From IMG/VR virus record IMGVR_UViG_3300025732_000024, positions 31,305 to 95,304 of that record: a stretch of DNA of 64,000 nt; one strand, given 5' to 3'. The position numbers and the translations under genes were made by a program. Each line of letters begins with the position of its first letter. Position 1 is the first letter of the stretch. This DNA comes from a virus. The notes beneath the pieces were generated by a model. The model was not told the origin of the DNA. It worked only from the letters and a program-made list of their open reading frames with translations, and did not search any database. Positions 1 to 64,000 of this stretch are shown in pieces.

Positions 1-226
1 AAACAAAGCCGTTAGCCGTGGTGGTGGTGATGGTAGTATTTGTTGCTATCAGATTACAACCAGACACATTAAACGCAGTCGGGGTAATAGATGCGTGAGT
101 GAAAGGCAGAAAATACGATTCTTCTACACTTGTGTCCACTTCTACCGCAGTGCCAGCGTTAATTACTGCGTTAGTTGAGTTGGTAGTAACGGACTTAGGG
201 CGGTTAAAATCTAGTGTGATTGGCAT
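1..226 (-). CDS. Partial virion protein, probably tail tube/major tail protein (runs off the window edge)
   Basis: ATG at 226 opens MPITLDFNRPKSVTTNSTNAVINAGTAVEVDT... with no stop before base 1; Thr/Asn-rich; follows tail-completion-like genes. Confidence 0.5.
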   Translation of the reverse strand, partial: MPITLDFNRPKSVTTNSTNAVINAGTAVEVDTSVEESYFLPFTHASITPTAFNVSGCNLIATNTTITTTTANGFV

Positions 227-230
227 AGTT

Positions 231-599
231 TTAAATAACAATAGGGTCAAAAATGAGGATTCTACTTTGTTCCAAGGTGTCAGATGCAGCCGGAAGGTGG
301 GTATAGCGAGACACATTAAAACGTTTTTCAATCTTGGCAAGGGCTAAGGGTAAATTAGAGTTTTTTGCCCAATTCCTCAAAGTCACCTCCCACAACTGCG
401 GTTTATACTTATACCCGGCACTGGTAGCACGAGCCACGGTATCAGGTGTTTCCTTAATCAAGCACTCCAGTCCATTACTAGAGGATGGTGGTTGTGAGGA
501 GCTACCGTATACCCACACAGAGGGTGTACCGTTGGTATAAGTACCTAACTCAGTCGCCAACAAAGCCGTTAAAATTCTTCTTAAATCAGCTACCTTCAT
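231..599 (-). CDS. Putative tail terminator/completion protein
   Basis: 122 aa; position after head-tail genes. Confidence 0.45.
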   Translation of the reverse strand: MKVADLRRILTALLATELGTYTNGTPSVWVYGSSSQPPSSSNGLECLIKETPDTVARATSAGYKYKPQLWEVTLRNWAKNSNLPLALAKIEKRFNVSRYTHLPAASDTLEQSRILIFDPIVI

Positions 600-981
600 A
601 CTGCACCTGATAAGAGTTTTTCAACGCACCTGTATCAACGATATCTCTAGGAGAATCAACAACAGCACCACTTTTTCTAACAGTAGTGCGCGGCCATTGC
701 CACCTAGTATCGCTAATATTTGATTGACAATTTTCCCCAAACCCTTCGGACATTTCTAGGAACGCCTGCTTGAAGTTATGGGACTGGGAAAAACTGTCAG
801 CATATTTATTTAAAAAATCATATTCTTTGATAGCAACATCTACCCAGGGTCTGGCAGGTTTTTCGCTGCCATTAACAGAGGTAGAGCCTTCGTGAACAGC
901 AGCCGCATAGGGTGTATTCCAGGAATGAATAGCCTTGAGTTTTTTAGGAATATTCAATTTAATCCAATTAGCTTCTACCAT
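586..981 (-). CDS. HK97 gp10-like tail/neck component
   Basis: Motifs NTPYAAAVHEG, ARPW, VDTGALKNS. Confidence 0.6.
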   Translation of the reverse strand: MVEANWIKLNIPKKLKAIHSWNTPYAAAVHEGSTSVNGSEKPARPWVDVAIKEYDFLNKYADSFSQSHNFKQAFLEMSEGFGENCQSNISDTRWQWPRTTVRKSGAVVDSPRDIVDTGALKNSYQVQYEGS

Positions 982-985
982 TTGT

Positions 986-1411
986 TTACACCTTACTTGC
1001 TATCGTTAGAGTGCCTTTAATAAGTTTATTTCTAACATTTAGATAACTAGAAACTCTATTTTGAACCACTGGAGTGAATCGCCATACTCCTGTTATTTGC
1101 GCTCCTTGAGAGTCGGTCAAAACCGCATTAGCTATAGACTCGTAACCTATACCTGATGGTAAGTTTGACGTTAATCTACCCTTGAGTCGCATTACCTGTT
1201 GTCCAATTTCCGCTACTTCTGGAATAAGCCTAGACTGAGAATCATCACTCACCGTAGCGGTAACAATAACAGTAGTCACGTTCTCAATTAAATTACCTAC
1301 AGCATCCTCAATAAACTGACCGTTTCCAGATTTAAAGGATAAACTTAAATTAGCCGCAAAATGTGGCTTATTTAAGTAACCAATTGTCTGTGAAACATAG
1401 GAGTCAATCAT
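986..1411 (-). CDS. Putative head-closure protein (likely start MIDSYV at 1411)
   Basis: ORF track 986..1468; synteny with head-tail genes; start is inferred. Confidence 0.45.
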   Translation of the reverse strand: MIDSYVSQTIGYLNKPHFAANLSLSFKSGNGQFIEDAVGNLIENVTTVIVTATVSDDSQSRLIPEVAEIGQQVMRLKGRLTSNLPSGIGYESIANAVLTDSQGAQITGVWRFTPVVQNRVSSYLNVRNKLIKGTLTIASKV

Positions 1412-1823
1412 GATTTTATTCAGTAATTTTATTGCCAAATTTCCAGAATTTACAAACGAACAAACCAAGTTTAATTTATTTATGCCTGATGTTGAATCAG
1501 AGATAAATATTTATAATTGGGGAACTTTGAGAAACACAGCGACGGAACTGTTATTAGCTCACAGAATCTCAATTACCAAACCCAGTCAAAACAGCGATTA
1601 CACAACAGGAACTTTGAGAATTTTAGAGGTAGAAGACGACTCCTACCGAGTAGAATTACAACCCTTATCTGACAACAACTACGCTTTAAGTAAGTATGGA
1701 TTGGAATACCAAAGACTACTAAAGATAGTCACCCATTCCAGTGATGAAAAATCATCTTTTACAAAAGGAACTTCCATCACCGGAACGACAGGAGCTAGTA
1801 AAATCAAGTGGTCGCAGCATTAA
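1410..1823 (+). CDS. DUF4054-like head-tail adaptor, inverted relative to neighbours
   Basis: FxxKFPEF, LLLAH and YALSKYGLEYQRL motifs. Confidence 0.65.
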   Translation: MILFSNFIAKFPEFTNEQTKFNLFMPDVESEINIYNWGTLRNTATELLLAHRISITKPSQNSDYTTGTLRILEVEDDSYRVELQPLSDNNYALSKYGLEYQRLLKIVTHSSDEKSSFTKGTSITGTTGASKIKWSQH

Positions 1824-2977
1824 ACATCCACTTTTCTAGCACCAATAAACCGAGGATCAGGTACTAATGGAAATCCACGGCCAGCTACAGTAATTTTTTC
1901 CTGGGGTGGCTCTTTACTGACTATTTCAGTAGTTGTAACTAGACCACCTGCGAAATTATTAGAAGCAGTAGGTACAATCGCTCGCTCGATGAAATTGTCA
2001 GTAGCAAAGAAATAGTAGTTTGCCGGAATATAAGAAAGGGTTTGTGTGCCTGTAACATTTGCGCCGCGCTGATAGTAGAACGCATCAGACACAATGATTT
2101 GCACAGTGCCATATTGCCCACCACCTGCGATAACACGCTGGTTGATAGCATCACTTACAGCCTCTAAAGAAGGCGGAGGCAATTGCCCAATGGCAGCCGC
2201 GTCAGGTGTTCCTACTTCCATCAATACGCCTGTATTACGTGCAACAATCGCTTTTGTGCTACTTTGATTACGTAAGTCATTAGCTGTCTTACGGGACATA
2301 ACAATAAAAGGCGGGAACTTCTTCAAGTTGTCGTAATAAGCATTCATGTGACCAACAATATCGTTGATACCGGTAGCGTTTGCCCAGTTCGACCATACGG
2401 ATGTACCTGTGAGTGCAGATGGTAGGTTGCCGTTTGGTATTTGACTGGCATAACTCAAGTTAGCTGTAATACCAGAGGTGGGGTCTGCATAGTTGCAAAT
2501 ACCCGTACAAGCCACCTGCAACGACATAACTGTATGCAAGTTGATTAATGATTGTGTCAACATCGCAGGAACAGCTAGGAACATATTCCTGATTGCTTCG
2601 GCTGCTTGACCATTGCCACTCATGGCTAGTTGCTCCGCTTGACGAGCAACAATGAAGTCCTCTTCAGTAATTAGCCGTGATTTAGCAAGTTTAAAGTTAC
2701 CAAAAGTCTCCTGAGTAACTGTCAATCGCTCGCTATCCTGGGGAATATCACCATCAGTTGCCACGACGTACCCCACGGTAGGAGTGTAAGAGCGCATTTT
2801 TAGCAACGCCAGAATAGGGTCTGAATACTGCACAAAAGGCAAGAATCTATTCAAAGCGGGGTCAGGATAACCATCTCTGTAGACTTCCCCCGTACTAGAC
2901 ACTGTAGACAGTTGCAAGTCAATAGCACGCTGCACTACACCGGGTTGATTGTTGACTAATTCGATAATAGAAGGCAT
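1820..2977 (-). CDS. Major capsid protein (lambda gpE-like)
   Basis: 385 aa; follows protease and decoration genes; C-terminal KEPPQEKITVAGRGFP. Confidence 0.75.
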   Translation of the reverse strand: MPSIIELVNNQPGVVQRAIDLQLSTVSSTGEVYRDGYPDPALNRFLPFVQYSDPILALLKMRSYTPTVGYVVATDGDIPQDSERLTVTQETFGNFKLAKSRLITEEDFIVARQAEQLAMSGNGQAAEAIRNMFLAVPAMLTQSLINLHTVMSLQVACTGICNYADPTSGITANLSYASQIPNGNLPSALTGTSVWSNWANATGINDIVGHMNAYYDNLKKFPPFIVMSRKTANDLRNQSSTKAIVARNTGVLMEVGTPDAAAIGQLPPPSLEAVSDAINQRVIAGGGQYGTVQIIVSDAFYYQRGANVTGTQTLSYIPANYYFFATDNFIERAIVPTASNNFAGGLVTTTEIVSKEPPQEKITVAGRGFPLVPDPRFIGARKVDV

Positions 2978-2988
2978 CTAATCACCAC

Positions 2989-3921
2989 CTAAACTAAATT
3001 AATTTGTGGATACAACGCTGTTAACTGACCATCAATGTAGGGAAGACGGCTTAGATATACGTCTGTATCCACATATAGTCCGTAGTTCTGACTTTCTCTG
3101 TATAGCAAATCAATTGCTAAAGCAGGGGAAAGCATACCTAAATTATCAGGCAAGCTTGTTGCCACGCCTAAAGGCATACCCAAAGGCACGGATACAGCAG
3201 CCGCACCGATTGTTACAACATCAGTGGCGGTATTTACGGCGGATATAGTCCCCACGGTGGTGTTAGGAGCAAGGTTGGCAGCTGACGCGGTGGCTGTTCC
3301 GTTGGTAGCTGTATCAGCAACGGTTAAACTATACAGACTGGTAAAGTCCTTAGCCCACAGAACTATATCTGTACTAGTTCCAGAACCAGCCACGGCTAAA
3401 CCACTTACAAGCTTAGACAAGTATGGATTAGCGTTAATAGCAGCAATAATTTTATTTGCTACGTTTAAGTTAGTAGCGGTCAAAGATGCGCCAACATCGC
3501 CAGACACCACGGTATAAACCAACGCCTGACCATTAATAGTAACGGTGACAGTATCACCCGCAGCCCAGCCACCACTAGCAGATGCAACGTTTACCCGTGC
3601 AGATGGTGGGATGATTGAAAGCACATCACCAACAACAAAAATACCAGCAGTTCCAGGCTTAAAAGTAACACTTGTACCACTAGCAGCCGTAGCAGCAACC
3701 GTAGTCATCCGTGGTAGAATCCGAGCCTTTGCAGAACCAGGAATGCTACCAGCAAAAAAACCAGGGGCGAATATTTTGACAAGCTTTCTAATAGCTCCTT
3801 CTTTCCCGGTGGCATAATCAGAATCTAGTGATTGGTATCGAGTTGCGATCGCTTCAGACCTTGCCAAAACAGGTAAAAAACCTGACAACTCATCATCGTA
3901 AACATAGGTTTCATGTCTCAT
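2989..3921 (-). CDS. Head decoration protein with Ala/Thr/Gly-rich insertion
   Basis: Lies between protease and capsid genes; composition. Confidence 0.6.
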   Translation of the reverse strand: MRHETYVYDDELSGFLPVLARSEAIATRYQSLDSDYATGKEGAIRKLVKIFAPGFFAGSIPGSAKARILPRMTTVAATAASGTSVTFKPGTAGIFVVGDVLSIIPPSARVNVASASGGWAAGDTVTVTINGQALVYTVVSGDVGASLTATNLNVANKIIAAINANPYLSKLVSGLAVAGSGTSTDIVLWAKDFTSLYSLTVADTATNGTATASAANLAPNTTVGTISAVNTATDVVTIGAAAVSVPLGMPLGVATSLPDNLGMLSPALAIDLLYRESQNYGLYVDTDVYLSRLPYIDGQLTALYPQINLV

Positions 3922-3932
3922 TATTTATCCCC

Positions 3933-5072
3933 TTACATAAAGATGGGTGATTGATTTAAAGTCTTGAGCAGTTCCGCCGCGTGAGATTCAACCTCTTTAG
4001 AGTCAGGCTGTGAAGGGTTCACAACAGGTTCTTTAATTGATTGCTCCAAGTTAATAAGAGGCTTTGCTCTTTTTTCAATCAATTCCAAGTGAAACTCAAT
4101 GTGTCCAAGTTTGTCCGATTGGGACTTAGTGTGAAAAGCGATATCTTCACTAGGAACAGCAGAAAATAGCTCATTAAATTCACTATTTGATAACTTAGCT
4201 TCAGATACTAAATCTTCTGCTTTCTGGCGTAAATCATAATAGCGACTAGCAACTATTTCTTTCTTTTCAAAGTTAGCGATTAGAGCAGATTTTTCAGTTA
4301 ATGCTGACTCCAGATGCTTAACCTGACCAGCTAATTTGTCGTTTTCAGAAGTGAGGATTTGCTGCTTGCTAAGAGCATCAGACAAAGCAGTTTTAGCAGA
4401 TGCTAATTCTACTTCCAGGGTTTTATTGTCTAATTCATTCATACTATTTGTTGGTGAATTAAGGTAAAAATTGGGATTACCATTGATAGCTACATTTTTC
4501 AATTCCACAAAAGATTTACCATAACCGACACTAGGATCTGCGGGTATATCCTCAGAGGAAATTTCAAATAAAACTATCTTTGTAGCCTCTAACAAAGCCT
4601 TTTTTGTTAGCTCCCTATAACCATCGTTATCAGAATATTCAGCAGGTGTAACTACTCGATATTCCTCAACTGAATAACCAAAGCTAATACCGCCAGATGT
4701 CCCGTCCTCAATATCAGACATGAACTGATCTGCCAGGGCATTTTTAGATAACTTAGCCATAGCAAAACCCTTTTCGCCGTCCAAAATCACATTCTTGATA
4801 ATGCCGATTTTCTGACCGCGAGTATGATTTTTTAAGAATGGACAAGTACCACTAGCCACCCTAGACAAATCCCAGGCATTAGGGTCATGGGATAAATACT
4901 CATCAAATACCACACTAGCTCCGTCGGGAAGCTCAGATAAATAACCGTATCTTTCACAGATATTCCCCTTAGAGGAAAAGGAAAAACCAACGGTTCTTTC
5001 CTCTCGGTTCAACTGTAAATCCGTAGACAGAAACTTGGTTAATATAGTTTTATTTTTGATTGCTGTGGGCAT
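3933..5072 (-). CDS. HK97-type prohead protease fused to coiled-coil scaffold
   Basis: PFLKNH, GISFGY and EISS motifs; C-terminal coiled coil. Confidence 0.8.
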   Translation of the reverse strand: MPTAIKNKTILTKFLSTDLQLNREERTVGFSFSSKGNICERYGYLSELPDGASVVFDEYLSHDPNAWDLSRVASGTCPFLKNHTRGQKIGIIKNVILDGEKGFAMAKLSKNALADQFMSDIEDGTSGGISFGYSVEEYRVVTPAEYSDNDGYRELTKKALLEATKIVLFEISSEDIPADPSVGYGKSFVELKNVAINGNPNFYLNSPTNSMNELDNKTLEVELASAKTALSDALSKQQILTSENDKLAGQVKHLESALTEKSALIANFEKKEIVASRYYDLRQKAEDLVSEAKLSNSEFNELFSAVPSEDIAFHTKSQSDKLGHIEFHLELIEKRAKPLINLEQSIKEPVVNPSQPDSKEVESHAAELLKTLNQSPIFM

Positions 5073-5133
5073 GAATAAAACTTCAATTTAAACTATCAAC
5101 ATTTTAGCAATAGCCATTTATAATATAATTAGA

Positions 5134-5166
5134 TAATCAATGGAAGTCGCACATAGTAGCGATTTT
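5134..5166 (+). other. Protospacer for CRISPR array 1 spacer 40193-40225, in the divergent intergenic region
   Basis: TAATCAATGGAAGTCGCACATAGTAGCGATTTT is the exact reverse complement of 40193-40225; 5' flank TTAGA. Confidence 0.97.
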
Positions 5167-5217
5167 CACCAATATTAATGTATAATATTAAAAATAATTT
5201 ACGCTATAAATAAACCA

Positions 5218-5475
5218 GTGATTGACCATCCTAACTCTTACGAAAATCTCACAACAGAGGAAAAAATAGGAATCCTTATTTTTATCTGTAGAGAATCAAA
5301 AAACATTTCCAGAAAGCAATTAGCATCTAAAACAGGAAAGACTGTAGAGGTTGTCAGTGCTATTGAAAACCTGTTTCAACATCGAGAAGGCAAAAGGCAA
5401 TCAATAACCTATGGTGAGATAGAAATGATTGCCCAAGCGTTAGAAGTTCCCATATCCCATATACTCCCTAAATAG
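5218..5475 (+). CDS. XRE-family HTH regulator
   Basis: ISRKQLASKTG...SAIEN...IAQALEVPI pattern; TATAAT at 5181-5186. Confidence 0.8.
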   Translation: MIDHPNSYENLTTEEKIGILIFICRESKNISRKQLASKTGKTVEVVSAIENLFQHREGKRQSITYGEIEMIAQALEVPISHILPK

Positions 5476-5477
5476 TT

Positions 5478-5807
5478 ATGCCAGCCACAGCACCAAGTTC
5501 TCTAAAACTAAGCTGGGAAAATGCCCTCAGTTTTGAATCATCCTTAGTCGCTCAGAACTACTACGGTGGTGTAGACGAGAAAGGCAATAGAAATCAGATT
5601 AATCAAGTGACTCAAACTCAAACACTATCCCTAGTCGTTCCCACCTTTGCAGATTACACGGAGATAGATACATTTCTGTTAGCCAATCTAGGCAAACCAT
5701 TCTATTTTGGCAACGTCTTATATCTCTGTGAATCGTTTAAATGGACTTGTCAAAACATGGAAGTTTTCAGTTTAGACCTTAGTCTAGTACAGGTTTTCCG
5801 TCCATAA
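5478..5807 (+). CDS. Putative lambda gpM-like minor tail protein
   Basis: 109 aa; IDTFL...GKPFYF...YLCESF...LVQVF pattern. Confidence 0.5.
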   Translation: MPATAPSSLKLSWENALSFESSLVAQNYYGGVDEKGNRNQINQVTQTQTLSLVVPTFADYTEIDTFLLANLGKPFYFGNVLYLCESFKWTCQNMEVFSLDLSLVQVFRP

Positions 5808-5845
5808 CCATGTAACACAAGCATCCTGCTTGTACTAACAACAAA

Positions 5846-6763
5846 TCAAAACAGCGATAACTGATGACTACCCGGTTCAACATCCTCTAATACTTTTTCT
5901 GTCTCCTCTACATTTAATCCACTATCAATCAGAGGAGTATTTAAGCGTTTGTGGATAATATCAATGTATTCTTTTTCTTTCTCAATGCAGATATAGTTTC
6001 TATTGAGTTCTTTACAAGCTAGTGCTGTTGTACCACTGCCAGCAAAGGGGTCAAGCACTGTACCACCTTCAGGGGTAAGCATTTCCACTAATCTTTTCAT
6101 TACTTCCAATGGTTTTCCCGTGGGGTGGCAAACCATGTTTTTGTTGCCTTGATATTTTAAGCGTTCACTTTGCGTTGGTGGCAAAAAAGACCACACATTT
6201 GTATAGTTCGCAAGTCCTGGACTTCTATCCCCTCCACCACTAAATCTTTTATATTCTGGCAATCTTGATGAAGCTCGAGTGTGATGATTGTAATCATCAC
6301 CTTTAATAAGTTTTAATCTGAGATCCTTTATGTGCCTATCAATTCCTTCAAGTGTGGCAACATCCACTAAAACACCCGGAAGTTTAACATCTTCATATTT
6401 TCCTTTAGTTTGGTAAAATTTTTTATTTTTTAATGTATATACAATAATAGATTCATGTGATCTCTGAAGCCTTGGTGATGGTACGCAAACTCTCTTAATC
6501 CATGAAATATGCTCACAATAATGTAGGTTTTCATTATTAGCTGAATTAATCCAATCAACCATAGTTGGCATTTGCCCAAAGAACGCATAAAAGTCATTTG
6601 TGACTCGTTTTACTTCCTTGGTAAACAGCGGAATATTAACAACATTATCCCATTTGGCAAGTCCAATACCATACGGCGGATCTGTAATTACAGCATCAAT
6701 AGACCTGTCAGGAATATCTTTTAAAACCTCAAAACAATCACCATGAATTACCTGATTAATCAT
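5846..6763 (-). CDS. N6A/N4C DNA methyltransferase, beta class
   Basis: DPPY, HPTGKP, LDPFAGSGTT. Confidence 0.92.
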   Translation of the reverse strand: MINQVIHGDCFEVLKDIPDRSIDAVITDPPYGIGLAKWDNVVNIPLFTKEVKRVTNDFYAFFGQMPTMVDWINSANNENLHYCEHISWIKRVCVPSPRLQRSHESIIVYTLKNKKFYQTKGKYEDVKLPGVLVDVATLEGIDRHIKDLRLKLIKGDDYNHHTRASSRLPEYKRFSGGGDRSPGLANYTNVWSFLPPTQSERLKYQGNKNMVCHPTGKPLEVMKRLVEMLTPEGGTVLDPFAGSGTTALACKELNRNYICIEKEKEYIDIIHKRLNTPLIDSGLNVEETEKVLEDVEPGSHQLSLF

Positions 6764-6822
6764 AAGTAATAAGCAAAACTATATTTCATGGTAACATTTT
6801 CACCTTACGTAACACAGCCAAC

Positions 6823-8301
6823 CTAACCAAAAGGATTGTAAATTTTCCCACCCACAAAACTACTACGGGGCGTGGAGTCCTGTAACTCACCAAAAGCACC
6901 ATCGGTGCTATCCACAATGTCATTAGTTAGCGGCTTCTTGCTCCCATCAAATTCATGTAAAGCCGCCAAAAACTGGTCGTTCCAAGCACCTCTAAATAAC
7001 TTAACTTTTCCATCTTTAGCAGCTACAGCTAAAGGCATGGCACGGGTAACTTTATCTCCCAATGGCTTAACACCCTTAGCATCGTAACCTACCAACTGGC
7101 GTTTAAGTGCCGACTCATACCGCTTACCAGCACTACCACCCTCTAGCTCCCACCGCACCTTGCAAGATGCCCCATCTTGTTGTGCTATCCGTAATACTGA
7201 GTTATCCCCATCGTCTGCTGATACCTGCTCCCAATAGCAATCAAGCACATAGTAGATGCCTTCATAAAACTTGATTTTAGTCCGTACACTATAGAAACTA
7301 CTCTTGGATGCGGTAGCTGAAGATGTGGCCGCAAAGTCCCAAAATGCCACAGTTTGACCACCACTGGGAACAGCGTTAACGACTTCAAACCAATGGCGAT
7401 TGAAAATAGTTCCCGACTCATATTTAATCTTCCAGTTTCCTTTAAGTAGTCGCTCCATCTCCACAGGATGCAACGATAAAAGATTCTGGAGATATTGGGG
7501 ATTTGATTCCAATAAATGGGGATTATCGTAGACAGTCCCCTTGATAAAAGTAAAGCTTTTCGGCGGTGCAATTGCAGCCATATCAGGAAACTTATCCATT
7601 AATTCCTGCTCCGAATCACCCCAGTGCATCTCACTATTTATTCTGTAAAAATATCTCAAAACTCCAGACCGTTCCTCAATGGGATAACCAGTATCCTGGT
7701 TGATATACCAATTAATTAATTTAGCTACCCATGAGTCAGCGTCAGGGTTACAGGTTGCATCTATGCGCGGTCTCACTCCACAAGTTGACCTATTTCTGGA
7801 GAATAAAAACCAAAATTGACGCTCGGTAAATTTAGTCAACTCATCAAAGCCAAGATGACAAATCTGTGAACCGGGATACTTGTCCTCCACATCTTTTTCG
7901 TATTGGGCGTGCCCAAAACTAATTGCACTACCAGTAGGAAAATTCCAGTCCAATTGATATTCCCTAGACTGGGCATTAGGGATTAATTTATATAAATTTC
8001 TAGACTCATCCCACAAACCACCTTCATTAGTTATTTCTGGTCGAGTCCGCCGCAAAATCACCGAACCATATCCAGGAACTTCCAAATGTTTAGCCGCTTT
8101 TAAAAGCATGGAATAAGACTTCCCGCTTCCGGCTGCTCCTCCATATATGCACACATCAGCAGGAGTATTGTAAAAAAGTTCTTGCGCTCCTGGTGATGGT
8201 GCAGGCAAATCTACCACAAACTCAGTTAAATCAACGACATCTCTTGAAGCTTCTTTAATTTTATGTTTATTTCTAGGATTAAGTTGCCCAAACTTTATCA
8301 T
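6823..8301 (-). CDS. terL: Terminase large subunit (likely start MIKFGQ at 8301)
   Basis: Walker A GGAAGSGKS, Walker B GFDE, TCNP, nuclease WDFA and NDIVDS. Confidence 0.92.
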   Translation of the reverse strand: MIKFGQLNPRNKHKIKEASRDVVDLTEFVVDLPAPSPGAQELFYNTPADVCIYGGAAGSGKSYSMLLKAAKHLEVPGYGSVILRRTRPEITNEGGLWDESRNLYKLIPNAQSREYQLDWNFPTGSAISFGHAQYEKDVEDKYPGSQICHLGFDELTKFTERQFWFLFSRNRSTCGVRPRIDATCNPDADSWVAKLINWYINQDTGYPIEERSGVLRYFYRINSEMHWGDSEQELMDKFPDMAAIAPPKSFTFIKGTVYDNPHLLESNPQYLQNLLSLHPVEMERLLKGNWKIKYESGTIFNRHWFEVVNAVPSGGQTVAFWDFAATSSATASKSSFYSVRTKIKFYEGIYYVLDCYWEQVSADDGDNSVLRIAQQDGASCKVRWELEGGSAGKRYESALKRQLVGYDAKGVKPLGDKVTRAMPLAVAAKDGKVKLFRGAWNDQFLAALHEFDGSKKPLTNDIVDSTDGAFGELQDSTPRSSFVGGKIYNPFG

Positions 8302-8412
8302 TATATTTATGTTTATTTTATTAACCAAGTTTAATATAAAATCATTGCATTTATTCTGACAAATTAAACGCAAGGATGCAATAATATTATTAGATAATAA
8401 CGACTTTCAACG

Positions 8413-9147
8413 ATGCAATTAATCAAAGATTCTCGTTTTCAGGTAGTAATTGATAAAGATGCGAGTTCCCCAAATCCCCAAGTCGCTATATGGAAAGGAC
8501 AACATAGATGTGTTGCTGAAAAGTTCCTTCCCGATGATGAAACACCTTCGCCAGAGAAGTGCGGAGAAACCATCATCAAGCACCAATTAGCGGGCGATAG
8601 AGGGCATTATTCAGTTTTAAGGAAAGCTTTTATTAGCTTCCATTGCATAGGCTTTCCCCATAGCGTTGTCAGCCAAATTACCAGGCATCAAGACTCATCT
8701 TTCCTGGTTCAATCAATGCGATATACAGGAAAAAGAATAGTTGATTGTGCTAATTTGGATATCCCTGTTGAAGATGTATTTTATTTTCGTCCAATAGGAA
8801 ATTATAGCGATCGCCAGGGTAGCAAGTACGAATATACTAATCCCGACTTAATGGACGACAAAGCCGCGTCTTATCGGTCAGCAGTCTTGTATGGGGAAAA
8901 GATTGCTGACGGGCATTCAGAGGAACACGCCAGGGATTTGCTGACATACAACTTCCGTCAGGACTTCGACCTTGGTGGCGACCTACAGGCAATCTGGCAC
9001 TTGTTAGATCAGCGCACCAAGTCCGACTCTCAGATTGAGGTCAGAACACTAGCATGGATGATGCTAGATTGCCTCAAAGAATTTACCCCAGAACTTACAG
9101 AATGGTATCTGGAGAATAGGGCAGGGAAAGCTAGGCTAGCACCGTGA
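8413..9147 (+). CDS. thyX: Flavin-dependent thymidylate synthase
   Basis: GHYSVL, QITRHQDSSFLVQSMRY, EHARDLL, SQIEVR. Confidence 0.93.
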   Translation: MQLIKDSRFQVVIDKDASSPNPQVAIWKGQHRCVAEKFLPDDETPSPEKCGETIIKHQLAGDRGHYSVLRKAFISFHCIGFPHSVVSQITRHQDSSFLVQSMRYTGKRIVDCANLDIPVEDVFYFRPIGNYSDRQGSKYEYTNPDLMDDKAASYRSAVLYGEKIADGHSEEHARDLLTYNFRQDFDLGGDLQAIWHLLDQRTKSDSQIEVRTLAWMMLDCLKEFTPELTEWYLENRAGKARLAP

Positions 9148-9160
9148 GGATACGTACGGC

Positions 9161-9196
9161 AAAGCCCGCTACTCGTGAGATTAAGTAGCGGGCTTT
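9161..9196. terminator. Bidirectional intrinsic terminator
   Basis: AAAGCCCGCTACT...AGTAGCGGGCTTT between convergent genes. Confidence 0.75.
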
Positions 9197-9212
9197 ATGC
9201 TATTTGGTTGCA

Positions 9213-9698
9213 TTAAATTGTCACAATCCATCCGCAGGTGCGGACTCCGTAGGGGAATCCGTCAACGTCGACGGGGTTGGATTGACCGACTACGAACTCA
9301 AGCTCGATAGGTTTGCAGCCATTAGCCTTGGCTACAAACTTTACCTTAGACCCCACGGGAATTTCATATTCTGCGACACACCACTTGCCATGATTTCCTT
9401 TGTTGCCAACAAGTTCCCATTCGGGTTTTTCTAGAGGCTTCAAAGCCTCCCAGATGGGTTTGCCGTTTACGGTGACGGTTGCTGATCTCCACTCGGTTGT
9501 ATGGCTCTCTGAGCCAGTCTTCGTTTGTACTTTCATTGCTTTCATTTTGCATTCCTTCTTTGCCACTAGTTTGTCTAGTTCTCCTTCCAAGATAACAAGA
9601 CGGTCAACGAACCATTTAACACCCCTTTCAATTTCGCGTAGGCAAGCAGCGATTTGGTTTTTTACTGTACGGATTTGAAAAGAAAGTGTAGTAGCCAT
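9213..9698 (-). CDS. Hypothetical protein with shared N-terminal module
   Basis: QIAACLREIxRG...DRLVILE also in 9788..10225. Confidence 0.7.
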   Translation of the reverse strand: MATTLSFQIRTVKNQIAACLREIERGVKWFVDRLVILEGELDKLVAKKECKMKAMKVQTKTGSESHTTEWRSATVTVNGKPIWEALKPLEKPEWELVGNKGNHGKWCVAEYEIPVGSKVKFVAKANGCKPIELEFVVGQSNPVDVDGFPYGVRTCGWIVTI

Positions 9699-9787
9699 TG
9701 CCTTGTTTCCTTTGTGTTTTCTGTATATGAATAATATAGTCTATCCATTAACAATATGTCAACCTTTAGGATAAGCTATTTTTGATG

Positions 9788-10225
9788 TTATTTCAATAAA
9801 ACGACAACTCCACATTTTCTTGTCATTGGTCTGCCCCAGTCGTCTTTATAATTTTCCGTTATGTCAATGCTTATACTCGTTTCTGTTTTGTTTACTATAA
9901 AATAATTTTTTCTGCCAATTCTACCTTCAGGTAAGCCACTAGCTAAAAGTGCCTTAACTCCTTTAATTTCAGTAGCCGTTACGTGACTATTATTCTTACC
10001 TTTTATTGATTTAACTTGATTCTTGGTTGTTGTAGTTGCTGCTTCTGTTAATTCTTTGTTTAATCCTTCTAACTTATCTTCTAGAATAACTAACCTATCA
10101 ATATAACTTCTTATTCCTCTATAAATTTCCCGCAAGCACGCCGCTATCTGTTTATTTAAAACAAGTATTTTAAATCTAATTTCTTGAATTAAACTTTGTT
10201 GTTTTTTGCTTATTGTAGTAGTCAT
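9788..10225 (-). CDS. Hypothetical protein with shared N-terminal module (start MTTTISK)
   Basis: Repeat promoter/RBS directly upstream. Confidence 0.7.
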   Translation of the reverse strand: MTTTISKKQQSLIQEIRFKILVLNKQIAACLREIYRGIRSYIDRLVILEDKLEGLNKELTEAATTTTKNQVKSIKGKNNSHVTATEIKGVKALLASGLPEGRIGRKNYFIVNKTETSISIDITENYKDDWGRPMTRKCGVVVLLK

Positions 10226-10390
10226 TGCCGTGTCCCTTGTGTTTTGTGTATATGAATAATATAGTCTATCCATTAATAATATGTCAACTACTTTTTTCTT
10301 AATTTTATACTGAATTTTAAAATATTTATTTGATACAGAGTGACTAGCTACTTACAATAAAAAACATCCAGTTGTCTGGATGCTTATTTT

Positions 10391-10849
10391 TTAGAAGGGT
10401 AGATTTTCTGGGGTTATTGACTGTTTATCTTTTTTCATTTGCCTTAACCAAGGTCTTAAGTATCGGCAATTTGTTATTTTTTGTTCCTCTTCTTCAGAGA
10501 AATCTTCTAACCAGCATCTTATGTCTTGACCTTCTTTCCAAAAAGACCTGCGACAAACCTCCGCTATTGCCTCGTCTAAATCACTCGTCTCTATCAAGTT
10601 CCTGTTCATTGTCTCGTAGCTGTAGCCCTTTTTTATTAAGACTTCATCTACAGAAGTGCCGTCAAGACATAATAAATAATTTGAATGCTTGATAGAAAAA
10701 TCTAATAATTTAACGTCTTTTTTGTCTTTATAAATCTCCTTTATTTCGTATCCGTGTTCCTTTAATTTTATCTGTACTAGCTTTGCTACAAATTTTTGGT
10801 ATGCTGTGAGTTCTTCTTTACACCATGCCAGGTTAAAATTTGTAACCAT
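10391..10849 (-). CDS. Hypothetical protein
   Basis: Own promoter repeat and AGGAG RBS. Confidence 0.7.
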   Translation of the reverse strand: MVTNFNLAWCKEELTAYQKFVAKLVQIKLKEHGYEIKEIYKDKKDVKLLDFSIKHSNYLLCLDGTSVDEVLIKKGYSYETMNRNLIETSDLDEAIAEVCRRSFWKEGQDIRCWLEDFSEEEEQKITNCRYLRPWLRQMKKDKQSITPENLPF

Positions 10850-10985
10850 TGTCTGTGTCTCCTGTTGTTTATTTGTTTTTCCTTACATAATTAATATAGT
10901 CTATCCATTAATAATATGTCAAGGGTTTTAAAAAATATTTTTTTTGGCATTAAAAAACCCTGAGTTAATCAGGGTTTTAGCTTTA

Positions 10986-11414
10986 TTAAAATTTTATATT
11001 TTCTGGCTTGAACAATCCGTTCTCTACAGTTTTACCTAACGCTACTAAATTTTCTCCAGTGTACTGCTCTAAATAAACTTTTATTTCTCCAGGTAAAAAA
11101 CCAGCCTCTAACATCAATAGTTCAACGCTACGTTTATTGGAAATATGCCAAGTGATGATTGCATTGTTGGCTCTATAAGCCCCTGACTTGAAGTGGACTA
11201 CCCAATACCCGTCATCGTGCTTATGTTCCCAAAAATAATCATCAAGTAACTGTCTTTCATACCAAGGAATTGTTCCTCGGTAAAGTTTGCCAAACTCGTC
11301 ACCTTCTGCTAATTTTTCATATTTTTCTAGTAGAGCGATCGCCTTCTTGATTTGATTTTCTTTTAATACTAACTTTTTGTCAAATAATCTACCGTTTAAT
11401 TCTACTAATGCCAT
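10986..11414 (-). CDS. Hypothetical protein
   Basis: Own promoter repeat; terminator at about 10952-10978. Confidence 0.7.
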   Translation of the reverse strand: MALVELNGRLFDKKLVLKENQIKKAIALLEKYEKLAEGDEFGKLYRGTIPWYERQLLDDYFWEHKHDDGYWVVHFKSGAYRANNAIITWHISNKRSVELLMLEAGFLPGEIKVYLEQYTGENLVALGKTVENGLFKPENIKF

Positions 11415-11537
11415 TGCCTTGTTTCCTTTGTGTTTTGTGTATATGAATAATATAGTCTATCCATTAATAATATGTCAAGGGTTTTAAAAAATATTTTTTT
11501 GACATTAAAAAACCCTGACTAGGTCAGGGTTTCAGGC

Positions 11538-11705
11538 TTATTCCGCTTGTTTCTTTTCGGCATATTTACGCCGCATATACTCCCGCTTGGCTTCTCGTTG
11601 CTTCTCCAGTTGCTCTGGAGTCATACTTTGCTGCCACTTCCTTTTGCGGGCTTTCCCTTTTTCTGTGGCGTCGTATCGTGCTTGGGTTTCTGGATCGTAA
11701 CTCAT
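11538..11705 (-). CDS. Small basic protein
   Basis: MSYDPETQARYDATEKGKARKRK...; partial promoter repeat; terminator about 11507-11532. Confidence 0.55.
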   Translation of the reverse strand: MSYDPETQARYDATEKGKARKRKWQQSMTPEQLEKQREAKREYMRRKYAEKKQAE

Positions 11706-11847
11706 GGCAGTCCTTTGATAATTATATATTTTATATAGTCTATCTAGCACTCCTTGTCAATGAATAGCGTATACAGAAATACTAGGAAATATTTTTAAAT
11801 TAAGTATAGACTATATTAATTATATAAAAGACAAAGGAAACACAACA

Positions 11848-12225
11848 ATGACTACCTATAAAGAGTATTTGACTTGGAATTATGACAAACTAGAAGCAGA
11901 GTATACAAGACAAGGCTTCTATTCTCTGACTACTTTTCTGTTGGCACAGAAGAACAAAACTAATGTAATTAAAAAATCTAATAAACATAAAGTAAAAGTT
12001 TCAGACATCAAATCTGGGCATTGTGTGGGATTCACAAAGGAAGGCTATTCCATAATTGCTGGCAAGAAACAAACTAAGGGTATTATTAAAATTTACTATG
12101 CAATATATGATCCTAAACTGTATACACCTCTTGTTACCAAGAATTTTCCATCGGTAAAACTGATGGTTGATGAAATAAACACGATATTAGATGAAGAGAA
12201 AACAGAAGAACTTGCTTGGTGGTGA
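11848..12225 (+). CDS. Hypothetical protein
   Basis: Inverted copy of the promoter/RBS repeat upstream. Confidence 0.65.
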   Translation: MTTYKEYLTWNYDKLEAEYTRQGFYSLTTFLLAQKNKTNVIKKSNKHKVKVSDIKSGHCVGFTKEGYSIIAGKKQTKGIIKIYYAIYDPKLYTPLVTKNFPSVKLMVDEINTILDEEKTEELAWW

Positions 12226-12355
12226 GTATCTATCCACAACACAAAAACCGCTTAGACACCAATCTAAGCGGTTTTTGTGTTATATTAGTAATATTCCTGT
12301 TGAACTCTCACAAATTCACAGAGAATGTAAAACGCCCCATTGGGGCGTTTTTGGT

Positions 12356-12616
12356 TTATGTCATCAATTGATGAATCGCCTTTTTAGCGTAATCAAAAAA
12401 CACATCAATATTCTCACAAGGGTCTATGTGATCAGCCGCAATGCTGTAATAATGTCCGGCATTCGCTATATCTACAGCCAAAATGCCACCATTGGGGCAT
12501 AAATATTTTATTGTCCAATTATTGTAAGTATCTGTTCTTCTAGCGTAACCCAAATCAAAATCAAACTCTGATTTAGAGATTGCAACTATGCAAAAATCTG
12601 ACGCAATTAAACTCAT
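12356..12616 (-). CDS. Hypothetical protein
   Basis: AAGGA RBS; downstream hairpin. Confidence 0.5.
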   Translation of the reverse strand: MSLIASDFCIVAISKSEFDFDLGYARRTDTYNNWTIKYLCPNGGILAVDIANAGHYYSIAADHIDPCENIDVFFDYAKKAIHQLMT

Positions 12617-12685
12617 ATTCTCATCCTTGAACTCTCACTTTTATATAATACATTAATAACCCAAAAATGTCACTAAAAGTATTTT

Positions 12686-13018
12686 ATGCCTAACTACAAA
12701 GTACGATATGGCAACATCAAAAAATACAAGAAACGTTGCCACAAAGCACACCTCAGAACTCATGGGATTTGTGCTGTATGCTTAATTAATAAATCCGAAC
12801 AAATCCATCACTCCAGTTATCGCAAGTCGGGAGATAGGTACGGGATTAACATTTTCCCAACGTGCAAACATTGTCATCTTAATGTCTGTCATAGTCTTAA
12901 AAATTGGATTATTCACCCTACAGAACCGGAGTGGAAAAATCACAACACTCCGGCATTTACCAAGATGCTACAGAGGAATTACAGGAAGATCCAAAGATAT
13001 TATGCGGAAAATTCCTAG
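12686..13018 (+). CDS. HNH-like Zn-binding protein (paralog of 31700..32020)
   Basis: CAVC...IHH...CKHCH. Confidence 0.65.
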   Translation: MPNYKVRYGNIKKYKKRCHKAHLRTHGICAVCLINKSEQIHHSSYRKSGDRYGINIFPTCKHCHLNVCHSLKNWIIHPTEPEWKNHNTPAFTKMLQRNYRKIQRYYAENS

Positions 13019-13049
13019 CGTATTAATAGGCTAAGGTTTTCCGATGGAA

Positions 13050-13760
13050 TTACAAGACTTTAACTAAACCAGGATACTTAGATTCTAGATACTGAGGGAG
13101 TAAAGCAGGCTTATATTTTTGCTCCAAAAAATACCTAAAATATTCCAATTCTCTCATCTGATAACACCAAGGATTACAGTATCTACCATCGGGAAAACGG
13201 TATTTAAACTTGATGCGATCGCCACTCCAGTCTTTATCTTTGCGGTGGTTAGACCAGTGAATACCGATAGAACCATCTAATAAGTCAGCTTTATCAACAG
13301 GATATCTGAGCTTTTGTTCTACCCATATAAGCAGATTTGCGGATTCATGCAATACGCACCAATAACCAATGGGTATTTTATTAGCGTCATCAAACATTGA
13401 TTCTACTCGTTGAGTATACGCGCCCAATCTCTGGGGTTGCTTAGTTGCCGAGTAAGATCCGGTTTCACGAATACTTGGTAATACTTCCTCAAATACCCAT
13501 TTCTGAAAAACTTTAGCAGATGGAAGTTTAGATCCAAATACCAATTGATAGATACCAGCTTCTTCTAGTACGGTCACAGACTGCATTCCACCAGGTGTTA
13601 CCATTTTGGTAACACCTTTGTATTCACTGTCAACCTTAGTGGAGACTGTCTTAGCCGGGTTGGCATAACCTAATATAGCTGCGACATCGTTAGCAACAGG
13701 TTTACCATCAATAAAACGAATGGGTTGCGAATCAAACTGAAAAACTGCTAAATTATTCAT
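13050..13760 (-). CDS. BRO-N antirepressor-like protein
   Basis: VANDVAAILGY, EAGIYQLVFGSKLPSAKVFQKWVFEEVLPSIRETGSY. Confidence 0.9.
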   Translation of the reverse strand: MNNLAVFQFDSQPIRFIDGKPVANDVAAILGYANPAKTVSTKVDSEYKGVTKMVTPGGMQSVTVLEEAGIYQLVFGSKLPSAKVFQKWVFEEVLPSIRETGSYSATKQPQRLGAYTQRVESMFDDANKIPIGYWCVLHESANLLIWVEQKLRYPVDKADLLDGSIGIHWSNHRKDKDWSGDRIKFKYRFPDGRYCNPWCYQMRELEYFRYFLEQKYKPALLPQYLESKYPGLVKVL

Positions 13761-13890
13761 GTGACCTCTTACTAGGTTAATTCCCCTGCGGACTCGGTGT
13801 TGTCAGCACCATCCGGCGAGGGGATTACATGATAATTATAACACACTTATAGGTATTTCGGATAGTTGCGTTATGGTTTCGATAAGTAGA

Positions 13891-14931
13891 CTACAACCAC
13901 TGCTCAATAACAGCTTTTGCAACTTGTTCGGTCATGCGTGGTGGCACACTCATTCCTATCATGTATTTGCCTATCTTATCGGTTTTAGCTTGGTAATCGT
14001 CAGGGAATGAGCCAAGACGTTTATATTCGCGGTAGGTCAATCTTCTAGGCTCTGACCAATGAGTAAAGTTTGAATGAGAGCTTGTTATTGTACATGATGG
14101 AACTAAATTGTTTAATTTGTAGTTATTAAACCAGGCATGTTTTTTAAATATCTTTGAATGTGCAACATCTAAAAAATTACCTTTGGGTGTGTTGTTCCAC
14201 AAGAGCAACTCTCTATCACTTACTTTATTATCCCTAATTTCATCATCAGTAAGTACCTGTAAATCACTTGTAGCCTCACCAGCACTAATCCATCTAGATT
14301 TGGGAGCTAACACCAATTTAGGTTTATTAATATCATCACGTAACGCAATAAAAAATACCCGTTCTCGTTTCTGTGGCACTCCACAATCAGCAGCATTAAT
14401 CAAGAATAATTGAGGTTTATATCCAATTTTCCTAAACCTATCAATTATCATTTTGCAGTAACCTTTAGCGTTACCTTGCAACATACCTTTAACATTTTCA
14501 GCTATGGCAACTCTAGGCTTTAGATGCTCAACTAAATCCAAATAATCAAAGAATAAATCATCTAAAACCTGTTCGGCTTGACCTTCCCTAAAATGCTTTT
14601 TCTTACCCCATGCTTTCTCTCTACTACCTGCCATTGAGAACGTACTGCATGGAGGCGAGCCATCTAATATGTCTAAATGATATAATTCATCGGGCAATTT
14701 TGTCTTAATTAAGTCTTTAATAGGACACAGAAAATAATGTTTAGGTTTGAGGTTTAGTTTGTAATGATAAGCCATTTCAGAGTCAATATCATTAGCGGCA
14801 ATTACGTCACAACCTGCTAATTTATAACCCATAGAACTCCCACCACCACAGCTAAAAGTTGACATAACTTTTAATCCGTTCTGTGGGATGTCTTTTAAAT
14901 CTTTTAAGTACCACGCTATAGGATTGCTCAT
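13891..14931 (-). CDS. C5 cytosine DNA methyltransferase
   Basis: FSCGGG, GSPPC, ENVKG, PQKRER, GMSVPP. Confidence 0.93.
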   Translation of the reverse strand: MSNPIAWYLKDLKDIPQNGLKVMSTFSCGGGSSMGYKLAGCDVIAANDIDSEMAYHYKLNLKPKHYFLCPIKDLIKTKLPDELYHLDILDGSPPCSTFSMAGSREKAWGKKKHFREGQAEQVLDDLFFDYLDLVEHLKPRVAIAENVKGMLQGNAKGYCKMIIDRFRKIGYKPQLFLINAADCGVPQKRERVFFIALRDDINKPKLVLAPKSRWISAGEATSDLQVLTDDEIRDNKVSDRELLLWNNTPKGNFLDVAHSKIFKKHAWFNNYKLNNLVPSCTITSSHSNFTHWSEPRRLTYREYKRLGSFPDDYQAKTDKIGKYMIGMSVPPRMTEQVAKAVIEQWL

Positions 14932-15482
14932 TCTTTACTATTAAACTCAAAACCACATTTAGGACATTTATGTTCAAAGTCAAATTCGTCTACATCAACC
15001 TCTTTAGACGATGATTCTGGTATATTTCCATCCCCACCACTGCCACATTCACCATCCCCATCATCCTTTTGCACATCATCCAAAAAACTTAACTCCAGTT
15101 CACCAAACCCAGTCAAACTTAGCTCAAAATCCTCCTCTTGCAAAAACTCAAAATCAATCTTCAGTAGTTCCGGGTCAAAGCCGGTATTCATTGTCAGCTT
15201 ATTATGCGCCAGCCGATAAGCCACCTTTTGAGCATCGGTCAACCCCGTCACCTGAATTACGGGAATAGTCTTATCACCACGTTTTTTAGCTGCCAATAGC
15301 CGACCATGACCTTCTAGTAATTCACCCTTCTCATCCACTGCCACCGGGTCGAGAAACGTAAACTCTTCTATAGAATTGGCTATCTGTTCCACATGGGAAT
15401 CAGGATGTAGCTTTGCGTTATTCGCATAAGGGCTTAAACGCTCAATATCCCACTCTTCTATTTGGCTTCGTTTAATAGTCAT
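14928..15482 (-). CDS. ParB/Srx-like N-domain protein with C-terminal CPKC
   Basis: LSPYANNAKLH...IANSIEEF...EGHGRLLAA...YRLAHNKL. Confidence 0.85.
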   Translation of the reverse strand: MTIKRSQIEEWDIERLSPYANNAKLHPDSHVEQIANSIEEFTFLDPVAVDEKGELLEGHGRLLAAKKRGDKTIPVIQVTGLTDAQKVAYRLAHNKLTMNTGFDPELLKIDFEFLQEEDFELSLTGFGELELSFLDDVQKDDGDGECGSGGDGNIPESSSKEVDVDEFDFEHKCPKCGFEFNSKE

Positions 15483-15652
15483 GTAATTACAGGTAAAATT
15501 TAATGCAATTTTAGCATGAGAAAAATATTTTAAAAATACGGACAATTTGCTATTGACACGGATAAAATACTATGGCATTATATAAATATAGAGGCAAGGG
15601 AAGCACCCCAAGCCTCTAAATCAAACAAGCATAGCATTAAGGACATTGTATC

Positions 15653-15991
15653 ATGGTAAGCTCCACAGACACATATCTTTCTGGAATTATATCTGCTTAC
15701 GAAAAATTCAAAAATCAAGCAATAGAAGAAGGAATCAAATCCAGCACTCAAGCATCGCATAGTGGTAGTGGATATTCCGTTGAATTTCTCCCAAGCGGTA
15801 GCTACCGCGTTCTTTGGGATAATCAAATTGGCAATCTTTACAAGTCAGAAGGCGTGATAATTGGTATTCCCGCTTGTTCTAGCGATGAATCACCTGACGA
15901 CGATAATGATGAATGGTTTTTTGATAATGCCGTTAATGAGTTTGAAGAAAAGTTCAATCAATGGAAATCCGATTATTTAGAAAATGCTTAA
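15653..15991 (+). CDS. Hypothetical protein
   Basis: TTGACA promoter at about 15553; AAGGA RBS. Confidence 0.6.
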   Translation: MVSSTDTYLSGIISAYEKFKNQAIEEGIKSSTQASHSGSGYSVEFLPSGSYRVLWDNQIGNLYKSEGVIIGIPACSSDESPDDDNDEWFFDNAVNEFEEKFNQWKSDYLENA

Positions 15992-16053
15992 TACTAATGC
16001 GATCGCTAACCGAATAGTCAGTGATCGCATCAGCCTTTAGCCCCATCAAATTC

Positions 16054-16362
16054 ATGGAACAGCCTTTCCCGGTAAGCAGTCTTGAAACTGCTTACCGATT
16101 AGTAATAGACATCGCTGAAACATTGCTAGTTCACAATGTCCCACTGCATCAATATAATCCGGATTTCCCTTTCCGGAATCCAACCCCATCTAAAGCAGAA
16201 ATAGAAGGATTTGATATTTCCTGGTTATCAAATCCTGATGGTTCAAAATACGCACCGGACGGAAACAACGCCAGCGTTGTTCCGTCCGATGTTTTGGATA
16301 GATTAGCTGATGCTATAAACGCATTGGCTGAAATCGAAGAAAGGTATTGGAGCAATAAATGA
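16054..16362 (+). CDS. Hypothetical protein
   Basis: ORF coupled to the next gene. Confidence 0.5.
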   Translation: MEQPFPVSSLETAYRLVIDIAETLLVHNVPLHQYNPDFPFRNPTPSKAEIEGFDISWLSNPDGSKYAPDGNNASVVPSDVLDRLADAINALAEIEERYWSNK

Positions 16363-17159
16363 AAAAATCAAGCATTGCTCCAACACAGAAATACGGTAAA
16401 TTAACCGTAATGGAAAGAGACAATGCAAAAACAAACAAAAAGCCTTTTTGGTGCTGCCAATGCGAATGTGGTAGCACTACATCTGTTAGAGCCGATTACC
16501 TGACATCAGGAAAAATCGTATCCTGTGGATGCTATAGAAATAGTAAATTTAAAGCATCACCAGAAAACATTGAACAGTGCAAAGAACTGTTCAACCAAGG
16601 CAAAAGCATTAATGAAATAGCTGCGTTAATGCGGATTTCACCATCTAACGTCCAGAAGTTTTTATCTACTTCTGGCATTGAAACCGAATGTATTTCAAGG
16701 GAGGAATTAAAAGCCTACAAAGAAGAAGATAAGCTGCGATGGGCTAAAAAATATGTCATTTTCAAGATGTCGTTGAGCGCGATCGCCGAAGGAGAAAATA
16801 CCACGACAGCATCTATATCTAGGTCTCTCAATAAACTCGGTATACCCATGAGAGAACCGGGAAGTCAATCTGCTGAAATGCTCTCTCGATTTAAAGCAAA
16901 AGCCAATGAATACTGGCAGTTTTACAAAGATGGGATATCTTCGGTTGAGATTGCTAAATTATTCGATTTATCAAGTCCAAATGTTGTGCTTTATATCCTC
17001 AAAGCACATGGATACAAAATAAGAACAAATCAGGAAGTGCGTAGAGTAAAAAGGATTAACTTCAGGAAAGAAACTAGAAGCTTAATAAAGACTCGCGGAG
17101 TCAAATTAAGCGAAACAAGGAAAGCTGAAAAGCTTCGCAACTTAGAAGAATTAAAATGA
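16359..17159 (+). CDS. Cys-rich N-domain (as in HNH/AP2 homing nucleases) plus tandem HTH domains
   Basis: YGKLTV..WCCQCECG..SCGCY followed by SINEIA, SLSAIA, SSVEIA HTHs. Confidence 0.65.
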   Translation: MKKSSIAPTQKYGKLTVMERDNAKTNKKPFWCCQCECGSTTSVRADYLTSGKIVSCGCYRNSKFKASPENIEQCKELFNQGKSINEIAALMRISPSNVQKFLSTSGIETECISREELKAYKEEDKLRWAKKYVIFKMSLSAIAEGENTTTASISRSLNKLGIPMREPGSQSAEMLSRFKAKANEYWQFYKDGISSVEIAKLFDLSSPNVVLYILKAHGYKIRTNQEVRRVKRINFRKETRSLIKTRGVKLSETRKAEKLRNLEELK

Positions 17160-17177
17160 CTAAGAAAGGAGATTCCA

Positions 17178-17432
17178 ATGTCAAACAAATCAAATGCGTG
17201 CAAAACAGACGGCACACTCAAAGGATGCTTTGTCATCCAAAACGAAAAAAAATGGGAATTCACAATCGTAGACCCCTGGAACAGAGGGTTTTACCGCACA
17301 CCAGACCCAAAAAGATTTGCTTCTCTTAAAGAGGCAGAAAAGTTTGTTAGAGAAAACAACATAAAAGGCACTATTGTGAAGGGTTGGTGCGACCCTTCCC
17401 AGGGATTTTTCCCAGGGGAGTTCCCTGGATAA
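17178..17432 (+). CDS. Hypothetical protein
   Basis: AAGGAG RBS. Confidence 0.55.
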   Translation: MSNKSNACKTDGTLKGCFVIQNEKKWEFTIVDPWNRGFYRTPDPKRFASLKEAEKFVRENNIKGTIVKGWCDPSQGFFPGEFPG

Positions 17433-17680
17433 TGACTAGAAAACAGGAGAGTATAACGCTCTCCCTTTCATTGGAACAGAAAGCCGAACTCGAAAACATA
17501 GCCTTAGAGTTCGGTTATTTATGGGGTGAAAACCCCAATATTTCAGCATTAATCAAAGCAATAGCAAAAGGCGAGCTATTGCTGATAAAACCCGAATCAT
17601 CTGGAAAGCAAAATCGGGTATTAGCCAAGGATGCGATCGCCAGCATCCAAGATGCAATTACATTGTTGGAGTTGATATAA
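17432..17680 (+). CDS. RHH-like protein resembling the N-terminus of cyanobacterial WYL regulators
   Basis: MTRKQESITLSLS..KAELENIALEFG..WGENPNISALIKAIA. Confidence 0.6.
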   Translation: MTRKQESITLSLSLEQKAELENIALEFGYLWGENPNISALIKAIAKGELLLIKPESSGKQNRVLAKDAIASIQDAITLLELI

Positions 17681-17868
17681 AAAGCCAATCAAAGGTTTCA
17701 GGTAATTTGATTGGCTTTTTCTTATTATATTAATTCGCATTTTCAACATCAATTTATCATTGCAAATACATCTGTAAAATGTTAAAATATACAAAAATAA
17801 AGTAGTGAATCTGCGTCAACAGATTCACTATTGCCACAACCTCTACACAGGCTGATGACACCAATATT

Positions 17869-19437
17869 ATGACACAATTAGAGCTAATCAAGAAAGAAAT
17901 TCAACAACCCAAACTCAGAGATTATCAGATTGATTTTATCAGAGATATTTACAATGAAATTCGCAAAGGTGAGAAGCGAATTTTAGGAGTATCCGGCACC
18001 GGATCAGGTAAAACAGTTATTGCATCCAGGATGGTAGCTGATGCTGTTAGTCGTGGGCGCAAAGTATTGTTTATTGTCCATTTAGATGTATTAGTGGGAC
18101 AAACTTATGAGAAGTTTTCCGCATTTGGACTAGAATGTGGATTCATTAAATCAGGATGGAGTGAAAATCAAAACGCTTTAGTACAAATTGCATCGGCTCA
18201 AACATTGCACCGCCGGAATTGGTGGCGAGATGGATTTGTACCAGATATAATTATCTGCGATGAAGCACACGAGACCGCATGGATATCCGTAGTATCCGAG
18301 TTGCTTGAAGAGAACGAAAACGCCATAAAAATCGGGCTGACCGCTACACCTTACCGATTATCAAAGAAGCAGGGCATGGCTGACAAGTTTGATGTGCTAG
18401 TAGCTGCACCCACGCCAGGAGAACTAATGAACAAGGGTTTTCTTGTTCCTGCCACTTACTACGGCATCAAGCAGCCTGATTTATCCAAAGTCAAAACCAT
18501 AGCTGGAGACTATTCCGAAAGCGGACTAAGCGAGGTTATGAACGATAGCGACGTTTTAGACTCAATGCTACGCAACTGGCAACGACTAGCTAGTAACAGA
18601 AAGACCATCGCTTTTGCGGTTGATGTCAAGCATTCAAAAGCGATCGCACAAAAATTCAATGACAACGGAATAGTCGCAGAACACCTGGACGGAGACACCC
18701 CAGGGCATATCAGAAAACAAATGTTTGAGCGGTTAGCAATAGGTAAGACTCAGGTATTGTCATCCTGCAAAGCACTCCAGATAGGGTTTGACTGCCCACC
18801 CGCCGACTGCGTGCTGATGTGTCGTCCTACTAAGTCCAAGTCAATTTACTTTCAACAATTGGGGCGTGGCTTGCGTCCATCCCCAGGTAAAAAAGATTGC
18901 ATGGTGCTAGACCAGGCTGGCAATGTCGCCAGATTTGGTTTTGTGGAAGATATCAAGAAATTTAGTCTAACCAAGGGCAAAGAATCACAAGGTGAAGCAC
19001 CAGTTAAATGTTGTCCCGATTGCCAAAAAATTCTCTATTGCTTTGTGATGAAATGCCCACAATGCAGCCATGTTTTCCCCAGGCAGGATGTAGAAAAACC
19101 AACTGGCGAGATGTTTGCATTAAAGTCAAAAGCCAAAAAATCAAAAGCTAAATCAAGCGATGACTCGCTACTTGAAGAGAGGATTAACTTTGTAAAAGAA
19201 TCGCTTCAAAAAGTCTGGAAATACAAAATAAAACCAGGCTGGGTGTATTTTCAATTTAAAGAAAAGTTTGGAACAACGCCCCATAGACAAATGTTCTTGC
19301 ATGGAATTTTTGGGGAAAATCCAACAGAAGAAGACAAGCAAAATTACTGGACTTTTCTGATGGCTAAATCTGAAAACGACATCACTTATTCCCAAAGGTA
19401 TTACTCATGGGAATTCGGGGAAAATAGAACAGCATGA
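17869..19437 (+). CDS. SF2 DEAH helicase (RadD/YejH-like) with Zn ribbon
   Basis: GTGSGKT, DEAH, TATP, QQLGRGLR, CPDC/CPQC. Confidence 0.92.
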   Translation: MTQLELIKKEIQQPKLRDYQIDFIRDIYNEIRKGEKRILGVSGTGSGKTVIASRMVADAVSRGRKVLFIVHLDVLVGQTYEKFSAFGLECGFIKSGWSENQNALVQIASAQTLHRRNWWRDGFVPDIIICDEAHETAWISVVSELLEENENAIKIGLTATPYRLSKKQGMADKFDVLVAAPTPGELMNKGFLVPATYYGIKQPDLSKVKTIAGDYSESGLSEVMNDSDVLDSMLRNWQRLASNRKTIAFAVDVKHSKAIAQKFNDNGIVAEHLDGDTPGHIRKQMFERLAIGKTQVLSSCKALQIGFDCPPADCVLMCRPTKSKSIYFQQLGRGLRPSPGKKDCMVLDQAGNVARFGFVEDIKKFSLTKGKESQGEAPVKCCPDCQKILYCFVMKCPQCSHVFPRQDVEKPTGEMFALKSKAKKSKAKSSDDSLLEERINFVKESLQKVWKYKIKPGWVYFQFKEKFGTTPHRQMFLHGIFGENPTEEDKQNYWTFLMAKSENDITYSQRYYSWEFGENRTA

Positions 19438-19491
19438 TTTCCCAGTAAATATTCACGACAAGCGCTCGCCATTGGCGGGCTTTTTTGTGCA

Positions 19492-20394
19492 TCAATACGG
19501 CACTTCCGCCATGTTCCCCAATGGGTCTACCTTGATATCAGTGACAATCTTCCTGGCCTGTGTAGCGACAAAACCAGCTTTCTTGACCATGCGCTCCCAC
19601 AGGGAACGGAACAGTCCTTTGCGTCTTTTCCATTGAAAAACAACCGCTTTGACGGCTGGTATGCAGGGGGCTTCAACCACAATATCCCCAATACCGTAGT
19701 ATGTACCCCGGAAATCATGCAGGGCAAAGAATAGCGCATTATACAACTCAACCATCAGCATACCACCGTGGTCGGGCATACAATTGAACGCCGTAATGTC
19801 TTCAGAGTGCTTCAAGCTTTCGTTGATTCTATCCCGACGCACCTGATCAAACACCTGATAGAAGATGAGCATCTTAGCAATATCAACTCGCTCTAGAACT
19901 GGTGGTGTGGCCACGCCGTGACCAGGTACACCAGCACGTTTTCCCCACGCCGCACCCTTGGGGCGATTCTCCAAATCATACCAAAATAGTCCCCAGGATA
20001 TCTGGAGTTTTCGGTATGTGAGCAGCGTCTTAGTGTTGTGATACGCTCCAGCCCAGCAATGCTGAAGATATCCTTCCGTAAAGTCTAGGGGTACTGTAAT
20101 CTGCACATTGCCCTGGGCAGAGCAGGCAAGCAGGTTGTTCCAATTCTCAGGGACTACCCTGTCCATGCCCTCTTCCCGTCTGATAGCCTGGTAATCCGTA
20201 GCTGCGCGCCACACCAGGGAATTAAGGATGCCCATGTGAGTAAATAGCTGGCGGTCGGTTAGGGTCTCTGATGCCGCAAAAGCCAACTCTTTAATTTCTA
20301 GGATTTGATTTTTTGAGAGAATTGTGTTATTATTCATATAGATGATGAATAAAGTTTGCATTGCAAGAATCTTGTAATGTGCGCGCACTGGCAT
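19492..20394 (-). CDS. Hypothetical protein, GC-rich relative to the window
   Basis: About 300-aa ORF; start uncertain. Confidence 0.6.
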   Translation of the reverse strand: MPVRAHYKILAMQTLFIIYMNNNTILSKNQILEIKELAFAASETLTDRQLFTHMGILNSLVWRAATDYQAIRREEGMDRVVPENWNNLLACSAQGNVQITVPLDFTEGYLQHCWAGAYHNTKTLLTYRKLQISWGLFWYDLENRPKGAAWGKRAGVPGHGVATPPVLERVDIAKMLIFYQVFDQVRRDRINESLKHSEDITAFNCMPDHGGMLMVELYNALFFALHDFRGTYYGIGDIVVEAPCIPAVKAVVFQWKRRKGLFRSLWERMVKKAGFVATQARKIVTDIKVDPLGNMAEVPY

Positions 20395-21162
20395 TAGTCA
20401 GTGCGTTTTGCTTTTTACCCGACCACCGCAACATCACGATTATAACACCATATCCAATATTATGCAAGCGGCTGAAACCCTTGCTGTATCTACATCTCTA
20501 CTTTTACTTACAGTATCCTCCTCATCCAGTGGAGACTGCTCATTTGGATTTTTTCTTTTGGAAAATTCTTTTCTTGGATTCCATTCCCATAAGCTCTGCA
20601 TCATGAGAAGGATACTGTAAGTAAAACGCCAAATCCTTGTAGGGTAGGCGGTTCACCGTCAAGCTAGTTAAAGCTGTTGCGATGATTGTACTGATACAGG
20701 CGTCAAGATTGTGACTTTTGTAAAATTCAGTATAAATCTAAGATAAAAGGTGTTGACAATTAATCTGAGATAAATTATATTGATTACATGAGAGGCAAAA
20801 CACTAATCCCAAAACAACCCGCAGGCCTCACGGGGTGCAGATGGTAGGGACTCTGCATTAAGGAAGATGTTTGAACAAATTGAGTCCATGAAATCCGATG
20901 CTGCCAAATGGCAGCCTGAGTTAACTGAAACGTCATTATCTGACTATATGCTTACCCTAGCATCTGCTGGGGATTTAGAAGCTATAGAATGGGTAATAGA
21001 ACACATTATGGAGTCTTCAGAAGAAGACTCTGAAGAGTTTTAGTTGTTACTAACTCCCAATTTGACGGCCATTTCAATCCCGAAATATTAAGTTATGGGG
21101 TAAGAATCAAATTCTTAATGGCCGCATTCCCCGAAACCGTTATTCAATAGGGGACTAATCAA

Positions 21163-21471
21163 ATGCAAATCAAAATCACAGAAAAAAGCAGCTTTGCGCT
21201 GCTAGAAATTCTTGCGGACAATGGCAACCCTGCCAGCCCCCAAAATCCAGTAGACGAACAATCAGAACTGGCGAAAGCCAACTTCCCTGAAGCCAACGGA
21301 CAGTTGGCTGTCATTAGCGGAATGCCAGTCAGTGCAATCGCCTTGGTGGCGTTGCACTACAAAAACCTGTTCGGCGCAACTGCTGTCGCCAATCCCCGTC
21401 TTGGGGTGGCACTGGTGGTTCACTCCACCAACCCAGCCTACCCACTGGGTGCGTCAATCCCTTTGGGATAA
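21163..21471 (+). CDS. csx3: Csx3/Crn3-like cA4 ring-nuclease homolog
   Basis: LAVISG-MP...AVANPRLGVALVVHST...LG aligns by eye with Csx3 VVISGRGP...AVYDPRLG-AVVV; 102 aa. Confidence 0.7.
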   Translation: MQIKITEKSSFALLEILADNGNPASPQNPVDEQSELAKANFPEANGQLAVISGMPVSAIALVALHYKNLFGATAVANPRLGVALVVHSTNPAYPLGASIPLG

Positions 21472-21713
21472 TCGAGTTGTGGCAGAATCGCACCGTTAAA
21501 AAGCGCGGTAGACCTGCCACAGGTCAAGGTGAATCAAGGTATATTCCTCTTGAATTGTTACCCGCCGTAGATAATCTCCTAGAGGAATACAGAAAGTAAA
21601 AGAAATCCCTAGTCAATGGCTGGGGATTTTTATTTTGAAAATATTTTATTTCGCTATTGACATTATAGAGAAATTATTCTATAGTGTAAGAAGTTGAAGA
21701 AACAAAGGCAATT

Positions 21714-22265
21714 ATGGAAGCTATCAAAATTTGGCACGCAGCCGAAGGGATGAGTCTTTCACCAACAGGTTTTAGGTTGGCTGACTCAGATGAGTTGGTG
21801 AAAGATGCTATTTATGGGGCCGTTTGCCCTGGCGATATTTTAGAGTTAGGCGATGGTAAGTTTGTTGTCGAAAAAGACAGGAGTTTATCCTGTCAGACAA
21901 AACGTTTTAACTTTGTCTTTAAGCATTGTTTCCTCGAAGATCCACTAAAATGGATGGATCATATACTGGAAGGAATAGGTTTAAAGAAAGAAAAGATTGT
22001 CAAAAGCTACGGAGCTATGGCAAATCTCCAAAGTCACGAATGGAACAATCGTGACGGCGAAAATTGCGATTTAATTGCAGTTAACAGCCGAAGATGGGAT
22101 AAAAACATTCCCGTTTATGGTTTCACCTACAAAGATGAGGACGGTGAAAGTATGGACGATTGGATTTTAAAAGAATTTATACCTGCTTGCAAAAAGCTGA
22201 TGTCGCAAGCAGGAGAAGTGAACATAACTTATTTTGAAAATGAAACTGGTTGGTGGATTGAATGA
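21714..22265 (+). CDS. Hypothetical protein
   Basis: Directly downstream of the repeated promoter. Confidence 0.65.
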   Translation: MEAIKIWHAAEGMSLSPTGFRLADSDELVKDAIYGAVCPGDILELGDGKFVVEKDRSLSCQTKRFNFVFKHCFLEDPLKWMDHILEGIGLKKEKIVKSYGAMANLQSHEWNNRDGENCDLIAVNSRRWDKNIPVYGFTYKDEDGESMDDWILKEFIPACKKLMSQAGEVNITYFENETGWWIE

Positions 22266-22711
22266 ATCTTTCTCAAATCCTCCACAAAATCTTGAGCAAC
22301 TACAAAAGCATCTATGATGCTGCTCAGGAAATCTCGCTGCAAACAGGCGAGAAGCTTGACACAGTACACCACCGATTGTCCAAGTGGTGTAAAAAAGACC
22401 CTGAAACATGGGTCAAAATCAACCAAGCTTTAAACCTGCTTGGCTATGAAATTCAAATCAAAAAGCAAGGCAACATGAAAGCAAAAGCAATGTTAACTTC
22501 CAAGACACTGGCAGGGTCTGGTGGACTTGTCTCTGTAATCTATGAGGTCGTAGATTACGACGAAAGAGAGAATGCTATTTACGGCATCATTGATACCAAT
22601 TTCAGGGGCATTGCCCTTGTAATTGAAGAAACTCCAGCCTCAAGAAAGGTTGAGGTTTACGCGACAGAATTACCTGTGCTTTCTCTTTTGAGAGAGTACG
22701 TGGACTTTTAA
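22262..22711 (+). CDS. HTH-containing hypothetical protein
   Basis: SIYDAAQEIS...LSKW; ATGA overlap with upstream gene. Confidence 0.55.
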   Translation: MNLSQILHKILSNYKSIYDAAQEISLQTGEKLDTVHHRLSKWCKKDPETWVKINQALNLLGYEIQIKKQGNMKAKAMLTSKTLAGSGGLVSVIYEVVDYDERENAIYGIIDTNFRGIALVIEETPASRKVEVYATELPVLSLLREYVDF

Positions 22712-22771
22712 GTATTTGCGGAACTCCTTAGTTCCGCGAATACCCTGTCCAATAACTGGAGATTTTTAAAC

Positions 22772-23179
22772 ATGATTATTGACTTTGGTAAATACAAAGG
22801 AAAAAATATTGGGGAAGTCCCCACTCAATATCTCGCATGGGGCGCAGTTTACCTCTCCAATCGATGGAGAGATGTTTTTGAACAGGAATACGACTCTCGG
22901 TTACATTCGAGATTGTATAGGTTTCAGGTGTTTTTAAACACCACAGAACCTGAAGAATGCCTGTCCCTTCCACAGGACTTACTGCGCTCTCTACGCCTCT
23001 ACAAGAGGTTCTGGGGAAACAAGAAGATAGCTTACATAGAGAATGATGGTGATTTCATCATTCTTCCACAAGAACTGGATGAGCGGCAAAAAGATACACT
23101 TGACTTTTACTTAAAAAGTACAAGTACCATGATGGAATATTGTTGTGAACTTAATCACAACAATTACCGACAGTTCTAA
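22772..23179 (+). CDS. Protein with FGKYKG (DUF3820/ExoX C-terminal-like) domain
   Basis: IDFGKYKGKNIGEVPTQYLAW. Confidence 0.65.
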   Translation: MIIDFGKYKGKNIGEVPTQYLAWGAVYLSNRWRDVFEQEYDSRLHSRLYRFQVFLNTTEPEECLSLPQDLLRSLRLYKRFWGNKKIAYIENDGDFIILPQELDERQKDTLDFYLKSTSTMMEYCCELNHNNYRQF

Positions 23180-23303
23180 AAAAAAAGAAACCCCTGGTCA
23201 ACGACTGGGGATTTTTTATTTTAAAAATATTTTATTTTACTAGTTGACATTGTAGAGAAATTATTCTATAGTGTTAAACATGAGACAAAAGGAGATAAAG
23301 AGT

Positions 23304-23720
23304 ATGACTTTTGTAAAACCAGTAATTGCAAATAAAACAGTTAAAAAATACGATAAGGTTCTCTTTGGAAGCGGTTCAAGCCGCCCCTACAGTCCATATA
23401 CCCTACTTAGTGACGTAACTGTCACTACAAAAGATACAAGGTCTACAGGAAGTGTGAGCTTCCATATTTCTGGCACGTTGCCAGATGGTAGAACAATACA
23501 AACAGAAGGATTTTTGTACAAGAAAGGGCGCAGTCCTTGGAAGTTCAGCGGTGCTGGTCTAGCACCATTGGAATATTCCGGTGGTATGTTAAGTCACTGC
23601 CAGGATGCAGTGCATTTTATGTTTGACCCTGGAGAATGGGATAGGTCTTATCGCTACAAATTCCCTGAAACGCTTGTAACGGATACATGGTCTGCCAAGC
23701 AGACGTGGCAAGAATGGTAA
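23304..23720 (+). CDS. Hypothetical protein
   Basis: AAGGAG RBS; promoter upstream. Confidence 0.65.
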   Translation: MTFVKPVIANKTVKKYDKVLFGSGSSRPYSPYTLLSDVTVTTKDTRSTGSVSFHISGTLPDGRTIQTEGFLYKKGRSPWKFSGAGLAPLEYSGGMLSHCQDAVHFMFDPGEWDRSYRYKFPETLVTDTWSAKQTWQEW

Positions 23721-23776
23721 GCCGAAACGGGAGCAATCCCGTCCGCACAGGATGACAACCTGCGCGCTGATGAGGC
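23721..23776 (+). ncRNA. Type II hammerhead ribozyme
   Basis: GCC-GAAA-CGGGA(GCAA)UCCCG-UC^-CGCACAGG(AUGACAA)CCUGCGCG-CUGAUGA-GGC; complete core; cleavage predicted after C23743. Confidence 0.9.
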
Positions 23777-23796
23777 AAGTTAACAAAGGAGCAGGT

Positions 23797-24372
23797 ATGC
23801 GTACAATAGAATTAGCTAAAAAATTGAATTTAAAAGAAAACCAAGCAATCACTTGGTTGTCATTACCGGAATGGAAGCCTTATTTCAGGGTTAGCTTTGA
23901 GGAGAAATTAACTTCTTCATTGAGAAAGGAGATTAGCAAAAGGCTGTGGAAATATCATAGAGTTAGAAATCCCGTTAAGTTCAAGAAAATCCAAGGGGGG
24001 TTCCTTGGGACGGTAAACAATTTAATAGTTGAGGTGAATTTCTATGCTTATTACAAACCAAGCATAGAAGTCACGACAAAATACCCTTATTCAAAGGAAA
24101 CAGAAACTGTTCCTGATGTCTGGATGCCTCAAGAATATTATCTACCAACCATTGACATTAGGGAATTTAATCCGACGGATTACTCTGATGTGGCGCACCC
24201 GCTACACGAGTGGTTTGAACTAGGGGCATCGTTGGGGTATGGGGACGGGTTTTGGAATAGAGACCCTGATGAACCCCTTAATGATACTCCTGAATTCCCT
24301 ACTAGGGAAGCTGAAACAGCTTACCGTGGAGGATATGAAAGAGGATTCACCAACGGGGTAATGGATGAATAA
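23797..24372 (+). CDS. Hypothetical protein (start MRTIEL)
   Basis: AAGGAG RBS between ribozyme and ATG. Confidence 0.65.
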   Translation: MRTIELAKKLNLKENQAITWLSLPEWKPYFRVSFEEKLTSSLRKEISKRLWKYHRVRNPVKFKKIQGGFLGTVNNLIVEVNFYAYYKPSIEVTTKYPYSKETETVPDVWMPQEYYLPTIDIREFNPTDYSDVAHPLHEWFELGASLGYGDGFWNRDPDEPLNDTPEFPTREAETAYRGGYERGFTNGVMDE

Positions 24373-24428
24373 CCCACCTGATGAGTCCGGCTGGCGACCG
24401 GACGAAACACTCCGATGAGTGTCGTGGG
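24373..24428 (+). ncRNA. Type I hammerhead ribozyme, copy A
   Basis: CCCAC-CUGAUGA-GUCCGG(CUGGCGA)CCGGAC-GAAA-CACUC(CGAU)GAGUG-UC^-GUGGG; cleavage predicted after C24423. Confidence 0.93.
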
Positions 24429-24455
24429 CAGCCGTATAATTACACTGGAGAATTT

Positions 24456-24755
24456 ATGATTTATTCTGTTGGTTTTGATGAACAGGAATTGAGCAAGGTC
24501 AGCCTAGAAGCTAACAAACTCTTGTCCGGACAAGAACTTGTTTATGACAAAAAATTAATAACGTTCACCTCTTTTTCATCCTATGAAGGGGAGGAAGAGT
24601 GTGACAGAGAAGAGACCGACATCCTCTCTGGAGATACGGTGATTGTGTCCTGGTGGACTCCCTTTGCCTACATCGAAAGGATGAGGCAGGACAAAATAAA
24701 AGTCATTGTTCTGGAAACAGAACACGGAGGTATTATCAGGGTAATTTCATCTTAG
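24456..24755 (+). CDS. Acidic hypothetical protein flanked by two hammerheads (start MIYSVG)
   Basis: GGAG RBS; upstream ORF-track extension is ribozyme sequence. Confidence 0.6.
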   Translation: MIYSVGFDEQELSKVSLEANKLLSGQELVYDKKLITFTSFSSYEGEEECDREETDILSGDTVIVSWWTPFAYIERMRQDKIKVIVLETEHGGIIRVISS

Positions 24756-24756
24756 T

Positions 24757-24812
24757 CCCACCTGATGAGTCCGGCTGGCAACCGGACGAAACACTCCGAT
24801 GAGTGTCGTGGG
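24757..24812 (+). ncRNA. Type I hammerhead ribozyme, copy B
   Basis: Near-identical to 24373-24428 (one loop-II change); direct repeat extends to about 24833; cleavage predicted after C24807. Confidence 0.93.
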
Positions 24813-24839
24813 CAGCCGTATAATTACACTGGATAAACT

Positions 24840-24871
24840 GAAAAAACCCGTCAGAAATGACGGGTTTTTTA
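24840..24871. terminator. Intrinsic terminator
   Basis: AAAAAACCCGTCA-GAAA-TGACGGGTTTTTT. Confidence 0.85.
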
Positions 24872-25185
24872 TTGCCCATTCTCCAATAGTTCCGCTAAAG
24901 TCTCCAGAAGCCACACCAAATCCTCTCTAGGCATCCATCCCAGCTTGTTAAATCTGTCCAGAATTTGCCGGAATCGCTCCTGTTTGTCGTCCATGATTGA
25001 ATTGTACCGTTCGTGTGTCCCTACCTCAAACAATTATATATAAATAATTGTAGAGATAAATTTAATCCAATTAGCAAACCAATCGGCATAGTCCATTAAT
25101 TGTGCAATCAATTTTAGGCATAAATAAACCCGCTAAAACTGTATTAATTTTAGCGGGTTTTAGTTATTGGTGCAATTCAAAAAGG

Positions 25186-25701
25186 TCACGCTATTCTCAA
25201 AAAAGTATCTAGCGTTTTTGGCGGCACGGGTAAGTGGGATGAGAACTCCAGATTGTATTTTTTTGCCCATCGCCTCAAGGTTTTAATAGTGGGAGATTTG
25301 CCAATTTGACGACACAACCACGCAGGAACTTCCGAACCTTTGATGCCCTCAATGGCAATTCCGTCGCCCAATGCTTTATCAAGTTCCGTCTTCAATACCG
25401 GACTTGAATTTAACCGCTTAACAATTTGAGGTAAAGTCACCCCTGTGTTGCACCCTACTGGTCTTTTAGTTCCGTTTTCTCTCTTCTGCTCAAAGCGGAT
25501 ATATGCCAGCATCATCAGCCATTGACAATGAGTTTTGCTGATAATCGGCTCTTCTCCTTTCTTTAATTTACGAAAGTCGGGAACTTGACAAATCTGCTTG
25601 TATTTCCGCCAAGTGCGATCGCTTATCGGGTCATTGTAAATATGAGCGCAAGCAGCCCACACCCAGCGTTCCGGATATCCTTGGGGTTCATTATTTTTCA
25701 T
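25186..25701 (-). CDS. Hypothetical DNA-binding protein
   Basis: SDRTWRKY and TIKTLRRW HTH-like motifs. Confidence 0.5.
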   Translation of the reverse strand: MKNNEPQGYPERWVWAACAHIYNDPISDRTWRKYKQICQVPDFRKLKKGEEPIISKTHCQWLMMLAYIRFEQKRENGTKRPVGCNTGVTLPQIVKRLNSSPVLKTELDKALGDGIAIEGIKGSEVPAWLCRQIGKSPTIKTLRRWAKKYNLEFSSHLPVPPKTLDTFLRIA

Positions 25702-26203
25702 TTCTCCACTCCTTCGCATTAATAAAATTAATATTGGCCGCTACTGCCGCTTGTCTGTCCTCTTCCCTATCTCCCACCATCAAATACTCGTGTCCAGGAT
25801 ACAAACTAATCCCAAAATTCAACATTCCTGGATTAGGTTTTCTAAAGTTGCCAAAATCTTCCCAGCGATTTGATAGTAGTGGACTCTGTCCGACTTCCCT
25901 GGCAAATTTAGATAGTCGGTAAAAAGTTTCACCTCCATCGGTGCAGAAGAAAATCATTAACATCTTAGGGATTAAATCAAGGGTGATTTTCTGTTCTGTA
26001 AAACAATCTTCAAGGGACTTAAACCCTGCTTTCACGCCACCTTGATTGGTGACACCAATGATTTTGTAATCGTGATAGCGAGCGATCGCATCTTCAACTC
26101 CAGGAATCATCTCCTGGTCATAGGGGTCATTGATGAACGTCGCCCCTGACTTACTGCGGCGCACCGTTCCGTCCAAATCCAAAAACAATACTTTACTGCT
26201 CAT
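25691..26203 (-). CDS. HAD phosphatase (GmhB/PNK 3'-phosphatase-like)
   Basis: FLDLDGT, TNQGG, RKPNPGM, VGDREED. Confidence 0.9.
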   Translation of the reverse strand: MSSKVLFLDLDGTVRRSKSGATFINDPYDQEMIPGVEDAIARYHDYKIIGVTNQGGVKAGFKSLEDCFTEQKITLDLIPKMLMIFFCTDGGETFYRLSKFAREVGQSPLLSNRWEDFGNFRKPNPGMLNFGISLYPGHEYLMVGDREEDRQAAVAANINFINAKEWRNEK

Positions 26204-26579
26204 TTTGCTTTTCTAGGTTTAGCCGTTTTTTCCTACCGCGATTCTTGTAATGTCCAAATTCCTTTATCTGAATTCGCTCTTCCGTTACTCCAAACTCTAA
26301 CGCTTTCTCCCGCTCATGCGTCCTAACGCTATCCTGTTCTTGTCGCCACAAAGCCGCTACAGCCATTTGCAGTCCGGTTGTGACATCTACTCCGTAGCAG
26401 GCAATGACTCTTAAAAATTTACGCTTAGATTCCGCCGGAACTTTACCCCGGATTTCTCGCATAGCATCGCCTACTACGGGCTTGCCGTCAATCATCCCTC
26501 GGTCAGGATGATTGCTGATATCTTCTTCTAGTTCTTGTTTAGTCTGTGGTTTCCGTCGTTCGGTCATGATATTCATCAA
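26193..26579 (-). CDS. Hypothetical protein (possible RHH)
   Basis: ORF in operon. Confidence 0.5.
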   Translation of the reverse strand: MMNIMTERRKPQTKQELEEDISNHPDRGMIDGKPVVGDAMREIRGKVPAESKRKFLRVIACYGVDVTTGLQMAVAALWRQEQDSVRTHEREKALEFGVTEERIQIKEFGHYKNRGRKKRLNLEKQNEQ

Positions 26580-26705
26580 AGTTATTTTCTACTATTAGCA
26601 CACTATTAGCGGAAAATGATATGCTATAAAAAAATAGTCCCTATTTTGCTGAAACCAAAATAGGGACACACCCCACTAGCCGTTACCTAATGGAGTACCC
26701 CAATC

Positions 26706-26939
26706 ATGGCACAAACCACAACAAGAATCCAAGAAATTGCAGACAAATTAATGAAAGATGGGCGCATATACCCTGGAGAATACGGGTATATATCAAGATG
26801 TATTCAGGCGATTTATTACCAGCTAGAGAAATTTTATAATGGCACTGGTGTTGAACCACCTAGTAGAAAAACTATAGAAAAATGGTTTGAAAGAGATTGT
26901 CCTGATTGGGCGATCGCTATTTTAAATAAAGCAATTTAA
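26706..26939 (+). CDS. Small hypothetical protein
   Basis: GGAG RBS. Confidence 0.55.
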   Translation: MAQTTTRIQEIADKLMKDGRIYPGEYGYISRCIQAIYYQLEKFYNGTGVEPPSRKTIEKWFERDCPDWAIAILNKAI

Positions 26940-27213
26940 AACAGATAACCTACATTTGTCGGTAAACCTATAGCCACCCCACAAGGGTGGTTTTATATTG
27001 GTGACATAACCCAGACATGACCCAGACATCACAAATTTACCACCATGGAAAAAACCAAAACTCGCGCATATTTTGAAGCACTGGTAAAGGACGGCGTTTC
27101 GTCTCAAACAGCAAGACAAGCAGCATCAACCATGAGATGCGATGACTACTTTGAAAAACGGACAGAGCGAGGCTCTAACAAAGTATTAGACGCGTGGGAA
27201 GAAAGTATGTTAA

Positions 27214-27489
27214 ATGCCAAATAGAAAGCAGATTGCCCAAGAAGTCGGTGTAGGAGAAAGACAACTGCAAAGATACATAAAACTAGCATCCCAATATTTA
27301 GATATGTTTGCATCTTTTAGGGATAAAACCACCAATAATCTGATTGGGATGCCAGTTGAAAATGATGAGCAGATTCAAATATTAAAAGCAATAAGGACGC
27401 TAATTTTAAAATACAAAAACACCAAAAACGGAGCGGAAATTATTGCAACAGAGCTACAGAAAATCAACAAAGGAGACAGCAATGTTTAA
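27214..27489 (+). CDS. HTH protein
   Basis: RKQIAQEVGVGERQLQRY. Confidence 0.65.
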   Translation: MPNRKQIAQEVGVGERQLQRYIKLASQYLDMFASFRDKTTNNLIGMPVENDEQIQILKAIRTLILKYKNTKNGAEIIATELQKINKGDSNV

Positions 27490-27733
27490 ATCTAAAATCA
27501 CAGCATCAATCATCATTATCCTTGCCTTAGCAATGCCAGCCATATCCTACGCAGCAGCCAAATACATACCATCAGCACAGGTTCAAGCCAATGGAAAACA
27601 CTGAAATTTTAATTGTAATCAGGCAACATGAACCAGACGGAAGTTACAAAGAATGGACGGCACAACCAGGGTTATCAGCCTTTAGTGCAGCCGCCAAAAA
27701 ACAAATCAAGAAACTATTGGGAGTAGGCAAATT

Positions 27734-29975
27734 ATGACAGTGGCAGATTTAGTTAAAAGCTTCATGAACTCGGAAATGTCAGTAGACAACGTTTGGGAAA
27801 AAACCCAAGCAATATGCGCTATCTATGGCATTGATCCAAACACATTAGATGAAGCAAACGCCCAATTTATAGCAGGTGAAATTGATAAAGAAAATGCCAG
27901 TTTAGCCGTTAGTGGTAATGGCGGCGGACTGACTGTAACTGAAGACAACGGAAAGAAAAAGAAGAAAAATACACCAGTAGCTACCAATAATTCACAGCAA
28001 GCGCAAACCCTAAAACCTGCGGTAATTGGACTAAGAAATGCTATTGAATCCGAAGTAGCGGGCTTGTCTAATGCCTTCGATTCAGAGTTTACCAAGCACG
28101 AGAAAAACGCAGCCCAAAAAATCACACAGAGAGCCAAACAATTTGCTCCCAATGTAGTCAATTACGTAGCCGAAGAACTGGAGGGCTACAAAGCAGATTC
28201 AGAAATCTTTCACGGACAAATTACAGGAATCATCGAAGAGGCTTTTAGCGGTTTCCTCGACGATTAGACCATCTAATTGGATGATTGCAGCCGCAATTAT
28301 TCAGTCAATCGCACTAATAGGAGTTCTCGTTTATGCAGCATCGCAACCTCCCCGACCCGTGGGAGGAGACAACCACCCAAACACCCAAGAACCCCATAGA
28401 ATTTACCGTGAAACCGACTGGTGAATTTACATTTAAAGGGTCACCTAATCCCGATTTAGTCAGGCAATTAATAGTCTCTAGCGACTATCATCAAGACCAA
28501 TACCGTCGCCACAAATCTGAAACAGAGCAACGCATTGATAGTCAAGCACAGATGACTAATTATTTAACAATCGGATTCTTGGGGACATCTATTTTAGTAT
28601 TAGCAGCGTGTCTAATACTGTCAGCAAACAAAGGTCAAAATCAACAAAATCAAGGAAATATTAATTATGATGGACAATTTATTCGGGGGACTAGTTGCAG
28701 GTAAATCCAGTAAATTAACTGGCAGTGGGCAAAATCCAACCGCTATCGGCAACTTAGGAAACTCAATGGCACGGGTAAAAGACAAGATGCAGCTACCCGT
28801 CGAAATATCAGCAGCAAAAGTTATTCAATTAGAACAAGAAATGGGACAAACAGCAGGCGAAATGGAATTAGCAAGTCAGATTTTTTCTGCACAAGAAAAA
28901 CTCCTAAACGATGCAATCACCTTACACGGTAAAAACACTGACTGGGCAGCTATCACCATGAGAGCGGATCAGAAATTGCGAGAAATCGAATCAAAACATC
29001 ATCAGCAAATTGCCACCTATAGCCTAGGCGCAGCCAAAACCCAGGCTTACGTTGACGGATACACGGGAGCATATCAAATGAGTGCGGAGATTTTCCAATG
29101 ATATTCAAACGAAATTCAGAAGCAGACAACGCATTGTTTCTATTCTTTAATAAGGTCGGTTGGGTGGTGCTATTTTATAATGCGTACACCCTATATCCAT
29201 ACTTTTACGACCTTTTAAAAGCAGCAGATTATTGGCAAAGAATCTTTGCTAGTGCTGTATCTGTGGCATTAATTCTAGGGATTGAATCATCTACCATGAC
29301 CGTATTGTCCGACCCTAGAGTTTTAGTGAAAGTCCTAGAAAAACCTAGAGTTGACAAAGAAATTAAACAGATTTTTGATGTCGTCAGCTTCATGGGAATT
29401 GCTAGTTTTTTATTAGTCGCATCCTATACTTTTTGGACTGATTATCAAATCAATTTAAAACAATTAGGCAACCCTAGCATGATGTTTTTAAAAATATTAT
29501 GCGGCGTGTTTGTGATTGGTGCTGAGTTAGCTTTTGGTTGTGCAAACATATTTTTAATAGCCAGCAAGGAGGCTGAATTAAATGATTCCAGACGCTAAAG
29601 GTATTATTACCATCCTATTGATAGCTTTGTTTTTGGGGATGATTTTATATTTGCAATATGACATGAGGAGATGACATGAAAATCAAAATGGAGGACTTAT
29701 TTACCGTCGGTTGCCTATTTTCTGGATATGCCTTTTTCCAGTTAATGGGAATCATCATCAGAGGGTTTCCCGGTAGTCGTACTGGCGCGATCGCTCTTTC
29801 TGTACTAGGAATCCTTCTTATATTCGGTATGGGATTCAGTAACTGGTGTGGGTTGTGGTACAAGCGCGGCGGTGTCCTGAGCAAAAATCAATCCGTTGTT
29901 GGCTTTGCTCCATTTTATGTACTTGGTACATTTGCACTGGTGGCGTTAATTATTGGATTCAATGCGGGAGGCTGA
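27734..29975 (+). CDS. Cluster of coiled-coil and membrane proteins (27734-28267, 28333-28704, 28667-29101, 29098-29598, 29676-29975)
   Basis: Closely spaced co-directional ORFs, several with hydrophobic segments, upstream of the ATPase. Confidence 0.6.
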
Positions 29976-29976
29976 C

Positions 29977-31509
29977 ATGACTAACCCGTTTGCATCCAAA
30001 AAAGAAGTATTTGCCCCATTAATTAACGCCGAACGGTGGCTAATGGGTGCGTTCGCTGTGGCTGGCATCGGGTTTACATTCACTCCCGTCATCTGGCCAC
30101 AACAAAGACCGGAAGTTAAGCTGATTCAATCAGTTTTTGGATTATTCTCCAGTGGATGCTTTACCCTTTCAGCTATAGAAAGAAAGAGTAAGGAAAAAGA
30201 CTATCAAGCTATTTCTCACGCTCACCATGAGATTGTAAAAGAGGAACTCAAGGGGCAATTTGCCTTTGAGCAATCACGGCAGCAGATAGAATCTAAGCGC
30301 AAACTTGCCACCTATGTAAACGCATTACCACTAGAAGAAAGGCAGCAATGGGCGATACAATACGGACTACACGGGTTGATTGAGTTGCCACAAATACAGC
30401 AAGCCGTAATTGAGCAGCCGCGACGATTGCCAGGGCGCATCCCTAGTCCTGATATTGCGGATGTAAATGAAGATGCGGTTCAGGAAATTATCAATCCTGG
30501 GGTGATGTCTGTATTGCAAGAATTAGCCGCTCAATACCCTGAATACATCAGGATTGATGAGCAATGGGTTGACGAGTTATGCGATTCATCATCGTTGCAG
30601 GACATGGGGAAACGAGCTAACCATCACTTCAGTTTTTGGGGTGAAACCCAATCTGGTAAATCAACTTTAGCAGGTGTTTTTATCAATAAAATAGCTGCTA
30701 AGTCTCAAAGCCCAGCCATAGTCATTGGTTCAGACCCCAAGAATTATTTAACTACTTGGCTATGTAAATTTAGCCGTAAATTTGACGGGTTCAAAGATAA
30801 TTTAGATGACTGGGTAACGTTTGCCACAAAGGTTATAGACTCCAGGCAAAACGAATATAAAGACAACAAAAAAGGAACGGGTTTACCCGAATTATTTTTA
30901 ATTCAGGACGAGGTAAACGTAGTCTATGGCGAAGGAAAAGGCTTACTCGGTCAAGTCCCTAAAGAGACAGCATTGAACCTTTGCGCTATGTGGAATTACA
31001 TCATTAATTTCACAGCCGCCATGAAGATTCACGGTATATTCATGGGACAAAACCCATTAAGTGGTTACACAGGTTTTAGTCGTCCAGCACTTAAAAATAT
31101 CTGTTTTTTAGCATTAGGAAAAGTATCGAATTACGTCCTAACTAAAATGCCAGAAATATTAAATGTAAAATCAGAAATCCTGGAATTATTAGGTAATGCC
31201 TGTGAACTACTTGATAAAGGGGGCGTACGCTATGCTTTAGTAGTTCCCACTCGTGGCAATCCTTACGTAGCACTAATTCCTACATTTGATATTAATTCAT
31301 TAGAGCAAACAACACAACCCCAAGCAGACGATGAACAAGAAGCAAGTGACGCGACTAACTGGTATGAAATCTTAGTTGAATGGGTAAAACAATTAGAAAG
31401 ACAACCCACGCCCCAAGAACTTAAAGCAGCATGGAAACAACTAACCAAGCAAGAATTAAATGATAGCGGCGTTGCTCTGTTAATGGAGAAACTAGGATTC
31501 AAGGAATAA
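29977..31509 (+). CDS. Membrane-anchored FtsK/HerA-like P-loop ATPase
   Basis: Two N-terminal TM segments; GETQSGKST; LIQDE; GQNP. Confidence 0.75.
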   Translation: MTNPFASKKEVFAPLINAERWLMGAFAVAGIGFTFTPVIWPQQRPEVKLIQSVFGLFSSGCFTLSAIERKSKEKDYQAISHAHHEIVKEELKGQFAFEQSRQQIESKRKLATYVNALPLEERQQWAIQYGLHGLIELPQIQQAVIEQPRRLPGRIPSPDIADVNEDAVQEIINPGVMSVLQELAAQYPEYIRIDEQWVDELCDSSSLQDMGKRANHHFSFWGETQSGKSTLAGVFINKIAAKSQSPAIVIGSDPKNYLTTWLCKFSRKFDGFKDNLDDWVTFATKVIDSRQNEYKDNKKGTGLPELFLIQDEVNVVYGEGKGLLGQVPKETALNLCAMWNYIINFTAAMKIHGIFMGQNPLSGYTGFSRPALKNICFLALGKVSNYVLTKMPEILNVKSEILELLGNACELLDKGGVRYALVVPTRGNPYVALIPTFDINSLEQTTQPQADDEQEASDATNWYEILVEWVKQLERQPTPQELKAAWKQLTKQELNDSGVALLMEKLGFKE

Positions 31510-31699
31510 ATAAATCTCTGCATATTTCCCAGATTCACTTACTAGGAAATAATCATGAAAACCACAATCAACGAACTAGTCAGAGTTGCTATCAAATCCC
31601 TAGACGCACTTTCACAACATCCAGAAATATCCAATAATTCTGATATTGAAAGTGCCATTAATCTTATTCTTAAATTGCGTAATCAAGATTACTCAAAGC

Positions 31700-32020
31700 A
31701 TGAACTTCAATAAACGCTATGGCAACCTTAAAAAATATCGTCAACAATGCGCGATCGCTCACAAATCCACTCACGGTCTATGCTGTGTCTGCATGACCAG
31801 AAAGTCACAAGAGATACACCACGCATTTTACGGTAACGATATTATCGGCGTGTCCACCTATCCGGTCTGTGCAAAATGTCATCAAACAATCTGCCACAGT
31901 CCGGAAAACTGGATTAAAGACCATCAGAACCCCGTCTGGAAGAACCGGAACACAATGCAATTTACTCAAAGATTGCAGCTTGGGTACAAGTTACTTTACG
32001 AAGGTATAAACCATCAGTAG
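31700..32020 (+). CDS. HNH-like Zn-binding protein (paralog of 12686..13018)
   Basis: RYGNLKKY...THGLCCVC...IHH...CAKCH. Confidence 0.65.
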   Translation: MNFNKRYGNLKKYRQQCAIAHKSTHGLCCVCMTRKSQEIHHAFYGNDIIGVSTYPVCAKCHQTICHSPENWIKDHQNPVWKNRNTMQFTQRLQLGYKLLYEGINHQ

Positions 32021-32101
32021 AAACGAGGTGCATCAACGCACCCTTTGTAATTCCTGTATAGTATAAATAGTAAGCGTTTTTGACGAGAATTTGACGAGAA
32101 T

Positions 32102-33040
32102 ATGAGTATTATTTACGCTAAAAAGACTACCGCACAGGGCGGAAGATGTATCAAGTGCAGCAGATACCGATGGTTAGAGGCACGAAGCGACGACGGCGGC
32201 ATCTGTACAGAATGCGTTCTTAGTCTGAAAAAGCAAAAATTAATCAGCTTCGCCAGACCACCTAAGCCACCTAAACCAGTAAAAATCAAGCCACCTAAAC
32301 CACCTAAGCCACCTAAGCCACCCACAAGAAGAGAGATAGTAACAGCAACGTCGGACAAAATACTGGAAGTCATGAAGAAGTCCAAGACTCCGTTAAGTGT
32401 TCACGAATTAGCCGCAAAACTTGACATTCAACCCAATAGGGCAAAGTTGCAATGGCTAAGAAAAATATGTCAAAAAATGACAACCAACAAGCTACTTGCT
32501 CAATCTGACAGTCGTTACAAACAATACATTAACATCTCCAGGCGACACTTGTTGTCTAAATTATCCACACACAATTACTTACGGAATGCAAGGGAATTAT
32601 CTATAGATAAAGTCAAAAAATTCCTAGAATCATCCACAACCGCTCAAAGTTGCTCACAGATATTAGATGGATTGAATGGACTAACAAGAGTAGTATTATA
32701 CAAAGTTCTACGGATTTTAATAGCTAGAGATTTAGTTGAATATCATGTTAATTCAGCAGGAAAAAAAACTACATTTTATGCACTCAAATCCAATCAATTA
32801 GCAATTACTGATTTAGAAAAAATCCGAGAAAATTGTATTGACAACAAGATTATAAATATAGTAAAAAATGGGGGTAATAAAATTACAAAGAACAAAATCG
32901 TCAAGCAGTTAGGACTACGTTCCCCAGGTAATTCTCGCGTGAAAAAGACCCTAGAGCGACTCATCCAAAACGGAAAGATAACCCGTGAACCACTAGGGGA
33001 ATACAAAAACGGATTCATTTATTTACTAAAGCAACCATGA
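32102..33040 (+). CDS. Zn-finger, PPK repeat and multi-winged-helix protein
   Basis: CIKC..CTEC, (PPK)n, several wHTH-like segments; stop overlaps next ATG. Confidence 0.6.
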   Translation: MSIIYAKKTTAQGGRCIKCSRYRWLEARSDDGGICTECVLSLKKQKLISFARPPKPPKPVKIKPPKPPKPPKPPTRREIVTATSDKILEVMKKSKTPLSVHELAAKLDIQPNRAKLQWLRKICQKMTTNKLLAQSDSRYKQYINISRRHLLSKLSTHNYLRNARELSIDKVKKFLESSTTAQSCSQILDGLNGLTRVVLYKVLRILIARDLVEYHVNSAGKKTTFYALKSNQLAITDLEKIRENCIDNKIINIVKNGGNKITKNKIVKQLGLRSPGNSRVKKTLERLIQNGKITREPLGEYKNGFIYLLKQP

Positions 33041-33552
33041 ACAATCATTACGGCATTCCCCAAACACGGGATAAATGTTACGGCGCAGCAGCCTGTCTCA
33101 CCTATTGGGTATTCAAATGCAGAGACCGTAAACGCAGTCCGGCAATGGGGACTAAAACCTGGAGTTATCTAGAATCAAGCATCAGAAATTCAGCCGAAAT
33201 ATCCACTAATTTAGAGGATTATTTACAGCATCTTTGTGACAAACTTTGCTCACAATTACGACCGATTGAGCTAACAAAAGTCATTCAACCTACCCAGAGA
33301 ATCCTGCGGGTAAATGAAGATGCGACGGAAATCAAGGAACTGCCATTAGACCAAAATCTAGTCTTTATGGGTTGGCTAGACCTAATCAATGATATTGCTC
33401 CTCACGGTTTCTCTGAGTGGGATGTACTGGAATTACTGAGAACTAAAGCAGGGATTATTCAGGTAGTCTGTAGATTGAGATTTGAAGAAGACCGGAGCTT
33501 GGGACTTGATGAACCAGAGGAATTTATAGAAATCGAGGCGACAAATGTTTGA
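33037..33552 (+). CDS. cas11: Type IV-B Cas11-like small subunit
   Basis: Helical 171-aa gene directly upstream of csf2. Confidence 0.55.
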   Translation: MNNHYGIPQTRDKCYGAAACLTYWVFKCRDRKRSPAMGTKTWSYLESSIRNSAEISTNLEDYLQHLCDKLCSQLRPIELTKVIQPTQRILRVNEDATEIKELPLDQNLVFMGWLDLINDIAPHGFSEWDVLELLRTKAGIIQVVCRLRFEEDRSLGLDEPEEFIEIEATNV

Positions 33553-34675
33553 TAATTATGATATTTTTGATAGGGAAAAATTGACCCTACATTGCCTGAT
33601 TACACTGCAAACACCTCTATCACATATTGGTGAAGTGTCGGGCAATGTGAGCAACTTAAAAACATCAAAATTACTTGATTTTGAAGGCAATCCTAGAAGT
33701 GTTTTTACCTATTCAGGTAATGCTATCAGGAATGGCATTTTACGCCGTGTAGGGGTGGCAGCAACACTTAAAGAACTAGGAATTCAGATAAACCCTGACA
33801 CGCACCATACCATGTTTGCAGGTGGCAGAATTGACGGAAGCACAGCTTCAGATATGCAATTAGACAAGAAAATCCGGGTGCTAATGCCTTGGCTATCAGT
33901 GCTGGGAACAGCCAAACCGACGGGAGTATTTGGTAGTAAAGATGCTCAAATGGTGCAGGGAAGAATTAACGTTGGCTCTGGGTATCTCATCTGCTACGAA
34001 TCAGCAGAATACGTATACAATCAAGTACCTGCGCTTCTACCACCAAAAGTACAGCCTGTTGTGGAGCAATTATTAATAGCTAAAAATAGGCTATCTTCTG
34101 ATCCTTTTACTCCTACATCGGCTGAAGATATTGATTCTTGGGAGCAAGCTAAATCTGAATATTTGCCATTGCTGCAAAAACATTTAAAGACATGGACGGA
34201 ATACTTGACCATTGACCAGACGACGCGCAGAGATAGCACCTTAGACCCTAATCTGCTCAAGTTTCTACCTGGTGAGGTGCAGACACAATTGAAGGGTGAC
34301 GGTACTGCTAAAGAGAAAAAATCAGACCAGATGATTGCATCCGATAGGCTGATTATGGCAGGAGCAAAACTTTATTCTAGATGGGATTTAAACTGTACCA
34401 AAATTGAGCAAGGATGGATTTTTGATACATTACTAAAATTCTCAGAATCACCCTACATTGGCGGTAAAGGCAACCGTGGCAATGGCAGGGTACATCTAGA
34501 TTTTTGGTTTCAATCTTCAGATGAAAAAGGCTTACTTTGCTCCCTTAAAGATGGTGTTTTGAGCGATCGCTTCCTCAATGCCCATCAAAAATACAGGGAG
34601 TACATCAATCAATACCAGCATTTCCTAAGTGAAGCGAAAACATCCAATGAATTAAGGAGTCTATTAGGTGGTTAG
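33545..34675 (+). CDS. csf2: Type IV Cas7-family backbone protein
   Basis: TPLSH, SGNAIRNGILRR, FAGG, LSVLG, GRINVG, TRRD, IGGKGNRGNG. Confidence 0.88.
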   Translation: MFDNYDIFDREKLTLHCLITLQTPLSHIGEVSGNVSNLKTSKLLDFEGNPRSVFTYSGNAIRNGILRRVGVAATLKELGIQINPDTHHTMFAGGRIDGSTASDMQLDKKIRVLMPWLSVLGTAKPTGVFGSKDAQMVQGRINVGSGYLICYESAEYVYNQVPALLPPKVQPVVEQLLIAKNRLSSDPFTPTSAEDIDSWEQAKSEYLPLLQKHLKTWTEYLTIDQTTRRDSTLDPNLLKFLPGEVQTQLKGDGTAKEKKSDQMIASDRLIMAGAKLYSRWDLNCTKIEQGWIFDTLLKFSESPYIGGKGNRGNGRVHLDFWFQSSDEKGLLCSLKDGVLSDRFLNAHQKYREYINQYQHFLSEAKTSNELRSLLGG

Positions 34676-35030
34676 TGGTAACTGGTTCATCACACCTCAC
34701 GCTGTACGGAAATTCATGCAAATCACCGGATACGAATACAACGAAAGCCTAAGCAGGCTTTTGATTATTTCCAGTACAGCTAAGTTCGTCAAAGTCCTTC
34801 CCAGTGGATTTAGCCTGTACCGTCAGTATTTCCGCCGTTCTACACAAGTCCGGGAAAAGCGCAAACAGGAAGGCAAGGTTAACAACGCCAGAACAAATCT
34901 AGGTCTGGTAATTGCACCCCCAAACAAAGAAGGACAGCTACCACAACTGGTAACTGTCCTTTACAGAAATCCTTATAAAGCTACTCAAAAGATACAGCAA
35001 ACAATTTGCCATCTTCAGAACTTTGAATGA
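34668..35030 (+). CDS. Hypothetical protein (possible toxin-like HAxxK motif)
   Basis: ITPHAVRKF...LVTV. Confidence 0.4.
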   Translation: MVSGNWFITPHAVRKFMQITGYEYNESLSRLLIISSTAKFVKVLPSGFSLYRQYFRRSTQVREKRKQEGKVNNARTNLGLVIAPPNKEGQLPQLVTVLYRNPYKATQKIQQTICHLQNFE

Positions 35031-35262
35031 CTACCGCGTTGGGCGGTAGTTCGTAAACTTCACCGGGGAAAATTCCCTCGGCTATTTCGTATTCATCAAA
35101 TTCCCAGTTTTGGATGTCTTGGACATCCTCAGAGACTTTTTGTTCTGAGATATCCGCAACAAGATTGGTACAAAGGTTGTCTACATAGTTGATACCCCCG
35201 CGCACCCGCGCCCAGTGGGTAACTTTGCTCGCTTTGCTAATGATTTCCTTCAATATGGGCAT
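34981..35262 (-). CDS. Hypothetical protein in insertion within the IV-B operon
   Basis: ORF coupled to 35237..35431. Confidence 0.55.
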   Translation of the reverse strand: MPILKEIISKASKVTHWARVRGGINYVDNLCTNLVADISEQKVSEDVQDIQNWEFDEYEIAEGIFPGEVYELPPNAVVIQSSEDGKLFAVSFE

Positions 35263-35431
35263 TCCATTCCTCCGCTATTTGTTTAATCAGTCCTGAAACA
35301 TTTGGCTCACCCTTCTTTGAGCCGTTAGAAATGAACAATCCCCTTTGGGTTGCCATTTCTCTGAGGATTTGGTGATGCTCTACCTCTAGGGAGATAGAAA
35401 TCACATACTTGGGTTCGTCTCTTTTTCGCAT
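35237..35431 (-). CDS. RHH-like protein (similar to 17432..17680)
   Basis: ISISL...GEPNVSGLIKQIA. Confidence 0.55.
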   Translation of the reverse strand: MRKRDEPKYVISISLEVEHHQILREMATQRGLFISNGSKKGEPNVSGLIKQIAEEWNAHIEGNH

Positions 35432-35451
35432 TCTTTTCTTGGTATAGACTA

Positions 35452-36203
35452 ATAGTAAATCAATTTTTTCTATTAGTCAATACCAATTAACACTGAATTC
35501 TATCGGGTCTTTTTGTTACGCGAAGGAATCTCCGCGTAGTGTGGACAGGATAGAGATGTAGCTATCCCAATCCATCGTCACATTTTTGAAACAGGTAATC
35601 CAGACACAGGAGTCTGATAATGTTCTTAGCTTGTCAACTCTGGACAAGCCAGTTTGTAATTTTGTGTTATTGAGTTTAGCGAGATTTCTCGCTACTCTAT
35701 CTTGAGTCAACTCTTCGATTTCTTTGTTGTTCTCACGTAAAGCGTTAAAGTAACGCTCCGCATTTTCTTGTCCTAAATTGCTTGTTACTTGTTCTTTGTT
35801 TTCTGTAATATACCCTTCTAAATCCATGAAAAAGTCGGCATAGCCTTCTCTTTTAAGAACTTCTCTTTTTGCTGATTCGTAGCAAACAGCTTGAGCATTT
35901 TCTACCAAATTAAGGACTTCACTTCTAATGTCTGATGCCCATGCTATTTGTTTTTCAGTTCCATTTAGTTCAGGTAATGTCACGGTTAGCTCCTCTAATT
36001 TTGCCTCTAAATCAACCAATCTAAGAACATAGGACTTGAAAGCCTTGACACCTTTAGATAAAATATCCTTAATCACTTGGATTTGGTGCTTAACGATTCT
36101 AATCAAAAATGTCTTTGTAACTTTCATTGCCCTGTCTCCTTTACTTGGTATGTACCAATAGTAAATCAATCTTTTTCATTAGTCAATACCAGTCAACACT
36201 GAA
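35452..36203 (-). promoter_or_regulatory. Duplicated sigma70-type promoter (35452-35497 and 36158-36203)
   Basis: TTGACT-N17-TACTAT on the minus strand in both copies. Confidence 0.75.
35516..36127 (-). CDS. Hypothetical protein with the shared N-module and an LxGTEKQIAWA motif
   Basis: Start MKVTK with AAGGAG RBS. Confidence 0.7.
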   Translation of the reverse strand: MKVTKTFLIRIVKHQIQVIKDILSKGVKAFKSYVLRLVDLEAKLEELTVTLPELNGTEKQIAWASDIRSEVLNLVENAQAVCYESAKREVLKREGYADFFMDLEGYITENKEQVTSNLGQENAERYFNALRENNKEIEELTQDRVARNLAKLNNTKLQTGLSRVDKLRTLSDSCVWITCFKNVTMDWDSYISILSTLRGDSFA

Positions 36204-36228
36204 CTTTTCCAAGTAACTTTTCTAACTT

Positions 36229-36918
36229 ATGCAAAACCTACAGATTACCGCGCACCTATCCACAGCTATCGGCACTTACGATAACTGGAGTCCTTCAATC
36301 GAGGGGATTCTGATTTACCAGCTACTTGTAAGGCATGACTTATTGTCTTGCAATCCTACATCACAAGAAGTAGCTGAAATGCAAGATTTCCTAGCCAAGA
36401 ACCTGCCCTTGCAGCAAACATCTATAAAAGATGAAAAATATTATTGCTCTAGCTCACCTTACTATGTAGTCCAGGGTGAAGCTACCGATAAATACAGGAA
36501 GCGGTGGGATAGTCATGATATTAACTTGAATTGGGGAAAAAGAAAGCCGCAATTCAAAACTGGAGAAGGTGCAGAAAAATCCTATGATTTACCTTTGTAT
36601 GTGCGCTTAGTTTCTAGCATTAACTGGTTTGTGGTTGGTGATAAAGATGAAATCAAAAGTTTATTATTATCCGTAGATCACATCCAAAAAAAACGCAGCT
36701 ACGGCAACGGTGAAGTACGGGAATGGCAGATAGGAATAGCTTACGACGACTATCATCTATGGCGAGATGATAAACTAATGAAGCCCATTCCTGTTAGGTT
36801 GATTGACCAGAAGCTAGATAATCCCCAGATGGTTTGGGGATGGAGAAGCCCCGCATGGTTGGCTGTCAACAAAGAATTATGCTATATGCCAAAGGATAAT
36901 GTGATTTATGCAAGATGA
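36229..36918 (+). CDS. csf3: Type IV Cas5-family protein
   Basis: YRKRWD, KSYDLP, VGD, KKRSYGNGEV. Confidence 0.82.
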   Translation: MQNLQITAHLSTAIGTYDNWSPSIEGILIYQLLVRHDLLSCNPTSQEVAEMQDFLAKNLPLQQTSIKDEKYYCSSSPYYVVQGEATDKYRKRWDSHDINLNWGKRKPQFKTGEGAEKSYDLPLYVRLVSSINWFVVGDKDEIKSLLLSVDHIQKKRSYGNGEVREWQIGIAYDDYHLWRDDKLMKPIPVRLIDQKLDNPQMVWGWRSPAWLAVNKELCYMPKDNVIYAR

Positions 36919-37624
36919 TGAAAGGCTGATGTTTGAAGGTTGGGCGACCCTGCCAGCCTTTAAAAAGAAAGTAGAACAAGCTAAGATTGTAATCAGAGAG
37001 GCATTAGAAATTACACCTGGTTATGTAGCAGTAAGCTGGGGTAAAGATAGCGTGGTAATGCTGCATTTATGCCAACAGATAAAGCCTGATATCATAGCAG
37101 TAAATTACGGCTCATCGGAGCAAGATATTGTTGACAACTATAGCGAAGTAATTAACACTTATCTGCAAAGATTCCCCACCGATTACAAAGAATTAATAGG
37201 ACTTCCTGAATGGGCTAACGACTCAAATACAGTACAGGATAGATGCAATCAAATATTAGAAGGAACGCATACTTTAGCCTTTGTAGGACTCAGAGCAGAA
37301 GAGAGTAAAAACCGTAAACGCTCTATTCTACAAAATGGTTTAATCCATCAATATAAGTCAGGAAGATACAAAGGACATTACCGCGTCTGTCCTCTGGGAT
37401 GGTGGACATGGCGAGACATTTGGGGTTATACCATTGTCAATAATTTACCCTATCTTGATAGTTACGATTATAAAGATAGAGAGCGCGGTAGAACCAATGC
37501 CCATGCTAGATATTGGTTTTCAAGCAATAAAAACAAGCGAGTATCTGAAGGCAAGATTGACACGATTAGAAAATACAACTTTCCTTTGTTTACATTGTTG
37601 CAATCAGAAGGCATATATGATTAA
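36908..37624 (+). CDS. cysH: CysH/PAPS-reductase-like protein (IV-B signature)
   Basis: VAVSWGKDS, VGLRAEES..R, CPLGWWTWRDIW. Confidence 0.88.
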   Translation: MQDDERLMFEGWATLPAFKKKVEQAKIVIREALEITPGYVAVSWGKDSVVMLHLCQQIKPDIIAVNYGSSEQDIVDNYSEVINTYLQRFPTDYKELIGLPEWANDSNTVQDRCNQILEGTHTLAFVGLRAEESKNRKRSILQNGLIHQYKSGRYKGHYRVCPLGWWTWRDIWGYTIVNNLPYLDSYDYKDRERGRTNAHARYWFSSNKNKRVSEGKIDTIRKYNFPLFTLLQSEGIYD

Positions 37625-37766
37625 AGAAATATTGTTTGATGAAGTCCCCAAAGAGTATTTATTGCAAGTCAATAAATCTATTAACATTAGATTTGCTAAT
37701 GGGAAAAAATACCAAAGAATGATTTTTGATGCTAATATAATAAATTAGAAATGTTGAGGTAAAAAC

Positions 37767-38459
37767 ATGGATTTGGGAATATATTTGACAGACAAATCTG
37801 CATTTGAGCAGTTAGCTTCTAAGGAAATTACGATTGATTTGACTACTCAAGAAAGTTTTTCACCTATTAAACGCTGGGAGATATTCAGTAGAGTCCGTTT
37901 TGAGTACGTGCGTCCGACTTGTGTACTACGCTCTCAATCAGTGCCGTCAGTGTTGCCTAGTATGCCAGAAAACGAAAAAGAATATGGAATAAAAACATAC
38001 TTGCGCTCAGGGTTAAACCCCAATATTGAAGCAATAGAAAAGCTACGCCAAAGCCTAGAAAACCCTGTACCTGGAACTTTGGCAGATGCGCTAAAAACCT
38101 ATTACAAAACAGAGCAAGTAGAAATTCCAGGTACAGATGCTTCCTTATTCCCTGCGGATTACATTATAGTTCACGATTTGCATCATGTATTACTGGGTAT
38201 TGATACATCCCACAGAGGAGAATTAATTGTCATAGCCTACGAAAGTGGCATGATTCAAAAGACAGAATTTCCCATACTTTTGATTGAGCAATTAGAAATA
38301 TTTGTCTCTGATTTGTTCAAAGATATTAAGTCCCATGAACTTCTAAAATATTGGAACATAGGAGTTAAATCTGCGGAATTAGTTGACAATTGGGAGTGGT
38401 GGCATGATTTAGATTTACCCTTGTCATCAGTCAGAGAAAAATACAATATCATCTTATAA
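37767..38459 (+). CDS. Protein with Coq4-like metal-binding domain
   Basis: HDLHHVLLGIDTSHRGE (HDxxH-x11-E); C-terminal LPLSSVREKYNI. Confidence 0.6.
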   Translation: MDLGIYLTDKSAFEQLASKEITIDLTTQESFSPIKRWEIFSRVRFEYVRPTCVLRSQSVPSVLPSMPENEKEYGIKTYLRSGLNPNIEAIEKLRQSLENPVPGTLADALKTYYKTEQVEIPGTDASLFPADYIIVHDLHHVLLGIDTSHRGELIVIAYESGMIQKTEFPILLIEQLEIFVSDLFKDIKSHELLKYWNIGVKSAELVDNWEWWHDLDLPLSSVREKYNIIL

Positions 38460-38515
38460 AAATTAGGTGCGCGGGCTTGTCAAACCGCGCGCCTAACCCA
38501 AAATCAGAGGACACA

Positions 38516-39304
38516 ATGAGTAACTGCTACCTTTGCGCTAAACCAGGGAACAAGCCGCTAGAGTTATCCAATACCTTTACAATGCACTCATCTGCAAAAT
38601 GCCCTGACTCTAAGACACTGTGTCCACGCTGTCACAGCACCATCGCAGGAGACCAGAAGCAGCTATGGTATTGGAATCCAGGCAAAAGCAAATGGTCTAA
38701 ATTATGGGGAAGGTCGCTGTCTAGAGTCTACCAACAAGACACATTAGTCGCACCTGTCTTAGACGGTGAACGCACTGAAGGCAAGGATACCTTTCCCGTC
38801 GTCAAAAACCTATTAACCAGAGTCGAAATCAGAGAGTATCTGCTCAACCCTCCCGTGCCACCGTTTACAATTGCCATAGCAGAGTCAGGGCAAAAGCACA
38901 TTATGCCCTGGGCATTAGAGGCATACAACCGTGATTACTTTCCTGTGCTATTTGAACTAGACATAGTCTATATTGATTGCAGATTTAAAGAATATCTGCA
39001 CACTTATGAGCAATTAATGGGATTAGGTTTTAGCAAGACTGAGATTGACTTAGGTGACTATCGCAGTGATAGATTAATGAAAGTGTTCGCATCACCAAGC
39101 GCGAATGATAGATATTGGGAATTAGAAAACAAGATTGCAACCATCAGAGAAACCAGGTTACTGGCATTAATCAATTACGTGGCTCAATGTCCAGAAGATG
39201 ACATAAAAGAAGAAGTTGTCCAGGAAGAAATCACAGAAAAACCCATTGCTGTTAATGTTCCCAAAGCAGCAAAGCAGTCCGTTCAACTATCATTATTTGG
39301 ATGA
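38516..39304 (+). CDS. csf1: Type IV Cas8-like Zn-finger subunit
   Basis: CYLC, CPRC, LLNPPVPPF...GQKH. Confidence 0.8.
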   Translation: MSNCYLCAKPGNKPLELSNTFTMHSSAKCPDSKTLCPRCHSTIAGDQKQLWYWNPGKSKWSKLWGRSLSRVYQQDTLVAPVLDGERTEGKDTFPVVKNLLTRVEIREYLLNPPVPPFTIAIAESGQKHIMPWALEAYNRDYFPVLFELDIVYIDCRFKEYLHTYEQLMGLGFSKTEIDLGDYRSDRLMKVFASPSANDRYWELENKIATIRETRLLALINYVAQCPEDDIKEEVVQEEITEKPIAVNVPKAAKQSVQLSLFG

Positions 39305-39306
39305 CT

Positions 39307-39474
39307 TTACCCCATGCCCCAAGCATCCCCAATAAGTTTAAGATATTGCGTTTCTTGTATTATCATCGCTTCGTATTGCGCTATCAGTCGTTCCTTGACT
39401 TGTTCTGGCGTCATATCCCGAACTTGCAATTTAAAAGCCGCAATTTGAAATTGTTGCTCAGTCGTTAGATTCAT
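39307..39474 (-). CDS. nblA: Phycobilisome degradation adaptor NblA (55 aa, absent from ORF track)
   Basis: MNLTTEQQFQIAAFKLQVRDMTPEQVKERLIAQYEAMIIQETQYLKLIGDAWGMG matches NblA LSLEQQF..F..QV..MS.EQ..L..Y..M; ATGA overlap with upstream gene. Confidence 0.92.
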   Translation of the reverse strand: MNLTTEQQFQIAAFKLQVRDMTPEQVKERLIAQYEAMIIQETQYLKLIGDAWGMG

Positions 39475-40028
39475 GGTTTCAGGAATGTATTGAGTATTTT
39501 TAATAATTCTAGGATAGCATCTCCCGACACCTGATCACGGTTAGATAATTGCAATAACTCATATCCCAATAATTCATAGTTAATACCCTGTAAATTAACA
39601 ATCACAGGGTATTTTGATTTTAATATTAATGCTTTATTAAAAGCGTCAAATTTCCAATACAAGGATACATCTACCATAATTAAATTCTGGGTAAAGCTTA
39701 ATATATGGGAATTAAAAACAGACTTCGGTTTTATGCCATGACAACCATAAAATGTATCGTCAGGCTCTTTATCGCATATTTGTTCTAATATATTAACTAA
39801 ATTAGCGCGGGTAGTTTTAACCCGGTGTTTTTGCCCAATCAGTCCATAAATCTCCCGCATCATATCCCCAATATAATTAGGGTCATATCCTAATTTTGTT
39901 GCTATTTCATTATAAGAATGTCCTTGCAAAAGCATTTTTAAACTATCAGACTCTACCGTGTTCAAAGGCTTATTTCTGATATCTTCAGATATTTTATTAA
40001 GGTATTTAATATATTCAATTTGCTTCAT
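39471..40028 (-). CDS. Cyanobacterial HTH-domain protein (start MKQIEY)
   Basis: KPLNTVE...QGHSYNEIATKLGY...YI, as in N-terminal HTH of cyanobacterial NTPases; the ORF-track start lies inside a CRISPR repeat. Confidence 0.65.
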   Translation of the reverse strand: MKQIEYIKYLNKISEDIRNKPLNTVESDSLKMLLQGHSYNEIATKLGYDPNYIGDMMREIYGLIGQKHRVKTTRANLVNILEQICDKEPDDTFYGCHGIKPKSVFNSHILSFTQNLIMVDVSLYWKFDAFNKALILKSKYPVIVNLQGINYELLGYELLQLSNRDQVSGDAILELLKILNTFLKP

Positions 40029-40155
40029 ACTTTCCCAGTCTATTCTAATGTTCTGCAAGGTACTAGCTTTGCTCCATCTCATCCAGGATGATATAAAATT
40101 GTTTCGTTCTTCCCAGGTTTTTTGTGGGTTTGTTTCGTTCTTCCCAAGTTCTCGT

Positions 40156-40624
40156 GTTTCGCTCCACCCCAACTCTTTCGCCCCTTAGCAAGAAAATCGC
40201 TACTATGTGCGACTTCCATTGATTAGTTTCCTCCCACCCCAATCCTTTCGCCCCTTAGCAAGCTAAATAAGCCTTTGCTAATTTAGGAGCTAGTTCCTGT
40301 TTCCTCCCACCCCAATCCTTTCGCCCCTTAGCAAGCGTTAATCAGGTCGGTTTTGGGGTTATTTTCTGTGGAGTTTCCTCCCACCCCAACTCTTTCGCCC
40401 CTTAGCAAGAATAGAATGTTATTATCTACATAGCTTATGTCTGAGTTTCCTCCCACCCCAACTCTTTCGCCCCTTAGCAAGTTTTGAGGTTATCTGTGTC
40501 GTATCAGAGTCAGATGTTTCCTCCCACCCCAACTCTTTCGCCCCTTAGCAAGCTATCAGCATCCAGGTTAATTCTTCTATCCGTTGCGTTTCCTCCCACC
40601 CCAACTCTTTCGCCCCTTAGCAAG
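40156..40624 (-). CRISPR. CRISPR array 1: 7 repeats of 37 bp, 6 spacers of 33-37 nt
   Basis: Repeat CTTGCTAAGGGGCGAAAGAGTTGGGGTGGGAGGAAAC at 40156, 40226, 40299, 40373, 40445, 40516, 40588; most divergent 3' end at the trailer repeat 40156. Confidence 0.98.
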
Positions 40625-40771
40625 TCCGTCTTTTCAAAGCCTTATGCAGCAAGGGTTCTGTGAGCGGTTTTGGCGAACCTCTTAAAAAATCTCATTTCAG
40701 CCGCTTCAATTTCTTGCGATGTGTAGCGAAGGAAGCCTGAAAATATTACAATGCCTTGGTTCTGAGGATTT

Positions 40772-40908
40772 GGCGAAAGCCTTGGGATAGAAAGCCAGCC
40801 ATAGCTCCGGCTGGTCTGTGAGGGTCATCACTTCTCCTCTTACTTTTCAGGACGAATCCCTAGAAGTCATAGGCTAACCAAAGTCAGCCACCCGCCCAAA
40901 CTGCGGTG
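40772..40908 (-). ncRNA. Putative tracrRNA 1; leader at 40625-40771
   Basis: Promoter TTGACA(40942-40937)-N17-TAACAT; anti-repeat CUUUCUAUCCCAAGGCUUUCGCC (40794-40772) pairs with repeat 1; homologous to 46278-46414. Confidence 0.8.
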
Positions 40909-41305
40909 ATTTGATGTTAGCCTACATCCTATTAATTGTCAATCAATATATCTATAGTCTTGTTGATGTTTCCGATAATTGATACAATATTCAAACCAGC
41001 ACCGCAAAGGTGGCACACGCACCACCTAAGAGGTTTTACCACTGGCAATATTTCACCCGTGAGGGCGGGCTACTTTATATGTCTAATGATACCTCAAAAC
41101 TGTTGTTGCAACAATTGATTCAGGATTTACCAGGGGTGAAGGACTTGCTGTTTCACGGTTGGTAGAGGTTTTTGTTAATTATCGAAAAGTCAATAAGACT
41201 ATTGAAGAAATGATATGATTACTGAAACCATCCCACTCAGGAATATTTGCGGTATTCCGGTGGTTTCAATGGTTAGTCCACTCTACTTAATTCCCTTAGT
41301 GAACT

Positions 41306-42067
41306 ATGAACAGTTTAACAAAGATTGACGTAATTAATAAAGATGGTGATTTAGTAGTTGACTCACGGTTAATCGCTGATGAATTAGGGATTGAACATGA
41401 AGTGTTTATGCGTACTGTTAAAAAGTACGAAACCAAGATACAACAACGCTTTGGAATAATCCGTTTTGAAAACGGAAAAATAGACGGGCGTGGTAGACCT
41501 GAAAAATACGCACTTTTAACAGAATCACAGGCTACCACTTTGATGACTTTTTCTCGTAACACGGATCAGGTTGTGGAGTGTAAATTAAACCTTGTGGCAG
41601 CGTTTGAAAAAGCTAAATCTGTAATCAAATCCGTCATTCCCCAGCAATCGGTACGTATTCAAGAATTAGAACTTGAATTAGCACTTGCCAAGGAAATCAA
41701 CGCGAGCAAGCGGCTTGACTCAGATATGCTTACAATGCACGGGAAGGAAACAGTTTTAGCGTTACGTGGAATGTCGGATCAGGTAATCAAATCCGAGGTA
41801 TTGGTAACTGAGATTGTGCAACCGGAAACTGGTAAAACCGTCAAAATTCTCACAGCAGATCAACTCAAGTCAGAAATTAAAAAACGTACAGGGCAAAAGA
41901 TACCCTCGCTTAAATGGGTAGCCGATAAATTACGTGCTGCAAATCGTGATGATTTATTAGTGCCTGTTACCCGTCACAGCACCAATGAATACATCACGTC
42001 CGATTCACTGGATGAAGTTATTGATTTGGTATTCGGAACTGCCAGACAAACATTAATTGGGGAGTAG
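41306..42067 (+). CDS. Rha-family antirepressor
   Basis: VVDSRLIA, LLTESQATTLMTFSRNT, KLNLVAAFEK. Confidence 0.85.
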   Translation: MNSLTKIDVINKDGDLVVDSRLIADELGIEHEVFMRTVKKYETKIQQRFGIIRFENGKIDGRGRPEKYALLTESQATTLMTFSRNTDQVVECKLNLVAAFEKAKSVIKSVIPQQSVRIQELELELALAKEINASKRLDSDMLTMHGKETVLALRGMSDQVIKSEVLVTEIVQPETGKTVKILTADQLKSEIKKRTGQKIPSLKWVADKLRAANRDDLLVPVTRHSTNEYITSDSLDEVIDLVFGTARQTLIGE

Positions 42068-42526
42068 TTAATTTAGTCGGTCGCATCTTTGGGGCGATCG
42101 CAGCTTCGTAATTCAGTAAGAAACACAAGGAGTGATGAAAAATACATGATTTATGACTACGCTGACCTTTATGATTATTCTATGATAAACGTAGGTAGTC
42201 GGGTTAGATCAACGATTCATAAAAACATGGCTGGGATAGTTGCAAAGAAAGAAGTAATAGAAGTATCCGGCATTCCTTCTGCTACCTTTATCACGGTTCA
42301 ATGGGATAACGGTGAAATATCACATCCGTATCCGCACCAGATAGCTATTGAGCTAGTTCTAAATAAATAAACTTGTCAAATTATTATTGTTACAACTTAT
42401 CGAAAAGTCAATGAGACTATTGAAAACATGATATGATTACTGAAACCATCCCACTCAGGAATATTTACGGTATTCCGGTGGTTTCGATGGTTAGCTTTTC
42501 ACCCGGAAAGGACGGGTTACTTTGCT

Positions 42527-43129
42527 ATGAACAGTATATCAGTTTTCGCGCTTAATGGAATCTCTGTAGAGTTAGACAAAGATTTTATCAGTCTCAATAA
42601 ACTATGGGAAATGGCTGGCAATCCAGAGAATCAAGATCCTCGTCAATGGGCAAGATTACCTCAGACAATCAGGCTAATCTCTCAAGTCCTTACGGAGCAA
42701 GGGTTTCAAGATAATAAGGAGAACAGGAAATTTGTTGTGGTTGTCAAAAGAGGCAAGTGCGGTTATACAAAAGCTATTCCTGCTATAGCGGCTGAGTATG
42801 AGTTGTACTTGAAAAAAACTCAGAGGGCATTAACTTTTGGAATCAGAGAAAAAAACATCCAAGCCTACTTAGCTCGAAAACTAAAAGGCAAAATTGAGAT
42901 CAAAACTTTAGCTGGGTTTATTGACATACTGACGCAAACAGAAATTATTGAAGTTAAAAATATTCGTGAGTGGAAGTCTGCTTTGGGGCAAATCTTAGTA
43001 TATGGAGATTACTACCCATCACATCAAAAAAGAATCCATCTGTTTGGCGAAACTGAAGAGTCATTTTTAAACATGGTACGTCAGCACTGCGAAAAAAGAG
43101 GAGTAAAAGTAACATGGCAGAAAATATAG
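42527..43129 (+). CDS. KilA-N-like domain plus PD-(D/E)xK nuclease domain
   Basis: ISLNKLWEMAG..PRQW; IDILT..IIEVK..WKSALGQ. Confidence 0.75.
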   Translation: MNSISVFALNGISVELDKDFISLNKLWEMAGNPENQDPRQWARLPQTIRLISQVLTEQGFQDNKENRKFVVVVKRGKCGYTKAIPAIAAEYELYLKKTQRALTFGIREKNIQAYLARKLKGKIEIKTLAGFIDILTQTEIIEVKNIREWKSALGQILVYGDYYPSHQKRIHLFGETEESFLNMVRQHCEKRGVKVTWQKI

Positions 43130-43416
43130 GATTTTATAAGATTCTCAAAGAACATGGTGTCAGTGCGCCGCATGAATACGCAATATGTACCAATGAGATT
43201 TACAAACCTTTATTCGGTGGTACTGCCAAAGAAGTAAAAGAAAAAAGAGGAATCAAAACACTTAGAAACGGTCTTTCAAGGGTTGAATTAATGGCCATTG
43301 GGCTTGCGGAAGCATTAGCATCTGAAAAGATGGAAAATACCAATGCCAATGGTTTCTTAAAATGTCGAAACATTTGCAGCGACTCCAGTAAACGAGTTAA
43401 CCGAGTTTTTGAATAA
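43114..43416 (+). CDS. Antirepressor C-terminal-like protein
   Basis: YAICTNEIYKPLFG..A..LRNGLSRVEL. Confidence 0.55.
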   Translation: MAENIGFYKILKEHGVSAPHEYAICTNEIYKPLFGGTAKEVKEKRGIKTLRNGLSRVELMAIGLAEALASEKMENTNANGFLKCRNICSDSSKRVNRVFE

Positions 43417-43441
43417 CCATCTCAACTAATCACAAAACACA

Positions 43442-44095
43442 ATGGAATCATACACAGAAGATAGTCCATTTGTTCCTAGTTTTTCTATCAAGAAACTAGC
43501 AAAAACGCTATTGGGAGATCACAATAATCTGCCAGATTCACCTGGTATTTACTTTGCCTTAGACGCTGCTAATCGTGTTTGGTATGTCGGCATATCAACC
43601 ACCAGCCTAAGAAATCGCCATGCTAGTCACGAGAAATTACCAGAGTTCAAAGAACATAAAGTGCAGTACATAGCCTACTTTGTATGGACTGACATAGACG
43701 ATTTAGAAGAATGGGAAATAGGCTATATCCAGAAATTTAATCCCCCATTAAACATAAACCATATCCAAAAAGAATTACCTCAGATTGACTTAGGGTATGG
43801 TGAGGAACACTACATCAGCAGATACAGAGAAATAAAAGAGCAAATAGCTTTGTTAGAACAGGAAATGGAAGAATTAAAGCCAAATCTTGTTACCTTATTA
43901 GAACGTGAAGGTGGGAAAATATCTCATAAACCCCTGGGATTTAGTGGATACCTAACATCACGCAAATCTTACCAATATTCATCAAAAGTAGAAGCTATCA
44001 AAGAGCTACTAAAACAATCTCAGAAACAAGAAGAAGAGGACGGTACTGCTATTGTGAAATCCGTCACAACTTACCCAACATTTAGATTTAGATAG
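43442..44095 (+). CDS. GIY-YIG domain protein
   Basis: PGIY...WYVG...LRNR...E..YI.KFNPPLN. Confidence 0.8.
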   Translation: MESYTEDSPFVPSFSIKKLAKTLLGDHNNLPDSPGIYFALDAANRVWYVGISTTSLRNRHASHEKLPEFKEHKVQYIAYFVWTDIDDLEEWEIGYIQKFNPPLNINHIQKELPQIDLGYGEEHYISRYREIKEQIALLEQEMEELKPNLVTLLEREGGKISHKPLGFSGYLTSRKSYQYSSKVEAIKELLKQSQKQEEEDGTAIVKSVTTYPTFRFR

Positions 44096-44105
44096 TTGAT
44101 TACCC

Positions 44106-44345
44106 ATGAAAAAACAGCAACCCGAAAAAGTATCAATCAGTGAAATAATTCCCTTCCTGCTCACCATAGATACTCGTAACTGGGAGCAATTCAAGGCACT
44201 GGAAAAAAGCTTTGTTGATAAACACGATGCGGAGACGTGGGAATATGTACTTAACTTTCAAATAAAACCAGTGCTAGATAAAGATTCTGACCGATGGTTA
44301 CTAATTCAATGGTGTAAAAATATCATAGTCAATCAAGGTTATTAA
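44106..44345 (+). CDS. Small hypothetical protein
   Basis: ORF directly upstream of the type V gene. Confidence 0.55.
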   Translation: MKKQQPEKVSISEIIPFLLTIDTRNWEQFKALEKSFVDKHDAETWEYVLNFQIKPVLDKDSDRWLLIQWCKNIIVNQGY

Positions 44346-44378
44346 CTAGGGAAAACAAACAAGCAAGCAGTAAACAAC

Positions 44379-46247
44379 ATGAAAACAATCAAAATCAAGG
44401 TAAAGCTAACACCTAGTCAAATAGAATCCTGCGATAAATATTTAGAAGAATTATCCTGGTTGTGGAACTTGGTCCTAGCCAATCAACTGCACAATCACTG
44501 TATTCGCTGGTATGAATGGGCTGCTAAACTTAGTGCCGAATTAGCAAAAACCAACGAGAAGTTAGAGAAATTAAAACCAGAACAACAGCAATTAATTAAA
44601 GATTATTACAACTCCACAACCAAGCCTAAGCTAAGTAAAAAAGACCAAGAATTAGTCAACAAATTCAACATACTCTCTAGATGGAGTCCCTTCGATTTAG
44701 AAGGGATTATTCCCGTCCCTTTGCGTATTGGTAACAGTGCTTATGAAGGACTATCTTGCCAAATTGCCACAGGTGGGAGCTACTGGAAACGAGATGACAA
44801 CACCGTCATTCCCGTTAACACCAAGAAAGGCATAGCATTCATCAAAGGGTCGAAGTTAGTCAAGGGTGACAGACCCTGGCAGCGAATAGAAATAAAGTCC
44901 CATGAGTACAGGAAATTCCCCGGCGGTAAATACGAAGGACGGGAATTAATCACCTTAGAAAAATTCGATAATCTCAACGGATTAAACACACTAAGAGCAT
45001 CTCAAAACCTACCAGATTTAACCGTTTCTTCTCACTACATAGGTGGTCTATTGGGATTCTTCAAAGAATCTTGGAAAGCATTTTTGGATTCAAAAAGGAC
45101 AATCAGCAGGAAGCCTAAATTCAAAAAAGATAACGATAAAATTGCAACCTTGTCTAACAGTCAATGCCCACCAAACCGCATAGATGTTGACAAAAACATC
45201 ATAGCCATAACCGGATTCAGTGCAGTGAAAGTTGATGATAAATCCTGGGTAAAACGACTGAATTTATCCCAGTCCTTACCCCGCACCTATATGTTGACAA
45301 AGCAACAATCAGGCTACTACATAAACATTATAGTTGCTCATCCACTGCAAGAAGAGAAGTCAATATTAGCCAACAAACTACCCAAAGTCAAAAAACAATT
45401 TGGAGAAGACAGTCAAGAGTATGCAGATATTAAGTCAAAACTAAAATTCATTGAACAACAAATCAAGGAATCATCAGTCATTGAAGGCAAGGGATTAAGT
45501 GTAGGCATAGACCCAGGCGTTCAGTCAGTTGTGTCCACAGACCACGGTGCTTTATTTTTGCCAAATTTATCTAGGGAGCGTGTTTCTATCCACATAGAAG
45601 AACTCCAATCAAAACTAGATAATGCTGAATCAATCAATGATAAAAAGTGGAAAGAAGCAGGGAACAAAACACCTAGACCTAGAACCAATACCGAGATTAA
45701 ACTACAAGATAAAATCAGAAGATTGCATGAACGCGGCAGCAATTCATCCAATGCCTTTAATCACAAATTATCCACAAGATTATCGCGCACCTATGAACAT
45801 ATTGCCTGGGAAAACACCCAAATCAAAAACCTACTCAAGCAAGTAGAACCCAAATCACTACCAGAAGGTACCGGCTACGCTCACAATGGTGCATCTGCTA
45901 AACGCGGATTAAATTGGATTATGAGACAAAGATGTTTAGGTGATTTAGAAAAAAAGACAAAGCTAAAAGTTGAAAATCGCGGTGGCAGTTTTCAGCAGCC
46001 ACCAGCTAACTACACATCCCAAACTTGCCACCAATGCGGACAAAAGGGAGAACGATTATCACAGCATGAATTTATCTGTAAAAACTCCGAATGTAGACTG
46101 TTTAACGTCCCACAACAAGCAGATACCAACGCAGCCAGGAATCACAAACAGAACGCCGGATTTGAATTAGGAGAAGTCAAGTACAACGGCGTAAGATTGA
46201 CATACGAAAAACCCCAAAGATTCAAGAAAAAACGCGCTGACAGTTGA
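44379..46247 (+). CDS. TnpB-derived type V (Cas12-like) effector, 622 aa, RuvC triad intact
   Basis: MKTIKIKVKLT start; RKPKFKK; GIDPG (D378); AWEN (E478); YTSQTCHQCG...CKNSEC; ADTNAARN (D582); tracr/leader/array directly downstream. Confidence 0.88.
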   Translation: MKTIKIKVKLTPSQIESCDKYLEELSWLWNLVLANQLHNHCIRWYEWAAKLSAELAKTNEKLEKLKPEQQQLIKDYYNSTTKPKLSKKDQELVNKFNILSRWSPFDLEGIIPVPLRIGNSAYEGLSCQIATGGSYWKRDDNTVIPVNTKKGIAFIKGSKLVKGDRPWQRIEIKSHEYRKFPGGKYEGRELITLEKFDNLNGLNTLRASQNLPDLTVSSHYIGGLLGFFKESWKAFLDSKRTISRKPKFKKDNDKIATLSNSQCPPNRIDVDKNIIAITGFSAVKVDDKSWVKRLNLSQSLPRTYMLTKQQSGYYINIIVAHPLQEEKSILANKLPKVKKQFGEDSQEYADIKSKLKFIEQQIKESSVIEGKGLSVGIDPGVQSVVSTDHGALFLPNLSRERVSIHIEELQSKLDNAESINDKKWKEAGNKTPRPRTNTEIKLQDKIRRLHERGSNSSNAFNHKLSTRLSRTYEHIAWENTQIKNLLKQVEPKSLPEGTGYAHNGASAKRGLNWIMRQRCLGDLEKKTKLKVENRGGSFQQPPANYTSQTCHQCGQKGERLSQHEFICKNSECRLFNVPQQADTNAARNHKQNAGFELGEVKYNGVRLTYEKPQRFKKKRADS

Positions 46248-46277
46248 CAATTAAAACTGCTCATGCTAATATCAAAT

Positions 46278-46414
46278 CACCGCAGTTTGGGCGGGCGGCT
46301 AGTTTAATATTAGCCTATGACTTCTAGGGATTTATCCTGAAAAGTAAGGGGGAAGGTGACAACCCCCATAGACCAGCCGGAACTATGGCTGGCAGCCTTC
46401 AAAATCACTCGCGC
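46278..46414 (+). ncRNA. Putative tracrRNA 2; leader at 46415-46561
   Basis: TTGACA(46244-46249, overlapping the cas stop)-N17-TAATAT; hairpins co-vary with tracrRNA 1; anti-repeat-like CAGCCUUCAAAAUCACUCGC at 46393-46412. Confidence 0.78.
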
Positions 46415-46561
46415 AATGCCCAGAACCAAGAAAATGCAAGGGATTCAGGCAATCCTTTCGATACATAGCAAGTTGCTAAAGCGGCTGAAATGAGATTTTT
46501 CAGAAGACCCGCGCAAATGGCACTCAGAACCCTTGCTAGACAAGACTTTGAAGATGCGGCA

Positions 46562-47088
46562 CTTGCAAGAAGGGCGGAGGGATGAGAGGTGCTGAAACTA
46601 TTCTGATGGGATGAACGAGCTTATAGCCTGCGACTTGCAAGAAGGGCGGAGGGATGAGAGGTGCTGAAACTATTCTGATGGGATGAACGAGCTTATAGCC
46701 TGCGACTTGCAAGAAGGGCGGAGGGATGAGAGGTGCTGAAACAACGTTAGCGGATACATTACCCTCTAAAGGCATACAACCTTGCAAGAAGGGCGGAGGG
46801 ATGAGAGGGGTTGAAACGCGTGTGGCTGACTTTGGTTAGCCTATGACTTCTAGGGACTTGCAAGAAGGGCGGAGGATAGAAAGGACTGAAACCTCCAGAA
46901 ATTTAATAGCATTATCATTGCGGACAGCAGCTTGCAATAGGCAGAGGAAAAAGAAGGACTGAAACTAGCTTAAAGCAGCAATCAATCAACTTTACCAACC
47001 CTTGCAGCAACGCCAGACCAGGAAGGACTGAAACGCGAAACAGCAGCTTAATGATTGCCGCAATAACAAGCACAAAGAAGGCCGAAAC
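46562..47088 (+). CRISPR. CRISPR array 2: 4 near-consensus 37-bp repeats plus 4 progressively degenerate ones
   Basis: CTTGCAAGAAGGGCGGAGGGATGAGAGGTGCTGAAAC at 46562, 46634, 46706, 46781; variants at 46857, 46931, 47001, about 47054; spacers 1 and 2 identical. Confidence 0.96.
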
Positions 47089-47270
47089 AATGGATACTAA
47101 AGCATCAACCCTAATCGGGTTCAGGTTCAGCCAAAACCAGATTAGCTAATTCTGGTATGGGTGGATTCTCTACAAAGTCTTGCAAAATATCACCAACCAC
47201 GTCAGCATTAAGACTTAAATCAGTCATTAAATCGCCTATGGGCGGGAGTGTTTCTGCGTCAGGCGTAAAT

Positions 47271-47456
47271 TTAGACATTTCCATTTTTCTCTTTCCCTGA
47301 TACAGCCAAACCTGCACTACCTGATGCTAAAGCGAGCGAAATGTTGAACGCACCGCTACTTTTAGCATCTGACAAATTAGGAGCAAATAACACGGCTAAG
47401 GCTAACACTGTACTTAGCAGAGCGAATATTCCGGGTAAAACACTTTCGTTATTCAT
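47271..47456 (-). CDS. Small two-TM membrane protein (possible holin)
   Basis: Two hydrophobic segments; overlaps the portal stop. Confidence 0.4.
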   Translation of the reverse strand: MNNESVLPGIFALLSTVLALAVLFAPNLSDAKSSGAFNISLALASGSAGLAVSGKEKNGNV

Positions 47457-49363
47457 AATGTTGGCATCATTAAAGCATTTGAGTAATATTTTACGCATTT
47501 ACAATTAGATTTACACTGACAATTTTCCCCAGGATTAGGCAGTGTACCAATTTGCGCCCATCCCATCCCATTGTATCGAATGCAATCATCGCAATTATGC
47601 ACGGCACTGATGACCCGACGCTCCCACAAATAACCATTTCGTTTGTGACCTTCTAGTCTGCCACGCTCCCGAAAATGATTAGTTTTGTTATAGTACATTT
47701 TTACTCTAGCTAATATCTGCGCTTCTGACAAATCACCTCTTAGAATATCCTGGGAAAATCTTCGTAAGTATTGATACTCAAGGTTTAATTGTCCACTAAT
47801 CAATGAGTAGTCTCGCCAGTCCATCTGCTTTGCACCACCCACGCCTAAAGCATACTGATACACGGCTAAACTTCTCAATAATTCCGCCGTTTGTCGTTCC
47901 CACCTAGCCACATTAATCCGTCCTGACAATAGTGCATCGGTAACTTTTTCACCCATTGCTAAATGGTCTTTAATCGCCTGTTCTGTCAGTCTTGCTACAT
48001 CACTTTCCCTGACAAACTGACCCTTTTTGTAGCCATTAGCATAATGATAACGTTGGCTTTTCTTGTTCCAAGTAAATATCGTTGATTCCTGTTTGTCTGA
48101 CTTAATTAATAAGTCAGATTGCAACTTTTTTTCGCTAACATCCTCACCTTCTACAGGTGCTATTTCCAAAGGTGTAATACCTGCCAAAGCTCGCATTTTA
48201 TTAATAACATCTAGGTCAAACTTACTAAAAGTTCCTGTGTTTACGCAGTTATTAATAATGTTTAAAAGGGTGATTGTGTCGGTGTTGTCTTCAGTCGCAA
48301 TTGGGAAACTACCATAGTCATCAAGCTCGCCAAAGTTGAACTCCAACATAGGGCGGATAGCCTGTTCTATCAACGCTTCCCCGACTATTTCCATTTGCGA
48401 CCTAGTCACCAATCTCAAGATATTTTGATGACCTTCATTAAGATTGCTATCACCGCTGCTCACCGTACCCGTACCCGTGACAGTGCGAGGGACTAACCAG
48501 CACAGCATCATCATTGATTCTAGGTATCCCAAAATATTTGTAAAAAAGCTCCCATCAGTTTCGTGAGCGATCGCCTCAATCTCATCAGCCAAATCAATCA
48601 CAGCGTAGGAATTATTCTTGATATCTTCTAGGTTTCTTGACATCACATAACCCTGGTTAAACAACCGTGGTTCACCAGTGTTTGGGTCTAAATAAGGTTG
48701 TCCAGTTTCAGGATTAATCATGCTCACAGAGTTGTTGGCAGTATCCGTTTTGCCCACCAATAATTTAGTAGCCTGACGTTCGGATGCGATCGCCATACAA
48801 GCATTGATTACCTTAGTCAGTTCCCAATAAGGATAGGCACGACGGCAAATAGCCACACCGTGAGGGTCGCCACCTAATGCTAAATATGGCTGATTAACTA
48901 AATGAATCCCATTTTCATAGGGAATATAAATATCACTAAATCTTAGATAATGAACCCGGCTAATTTGTCCGTTGAACCCCTCAAACCAATAATATCTAGG
49001 GTCTACAGTTCTAATAATATCTAAATATGCTTTCCTTTTCCTAATAACATAACTAACTTCTGAAAACGATTTACCAAAAGGGATAAAGGTCAGTATTTGA
49101 GACACAACATTTAACCAACTACCCTGCATAGCGTTAATAGTTTTCCTAGTAAAATCTTGAATATAAGGATCAGGATTTTGGTAGTGGTCAAGCATTGAGA
49201 CCCCAAGTAATATTCTCAAATCATTAGCCGCGCTGGCCACTGGAGAATCTTTAAGCATCTCTACATAGGTATTAGTTATGTTCTTATCAGATTGTTGTAC
49301 CATCCCAATCCAGGTAGATACCAATGCCTGAACTTTAGGGGAAAGAATATTAGTGTTTAACAT
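47453..49363 (-). CDS. Portal protein (DUF935-like) fused to a head-morphogenesis-like C-domain
   Basis: FGKSFSEV, GDPHGVAICRRAYPYW, IRPMLEFNFG; C-terminal CDDC...LPNPG..CQCKSNCKC. Confidence 0.8.
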   Translation of the reverse strand: MLNTNILSPKVQALVSTWIGMVQQSDKNITNTYVEMLKDSPVASAANDLRILLGVSMLDHYQNPDPYIQDFTRKTINAMQGSWLNVVSQILTFIPFGKSFSEVSYVIRKRKAYLDIIRTVDPRYYWFEGFNGQISRVHYLRFSDIYIPYENGIHLVNQPYLALGGDPHGVAICRRAYPYWELTKVINACMAIASERQATKLLVGKTDTANNSVSMINPETGQPYLDPNTGEPRLFNQGYVMSRNLEDIKNNSYAVIDLADEIEAIAHETDGSFFTNILGYLESMMMLCWLVPRTVTGTGTVSSGDSNLNEGHQNILRLVTRSQMEIVGEALIEQAIRPMLEFNFGELDDYGSFPIATEDNTDTITLLNIINNCVNTGTFSKFDLDVINKMRALAGITPLEIAPVEGEDVSEKKLQSDLLIKSDKQESTIFTWNKKSQRYHYANGYKKGQFVRESDVARLTEQAIKDHLAMGEKVTDALLSGRINVARWERQTAELLRSLAVYQYALGVGGAKQMDWRDYSLISGQLNLEYQYLRRFSQDILRGDLSEAQILARVKMYYNKTNHFRERGRLEGHKRNGYLWERRVISAVHNCDDCIRYNGMGWAQIGTLPNPGENCQCKSNCKCVKYYSNALMMPTL

Positions 49364-49451
49364 ATTGTAATTACATTTCGTATTTTTATACTCTTAAATT
49401 GTAGCATTTATATAAGTATGATATATTTAATATTAGTTAAACATTGAATTT

Positions 49452-50210
49452 ATGGTAATAAAAAACTCAATTAAAATACAAATTAAATTAGCGGCTTTAG
49501 GGTCAGACAAGGAGAGATGTGGAATTATTGTCAACGATGAAGTTATCACCTTGAACAACATTCATAACGACCCAGAGAATCATTTCACAATAGCTGCCAA
49601 CGATTTAGCCATGTTTGATTATGGGGATATTTCCGCCATTTGGCATACCCACCACAAAGACAATCAATCAGGGTATTTCACCTACACAGACATAGAATTA
49701 GCTCACCAAAGCCAAAAACCTATCATCCTCTACCATTCTGGATTTGATGTGTGGGACTACTACGAAGCCAACAATCCCGACCCTTTCCCCTTAGAGAAAA
49801 AACCTCACACACCCCAAGAATTAGACTTTTATCTTAACACCAGATTTCACTGGGGACGATCTGATTGCTTTGCTATTGTCAGGCGATATTTACTAGGAAT
49901 TGTGGGAATAGATATTGGGGAATTTACCAGAACTCAACTAGACAACTTTCCACCCGAAGATTACGACTGTCCGTGGTCAATGAATAAATTTAATTTGTTA
50001 CCATTGGGGACACAGCCGCAATTACACGATGTGTTTGGTGTGGCACTAAAAGGAGGTAAAAAAGTAAATCACGCCATGGTCATGGTCAAACCTGTAGAGA
50101 ATATTATTCTTCATTCTCCCTCAGATTCTTCAGTATCCAAACTGGAGCAGTACGCCGATTATTGGAGAAAACGGACTCTTTTACACGGAAGATTAAAGGA
50201 ATTATGCTAA
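49452..50210 (+). CDS. Lambda gpK-like tail protein (JAB + NlpC/P60)
   Basis: ERCG, WHTH...D; WGRSDCF, NHA, ILH. Confidence 0.85.
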   Translation: MVIKNSIKIQIKLAALGSDKERCGIIVNDEVITLNNIHNDPENHFTIAANDLAMFDYGDISAIWHTHHKDNQSGYFTYTDIELAHQSQKPIILYHSGFDVWDYYEANNPDPFPLEKKPHTPQELDFYLNTRFHWGRSDCFAIVRRYLLGIVGIDIGEFTRTQLDNFPPEDYDCPWSMNKFNLLPLGTQPQLHDVFGVALKGGKKVNHAMVMVKPVENIILHSPSDSSVSKLEQYADYWRKRTLLHGRLKELC

Positions 50211-50794
50211 CAACTATCAAATTGAATGGTGCTTTAGGTGATAACTTTTTGCCAGAAATACAAGCAGATGCACACACAGTCAGAGAAGTAATTAACTTTT
50301 TGTGCTGTTATTTTGAAGATTTCAAGCATTATGTTTTATCTACCGATTGGATGTATTCAATAGTCATTAAAGCAGCCAACTGGCAGAGGGAAATAGACGA
50401 AAATTCACCAGAATTACTATTACCTATCACAGGATTAACTGTAGAGATAACCCCACACATTCAGGGTTCAGGTGGTGTGGGCAAGTTCCTTACTAATATC
50501 GCCATGATTGGGATTGGAGTTGCATTAGTTGCCATTCCTGGCGTTGGATCGGTTGCCGTAGGCTTAGGCTGGGGTTTGATTATTTCAGGTGCTACGGGAC
50601 TATTACAATCTATTCTTTTTGGTAATCCTAGCGTTGATAGCAATGCTATTGATGACCGCCGCTCTACATTTTTCCAAAGTCCAGGATATAGCACCAAGGA
50701 AGGTACGCCAATTCCCCTGGCATTTGGTAAAGTTTTAGTCAAAAACTTTCAAGTTTTATCTGTAGAAATTGACTCCAATTTCACCACTAATTAA
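50204..50794 (+). CDS. Lambda gpI-like tail assembly protein
   Basis: IKLNGALG, PHIQGSGG, EGTPIPLAFG. Confidence 0.85.
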   Translation: MLTTIKLNGALGDNFLPEIQADAHTVREVINFLCCYFEDFKHYVLSTDWMYSIVIKAANWQREIDENSPELLLPITGLTVEITPHIQGSGGVGKFLTNIAMIGIGVALVAIPGVGSVAVGLGWGLIISGATGLLQSILFGNPSVDSNAIDDRRSTFFQSPGYSTKEGTPIPLAFGKVLVKNFQVLSVEIDSNFTTN

Positions 50795-50812
50795 TCAAAA
50801 GGAACTTGAAAA

Positions 50813-53116
50813 ATGGCAGAAAACTTATCTGGTTCTGGCGGATTATTTGGAGGTAGACCAAGCAGCCAATCAACGAGACAACAAATTACTGACGCAATAT
50901 CAGGAACAACAAACGACAACGTTAAGCTCGTCTTAGGTATTTGCGAAGGAACTATTGGAGGTATGGTGAACGGTGGCAGAGACCTTTATTTTGATAAAAC
51001 ACCATACATGAACGCTGACGGAACTGTGAATTTTGCTAACGTCACAATGTCAAGCACGACAGGAACAAATTCCACTTCCCAGGCTTTAAGTTTACCAGAC
51101 GGCTCGTTTTCCGATAATCCTGTTAACGTTGCTATTAAGTACAACATTCCCCAAACTAGGACTATATCCAATGCAGACTTAACCGATATTCAAGTTAAGT
51201 TAGGCATACAACTTCAGTACAACGATGCAAATGGTGATGTCAGGCAAGCGACAATAGGCTTCGATATTCTCATAAAAGAAGGCATTAATGGTAATTTTGC
51301 GACTCGATATTCATCGGGAAATTTAATCGCTAGATATTCAGAAGAAGTAACATTTGACTACAGATTTCCTGTTAATAGAAACGAAAGTTATTTTGAAGTT
51401 AGAGTATTAAAAACCGGGCCAGTAGAACCGCCAAGTCCTATACCGCCAAACACAAGCTATGTAACAGCTAATCTCAGATGGGTAAGCTATACAGAAATAA
51501 CAAGCGATCGCATAGCTTACATCAACACCGCTTTACTAAATCTCCAGTTTCCTGCAAAAACATTCCCATCTACCCCAGAAATATGGGCAATGTTACAGTG
51601 TATGATTTGCGAAATTCCTAGTAACGCAACCGTGAACGCCACTGACAATGGAACAGATTATAGCGGTGGCTGGAATGGTACTTTTTATACTCCCAGTAGA
51701 GCCACAGCAGATCCGGCTTGGATAGTATGGAAATTACTGACCGAACCGAGATTTAATCTAAATATTCCTACTCAATACATAGATAAATATGCACTATATC
51801 AGTGTAGTGTGTATAATAATCAGTTTGTTTCAAATGGTGGTGGTGGTTTAGAGCGAAGATTTTTGTTCAATACCGTACTAGGTTCAGGTGGGCAAGAAGT
51901 AGTTCTAGAAATGACTAGAGCCATTTGCTCTACCATGTATGCCAAACCTTATTGGAACGGTTCACAGATTAGCTTCTGGCAAGATAGACCTACAACAGCA
52001 TTGCCAAAAATTCTTACCAACTCTGATGTTGAAGAAGGTAAATTCGTTTATCAAACACCTGAATTAAACACAGTCACAACTATCGCTAAAGTCTCCTATC
52101 AATCAACAGTTGAAGACTGGGAATTAGTGCCAGAAATAATAGAAGATATCCCAGCCATTCAACGCTATGGAGTACAAGTAGAAGAGTATGCTTTATTGGG
52201 CGAAACTCGCAGGGGTGCTGCTATCAGGTCAGGAAGAAGAACTATTTTAGGGTCACAACCTAATAATATTGTCCTTACCTGTAGAGTGAGAACAAGGGCA
52301 ATGTTCTTTTCGCCTGGCGATGTAATTCAAGTTGCTGATAGTGCTAAAAATAGAGTTAGAATTGGTGGTTTAGTTTCAGTAGCAATCACCACTAAAATAA
52401 CAATTGATTCGCCAGTAACATTAACAGCAAGCGCAACTAAAAAGATTTTATTAACATTACCTGATGAAACAGTTGTAGAAAGAACAATTAGTAACGGTGC
52501 AGGAACATTTACAGAAATTAATTTAACCACACCTCTAACAACCTTACCCGCACCTGAATCACCTTGGCAAATAATAGATACTATTAACAGGACTCAACTT
52601 TATCGGATTACAGAAGTCAATCCAGTAGAAGACAATTTAAACCTATTTGACATCACCGCAAAAACCTATAGTGCCGACTACTATACTCAGATTGAATCGG
52701 GCATAAAAATACCTGCAATTGTTCCGGTGGCAAGGCTTCCAATAGTTGCATCACCACCTATAAACGTTTCATCCAAAATGATAAGAATTACCCATGGTGA
52801 CATCACCAGCTATACATTGATAGCTTCATGGCAACGCCCAACAAAAGTTGTTAACGGTGTTACAGTTGAAGAACCATACACCGATAGATACAAAGTAGAA
52901 TTAAGAAGAGGACAAACTTCTGAATGGGGATCTACACAAATTACCACAGAATTATCAGCTAGATGGGAAAACGTAGGTAATGGATTTTTTTATGTGCGAG
53001 TAGCTGCAATTACAACTAACAACAAAGTAAGTACGTACGCTGAAGCTGCATCGTCAGCACAAGTAACGGCCGACGTAAGCAATCAATACTTTACGGTTTT
53101 TACAGGAGAATTTTAA
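50813..53116 (+). CDS. Lambda gpJ-like tail tip protein
   Basis: ICEGTIGG, DPAWIVW, PGDVIQVAD, FN3-like end. Confidence 0.88.
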   Translation: MAENLSGSGGLFGGRPSSQSTRQQITDAISGTTNDNVKLVLGICEGTIGGMVNGGRDLYFDKTPYMNADGTVNFANVTMSSTTGTNSTSQALSLPDGSFSDNPVNVAIKYNIPQTRTISNADLTDIQVKLGIQLQYNDANGDVRQATIGFDILIKEGINGNFATRYSSGNLIARYSEEVTFDYRFPVNRNESYFEVRVLKTGPVEPPSPIPPNTSYVTANLRWVSYTEITSDRIAYINTALLNLQFPAKTFPSTPEIWAMLQCMICEIPSNATVNATDNGTDYSGGWNGTFYTPSRATADPAWIVWKLLTEPRFNLNIPTQYIDKYALYQCSVYNNQFVSNGGGGLERRFLFNTVLGSGGQEVVLEMTRAICSTMYAKPYWNGSQISFWQDRPTTALPKILTNSDVEEGKFVYQTPELNTVTTIAKVSYQSTVEDWELVPEIIEDIPAIQRYGVQVEEYALLGETRRGAAIRSGRRTILGSQPNNIVLTCRVRTRAMFFSPGDVIQVADSAKNRVRIGGLVSVAITTKITIDSPVTLTASATKKILLTLPDETVVERTISNGAGTFTEINLTTPLTTLPAPESPWQIIDTINRTQLYRITEVNPVEDNLNLFDITAKTYSADYYTQIESGIKIPAIVPVARLPIVASPPINVSSKMIRITHGDITSYTLIASWQRPTKVVNGVTVEEPYTDRYKVELRRGQTSEWGSTQITTELSARWENVGNGFFYVRVAAITTNNKVSTYAEAASSAQVTADVSNQYFTVFTGEF

Positions 53117-53917
53117 ATGCCTCAACCATATATAGATGTAACGGGAGCGACTGCGTATAGAGAAGCGACTGGAGATGGTACAGTCGTCAGTCCTTACATT
53201 CCTAGATTTACGGCGGTTCAGCAAGGAACTTGGAGCGTAGGTCTAACTGGTACATTGCCAGCTTTTGCGTCCACACCTACATTCAATATAGGTACTGCAC
53301 CAAGCTTGACTTTTACCAATACCAGCTTTACAGCTAATGCTGGCACTAATTTAAATACATCTTTATTAGCATTAGAGTCTGGGGGCAATTTAGCTAGTAT
53401 CAACACCAAACTACCTAGTAATTTAACTGTTACAGCTACTCGTTTGTTAGTTGATGGTAGTGGAGTAACACAACCTATAAGTGCCGCAAGTTTACCACTG
53501 CCGACAGGTGCAGCCACATCTGCAAACCAAACTACTGGCAATACATCACTAGCAAGCATTGACGGCAAACTCCCGTCATCACTAGGGACAAAAACTTCTT
53601 CTGCTTCTTTGTCCATAAGTCCCGCTTTTGCAGCAACATCAACATTAACAAACGTAGCCAGTAGCGCAACATCTGTAACATTATTGGCTGCAAATAACAA
53701 CAGAAAAACAGTGATAATACTGAATGATTCAACAGCAGACTTATATGTAACATTAAATGCCAGTGCAGCAAGCACTACAAACTACTCGCTATTTTTAGCT
53801 GCTAAAGTAGGCAATACTCCATCCTCTGCTATTTTTGGAGGAGATGACTACTCAGGTGAAATCAGAGGTATCTGGTCAAGTGCAAACGGATTTGCAAGAA
53901 TTACGGAGGTTGTGTAA
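53117..53917 (+). CDS. Ser/Thr-rich tail-associated protein
   Basis: LPLPTGAATSA, NRKTVIILN. Confidence 0.6.
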   Translation: MPQPYIDVTGATAYREATGDGTVVSPYIPRFTAVQQGTWSVGLTGTLPAFASTPTFNIGTAPSLTFTNTSFTANAGTNLNTSLLALESGGNLASINTKLPSNLTVTATRLLVDGSGVTQPISAASLPLPTGAATSANQTTGNTSLASIDGKLPSSLGTKTSSASLSISPAFAATSTLTNVASSATSVTLLAANNNRKTVIILNDSTADLYVTLNASAASTTNYSLFLAAKVGNTPSSAIFGGDDYSGEIRGIWSSANGFARITEVV

Positions 53918-54924
53918 TGGGAATTGTTATAAATAATCCAAGTAATGCCACATTAGCTGACAATTCGGTAACTACAACTAAGATTGCCGACGGTGCTGTC
54001 ACACCCGCAAAATTAAGTACGGCAGTGCAAGGAAATAACTACAACTATATTATTAATAGCGATTTTAAAGTAGCTCAGGCAACTACTTCAGCAGAAATCA
54101 TAGCTGGAAATTCTGTGCCAACCGCATCTTTAGGGTATCCAGTTTTTGACTGCTGGTTTGTTTATTGCATAGGAGGCAATATAACTCAAGTGGCGCAATT
54201 TCCAGAAGGGTCAAATTCGGCTAAAAGTCTTAGAATAATGACCATATCTTCCTCTATTACCTCAATAGGAATAGGACAAAGAATAGAAGCTATTGACGCT
54301 GTTAATTTAGCAACAAAAACAGTAACTTTATCCTTTGAATGCTCCCACACTTTTCTTACTTCCTTAACAATTACAGCAAGCAGACCAACGACATCCGCTA
54401 ATACTTTTGGGACTATTGCTAGTCCCACGAAAACTCAAATTGCTACTACAACAATCTCTATTACCAGCACTTCAACTAGATATTCCTGGACTTTTACCTG
54501 TCCTCAAGAAGTAGAAAGAGGTTTAGAGATTTTATTTACATTAGGGGCTACAGACAACGCTGCTCGTTATTTCTATTTAGCTAATGTAAAATTAGAAGAA
54601 GGCTCTTCAACTACTACTTTCATTCCTACAATCTATGCAGAAGAATTAAATAAATGTCAAAGGTACTTTTCGATTCTTCCTGCATCTTTGTATGGGTATC
54701 CTAGTCCTAGCACTGGTGGGTTTGCGTTCAATCAATTATATCCCCTTCCATGTGTAATGAGAATTGCCCCTGTTGTTAGCAGAACATATAGCAGTCAGGC
54801 TAACATAAGTTCTACATCTCCACAAAATATAACTCCTTACTTTTTTATTGATCGGATAATATCTACCGCAGGAACTAATACTACTTGGCAGTTAGCTGCA
54901 ACCTGCTCTGCTTACATACCTTAA
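53917..54924 (+). CDS. Tail fibre-like protein
   Basis: [29 protein letters not shown]. Confidence 0.75.
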
Positions 54925-54944
54925 AACCACATCAAAATACTACT

Positions 54945-55364
54945 ATGTACAAACTAACAACTAGTTCCGATATAATTATCAGACTTCAGGACGGGGCAAT
55001 TATTCCAAAAGGAAATAATGGCGACTGGCAGCTTTACGAGGCTTGGTTAAAAGAAAATAATATTCCCGAACCTGCTGACGTTGTAGCTGTTTTTCCTAAT
55101 TGGGATGAGCTTTATCGCAATCTTTTGATTGGTAATTTAAAGCCTTTATATATGAGCGTAAAAGAGGCGGCTAAAACCAATAATATTATTTCTGTTGATT
55201 ACGTAAATCTTATTATGGTTATTTCCAATATTCGCACAGAACAAGCATTGAAAGAATGTTTTGATGAGTTAATTGATGATGGATACTCACTAGATCCAGA
55301 CCACGTTACTGAATGGAATACCGCATTAATTAATTTTGGTTTCAGTCCAATTGCACAACTTTAA
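54945..55364 (+). CDS. Tail fibre assembly-like protein
   Basis: [11 protein letters not shown]...[19 protein letters not shown]. Confidence 0.65.
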
Positions 55365-55370
55365 TTAATC

Positions 55371-56804
55371 ATGATTTCACCAATATTAGTATTACCGCCG
55401 ACTAAATGGGAATTTAGTCAAGAAACAAAAATACAGACCCAAATCACTAAATTAGGTGATGGTTATGGAGTAATAGCTTTAGTACCTAATTCTCTTAGAA
55501 ATACCACCGAAATAGTCATCCCTAATTTAAGTACAGCTATCAAAAACAACATCATTTCTTTGTTTATAGAATATGGAGGCATTACAAAATTTAGGTGGCG
55601 GCCTTTAGATACTTTTCCTTACAAGGAGTACATTTGCGATAAGTGGAGCGTAATTCAGCAAGGAGTGTATTTATGGCAAATAACAGCAACCTTTACCGAG
55701 CAAAAGACAGCCGAACCATCATCTAGCACAGCAATTGATAGGCTAAAGATCAAATATTTCCCATTAGACCCAATTGCCGATTTTACATATGTTAGGCAGT
55801 ATAATTACGGTGCGGCACAAGACGCATTGACATCCCACGGCACTTACCCAGGCTCTGGTGCTTTTATTGGTGGTGTGTTATTGCAAGATGGTAGAGTATT
55901 CTGTGTGCCATACAATTCAACTACAGCGAGAATATACAATCCTGTTACAAATATACTTACAATACCTGGAGGTACTTACCCCGGTGCTATTGCTTTCGCC
56001 GGTGCTTTTGCTGGTGGTGTATTATTAAGCGACTCTAGAGTATTTTGTGTACCGTACAACTCTACTACAGCGAGAATATACAACCCTATTACTAACGCAA
56101 CAACGACACCCGGTGGTACTTATCCGGGCAACATTGGCTTACTTGGTGGTGTATTACTAACTGATGGTCGAGTGTTTTGCGTACCGCACAATTCTACTAC
56201 AGCAAGAATATACAACCCTATTACAGACACACTTGCAACACCCAATGGTACTTATCCAGGTAATAAAGCTTTTGCTGGTGGTGTATTACTAACTGATGGT
56301 CGAGTATTCTGTGTACCACATAACTCTACTACAGCAAGAATATACAATCCTACTACGGACACACTTGCAACACCCAATGGTACTTATCCAGGTAACGGTG
56401 CTTTTTTCGGTGGCGTATTACTGGCTGATGGTCGAGTGTTTTGCGTGCCGCACAATTCTACTACAGCGAGAGTTTTTGATCCTGCCACTAATACATTAAC
56501 CACGCCGAGCGGCATTTCCTCTTTTGGGTTTGTTGGTGGTGTTTTGTTGCCGGACAAGAATGTGTTTTGTGTACCCGCAGTTTCAAGCACAGGTAGAATT
56601 TATAACCCAATTACTAATACTTTAACGGCAACTAATAGCGTGTTTCCTGTAGGAGGAAATACCTTCTATGGTGGTGTCTTGTTACCTGATGGTCGGGTGT
56701 TCTGCGTGCCTCTTGATTCAACCACAGCAAGAATATATGGGACTCGCCTCTCTACCAATCTTCCTATGGGTAGAACGCACTCTGCATTTGATAACAAACT
56801 TTAA
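55371..56804 (+). CDS. gpM-like domain fused to a Kelch-like repeat propeller
   Basis: LGDGY...FRWRP...ITATFTE followed by 7 repeats of GGVLLxDxxVFCVPxxSxTxR. Confidence 0.8.
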   Translation: MISPILVLPPTKWEFSQETKIQTQITKLGDGYGVIALVPNSLRNTTEIVIPNLSTAIKNNIISLFIEYGGITKFRWRPLDTFPYKEYICDKWSVIQQGVYLWQITATFTEQKTAEPSSSTAIDRLKIKYFPLDPIADFTYVRQYNYGAAQDALTSHGTYPGSGAFIGGVLLQDGRVFCVPYNSTTARIYNPVTNILTIPGGTYPGAIAFAGAFAGGVLLSDSRVFCVPYNSTTARIYNPITNATTTPGGTYPGNIGLLGGVLLTDGRVFCVPHNSTTARIYNPITDTLATPNGTYPGNKAFAGGVLLTDGRVFCVPHNSTTARIYNPTTDTLATPNGTYPGNGAFFGGVLLADGRVFCVPHNSTTARVFDPATNTLTTPSGISSFGFVGGVLLPDKNVFCVPAVSSTGRIYNPITNTLTATNSVFPVGGNTFYGGVLLPDGRVFCVPLDSTTARIYGTRLSTNLPMGRTHSAFDNKL

Positions 56805-56824
56805 GAAATTTATCAGGTAAAACT

Positions 56825-57457
56825 ATGACTTTATTATCAAATACTCAACAACTAGATACAGAAATATTCATAGATTTAATTAATATCAAAAATCAAGATT
56901 TTGATATAAGAATTTGCAATTATGGAACTGTCAGTTTTGGCAATATCACCTATCAAGGATTTCCCTGCAAAATCAGTAGTTTTAGTAAATCAGGTGAGAG
57001 TGTAGAGGCGCGCTCATCCTTGATAGTTTCAGATATATCAGGACTAGTGGGTGATGTAATAGATAGCTATTTTGTTATTGGTGCAGATGTTAATGTTAAG
57101 CGCACTCAGCCAATGTTTTTAGACGGAGAACAAACAGCAGATTCTACTCAATTTTATGAATTAAATTTAAAAGTCAATCAATATACCGGGGAGTATCAAA
57201 ATCAATTTACATTTTCTCTCACACCTTACTCATTAGAAAGAAAAAAACTACCAGCTAGAATTTATTCCAAACGTTGTCAGTGGCAACTTAGCGATCAGGA
57301 TTGTCAAGCCCCGATAAATATTCATTTTGATATTTCTGGCAACCCGACTACAGCAGCAAATAGAGCCTGTAGAAAAGATTTAGATGCTTGTAAGCAGTAT
57401 CATGGTAATACACTGAGATTTGGTGGTTTTCCTTCCGTCAACAGAATTAGGAGCTAA
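56825..57457 (+). CDS. Lambda gpL-like minor tail protein
   Basis: YQGFP, FLDG, LPAR..CQW..C..C.K.L.AC..FGGFP. Confidence 0.88.
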   Translation: MTLLSNTQQLDTEIFIDLINIKNQDFDIRICNYGTVSFGNITYQGFPCKISSFSKSGESVEARSSLIVSDISGLVGDVIDSYFVIGADVNVKRTQPMFLDGEQTADSTQFYELNLKVNQYTGEYQNQFTFSLTPYSLERKKLPARIYSKRCQWQLSDQDCQAPINIHFDISGNPTTAANRACRKDLDACKQYHGNTLRFGGFPSVNRIRS

Positions 57458-57460
57458 TAG

Positions 57461-57865
57461 CTAGTCCCTATCTTTTAAGCCTTGTCTTATCAAGGTTTCG
57501 TCAATCTCCTTGATTTTCTTAGAATTTTTAGCCACAGCCGCCTTCATTTCTTGGCTTTCCATCACCTGATCAATACGCAAATTCAGGAACTCAAAGCGAC
57601 CCTGTAAATCAGTTAACGCCACTTCATGAATCCTATCTTGAGCCTCCATCTGTGCCTCTAGGATTTTGTAATCTTCAGATTTTTTAGATAAATCAGCCTC
57701 TAATTTTGCCCACCAACCAAAGATAGGGAAAAAGAAGGCACTAAAAATAGTAAATTTATCAACAGCAGGGAAGGCAGCAACAACCAGCCTAGAAATCCCA
57801 AAACTACCGCCAGCTATTCCTAAAAATATACAGATTTTATAGAAATTAAATTGAATCTTTTTCAT
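57461..57865 (-). CDS. Membrane/coiled-coil protein
   Basis: Two TM segments and a coiled coil. Confidence 0.55.
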   Translation of the reverse strand: MKKIQFNFYKICIFLGIAGGSFGISRLVVAAFPAVDKFTIFSAFFFPIFGWWAKLEADLSKKSEDYKILEAQMEAQDRIHEVALTDLQGRFEFLNLRIDQVMESQEMKAAVAKNSKKIKEIDETLIRQGLKDRD

Positions 57866-58287
57866 ATACAATCCTCTTCTTTTTGGGTTAAATCACAAAA
57901 CTTTATCCAAGGGGAAGGTTGTCCAGCAAAAGTTATTGTATTGTTGTGCTGTAATTTCCTGACTTCATAGCCTAAAAGCCTTACACCATCCACAAAAGTA
58001 CCGTTTAGACTATTAATATTTTCTGCGATTGAACCATCTTTCACAGCCCAGTAATATTTACGGTCAAAGAATTTATGATAGATGATTTCGCACTGGGGAG
58101 GATAAGCAGATATAGCACAATATATTTTAATATTAGGAAATAATATTTCCGCTACTTGATGCTCTGAAATACTCAATTGTATCGCTAAAACCTCTTTGGT
58201 TCGCTTGACAATTACTTTAATAATTTTGTCCAAATCTATTTCTAGCAAGCAGACGTTCTCCGCCGCAACTTCTAACCATGTATTCAT
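57862..58287 (-). CDS. FHA-domain protein
   Basis: IS..QC, VKD, SLNGTFVDG; start uncertain. Confidence 0.7.
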   Translation of the reverse strand: MNTWLEVAAENVCLLEIDLDKIIKVIVKRTKEVLAIQLSISEHQVAEILFPNIKIYCAISAYPPQCEIIYHKFFDRKYYWAVKDGSIAENINSLNGTFVDGVRLLGYEVRKLQHNNTITFAGQPSPWIKFCDLTQKEEDCI

Positions 58288-58397
58288 AGTCTTAAAAATA
58301 TAGTCGTCAGCATTGCCGCTTACATTGTAGCAAAAATACATTAATGACAAAAAACTCCTGATTTCTCAGGAGTTAGCAATAAATTGAGGTGTTGATA

Positions 58398-58480
58398 CAC
58401 GGGGGGGAGGAATCGAACCATCCATTAATTTAACGTCCGCACCTAAGTGACCGACGGTTTTTCCATTAAACTACCCCGCG
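58398..58480 (-). tRNA. Aberrant tRNA-like element (pseudo-tRNA)
   Basis: CGCGGGG/CCCCGUG acceptor, UAGUUUAAUGG D-arm, GGUUCGAUUCC T-arm; anticodon arm non-canonical. Confidence 0.55.
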
Positions 58481-58627
58481 AAAACGCCATTCCTGTAATT
58501 CGCAAGGCATGAAGCCTATATTAGAATTAACGAGTTCCGGCGTAAAATCATCATAGCACAACTTTAGTTCAATGTTTTTGAACTACCCTAAAAACCCTTG
58601 CCAGCAAAACATTACAAGATTTTTTCT

Positions 58628-58674
58628 ACCGCCTTCTAAGCGGACGGTCACAGGTTCGAGTCCTGTCGTACCCG
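58628..58674 (+). mobile_element. Probable attP core: 3' half of tRNA-Arg(UCU)
   Basis: CCGC-CTTCTAA-GCGG...ACAGGTTCGAGTCCTGT-CGTACCCG with no 5' half; about 125 bp upstream of the integrase. Confidence 0.85.
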
Positions 58675-58798
58675 TTCTTTAAAGTCCTGGTTTTCCAAGG
58701 CTTTTTTATTTATCTGTGGCACTTATGCGCGCTTGGAATATTGCTTTATATGATTTTATATTGCATCTTGAATAAATAATTTAGTACAGGATTAGTTC

Positions 58799-59875
58799 AT
58801 GAAATGGACTTTGGAATCTGTTAACGAACGGCTCAAGGCTGGCAGGATTGGGGTTACAGTTTGCCAACGCGGCGATCGCCTTTCCCTTCGCGCTACCCTG
58901 CCACCGAAACCCGGTTCTGATAAACGCGCTCCCTATCAGCAATACCTAGCACTGGGAATTTATGCCAACCCCGCAGGACTACAACGGGCTGAAGCCGAAG
59001 CCAAAATCATTGGTGGGCTTTTGGTAACTGGTGGCTTTGACTGGTCAAAATACTTAGAATCCGAAACGACGAATGTGGGGACGTGCCGATACTGGATTGA
59101 GAAATTTAAGACAGAATACTTTGCGACCAATGGCCACGAACCAACCAAGCAGCAAACCTGGAAAGACCACTACGAAGTATTTTTCAGCCGCCTACCCCAA
59201 GACAAACCCCTAACCCGTGAGGTATTGATAGCCACAGCCATACAGACCGAAGCAAATACCTGGACTCGTCAACGGATTTGCCAGAAATTTGAGCAATTAG
59301 CCAAATTAGCGGGCATTGAATGCAGCTTAAAGAAATACCAAGGCAATTACAGCAGTGCCAGCCAAATCATCAGGCAACTGCCAACAGAAGATGAGATTAT
59401 TGCCAATAGAGAAAAGATTACAAACCCGTCTTGGTTGTGGGTATTTGGCGCGATCGCCACCTACGGACTAAGACCCCACGAAGCGTTATTCTGTGAAATA
59501 GAGCAGGAGCATCCCTACCGATGCAAAATATTAGACGGCAAAACAGGTACACGCTTGGCTTATCCATTGCCACTAGAATGGGTAACGGATTGGCAACTAT
59601 GGGAGATGCACAAGCCAACAATCAAAACAGATGATAGAACCTTTAAGGACATAGGCAACGTCATATACAAATCTCTTAAACGCTACAAAGTATCCTTCGC
59701 TCCCTACGACTTGCGCCACGCATGGGCAGTCCGAGCCGCACTAAAATATAAAATCCCCATATCCGTAGCTGCTAAGTGGATGGGACATAGTACAACTGTA
59801 CATTTACGGGAATATCAACGACATATTACCGATGCTGACCATTTAGAAATTTTTAATAAATTTACCAGTACATAA
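58799..59875 (+). CDS. int: Tyrosine integrase
   Basis: YGLRPHE, DGKTG, YDLRHAW, MGHS, EY. Confidence 0.93.
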   Translation: MKWTLESVNERLKAGRIGVTVCQRGDRLSLRATLPPKPGSDKRAPYQQYLALGIYANPAGLQRAEAEAKIIGGLLVTGGFDWSKYLESETTNVGTCRYWIEKFKTEYFATNGHEPTKQQTWKDHYEVFFSRLPQDKPLTREVLIATAIQTEANTWTRQRICQKFEQLAKLAGIECSLKKYQGNYSSASQIIRQLPTEDEIIANREKITNPSWLWVFGAIATYGLRPHEALFCEIEQEHPYRCKILDGKTGTRLAYPLPLEWVTDWQLWEMHKPTIKTDDRTFKDIGNVIYKSLKRYKVSFAPYDLRHAWAVRAALKYKIPISVAAKWMGHSTTVHLREYQRHITDADHLEIFNKFTST

Positions 59876-59920
59876 GTGTAAAATTAAGAGCGATTTAATT
59901 TTGCGTCTAATCAGCAGGAT

Positions 59921-60526
59921 ATGATTGAAAACCTATCCGTTTTACTGAGTCGCTGCAAACGATTCAGAGTAGGGACGGAAATTTTAATAATTACTGATAC
60001 TGATAATACATTAGTACAATTACTCAAAAAACAACATCAATTAATTAATTCTTTAATTGAGTCGGGGGAACATTGGGAAAAAATTACACTCAGGGCTGAA
60101 ATGGGAAAATACAAATCTACCTTGTACTACCCCAAACCCAAGCCTCCAGTCATAATACAAGCAATGGCAAGCACAAGAACAACGGAAGCGGAAATTATTC
60201 ATGAAATTACGAAGCACCCCTATCCATCTTCTTTAGTCAGGATGGAAGATGACAAGGGTATATTCGCTAACTCCCATATTAGCGAAAGCTCTGGTATTAA
60301 TGCCAACAATTGGCTAGGTGCTAACATGAGCAGTTATTGGATACCAGAAGAGTTGCAACGCTACAAAACCCTATTACTACAAGACAGAGAACTAAGAAAT
60401 TATACTTACACAGCTTATTTTTTCACTGGAGAAGCCGCAAAATTCACCGTTGACGCTCAACTAGTCAAATTCAATAATGATTTGTGTCGTTGGGTTCGCG
60501 TTCTTGGTTGTGAGTTGATTTCCTAG
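59921..60526 (+). CDS. PAS-like domain protein
   Basis: GIFAN...SG...WLG.NM..YW.PEE...Y...L. Confidence 0.6.
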   Translation: MIENLSVLLSRCKRFRVGTEILIITDTDNTLVQLLKKQHQLINSLIESGEHWEKITLRAEMGKYKSTLYYPKPKPPVIIQAMASTRTTEAEIIHEITKHPYPSSLVRMEDDKGIFANSHISESSGINANNWLGANMSSYWIPEELQRYKTLLLQDRELRNYTYTAYFFTGEAAKFTVDAQLVKFNNDLCRWVRVLGCELIS

Positions 60527-61100
60527 GACGGCAAAACTCAATCAACGCATCCCGAGTATCAAAAGTTTCTTCGGTGTGCGGGTTTTTCAATTGCACGGCC
60601 AACACAGACAGCAATCCCTCAACATCCTCTACAGATGCAGGTAACACACCGTGCATCAATGCCGTATATTGTTGAATAGACATATAAGCATTTTTAGCAA
60701 ACCTTTCAGGACTTAGCTTGTTTGCTTTAAGATGCTGAAGAATTAAAGCTATTAGACAATCTACATCAATCATATTTGATACCATTAAAAACTCAGAATA
60801 TTTGCCAGCTATAAGCGAAATTAATCGCTGCTGTTCACAAGCATTTAACGCCAAAACTTGACCCAATACATCCTCCGCAGTACGTGGTTTAGCCCCACCT
60901 AATCCCAAATACTGATCCAATTCAAACCCAGGGCGACACCCCATAGCCAAGCATAAATCTACGTATCGCTCTAATCCTGGAGTGACTTTTTCAGACTGCC
61001 ATTCACTCAAAGTAGACTGAGCAATCTTAGATTTTTTAGCAGCTTGATTCATGCTAGAAGCGCGGCTACATATACTTTTAATTAGGTTTCCTGCTTTCAT
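60471..61100 (-). CDS. XRE/CI-like repressor
   Basis: SMNQAAKKSKIAQSTLSEW; divergent from excisionase-like gene. Confidence 0.75.
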   Translation of the reverse strand: MKAGNLIKSICSRASSMNQAAKKSKIAQSTLSEWQSEKVTPGLERYVDLCLAMGCRPGFELDQYLGLGGAKPRTAEDVLGQVLALNACEQQRLISLIAGKYSEFLMVSNMIDVDCLIALILQHLKANKLSPERFAKNAYMSIQQYTALMHGVLPASVEDVEGLLSVLAVQLKNPHTEETFDTRDALIEFCRPRKSTHNQEREPNDTNHY

Positions 61101-61145
61101 GTTTGCAAAAATTTACAACTAATTTCCATAGTCTCACTGTTCCGC

Positions 61146-61204
61146 TACGATAAAGGTATAGAAAATACGATAAACTACGATAAACTACGATAAAGTTCGA
61201 TAAA
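61146..61204 (+). repeat. Helically phased TACGATAAA direct repeats (operator-like)
   Basis: Copies at 61146, 61166, 61176, 61186 and 61196 (TTCGATAAA). Confidence 0.8.
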
Positions 61205-61217
61205 CGCATATAAAGCT

Positions 61218-61601
61218 ATGCAAAATAACCTTAGCATCAACAACAGTCCAGACTCTCTATCTAGGGATGGACAGGAAACTGTCATATTGTCCAGACAGGA
61301 ATTGAATAATGTGATAAACGAAGCCGTAAATGCGGCCATGACCGAGTTTCAAAACCTTTTCATTGAAGTGATGGGAAGGGAAGCAGGTAGGGGCAATCAG
61401 TGGCTTAACACCGCAGCCGCAGCCGCAATTCTAGGCAAAAAACCCGACCAGTTGCGCTGCATGGTCAGAGATGGAAGACTGCGACTAAAACACGAAGTCC
61501 GCGACGATAGACCCAAGGGCGCGGAGAAGCCTGTGTATATGTTCCATGTCAACAAGTGCCAACAGCGCTTAATGACACCTCCAGAAAAGAGAGGGAAATG
61601 A
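61218..61601 (+). CDS. Excisionase/Cox-like HTH protein
   Basis: WLNTAAAAAILG...LRCMVRDGRL. Confidence 0.7.
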   Translation: MQNNLSINNSPDSLSRDGQETVILSRQELNNVINEAVNAAMTEFQNLFIEVMGREAGRGNQWLNTAAAAAILGKKPDQLRCMVRDGRLRLKHEVRDDRPKGAEKPVYMFHVNKCQQRLMTPPEKRGK

Positions 61602-63867
61602 TGAGTTCCTCATTAATGCCAACGCTAGAATTTGCCGTGACGCTGCGAATATCCGAGATACATCGCGCCGGATATATCAGTGACAGGCTATTAAAAGAGG
61701 CTATTAATACAGCCGAATTAATTGCCCACGAAGGCGATACTTTACTCTATGGTGGTGAGCCTGGAAAGGCTGGGGAAATATTTAATAAATTAGCCATAGC
61801 CATCGCTGTTTTATCCTTTCAGCCTGGCGGGTTTTGCGGCTTGGGAATGAAGTTTATATCGGAATTTGCACCATGATTATTGAATTTGAAAAAGAATTAA
61901 TTGATTGTATCCAAGAAGAAAAATCTTGGAATGAAATCTGCACGCAAATCAAACAACCAATGTCGTTGATTGCCGTCGCTTTAAAGAAGTTGAAAGACAT
62001 TGGTAAGGTGCTAGAAATAGTCAAAAATAACAACATTTACTACACAGCAAACGAACATGAATACCAACGAGAAGATAGTGAATCTATTGGCTAGACGCGA
62101 TTTATTTGCCCATGAGATAAAGAATATCCTGGGTATTAGCTACGAAGTTCTTTGGGAATCCCTAAAGCAATTAAAAGCAGAAGGAAAAGTTTCCCAATAT
62201 TTCCGCAACACGCCACCAAGCGCAACCATTTGTTTCTGTTTATCAGGCAACAAAAAATCGATTTTAGTTAAAGACAAAGGAATAAAACCGTGGACTCCAG
62301 AGCAATCAAAAAACTCGTATTAGAGGACATCATTAAGACGTTTCCTAATATGAATAATGGACAAATTCAACAGATGGAATCCATATACGCTTATAGTCCT
62401 AAATCTGCTATAAGATACTGTCAAGTTATCCAAGATTACATCAACAGAAAACGTAATGGAAGAAACAATGTCAATAGGAATTTACCTATGGAGACTAGGA
62501 ATAATAGTCATCACAATTGATGCTTTACTGTTGTTCTTGTTGGGAATTGTAGCGTTAATTTACAGGAGAAATCATGATTGAAATAGAAGAGTTTGAAACA
62601 ACAGAATCAATCACAGAGTCAACATTTATTGAACAATTAATAGCGACATTAAAATGCTGGCAATGGGGCGCAATGCACAGTCCAAAATTCGACGATTTTT
62701 ATTGGGGATTAAATCAATCTCCCATAGAATTTAATGTCATTGGTGGCAATAGGTTTACGGTGTTTTCCATGACATTTTACAGCCGGATTTGGCTAATGAC
62801 CTGTATTCCATATTCAGCAATTACGGATTACAGACAAGCCACACAATCAGATATTTCATTGATTTGGAAATAGCTTTATTTTGTCCATAGCTATCGTCTT
62901 ACCGATAGCTTTACCACCTTACCAAAACTATGATTTACACATCACATTATTCAGGCGAGCAAGTCGGTACAAGCATTGCAATTTCACTACCTCCCCCCGA
63001 AGGATGCGAGTTTAGTCCATTGCTATTATTTGCACCATCGGAAGACTTAACAAAGTTCTGGCAATCATCGAATCAAGATGAGATTGCACAACAGAAATAC
63101 TCTGAAAAATTCAGAGAAGAAATGATAACAAAAGACCAGATTATCAACATTTGGATTAACAAAATTAAGAACGATATAACCCTAAATTGCTATCAAAAAC
63201 CAGAAGATGCTTGCCGTGTTCAAGTCATTGAGGAAATCATCAAATCAAAAAAACCAGAGTTATGGGGCGGTACAGTCAGTGACCCAATCACCAAACCAAC
63301 CACACCATCACGACCTACAAAATCAATCAGGGAAATGACATGGGGTGAACTTTTCGGGAATGAATACACAGCGGTTTTTGAGGACAAACCACCACTGCCA
63401 CCTGTCGCAGTCCTCAAACCCTGGAAGGTAAATGTGGGACAATACGCATTTTATGAAGGGGACTTGGTAAAAATTGTTGGTGGGAATAAAAAAGGGGAAT
63501 GGCAACTAGAAAGACCACCTGCTGTTAATCCATCCCACGCGCTGCCCGTCCCAAAGCAATGGGTAAAGACTTCAGCGTTGATACAGCCACCAAAGGGACA
63601 TGATACCTGGACTGACAAAGATTTCAAAAAGGTAAGGACAGCATGAAAAGTTGTACAAACTGCATACATTCAGGATTCCTGATTGAAAAGGACAACGAAA
63701 TGTATAGCTATGAAGGGGACTGTAACCATCCAAGTGGAAGCCAAGCACCAACGGACAGAGTATGGGATTACACAGAGGATGATAAAGAATATCTAAAGGA
63801 AGCACTTGCACCAATATTTACAGAGACGGCTAATAACTGCAAGTATTACAAATCAACGGGAATGTAG
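61598..63867 (+). CDS. Early operon of small hypothetical/wHTH genes (61598-61876, 61873-62094, 62057-62323, 62290-62520, 62574-62873, 62930-63646, 63643-63867)
   Basis: Co-directional, largely overlapping ORFs ending at terminator about 63873-63897. Confidence 0.55.
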
Positions 63868-64000
63868 TCAGCAAGCGGGTTTACAGCCCGCTTTTTTGTT
63901 GCAAACAAAGTTATCGAAATCTTGATAACTTTGCCGATAGAATGAAAAGATCCGCAGTTTTTTCAGAAGAAATGAAAACTTTTATTTACATCCTATTGAC

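Follow-up and report, generated by a model that had tools for sequence, protein, structure and literature searches.

Two paralogous tracrRNA-array modules flank one Cas12p gene in a cyanophage genome and are candidates for separate guide channels

A single Cas12p nuclease in a type V-P phage locus is probably supplied by two live guide channels, each an independent module of promoter, tracrRNA, leader and CRISPR array. The window, a 64,000-nt stretch that forms the last 64 kb of the 95,304-bp IMG/VR record IMGVR_UViG_3300025732_000024 (a cyanophage), carries module 1 (tracr1 and array 1, with repeat 1) and module 2 (tracr2 and array 2, with repeat 2), which are oriented away from each other and would both serve the one nuclease. 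In the mechanism that we propose, a sigma-70-type promoter of its own probably drives transcription of each module, and both tracrRNAs fold, as covariation shows, into the same putative protein-binding scaffold, with a 5' GUUUG strand open to the AAAC at the end of any repeat. The anti-repeat that follows the terminal hairpin would fit its own repeat type only (CUUUCU... with ...GGGAGG-AAAC in module 1, CAGCC... with ...G(C/U)UG-AAAC in module 2), so that Cas12p together with host thioredoxin could load guides from both arrays via two pairing codes that do not cross-react.

The effector and the layout of the locus

From its sequence, the effector is an orthologue of Cas12p ("Cas12 hacker", type V-P), a phage-encoded, tracrRNA-dependent miniature nuclease (Wang et al., bioRxiv 10.1101/2025.01.20.633832; PDB 9jfs/9jg3; cited as Nat Microbiol 2026;11:81 in PMC13728456). 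A phmmer search of the PDB returned 9jfs_A, "Cas12p", with E=0 and 1131 bits, query residues 1-613 being aligned gap-free; in this alignment the RuvC triad D378/E478/D582 is intact (giDpg, iawE, qqaDt). Compared with Cas12p-1, two of the four PAM-contacting residues are kept (D197, Q262) and two are changed (N261S, K332N), and because of these changes the base preference adjoining GT may differ from that of Cas12p-1. The published enzyme has a GTN PAM and is activated by host thioredoxin; it uses a 185-nt tracrRNA and a 37-nt repeat, with a pseudoknot between the repeat 3' AAAC and tracr UUUG, and its structure orders the last 10 repeat nt only (bioRxiv 10.1101/2025.01.20.633832).

The ends of the record overlap, its first 128 nt recurring at the end of the 95,304-bp genome, which is classed as complete with direct terminal repeats. 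Across this complete circular 95-kb genome there is one Cas12/TnpB-type gene (a single tblastn and PF07282 match), the same searches found no second effector or remnant of one, and neither Cas1 nor thioredoxin is encoded. The locus is phage-borne and without adaptation genes, as is typical of type V-P, and the neighbours of cas12p are of phage type: a Mu-type portal, a head protease, Rha-like and KilA-N regulators and GIY-YIG. The cas12p gene lies between the tracr1 and tracr2 modules (Table 1).

Table 1. Positions in the window of the predicted parts of the Cas12p locus.
Feature	Position	Strand	Basis and remarks
tracr1 promoter, TTGACA-17-TAACAT	40914-40942	-	Promoter scan
tracrRNA 1 structured core	40795-40907	-	Covariance model, 122.1 bits; 83% identical to tracr2 core
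tracr1 tail and leader	40625-40794	-	Anti-repeat 40794-40754, complementary to repeat 1 nt 1-34
CRISPR array 1	40156-40624	-	Seven 37-nt repeats ending GGAGGAAAC, six spacers
cas12p	44379-46247	+	622 aa; PDB 9jfs match; Pfam Cas12f1-like_TNB, OrfB_IS605
tracr2 promoter, TTGACA-17-TAATAT	46244-46272	+	Promoter scan; -35 box overlaps cas12p stop codon
tracrRNA 2 structured core	46279-46392	+	Covariance model, 129.7 bits; covariation
tracr2 tail and leader	46393-46561	+	Anti-repeat start CAGCCUUC at 46393-46400
CRISPR array 2	46562-47088	+	Four 37-nt repeats (46562-46817), then three to four decayed units

The initial annotation, made from the letters alone, had called the two stretches paralogous tracrRNA genes that share a TTGACA-N17-TAAYAT element, and each part of this description holds. 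Reverse-complemented, 40625-40942 is 75% identical to 46244-46561 over an alignment of 313 nt (E 1.9e-52), both promoters pass a consensus scan, and the homology starts exactly at TTGACA, the 18 bases upstream being only 22% identical. The tracrRNA call is right as well, since the modules flank the gene for a Cas12p of a tracrRNA-dependent family and the AAAC:UUUG motif occurs in both: every repeat of both arrays ends GAAAC and both tracr copies carry ACCGCAGUUUGGGCGGG. The tracr2 core consists of the pseudoknot strand GUUUG, internal stems and the terminal hairpin CCAGCC/GGCUGG. Its tail holds a further repeat-complementary stretch (46450-46472) and a conserved block AAGCGGCUGAAAUGAGAUUUUU (~46478-46500), after which comes a leader resembling a decayed repeat-spacer; the tracr1 tail has a conserved block AAGCGGCUGAAAUGAGAUUUUUU at ~40706-40684. 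Decayed short remnants of array 1 extend to ~40101. In array 2, the four intact repeats end GCUGAAAC or GUUGAAAC, and spacers 1 and 2 are identical.

Several further observations concern the surroundings of these parts. The decayed units at the far end of array 2 (46857-47088; L001:5505-5724 in the sister phage L001) retain only ...GAAGGACUGAAAC and look like repeats of other Cas12p lineages; they and their spacers are conserved between the window phage and L001, and by hand they can be paired over 3+5 bp with the tracr2 anti-repeat start CAGCCUUC. In L001, the leader contains a full extra copy of repeat 1 (L001:736-772), with the conserved ...GAGAUUUUU block on one side and the array on the other. 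This leader segment of ~70 nt, missing altogether from the Cas12p contigs L035, L042, L006 and L007, is probably an old repeat-spacer unit. Two copies of a 98-nt direct repeat (41179-41276 and 42397-42494, 95% identical) sit upstream of the Rha-like and of the KilA-N gene, and the Rha cassette between them is missing in L001, which makes this a variable region flanked by the two CRISPR modules.

Shared fold and repeat-specific pairing

To assess the structure of the two RNAs, Cas12p loci were gathered from IMG/VR and GTDB genomes and ten tracr cores were aligned. The single-sequence folding energies of the 231/232-nt transcripts are insignificant (z -2.1 and +0.1), and covariation was therefore used as the test of structure instead. 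RNAalifold, which had been suggested as a check at the outset, predicts 30 pairs for the ten cores, 14 of them changed on both sides. Paired cells amount to 93.3%, vs 83% in shuffles and 27-51% with slid partners, and the covariation score is 0.40 vs 0.19 for the control, a score that none of 500 shuffles reached; over the statistics computed, 0-1 of 500 shuffles attain the observed values. The fold is supported by this covariation, and a conserved secondary structure, as expected of a tracrRNA, is seen both by RNAalifold and by pair counts in the ten orthologues. When the whole window was searched with all Rfam families at the gathering threshold, none matched, which places the tracr outside the curated families.

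The compensatory stems listed in the initial annotation are present, namely GGCUGAC/GUUAGCC versus GGCUAGU/AUUAGCC and GAGG/CCUC versus GGGG/CCCC, together with the shared CCAGCC/GGCUGG. Over ~113-114 columns, the tracr1 and tracr2 cores differ in 19, with no predicted pair broken. Within the predicted structure, two pairs changed on both sides and two through G:U-compatible single changes; the closing pair of stem 1 (C-G vs U-A, columns 25/31) is also a two-sided change, read from the alignment and outside the RNAalifold structure. The two copies share, without any difference, the pseudoknot strand, the central UAUGACUUCUAGGGA...CCUGAAAAGUAAG region and the terminal hairpin. Given that no pair is broken and that these key elements are identical, a single protein can be expected to bind either scaffold. 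The tracr1 core differs between the window and L001 at three positions, all in loops.

In every orthologue the terminal hairpin is followed at once by the anti-repeat, whose partners are the repeat bases immediately 5' of AAAC. When this guide-proximal register is held fixed, tracr1 and repeat 1 form 13 consecutive bp, and 10 other repeat types or variants each give 1 bp with tracr1; tracr2 forms 4, 6 or 7 consecutive bp with the variants of repeat 2 and 1 bp with repeat 1. The U-rich start of the tracr1 anti-repeat accepts both GGGAGG and GGAGGG repeat variants via G:U pairs. The 13+8 bp pairing of tracr1 CUUUCUAUCCCAA-GG-CUUUCGCC with repeat 1 was found as first described, and the long duplex (repeat nt 1-34) has an energy of -38.4 kcal/mol (z -5.0 vs shuffled repeats), the tracr:repeat duplexes of other Cas12p orthologues ranging from z -4.6 to -10.5. 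For tracr2 and repeat 2 a weaker pairing had been described, and indeed the long duplex reaches only -24 to -26 kcal/mol (z -1.3 to -1.8), a level comparable with that of shuffled repeats. Anti-repeat pairing beyond chance is thus seen for tracr1, and for tracr2 in the guide-proximal 4-7 bp only. Repeat 1 is a better partner than repeat 2 for the tracr2 stretch 46450-46472 (-27.7 vs -21.1 kcal/mol), which weakens the case for full orthogonality of the two predicted tracr:repeat sets; the whole tracr2 tail gives -33.4 kcal/mol with repeat 1 vs -26.1 kcal/mol with repeat 2.

The view that each tail diverged to match its own repeat stands in part. It is strong for module 1 (13 bp) and weak for module 2, and for the CUUUCGCC half of the tracr1 anti-repeat it has the wrong direction: this half is an ancestral block, conserved in most orthologues, so that repeat 1 fits the block and not the reverse. 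The start of the module 1 anti-repeat and the 3' end of its repeat are unlike those of every other family member sampled and changed together; module 1 is the derived pair.

Conservation, spacer turnover and competing explanations

The sister phage L001, whose Cas12p is 98% identical, has both modules. Between the two phages tracr2 is 98-100% conserved; they have the decayed trailer units of array 2 in common, and their leader-proximal spacers differ in both arrays, from which it follows that array 2 still acquires spacers. Three metagenome fragments carry array 1 with the same flanking context; L046 has the spacers of the window, and the spacer sets of L043 and L045 are different, with ten new spacers in L043, so that turnover of array 1 extends across at least four sampled populations. 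In three metatranscriptome studies, contigs of RNA libraries extend over tracr1/array 1 and tracr2/leader. DNA carry-over is possible, and as contigs they are uninformative on RNA ends, strand and level; they give a weak hint that both modules are expressed. In X17, contig depth is 28-49 on module 1 vs 0-8 on neighbouring genes, with nothing at 41036-41269, a gap that does not indicate silence, since every run consisted of contigs. The arrays of L001, L043, L045 and L046, the loop-only differences in tracr1 and the RNA-library contigs make module 1 look at least as active as module 2. With its longer array, greater spacer turnover and stronger duplex, it looks like the more active of the two channels.

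These data also bear on an unlikely alternative in which module 1 alone works and module 2, though directly behind cas12p, is decaying and contributes little. Array 2 does have only 3-4 intact repeats before its decayed units, as well as a duplicated spacer, and the long duplex of tracr2 with repeat 2 does not rise above background. Array 1 has the greater length and varies more between populations, and the RNA-library contig depth is greater on module 1, a weak point. However, tracr2 is conserved between the phages at the level given above with an intact core (129.7 bits), and the differing leader-proximal spacers of array 2 indicate that acquisition continues. Moreover, tracr2 has kept the pseudoknot and a guide-proximal helix of 4-7 bp, the published structure orders just the last 10 repeat nt, and even the decayed units retain their 3+5 bp pairing with CAGCCUUC.

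A second module appears to be restricted to this lineage. In a motif scan combined with the covariance model, each of the other Cas12p contigs (L002-L011, L035, L042 and G001-G005, the last being five whole records that are 41-66% complete) gave one tracr, so that the dual-module layout is confined to one lineage among the Cas12p contigs examined. Matches of the motif ACCGCAGTTTGGRCGGG in six further contigs (L027, L030, L033, L039, L040, L041) were rejected as chance matches in unrelated coding regions; with the covariance model they score at most 27.5 bits, or give nothing at E up to 1. The tracr2 sequence is closer to the L002 tracr (89% identical) than to tracr1 (83%), which means either an early split between tracr1 and tracr2 or an origin of module 1 in a lineage that was not sampled. 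Three of the homologues (L009, L010, L011) have a Cas12p with 63-68% identity, each with a tracr and an array, and come from contigs of Anabaena sp. WFMT, a Cuspidothrix MAG and a Nostocaceae MAG; the runs containing the window sequence are all freshwater, lake-water or algae metagenomes. Together these sources point to Nostocales cyanobacteria as hosts of Cas12p loci, a point left open by the Cas12p preprint.

The identity values could also fit module 1 being an orphan, left by a lost second effector or derived from a rival Cas12p phage and unused by the resident nuclease, as could the restriction of a second module to this lineage among those examined and the presence in array 2 of a spacer against the tracr1 gene. 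We consider this decidedly improbable. The complete genome holds no remnant of a second effector; module 1 is intact in its promoter, pseudoknot strand and all stems, and has the stronger anti-repeat of the two; its tracr1 differences are confined to loops; and array 1 spacers turn over in at least four sampled populations. No donor lineage for module 1 was found either, each contig with repeat 1 carrying the window phage's own flanks. Of the two options left by the initial annotation, two guide channels for one effector or an orphan module, the first fits better, given the single effector, the retention of both modules in L001, the spacer turnover of array 1 in four further contigs and guide-proximal cross-pairing limited to 1 bp in either direction.

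Several spacers match the window phage or its sister. The array-1 trailer spacer (40225-40193, minus strand) is identical over 33/33 positions to an own-genome site (5134-5166, plus strand; 5' flank AGA) in the interval that separates the head protease/major head gene (minus strand) from a small transcription-regulator gene (plus strand); the spacer is kept at the trailer end in L046, occurs with one change in L043 and is absent from L045. Array-2 spacer 3 (46743-46780) matches C1:20702-20738 at 37/38 positions (flank TGG) in a 4,699-aa ORF (C1:14586-28685, minus strand) outside the window, and a different array-2 spacer of L001 matches the same ORF at C1:20305-20337 (30/33; flank CGC). Array-2 spacer 4 (46818-46856) matches the tracr1 gene (40857-40895) at 38/39 positions with the mismatch at spacer position 4, in the same sense as the tracr1 RNA, with TGG as the 5' flank and starting ~13 nt past the predicted tracr1 start; the site is also present in L001. 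This spacer has the tracr1-type and not the tracr2-type stem, and differs from tracr2 in its PAM-proximal half. Finally, an L001 array-2 spacer (L001:5398-5433) is identical to window cas12p (45403-45438, 36/36) and matches the cas12p of L001 itself at 35/36. Contigs with this spacer (joint 45437/46561) occur in one DNA run and one RNA-library run, both from lakes.

All four gene-matching spacers are in sense orientation. The flanks of the five matches of window-lineage spacers are AGA, TGG, TGG, TTG and CGC, none of them GTN; two partial matches of L009 spacers have the flanks GTA and GTG. Array 1 had no match in GenBank phages or in five whole related phage records, two spacers had none in an exact scan of IMG/VR, and a local BLAST of ~150 spacers against ~450 kb of related phage DNA gave only self or sibling matches and the two partial L009 matches; in the searches run, neither array yielded a natural protospacer flanked by the published GTN PAM, and no PAM of the lineage itself emerged. 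The simplest reading is that the host adaptation machinery takes up phage-derived spacers, which survive only where the phage's own copy is without a PAM.

A self-directed regulatory or kin-discrimination circuit in place of plain defence, with array 2 acting on the tracr1 gene and the array-1 trailer spacer on the promoter gap between head operon and regulator, would account for the tracr1-specific match of spacer 46818-46856, the preserved trailer spacer (40193-40225) and the uniform sense orientation, but is very unlikely: the own-genome sites have no GTN PAM, stable binding there is improbable because the PAM-reading residues D197 and Q262 are conserved, a genuine self-target would be cut and not repressed by the intact RuvC, and survivor bias, with self-derived spacers tolerated only at sites without a PAM, is simpler.

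Returning to two guide channels for one Cas12p, spacers against cas12p and tracrRNA genes are present in array 2 of L001 and of the window, respectively. A speculative and rather doubtful extension is that sibling cyanophages fight via Cas12p with CRISPR parts as targets, the recoded second tracrRNA:repeat pair being a back-up channel. If true, this back-up would keep the nuclease armed when the other guide channel is hit, a hierarchy is possible in which array 2 silences or destroys module 1 of rivals or of the phage itself, and the locus would be a naturally evolved orthogonal guide-RNA scaffold pair for a single Cas12 protein. More generally, two live channels would mean that guide loading by one small Cas12 can be divided through two co-evolved scaffold:repeat codes, and that phages diversify the RNA part of CRISPR with the protein unchanged, perhaps under attack by spacers of sibling phages. 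The codes CUUUCU:GGGAGG and CAGCC:G(C/U)UG suggest a route to two non-crosstalking guide sets for a 622-aa nuclease.

Comparison with known systems

The window locus resembles the Cas12p systems of Wang et al. in being phage-borne, in an effector that is collinear over 613 aa with an intact RuvC triad, in a tracrRNA gene directly 3' of the nuclease gene, and in 37-nt repeats that end AAAC and pair with tracr UUUG. In the preprint text, a system has a single tracrRNA and a single repeat, and second arrays, natural spacer targets, hosts and a natural two-channel guide layout are not mentioned (bioRxiv 10.1101/2025.01.20.633832). In contrast, the window has two tracr and array modules with different repeat families, and its Cas12p differs from Cas12p-1 in two of the four PAM-contacting residues (N261S, K332N).

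Type V-K CAST systems reportedly share a long structured tracrRNA, a bipartite repeat:anti-repeat, a GTN PAM and cyanobacterial hosts. Cas12k is said to use atypical, delocalised crRNAs as well, degenerate units that keep the guide-proximal part remaining usable, with one tracrRNA serving typical and atypical crRNAs alike; it is also said to be nuclease-dead and transposon-linked. The window differs from these systems in that its two tracrRNA genes accompany a nuclease with intact RuvC, and Tn7 genes are absent from the neighbourhood.

More than one tracr-type RNA per effector is also found in type II, where a long tracrRNA form is reported to repress the cas9 promoter (bioRxiv 10.1101/2020.05.21.102756), and where "second tracrRNAs" have been predicted (bioRxiv 10.1101/2020.09.02.279885); in our search of the literature on two or second tracrRNAs, only these predictions in Cas9 loci were found. 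A self-matching guide can have a regulatory effect there. The type II cases differ in having one repeat family, one array and an effector of the Cas9 class, and no co-evolved, mutually non-complementary pair of tracr:repeat sets is known from them. Set against these systems, the nuclease family is already published as V-P, and the new part is the predicted two-channel tracrRNA layout.

Follow-up and report, generated by a model that had tools for sequence, protein, structure and literature searches.

The closest described relative of the effector studied here is Cas12p, the protein of CRISPR-Cas subtype V-P, also called 'Cas12 hacker'(-1), which has been solved (PDB 9jfs and 9jg3) and is described in a preprint (bioRxiv 10.1101/2025.01.20.633832). 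The family also appears in Nat Microbiol 2026 11:81, as cited in PMC13728456, and the subtype has twelve published members. The preprint calls the family an early TnpB-to-Cas12 intermediate, which accords with a preliminary description of the present DNA, where the protein was called a TnpB-to-Cas12 intermediate. Nothing about the effector as such extends the published record: its subtype is known, and so are the structure, the guide RNA, the PAM, and the dependence on thioredoxin. What goes beyond the preprint is a link to a Nostocaceae host, a second tracrRNA-array module without an effector of its own, and spacers that match the phage itself or a sibling phage.

We analysed a 64,000-nucleotide stretch of DNA (the window) from a virus record that is complete at 95,304 bp and has direct terminal repeats. 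Its phage genes include those for a terminase, a portal, a head protease/capsid protein, a J-like tail protein, a helicase, Rha, and KilA-N. The effector gene and the two tracrRNA-array modules were placed as follows:

44379..46247, plus strand: cas12p, 622 aa with an ATG start, open reading frame checked; the protein consists of a WED/REC lobe with a thioredoxin-binding insert (approximately residues 95-175), RuvC, and a zinc finger
46244..46272, plus strand: promoter of tracrRNA-2, TTGACA-17-TAATAT
46279..46396, plus strand: tracrRNA-2, approximately 118 nt; its positions 7-10 (GUUU) pair with the 3'-terminal AAAC of the repeat, and its stems covary
46397..46561, plus strand: leader of array 2
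46562..~47088, plus strand: CRISPR array 2, downstream of cas12p, with five repeats of 36-37 nt and three degenerate units
40914..40942, minus strand: promoter of tracrRNA-1, TTGACA-17-TAACAT
40790..40907, minus strand: tracrRNA-1, a paralogue of tracrRNA-2, approximately 76% identical to it
40625..40789, minus strand: leader of array 1
40101..40624, minus strand: CRISPR array 1, approximately 4 kb upstream of cas12p, with seven 37-nt repeats and two degenerate units

All homologues share the N-terminus MKTIKIK with the 622-aa protein. In its translation we found each of the motifs that had been named before, KPKFKK (245), GIDPG (376), YTSQTC (545), and ADTNAARN (581), together with the zinc-finger cysteines C550, C553, C567, and C572 (CxxC...CxxxxC). 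The three residues of the RuvC triad, D378/E478/D582, were also located, so the triad is intact, as had been stated, and it carries the same numbering as in the characterised Cas12p. The view of the protein as a compact, phage-borne effector of type V whose RuvC is intact holds. The N-terminal expansion relative to TnpB is likewise real: positions 61-387 of the NCBIfam guided_TnpB profile align to residues 209-590, and the N-terminal part thus has approximately 208 residues where TnpB has approximately 60. This insertion is the thioredoxin-binding domain, which, like the tracrRNA, was absent from the preliminary description.

In a phmmer search of the PDB, residues 1-613 of the query matched the 'Cas12p' chains 9jfs_A/9jg3 with 1131 bits. 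The protein was also identical at 478 of 613 positions (78%), with no gaps, to a UniRef 'Cas12p' entry (P0088), residues 129-741 of which align to it in the same way as the 9jfs chain. In a maximum-likelihood (ML) tree it fell into a 10-row clade (SH-aLRT 97) with locus L004 and P0003, the representative of the 90% cluster that contains the characterised Cas12p, and this clade sits within a 26-row clade with a support of 100. The residues W44, Y45, W47, L51, W102, F105, L107, I110, I111, V113, L115, C127, I129, I172, D197, Q262, D378, E478, and D582 are all present at their published numbering. When we used the residue lists in the Cas12p paper as a reference, all 14 hydrophobic residues of the thioredoxin pocket, C127 among them, were kept, as were all seven of the basic TB.b loop (K137, R138, K149, K150, K156, K159, and K162). 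The insert and C127 are retained across the family, down to members approximately 35% identical to the window protein, and every published functional residue class is conserved, two PAM contacts excepted. On these sequence comparisons, the 622-aa gene very probably encodes an orthologue of Cas12p, which would be a compact RNA-guided double-stranded DNA nuclease of a freshwater cyanophage. Because the protein nests within the characterised subtype V-P, an outcome that the preliminary description had itself named as one that would take away the novelty, the effector is not new, and the bit score, identity, and phylogeny remove both the "uncertain subtype" given to it before and the novelty that this implied.

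The -35 box of the tracrRNA-2 promoter overlaps the stop codon of cas12p, and its TTGACA has kept its position in every relative. The approximately 125-127 nt right after the gene are conserved in 11 of 11 related loci (the window and ten others that were fetched), with compensatory changes in 14 of the 30 predicted tracrRNA base pairs. An array follows the tracrRNA in all nine related loci that reach far enough, with one further locus, L005, stopping in the leader. An array combined with a separate, conserved tracrRNA that has its own promoter bears out the earlier suggestion that a CRISPR array is in use. The 37-bp repeats ending in GAAAC that had been reported are also real, but the single array is not, as there are two. 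In array 2, the first three repeats are identical to one another, spacers 1 and 2 are identical, and the degenerate units retain only the 3' end, ...GACTGAAAC or ...GCCGAAAC. The 3' tail of tracrRNA-1 (to approximately 40766) is complementary to repeat 1 (the repeat of array 1), which is identical to repeat 2 (that of array 2) at 21 of 37 positions, and no effector gene belonging to the array 1 module is present. The window repeats have diverged: they lack the hairpin and are identical to a host-type repeat at 17-18 of 37 positions, compared to 27-29 of 37 for most relatives and 22 of 37 for L004. We found no Rfam family for the tracrRNA or for the 98-nt repeats.

By analogy with the characterised protein, the effector would bind the approximately 118-nt tracrRNA, which a separate promoter immediately behind the gene would yield, as well as a crRNA composed of the 3' end of a repeat and a spacer, with a predicted pseudoknot in which the GUUU of the tracrRNA pairs with the terminal AAAC of the repeat. 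The N-terminal insert of the REC lobe would form a hydrophobic pocket around C127 that captures a host thioredoxin, without which the nuclease would be nearly inactive, and RuvC D378/E478/D582 would then cut PAM-flanked DNA. We infer the nuclease activity, the thioredoxin dependence, and the PAM from homology to the solved and tested protein. When residues 1-235 were co-folded with the thioredoxin of Anabaena sp. WFMT, the score was 0.83, while the best control reached 0.01; 58 of 80 solved complexes attain the 0.83 mark, as do 2 of 110 mismatched pairs. In the predicted complex, contact agreement between runs was at least 97%, the pLDDT of the partner was at least 91, and C127 contacts the WCGPC of thioredoxin. 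Because a like complex has already been solved, the prediction may simply reproduce that known structure, and what the predicted fold shows is a likeness to the solved complex, not binding.

The preprint gives GTN as the PAM of the tested Cas12p orthologue (bioRxiv 10.1101/2025.01.20.633832). Two of the four PAM-contact residues are kept in the window protein (D197 and Q262), and the other two are changed (N261 to S and K332 to N), so its PAM may not be GTN. The 5' flanks of seven natural near-self or environmental protospacers were AGA, TGG, TGG, TTG, CGC, GTG, and ATA, with GTN in one of the seven, which means either that these spacers are not functional guides or that the PAM differs. In three of five near-self protospacers, GTN is found at the other end, as would be seen with spacers inserted in a flipped orientation; this is a post hoc observation with n = 5 and one ambiguous boundary, and we do not use it as evidence.

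A search of all 95,304 bp of the complete genome gave neither Cas1 nor Cas2, in line with what had been noted before, and, with adaptation genes absent, spacers would have to arrive in trans. A thioredoxin gene was not found in the complete genome either. Array spacers in two Nostocaceae genomes match the phage, at 38 of 39 and 40 of 44 positions, and these sequence matches suggest that the host is probably a filamentous cyanobacterium. Repeat 2 was not found among those searched of 301 Nostocaceae genomes, the similarity between the leader of the host array and the phage-array leaders was within the range of shuffles, and a terminase search returned no cyanophage relative and was uninformative on the host. 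The whole locus had no match at near-identity among GenBank phages. Thirteen further studies, dated 2017 to 2025, contain it again in their freshwater and lake metagenomes.

The two arrays comprise 17 repeat-spacer units with 15 distinct full-length spacers, and three of the units match the phage's own genome, at 33/33, 37/38, and 38/39 positions. One of the own-genome sites is at 20702-20738 in the numbering of the complete genome. The other two, and another site that is matched by a spacer of a 98%-identical sibling phage (L003), are as follows:

5134..5166, plus strand: own-genome site of array-1 spacer 6 (40193-40225), 33/33, 5' flank AGA
40857..40895, minus strand: own-genome site of array-2 spacer 4 (46818-46856), 38/39 with a mismatch at position 4, 5' flank TGG
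45403..45438, plus strand: site in cas12p matched by array 2 spacer 2 of the sibling, 36/36

The first site lies in a divergent non-coding gap adjoining the head protease/capsid gene, the second lies within the tracrRNA-1 gene, and the sibling's own copy of cas12p has one mismatch (position 6) to its array-2 spacer. The trailer-end units of array 2 are the same in the sibling and the window, and the leader-end spacers are different, which in genomes that are 98% identical points to recent acquisition. The spacers of five related viral contigs, compared with one another and with the window genome, gave no matches beyond those reported here. Nothing was matched when both window arrays were compared with GenBank phages in distant mode with an E-value limit of 1. 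For two leader-end spacers, the initial 22 nt were also searched as exact patterns, and there was no match in IMG/VR for either or in metagenome contigs for the one compared with them.

We infer that the Cas1-Cas2 of the host loads spacers in trans and that the system may be used against competing phages; the evidence for this role in competition between phages is the self and sibling matches. A fuller reading, which we offer tentatively and as one possibility, is that a single Cas12p works with two co-evolved tracrRNA-repeat modules and that adaptation enzymes of the host load the arrays of both in trans with spacers derived from the phage's own lineage, a rival's cas12p and tracrRNA genes among the sources. 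This would amount to warfare between near-identical siblings or to self-regulation, with missing PAMs and seed mismatches preventing self-damage. It is less probable still, and unlikely, that the same protein is mainly a regulator of the phage's own DNA, in which self-guides would bind or weakly cut the promoter region, the second tracrRNA gene, and cas12p, and not a defence against rivals. This alternative draws on the three of 17 units that match the genome at 33/33, 37/38, and 38/39, on the position of one matched site in the divergent intergenic region 5134-5166, on the sibling's spacer against cas12p, and, as a weak hint only, on a contig from an RNA library that represents an L003-type array with the cas12p-matching spacer. 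Against it, every own-genome site lacks the GTN without which the tested orthologue does not bind DNA at all, the catalytic RuvC site is intact, more distant relatives do not keep the self-matches, and self spacers are an expected by-product of host Cas1-Cas2 sampling replicating phage DNA, of which only harmless ones would stay. RNA-library contigs leave parts of the stretch uncovered and differ in depth from part to part, which we do not use as evidence, since these are contigs and RNA libraries can contain DNA.

The other alternatives concern the identity of the effector. We consider it very unlikely that the effector belongs to the uncharacterised subtype V-U2 (C2c8), as published for cyanophage vB_AphaS-CL131. 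V_cas_c2c8 was the top NCBIfam model (E 1.4e-55), the CL131 effector and a Nostoc C2c8 protein are among the distant matches, and both families are borne by cyanobacteria or cyanophages with 36-37-nt repeats. However, the 189 bits of that match, mainly in the RuvC half, fall far short of the curated cut-off of 350 (NF038192), identity to the CL131 effector is 29% over 60% of the query (C-terminal), and in the ML tree that effector and the C2c8-named P0059 form a separate clade with a support of 100. V-U2 proteins also lack the thioredoxin-binding insert and C127. We rejected V-U2 membership on the missed cut-off and the tree. Even less credible is a transposon TnpB that works with an omega-RNA and has the arrays as unrelated neighbours. 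The protein does contain the Pfam OrfB_IS605 and TNB domains and is annotated as a 'transposase' in databases, but it scored 77.6 against the guided_TnpB cut-off of 100 and far below the cut-offs of the IS607 and IS200 TnpB models. No Y1 transposase (TnpA) was found in the complete genome, which extends the earlier remark that no tnpA is nearby, and a serine recombinase and a second copy of the effector gene are absent from it. The conserved downstream non-coding RNA is preceded by a separate promoter and base-pairs with the end of the repeat, and each of the nine related loci with enough sequence beyond the gene has an array after it. TnpB membership was rejected on the missed cut-offs, the lack of a Y1 transposase, and the presence of an array and a tracrRNA. 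There is equally little in favour of a CRISPR-associated transposon (CAST) in which the protein would be a nuclease-dead targeting module like Cas12k, for which one can cite the similar size, the cyanobacterial 37-nt repeats, and the GTN PAM and Cas12k-like PI domain that the preprint reports for the tested Cas12p orthologue. The protein has no significant match to any Cas12k chain in the PDB. Cas12k has no catalytic activity and acts together with TnsB, TnsC, and TniQ. In the window protein the RuvC triad is intact, and rve (TnsB) was not found in the complete genome, which upholds the earlier statement on tnsB; TniQ was not found there either, but this negative is weak, as the TniQ control gave no signal. 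Membership in Cas12k/CAST was rejected on the intact RuvC, the lack of rve and TniQ, and the lack of a PDB match. The preliminary description was right in setting the protein apart from both a transposon TnpB and Cas12k/CAST.

The effector, most probably a Cas12p, can thus be set beside each of these systems. V-U2/C2c8, including the vB_AphaS-CL131 system (PMC6293099), resembles it as a TnpB-derived compact effector of cyanobacteria or cyanophages with an intact RuvC, adjoining 36-37-nt repeat arrays, and no adaptation genes. With the TnpB of IS200/IS605 elements (e.g., ISDra2; PDB 8h1j and 8exa), it shares the WED-RuvC-zinc-finger core, and the tracrRNA stems of Cas12p correspond to omega-RNA stems according to the preprint (bioRxiv 10.1101/2025.01.20.633832). 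In contrast to TnpB, the window protein is approximately 200 residues longer N-terminally, has no transposase partner, would take its guide from a CRISPR array and a separate tracrRNA, and presumably needs a host cofactor. Cas12k (V-K, CAST) is of similar size, likewise comes from cyanobacteria, and also has 37-nt repeats with GAAAC or GAAAG at the end, and the degenerate trailing repeat-spacer units of the window recall the truncated units of V-K arrays. Cas12p shares its GTN PAM and PI-domain layout with Cas12k (bioRxiv 10.1101/2025.01.20.633832), while the window differs from V-K systems in its intact RuvC and in a genome in which no Tn7 genes were found. The characterised Cas12p is the closest of all in length class and in the residue numbering of the RuvC triad, thioredoxin pocket, C127, and basic loop, as well as in the tracrRNA between gene and array, the GUUU:AAAC pairing, the absence of other cas genes, and the phage context. 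The window protein differs from it in having S and N at the PAM contacts N261 and K332, and the window repeats are purine-rich and without the hairpin of most relatives. The window phage also has a second tracrRNA-array module, and its complete 95-kb genome with terminal repeats is tied to Nostocaceae, while the preprint left the host open. The locus supplies a natural context missing from the preprint, namely, a complete phage genome, a Nostocaceae link, recurrence in metagenomes, and a native-type thioredoxin partner, and its two modules, with spacer turnover between 98%-identical genomes, make the natural targets and the array loader of a phage Cas12p directly testable.

The open reading frame at 44379-46247 (plus strand) encodes a 622-residue protein, P0001, in which we found all of the motifs listed in the preliminary description (KPKFKK at residue 245, GIDPG at 376, YTSQTC at 545, and ADTNAARN at 581), together with a four-cysteine zinc finger and an intact RuvC triad (D378, E478, and D582). 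Pfam searches found a Cas12f1-like TNB domain and a weak OrfB_IS605 match. Because the NCBIfam TnpB profile aligns to P0001 from residue 209 onward only, the first ~208 residues represent an expansion relative to TnpB, which bears out the large N-terminal insertion proposed in that description.

In a sequence search of the PDB, P0001 matched the chains named Cas12p (9jfs and 9jg3) end to end, with a score of 1131 bits. The UniRef Cas12p entry (P0088) has the same sequence as the PDB protein plus a 128-residue tag with a SUMO-like segment, in agreement with the 6xHis-SUMO construct given in the Cas12p preprint (bioRxiv 10.1101/2025.01.20.633832), and is identical to P0001 at 478 of 613 positions (78%) with zero gaps. 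The preprint places Cas12p, or "Cas12 hacker," in subtype V-P (Cas12p is also the subject of Nat Microbiol 2026, as cited in PMC13728456) and describes a phage-associated nuclease of 500 to 700 amino acids with a GTN PAM, activated by bacterial thioredoxin, which docks around C127 on a thioredoxin-binding (TB) insert in the REC lobe. All 14 published pocket residues are present in P0001 with unchanged numbering (W44, Y45, W47, L51, W102, F105, L107, I110, I111, V113, L115, C127, I129, and I172), and so are the basic residues of the TB.b loop (7 of 7). The RuvC triad and the PAM contacts D197 and Q262 also carry the published numbers, whereas the PAM contacts N261 and K332 are S and N in P0001. 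Judged by these sequence comparisons, P0001 is an orthologue of the characterised, structurally solved V-P subtype.

According to the same source, the Cas12p tracrRNA is 118 nt long and its GUUU pairs with the terminal AAAC of the repeat. Two paralogous promoter-tracrRNA-leader-array modules, in opposite orientation, flank a 5-kb block of the phage genome.

Features of the two tracrRNA-array modules
40101-40942, minus strand: module 1
40942-40914, minus strand: tracrRNA-1 promoter
~40907-40790, minus strand: tracrRNA-1, followed by a leader
40624-40101, minus strand: array 1
46244-47088, plus strand: module 2
46244-46272, plus strand: tracrRNA-2 promoter (TTGACA-17-TAATAT), directly at the cas12p stop codon
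about 46279-46396, plus strand: tracrRNA-2 (GUUU at positions 7 to 10, published numbering)
46397-46561, plus strand: array-2 leader
46562-~47088, plus strand: array 2, five repeats of 36 to 37 nt and three degenerate units

The -35 box of the tracrRNA-2 promoter is embedded in the end of cas12p in all relatives, and the ~125 nt after the promoter are conserved in all 11 related loci; compensatory changes occur in 14 of 30 predicted tracrRNA pairs when nine distinct copies are aligned. The degenerate units of array 2 retain only the 3' end, the portion used by the effector. The duplicated unit begins exactly at the -35 box, and among the loci fetched, only L003, a sibling 98% identical to this phage, also has the second module. 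The genome carries neither another cas12p gene nor a fragment of one, and a single cas12p would serve both modules. The repeats of the two arrays are identical at only 21 of 37 positions; the tracrRNA-1 tail pairs with its own repeat at -26 kcal/mol versus -17 kcal/mol with repeat 2, while the own-repeat preference of tracrRNA-2 is only small.

The window covers the final 64 kb of a virus record that is complete at 95,304 bp and has direct terminal repeats; it carries genes for terminase, Mu-type portal, head protease/capsid, J-like tail protein, helicase, Rha, and KilA-N. Searches of the complete genome found no Cas1, Cas2, Y1 transposase, rve, or thioredoxin gene, which agrees with the absence of cas1, cas2, and tnpA reported earlier; TniQ was not found either, a weak negative since the TniQ control was also silent. 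A gene with a weak GIY-YIG nuclease domain (43442-44095, plus strand) lies two open reading frames upstream of cas12p, past Rha-like and KilA-N genes, an arrangement suggestive of an accessory block of mobile appearance between the arrays. Direct repeats of 98 nt (95% identical; 41179-41276 and 42397-42494), with no match in Rfam, bracket the Rha-like gene and a 93-residue open reading frame. Elsewhere, tandem repeats of 132 to 144 nt (55857-56737, plus strand) lie inside a tail-associated gene (55371-56804), and Rfam hammerhead matches at 23720-23784, 24372-24429, and 24756-24813 (plus strand; E values of 5e-4 to 4e-3) all stay below gathering scores (type II, 31.2 bits against 37; type I, 24.6 and 24.3 bits against 34).

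Array 2 of L003 shares its trailer-end units with array 2 of the window and differs in its leader-end spacers, so acquisition has been recent; since the genome has no adaptation genes, acquisition must occur in trans. Several spacers match the phage itself or its sibling.

Spacers with self or sibling matches
40193-40225: own genome at window 5134-5166, 33/33
46743-46780: genome 20702-20738, 37/38, mismatch at spacer position 1
46818-46856: window 40857-40895, inside the tracrRNA-1 gene, 38/39, mismatch at position 4
L003:5287-5613 (sibling), one spacer: window cas12p at 45403-45438, 36/36; L003's own copy, 35/36

A 5' GTN is found at none of these sites. The relative L011 carries a self-match flanked by GTG, in which four of the first 11 positions are mismatched. 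These spacers are most simply read as the product of host enzymes sampling phage DNA during replication, with only the harmless ones persisting; warfare between siblings and self-regulation are less likely readings. A short contig from a 2024 lake metagenome also contains the leader-end spacer sequence that is duplicated in array 2 (46671-46704), there with non-array flanks (5' flank ending in GCAATA), possibly a natural protospacer in some element.

A search with a 20-kb piece of the phage, covering 301 genomes from the family to which Anabaena sp. WFMT belongs, gave short high-identity matches; of the four examined, two fall within CRISPR arrays of two Nostocaceae genomes.

Host spacers matching the phage
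L024:581-619: window 577-615, 38/39
L027:1501-1544: window 16762-16805, 40/44

Close P0001 homologues occur in contigs labelled Nostocaceae, Anabaena, Cuspidothrix, Dolichospermum, and Sphaerospermopsis, and also in Cylindrospermopsis phages. In a comparison with eight relatives, one Nostocaceae array repeat is identical at 27 to 29 of 37 positions to the repeats of seven (22 of 37 for L004) and at only 17 to 18 of 37 to those of the window. From these sequence matches, a filamentous cyanobacterial host is well supported. In the preprint the hosts were still to be determined, and the host spacers supply this missing link. A thioredoxin of Anabaena sp. WFMT has retained the WCGPC centre and the majority of the contact residues. 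Its predicted complex with residues 1-235 of P0001 scored 0.83 (best control, 0.01), a mark that 58 of 80 solved complexes reached, as did 2 of 110 mismatched pairs; because a like complex has already been solved, this shows likeness and not binding. The runs agreed in at least 97% of contacts, with partner pLDDT of at least 91 and C127 against the active-site loop.

Apart from three runs from which this DNA may itself derive, 13 runs from 13 studies (freshwater, lake, or algal metagenomes, 2017 to 2025) contain at least half of the locus's sampled words. Contigs of two metatranscriptomic libraries map to cas12p, the tracrRNA/leader, and the arrays, one being an array variant with the cas12p-matching spacer (L003 type). 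Since these matches are contigs and DNA may occur in such libraries, they give a weak hint that the locus is expressed.

In a maximum-likelihood tree of 69 relatives, P0001 groups with P0003 (which represents the cluster holding the characterised Cas12p) and L004 in a 10-row clade (SH-aLRT, 97) within a 26-row clade (100). The preliminary description, a TnpB-to-Cas12 intermediate of uncertain subtype, was right in kind, and its novelty falls, since P0001 nests in the V-P clade with a characterised, solved orthologue. What the locus adds is native context (a complete phage, a host family, dual modules, and self- and sibling-matching spacers), which serves the question of Cas12p's role in nature. 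A C2c8 identity for P0001 was rejected, with the NCBIfam C2c8 model scoring 189 bits against a cutoff of 350. C2c8-named proteins group with the CL131 phage effector, which was published as V-U2 (PMC6293099), in a clade of their own in the same tree (100). Family members with as little as ~35% identity to P0001 still have the TB insert and C127, which the V-U2 clade lacks, and these are thus a clean feature distinguishing the Cas12p family from V-U2.

What the first reader, a model, noticed from the sequence alone, without database searches (positions are those of the whole stretch)
46818..46856. CRISPR spacer against the paralogous tracrRNA gene that spares its own
Spacer GCGTGTGGCTGACTTTGGTTAGCCTATGACTTCTAGGGA equals the reverse complement of 40857-40895 at 38/39, with one mismatch at position 4. 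The site is about 13 nt downstream of the predicted tracr1 start. The equivalent part of tracr2 (46291-46330) differs across the PAM-proximal half, so the guide discriminates between the paralogs. The crRNA has the same sense as tracr1, so it would act on DNA (template strand), not by RNA-RNA pairing. The seed mismatch could be an escape mutation or could tune binding without cleavage.
Basis: seen in the sequence. Interest (0 to 1): 0.88.

Follow-up and report, generated by a model that had tools for sequence, protein, structure and literature searches.

The report
Phage CRISPR spacer matching its own tracrRNA gene
A freshwater phage with its own Cas12p CRISPR system carries a spacer copied from the helper-RNA (tracrRNA) gene of its second CRISPR module, but this looks like one of several spacers taken from its own lineage and blunted by one mismatch, not a built-in regulator.

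Summary
Spacer 4 of array 2 (46818-46856) matches the minus strand of 40857-40895 at 38/39, with the mismatch at spacer position 4. The target is nt +13 to +51 of a second, promoter-bearing tracrRNA gene.

The nuclease is Cas12p ("Cas12 hacker", PDB 9JFS), a family this scan has already met on other DNA. The regulatory reading is not supported:
- The spacer is missing from the closest relative (Cas12p 98% identical), which has the same tracr1.
- The site is flanked by TGG, not the published GTN PAM.
- The design, full-length pairing with a broken seed, is the reverse of known regulatory guides.
- Two more spacers of this lineage show the same signature. The neighbouring spacer hits the phage's own tape-measure gene 37/38 (mismatch at position 1). 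A relative's spacer hits the cas12p gene 36/36 in this phage and 35/36 in its own genome (position 6).

Best reading (about 0.6): the spacer was captured from a lineage tracr1 gene, and the resident copy escapes through the seed mismatch. This is the pattern known from virus-borne arrays in interviral conflict.

The T in the spacer faces a G that is invariant in all 11 tracr copies examined, and no perfect target was found. The spacer may therefore now be inert.

The parts
46818..46856 (+). Spacer S4 of array 2, the finding. It is 39 nt long and has the same sense as the tracr1 RNA.
   Evidence: On its own it folds at -13 kcal/mol, against -3.1 and -2.3 for S3 and S1.
40857..40895 (-). Protospacer inside the tracr1 gene (tracr1 nt +13 to +51). 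It covers the 3' strand of stem 1, all of stem-loop 2 and the 5' half of stem 3. Its 5' flank is ...GTTTGG, so positions -3 to -1 read TGG.
40625..40907 (-). The tracr1 gene. It is about 85% identical to tracr2 over the first 130 nt and has its own anti-repeat matched to the array-1 repeat.
   Evidence: blastn. (alignment; duplex tracr1 x repeat 1 at -38.6 kcal/mol).
40914..40942 (-). Promoter-like site of tracr1 (TTGACA, 17 nt, TAACAT).
   Evidence: This is a consensus match only.
40156..40624 (-). Array 1: seven 37-nt repeats and six spacers, with degenerate units further on. There is no cas gene next to it.
   Evidence: The genome has only one cas12p.
44379..46247 (+). The cas12p gene (622 aa), with RuvC residues D378/E478/D582 intact.
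   Evidence: PDB 9jfs_A, E = 0, aligned over residues 1-613 without a gap..
46244..46272 (+). Promoter-like site of tracr2 (TTGACA, 17 nt, TAATAT).
46279..46561 (+). The tracr2 gene and leader. It carries the conserved 5' motif with GUUU for the pseudoknot and an anti-repeat for the array-2 repeat.
   Evidence: Preprint section 9.
46562..47088 (+). Array 2: R1-R4 are regular and R5-R8 are progressively degenerate. S1 and S2 are identical. S5-S7 are shared with relatives.
46743..46780 (+). Spacer S3, next to S4. It matches the phage's own tape-measure gene (G000 20702-20739, minus strand, outside the window) at 37/38. The mismatch is at position 1 and the flank is TGG.
45403..45438 (+). Site in cas12p that a relative's array-2 spacer (G001/L002 spacer 2) matches 36/36. 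The relative's own gene has 35/36 (seed position 6, D344N). The flank is TTG.
   Evidence: Contigs joining a repeat to this spacer occur in runs X6, X8 and X17 (tables 5 and 5c).

Best explanation
S4 is a genuine CRISPR spacer captured from a tracr1-type gene of this phage's own lineage, either the resident copy or that of a co-infecting sibling. The phage encodes no Cas1, so host adaptation machinery must have done the capture.

It belongs to a spacer repertoire largely aimed at the phage's own kind: the tape-measure gene, the cas12p gene, tracr1 and a head-operon intergenic region. This is what virus-borne arrays in interviral conflict look like. A perfect copy would have directed the active Cas12p nuclease against the carrier's own genome. 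What survives is a version with one mismatch in the PAM-proximal seed, so the resident tracr1 is spared.

The mismatched base in the spacer (T) faces a G that is invariant in every tracr examined. The change therefore most likely arose in the spacer, and S4 may now be inert against known relatives as well.

Shown: the match, its position in tracr1, its absence from relatives, and the parallel cases. Inferred: the source of the spacer, selection for the mismatch, and loss of activity.
For: 1. Sequence facts. The match is 38/39, with 0 expected by chance. S4 sits in a regular array whose leader-proximal spacers differ between strains while the trailer spacers are shared. That is ordinary acquisition.

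2. S4 is not conserved. G001/L002 (Cas12p 98% identical, 40 nt differences in 1869) has the identical protospacer in its tracr1 but no S4. The L032 array also lacks it. Both G000 and G001 carry both tracr-array modules, so tracr1 was most likely already resident when S4 was acquired.

3. Parallel near-self spacers:
- S3 against the phage's own 4,699-aa tape-measure gene: 37/38, mismatch at position 1.
- G001 spacer 2 against cas12p: 36/36 to G000 and 35/36 to its own gene. Position 6 of its own gene carries a derived G>A change (D344N), while all other relatives keep G.
- G001 spacer 3 (also L032 spacer 7) hits the same tape-measure gene 400 bp away.
- The last spacer of array 1 matches the window at 5134-5166, 33/33.

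4. The three single mismatches fall at positions 1, 4 and 6. If they were placed at random, the chance of this is (6/37)^3 = 0.004.

5. Spacer position 4 corresponds to tracr nt 16. It closes stem 1 and is G in all 11 tracr copies from three subclades.

6. The nuclease is competent. The RuvC triad is intact and the protein is about 80% identical to the solved, DNA-cutting Cas12p (preprint).

7. There is no Cas1 in the complete 95-kb genome.

8. Precedent. Virus-borne arrays target closely related viruses, often at sites near the array. The carrier's own locus bears point mutations that prevent self-targeting (PMC6858448).
Against: - The PAM is unresolved. None of the six protospacer flanks recovered for this clade reads GTN. 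They read TGG, TGG, TTG, AGA, CGC and ATA. If GTN is strictly required, these sites were never cut, and the seed mismatches would need another cause.
- Two of the four published PAM-contacting residues differ here (N261S, K332N). The PAM may therefore differ, but this is untested.
- The sample is small, with three single-mismatch cases. One SNP in a 36-nt site is expected anyway at 2.1% divergence.
- The S3 mismatch is a synonymous third-codon position (GGT/GGA). It could reflect an unsampled relative rather than a spacer mutation.
- No source phage with a perfect S4 target was found, and no experiment shows that S4 is inactive.
Confidence: 0.6

Rival explanations
1. Live inter-phage weapon. 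S4 was taken from, and still perfectly matches, the tracr1 gene of an unsampled competitor that has T at tracr nt 16. Cas12p would cut that competitor's genome at its CRISPR helper-RNA gene. The resident tracr1 is spared by the single seed difference.
For: G001 spacer 2 behaves in just this way. It matches G000's cas12p perfectly and has one seed mismatch to its own gene. Precedent exists in PMC6858448. Many lake and freshwater runs hold variants of this phage, so co-circulating relatives exist.
Against: All 11 tracr copies examined have G at that position, which pairs in stem 1. Exact-pattern scans of IMG/VR and of JGI metagenome contigs with the spacer core returned only G001, which also has G. 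No C>A variant at 40892 appears among the variants listed for four runs, but 106 rows were not shown. The flank in every tracr is the constrained GUUU-GG motif, never GTN.
Confidence: 0.2
2. Regulatory guide. The S4 crRNA with Cas12p binds the template strand at +13 to +51 of tracr1 without cutting. This blocks transcription, so module 2 damps module 1 in the competition for the single effector.
For: The site lies immediately downstream of the tracr1 promoter on the template strand. Each tracr is matched to its own repeat, so silencing tracr1 would specifically disable array 1. Regulatory cr-like guides do exist in other CRISPR types (PMC10120712).
Against: - It is not conserved in the nearest relatives, which have the same two modules.
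- Known regulatory guides keep seed pairing and lack distal pairing. S4 is the reverse.
- There is no GTN PAM.
- S4 folds on itself at -13 kcal/mol.
- The same signature occurs on a spacer against the tape-measure coding region.
Confidence: 0.12
3. Not an acquired spacer. A fragment of a tracr gene was placed between two repeats by illegitimate recombination between tracr/leader sequences and the array.
For: Tracr-array modules are clearly shuffled in this family. There are two modules in G000 and G001, an extra repeat inside the tracr1 3' region of G001, and a partial tracr plus a second array in G003. At 39 nt, S4 is the longest spacer.
Against: The fragment is bounded exactly by complete repeats. 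Its length lies within the 33-39 nt spacer range of the arrays. The flanking tracr sequence is absent on both sides.
Confidence: 0.05

Closest known systems
Virus-borne CRISPR arrays used in interviral conflict (Sulfolobus portogloboviruses SPV1/SPV2; Medvedeva et al. 2019, PMC6858448)
   Same: A virus carries the array. Its spacers match closely related viruses, often at sites close to the array. The carrier's own orthologous site differs by a point mutation that prevents self-targeting. Adaptation genes are supplied by the host.
   Different: Here the phage also brings its own effector (Cas12p) and two tracr-array modules. The target is a tracrRNA gene. For S4 itself no relative with a perfect target is known, and the odd base is in the spacer, not in the carrier's target.
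Self-targeting spacers as CRISPR autoimmunity relics (Stern et al. 2010, from my own knowledge; Nobrega et al. 2020, PMC7708048, seen only as a search hit)
   Same: The spacer matches the carrier's own genome. It is tolerated through a mutation in the spacer, target or PAM. It is not conserved between close relatives.
   Different: The carrier is a lytic-type phage genome, not a bacterial chromosome with prophages. Several such spacers occur in one small array set.
Regulatory cr-like RNAs, tracr-L and scaRNA (Shmakov et al. 2023, PMC10120712; Workman et al. 2021, as cited there)
   Same: A guide directed at a component of its own CRISPR locus, near a promoter.
   Different: Those guides are conserved among related loci and pair only partially, about 10-15 bp including the seed. 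They sit in stand-alone or mini-arrays. S4 pairs over 38 of 39 nt with a broken seed, is strain-specific and sits in the normal array.
Cas12p / 'Cas12 hacker' type V system (Wang et al., bioRxiv 10.1101/2025.01.20.633832; PDB 9JFS, 9JG3)
   Same: The effector is about 80% identical and the RuvC triad is intact. The tracrRNA has the GUUU pseudoknot motif, the repeats end in AAAC, and the system is phage-borne without cas1/cas2.
   Different: The preprint does not analyse native spacers or targets. This phage has two tracr-array modules for one effector. Two PAM-contact residues differ. The near-self protospacers lack GTN.

Membership tests
Cas12p (type V) CRISPR system | The effector is homologous to solved Cas12p and has the RuvC D-E-D triad. 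| tested here: met
   9jfs_A, E = 0, gap-free over 613 residues. D378, E478 and D582 are present.
Cas12p (type V) CRISPR system | The tracrRNA has a 5' GUUU that pairs with the AAAC end of the repeat (pseudoknot), plus an anti-repeat. | tested here: met
   Both tracr1 and tracr2 carry the motif, and each has an anti-repeat matched to its own repeat.
Cas12p (type V) CRISPR system | A GTN PAM lies 5' of the protospacer on the non-target strand. | tested here: not met
   The flank of the tracr1 site is TGG. The published PAM is from an orthologue. The PAM of this orthologue is unknown, and N261S and K332N differ.
Regulatory cr-like guide (tracr-L, CreA, mini-array type) | Conserved among closely related loci. 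| tested here: not met
   It is absent from G001/L002 and from L032, which share the older spacers.
Regulatory cr-like guide (tracr-L, CreA, mini-array type) | Partial complementarity that keeps the seed and lacks distal pairing. | tested here: not met
   Pairing is 38/39, and the only mismatch is in the seed at position 4. Criterion taken from PMC10120712.
Regulatory cr-like guide (tracr-L, CreA, mini-array type) | The target lies at the promoter of a CRISPR-Cas component, and repression occurs without cleavage. | tested here: inconclusive
   The target is at +13 to +51, just downstream of a promoter-like site. Repression cannot be tested with these tools.
Virus-borne array in interviral conflict | Spacers of the viral array match genomes of closely related viruses. 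| tested here: met
   S3, S4 and the last array-1 spacer match G000. G001 spacers 2 and 3 and L032 spacer 7 also match G000. A G004 spacer matches G005.
Virus-borne array in interviral conflict | The carrier's own site differs by a point mutation while a relative's site matches perfectly. | tested here: inconclusive
   This is met for G001 spacer 2 (36/36 to G000, 35/36 to its own gene). For S4 the own site is mismatched, but no perfectly matching relative was found.

The most novel reading that the evidence does not exclude
Two tracrRNA-array modules share one Cas12p, and module 2 carries a guide that binds the start of the tracr1 gene without cutting it. It would throttle the rival module. 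This would be CRISPR-on-CRISPR regulation inside a phage genome, working through a seed-mismatched guide and a non-GTN flank.
Probability: 0.1. Interest if true: 0.8.

Novelty: new member of a known kind. Interest (0 to 1): 0.42.

Why it matters
The Cas12p preprint characterised the enzyme but not what its native arrays aim at.

This locus and its relatives give a first view. A sizeable share of the spacers in this clade match the phages' own lineage, including the cas12p gene and a tracrRNA gene. The carrier's copy is spared by single seed mismatches. That points to kin-directed superinfection exclusion, or to frequent self-capture that is then neutralised. It does not point to a dedicated regulator.

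It also raises a concrete, testable question. The three seed-mismatched self-matches share TGG or TTG flanks, so this Cas12p clade may recognise a PAM other than GTN.

For the scan, it is a caution. A striking self-match to a CRISPR component need not be regulatory.

Tried and rejected
1. Search for a perfect S4 target. The 33-nt spacer core in IMG/VR returned only G001, which has G at position 4. A 24-nt core in JGI metagenome contigs returned nothing. A conserved tracr core in GTDB genome contigs returned nothing, so no prophage or host lead came from it.

2. More arrays of this clade. The two repeat patterns in IMG/VR returned only G001. A repeat pattern in metagenome contigs returned one 1.8-kb array, L032.

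3. Targets of other spacers, to infer the PAM.
- Both arrays of G000 against the phage collection and the plasmid collection gave no match.
- G001 array 1 and L032 against plasmids gave only weak or low-complexity hits. The L032 hits were to cyanobacterial heptamer repeats.
- Two more IMG/VR scans with spacer cores gave nothing new.
- No consistent PAM emerged. A 3'-flank NAC motif (GTN on the other strand) fits 3 of 6 sites, and a 5' T-K-G motif fits 3 of 6. Both were chosen after seeing the data, so I rely on neither.

4. Reads laid on the window. All four runs are contigs, so depth cannot rank expression.
- RNA-run contigs lie on both tracr/array modules, which does not prove transcription.
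- No variant at 40892 is among the listed rows, but 106 rows were not shown.
- Whether S4 is present in X5, X6, X8 or X17 could not be settled.

I left the step out.

6. The Rfam gathering search of the window gave no hit, and no tRNA was found.

7. The Nature Microbiology version of the Cas12p paper is not held. The preprint has no seed or mismatch-tolerance data.

Full report
**Setting.** The window is bases 31305-95304 of a complete 95,304-bp IMG/VR virus record with direct terminal repeats. Around the finding lie phage genes: a Mu-type portal, tail protein J, Rha, KilA-N and a GIY-YIG nuclease.

The 622-aa gene at 44379-46247 aligns without a gap to PDB 9jfs_A, "Cas12p", at E = 0. Cas12p ("Cas12 hacker") is a phage-borne type V nuclease. 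It needs a tracrRNA, prefers a GTN PAM, cuts DNA and is activated by host thioredoxin (bioRxiv 10.1101/2025.01.20.633832). Here the RuvC triad D378/E478/D582 is intact. The genome has one cas12p and no Cas1. Earlier follow-ups of this scan had already met Cas12p loci in other cyanophage windows.

**Anatomy.** Two tracr-array modules flank the region.
- Module 2 (plus strand) has a promoter-like site at 46244-46272, tracr2 from 46279, and array 2 at 46562-47088.
- Module 1 (minus strand) has a promoter-like site at 40942->40914, tracr1 from 40907 down to about 40625, and array 1 at 40624->40156. It has no effector gene of its own.

The two tracrs are about 85% identical over the first 130 nt. 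Each has an anti-repeat that co-varies with its own, different 37-nt repeat. The duplex of tracr1 with repeat 1 is -38.6 kcal/mol. Both arrays differ in their spacers between this phage and its closest relative. Both modules therefore look to be in use.

**The observation.** S4 (46818-46856) matches the minus strand of 40857-40895 at 38/39, with none expected by chance. The mismatch is at spacer position 4.

The published numbering places the pseudoknot GUUU at tracr nt 7-10. With that, the protospacer is tracr1 nt +13 to +51. It covers the 3' strand of stem 1, stem-loop 2 (which shows compensatory changes across the family) and half of stem 3. S4 has the sense of the tracr1 RNA, so only DNA pairing is possible. 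Tracr2 differs at many of the first 17-19 positions.

**Is it a conserved device?** No. G001 (locus L002) has a Cas12p 98% identical (40 of 1869 nt differ). It carries both modules and an identical protospacer in its tracr1, but its array 2 has three other leader-side spacers and no S4. It shares the degenerate trailer repeats and the old spacers S5-S7. A third array of this type (L032) also lacks S4. Both G000 and G001 have both modules. The simplest history is therefore that tracr1 was already resident when S4 was acquired.

**S4 is not alone.**
- The neighbouring spacer S3 matches the phage's own 4,699-aa tape-measure gene (G000 14589-28685, minus strand) at 37/38. The mismatch is at position 1, a synonymous third-codon position.
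- Spacer 2 of G001 matches the cas12p gene. It is 36/36 to this phage (window 45403-45438) but 35/36 to G001's own gene. G001's own gene has a derived G>A change at seed position 6 (D344N), while all other relatives keep G.
- Contigs that join an array-2 repeat to that spacer occur in two lake DNA runs and one RNA run (tables 5 and 5c).
- G001 spacer 3 (also L032 spacer 7) hits the tape-measure gene 400 bp from the S3 site.
- The last spacer of array 1 matches window 5134-5166 perfectly.

A large part of this clade's repertoire is thus aimed at its own lineage. The three single-mismatch cases have their mismatch at positions 1, 4 and 6, which has probability 0.004 if placed at random.

This is the pattern described for virus-borne arrays in interviral conflict. 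There, spacers target close relatives, often near the array. The carrier's own locus is protected by point mutations (PMC6858448).

**Which side changed?** Spacer position 4 faces tracr nt 16. This G pairs with C2 in stem 1 and is invariant in all 11 tracr copies from three subclades. No perfect target was found in IMG/VR or JGI metagenome contigs. The T is therefore more likely a change in the spacer than a record of a foreign allele. If so, S4 is mismatched to every known relative as well.

**Can it act at tracr1?** The site is flanked by TGG. This flank is part of the constrained GUUU-GG motif of every tracr in the family and is not the published GTN. Two of the four PAM-contact residues differ in this clade (N261S, K332N), so the PAM may have shifted.

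The three seed-mismatched self-matches share TGG, TGG and TTG flanks. This hints that such flanks are recognised, but six flanks in all give no consistent motif. S4 also folds on itself at -13 kcal/mol.

Known regulatory guides keep seed pairing and lack distal pairing. They are also conserved between related loci (PMC10120712). S4 is the opposite on both counts.

**Verdict.** The regulatory interpretation is unlikely (about 0.12).

The best reading (about 0.6) is a lineage-derived spacer, from the phage itself or a sibling, whose resident target is spared by a seed mismatch. A still-active weapon against an unsampled allele has about 0.2. A recombination artefact has about 0.05.

The kind is known. 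The particular target, the tracr gene of a second module, and the Cas12p setting are new details.

Noticed in passing
window 46743-46780; target at G000 20702-20739 (outside the window): Spacer S3 of array 2 matches the phage's own tape-measure gene at 37/38. The only mismatch is at position 1, and the flank is TGG.
   Followed up: yes
L002 5398-5433 (G001 array 2, spacer 2); window 45403-45438: A relative's spacer targets the cas12p gene. It matches this phage perfectly and has one seed mismatch to the relative's own gene, caused by a nonsynonymous change (D344N). Contigs with this spacer occur in several lake runs.
   Followed up: yes
window 40193-40225 and 5134-5166: The last spacer of array 1 matches the phage's own intergenic region 33/33. 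Its 5' flank is AGA (no GTN), and its 3' flank is CAC, which reads GTG on the other strand. How this perfect self-match is tolerated is not settled.
   Followed up: partly
window 46599-46633 and 46671-46705: The two leader-proximal spacers of array 2 are identical, a duplicated repeat-spacer unit. A contig in run X8 carries this sequence with non-repeat flanks, so it is probably the real target in another genome. Its 5' flank ends in ATA.
   Followed up: partly
G000 14589-28685 (minus strand; upstream of the window): There is a single open frame of 4,699 aa with a tape-measure domain and a weak, below-threshold M23 peptidase match. That is unusually long for a tape-measure protein.
   Followed up: partly
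window 41179-41276 and 42397-42494: Two 98-nt direct repeats, 95% identical, each end about 30 nt before a regulator gene (Rha-like at 41306, KilA-N-like at 42527). Each contains a long imperfect hairpin. Their function is unknown.
   Followed up: no
L006 10934-11133 (G003): In a more distant Cas12p phage, a first array is followed by about 200 nt resembling the 3' half and leader of a tracr. A second array with a different repeat then follows. Multi-module layouts recur in the family.
   Followed up: no
L002 about 700-800 (G001 tracr1 3' region, minus strand): G001 has an extra repeat-like unit inserted inside the 3' part of tracr1, ahead of array 1. This unit is absent in this window.
   Followed up: no
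whole window: The Rfam gathering-threshold search found no family at all, including no hammerhead. Earlier first-reader notes on this genome describe several hammerhead ribozymes at 23721-24833.
   Followed up: no
L032 and L002 (array 1 of G001): A spacer in array 1 of G001 and a spacer in an array-2-type array (L032) overlap by 20 nt. Two different repeat types therefore sampled the same unknown target region.
   Followed up: partly
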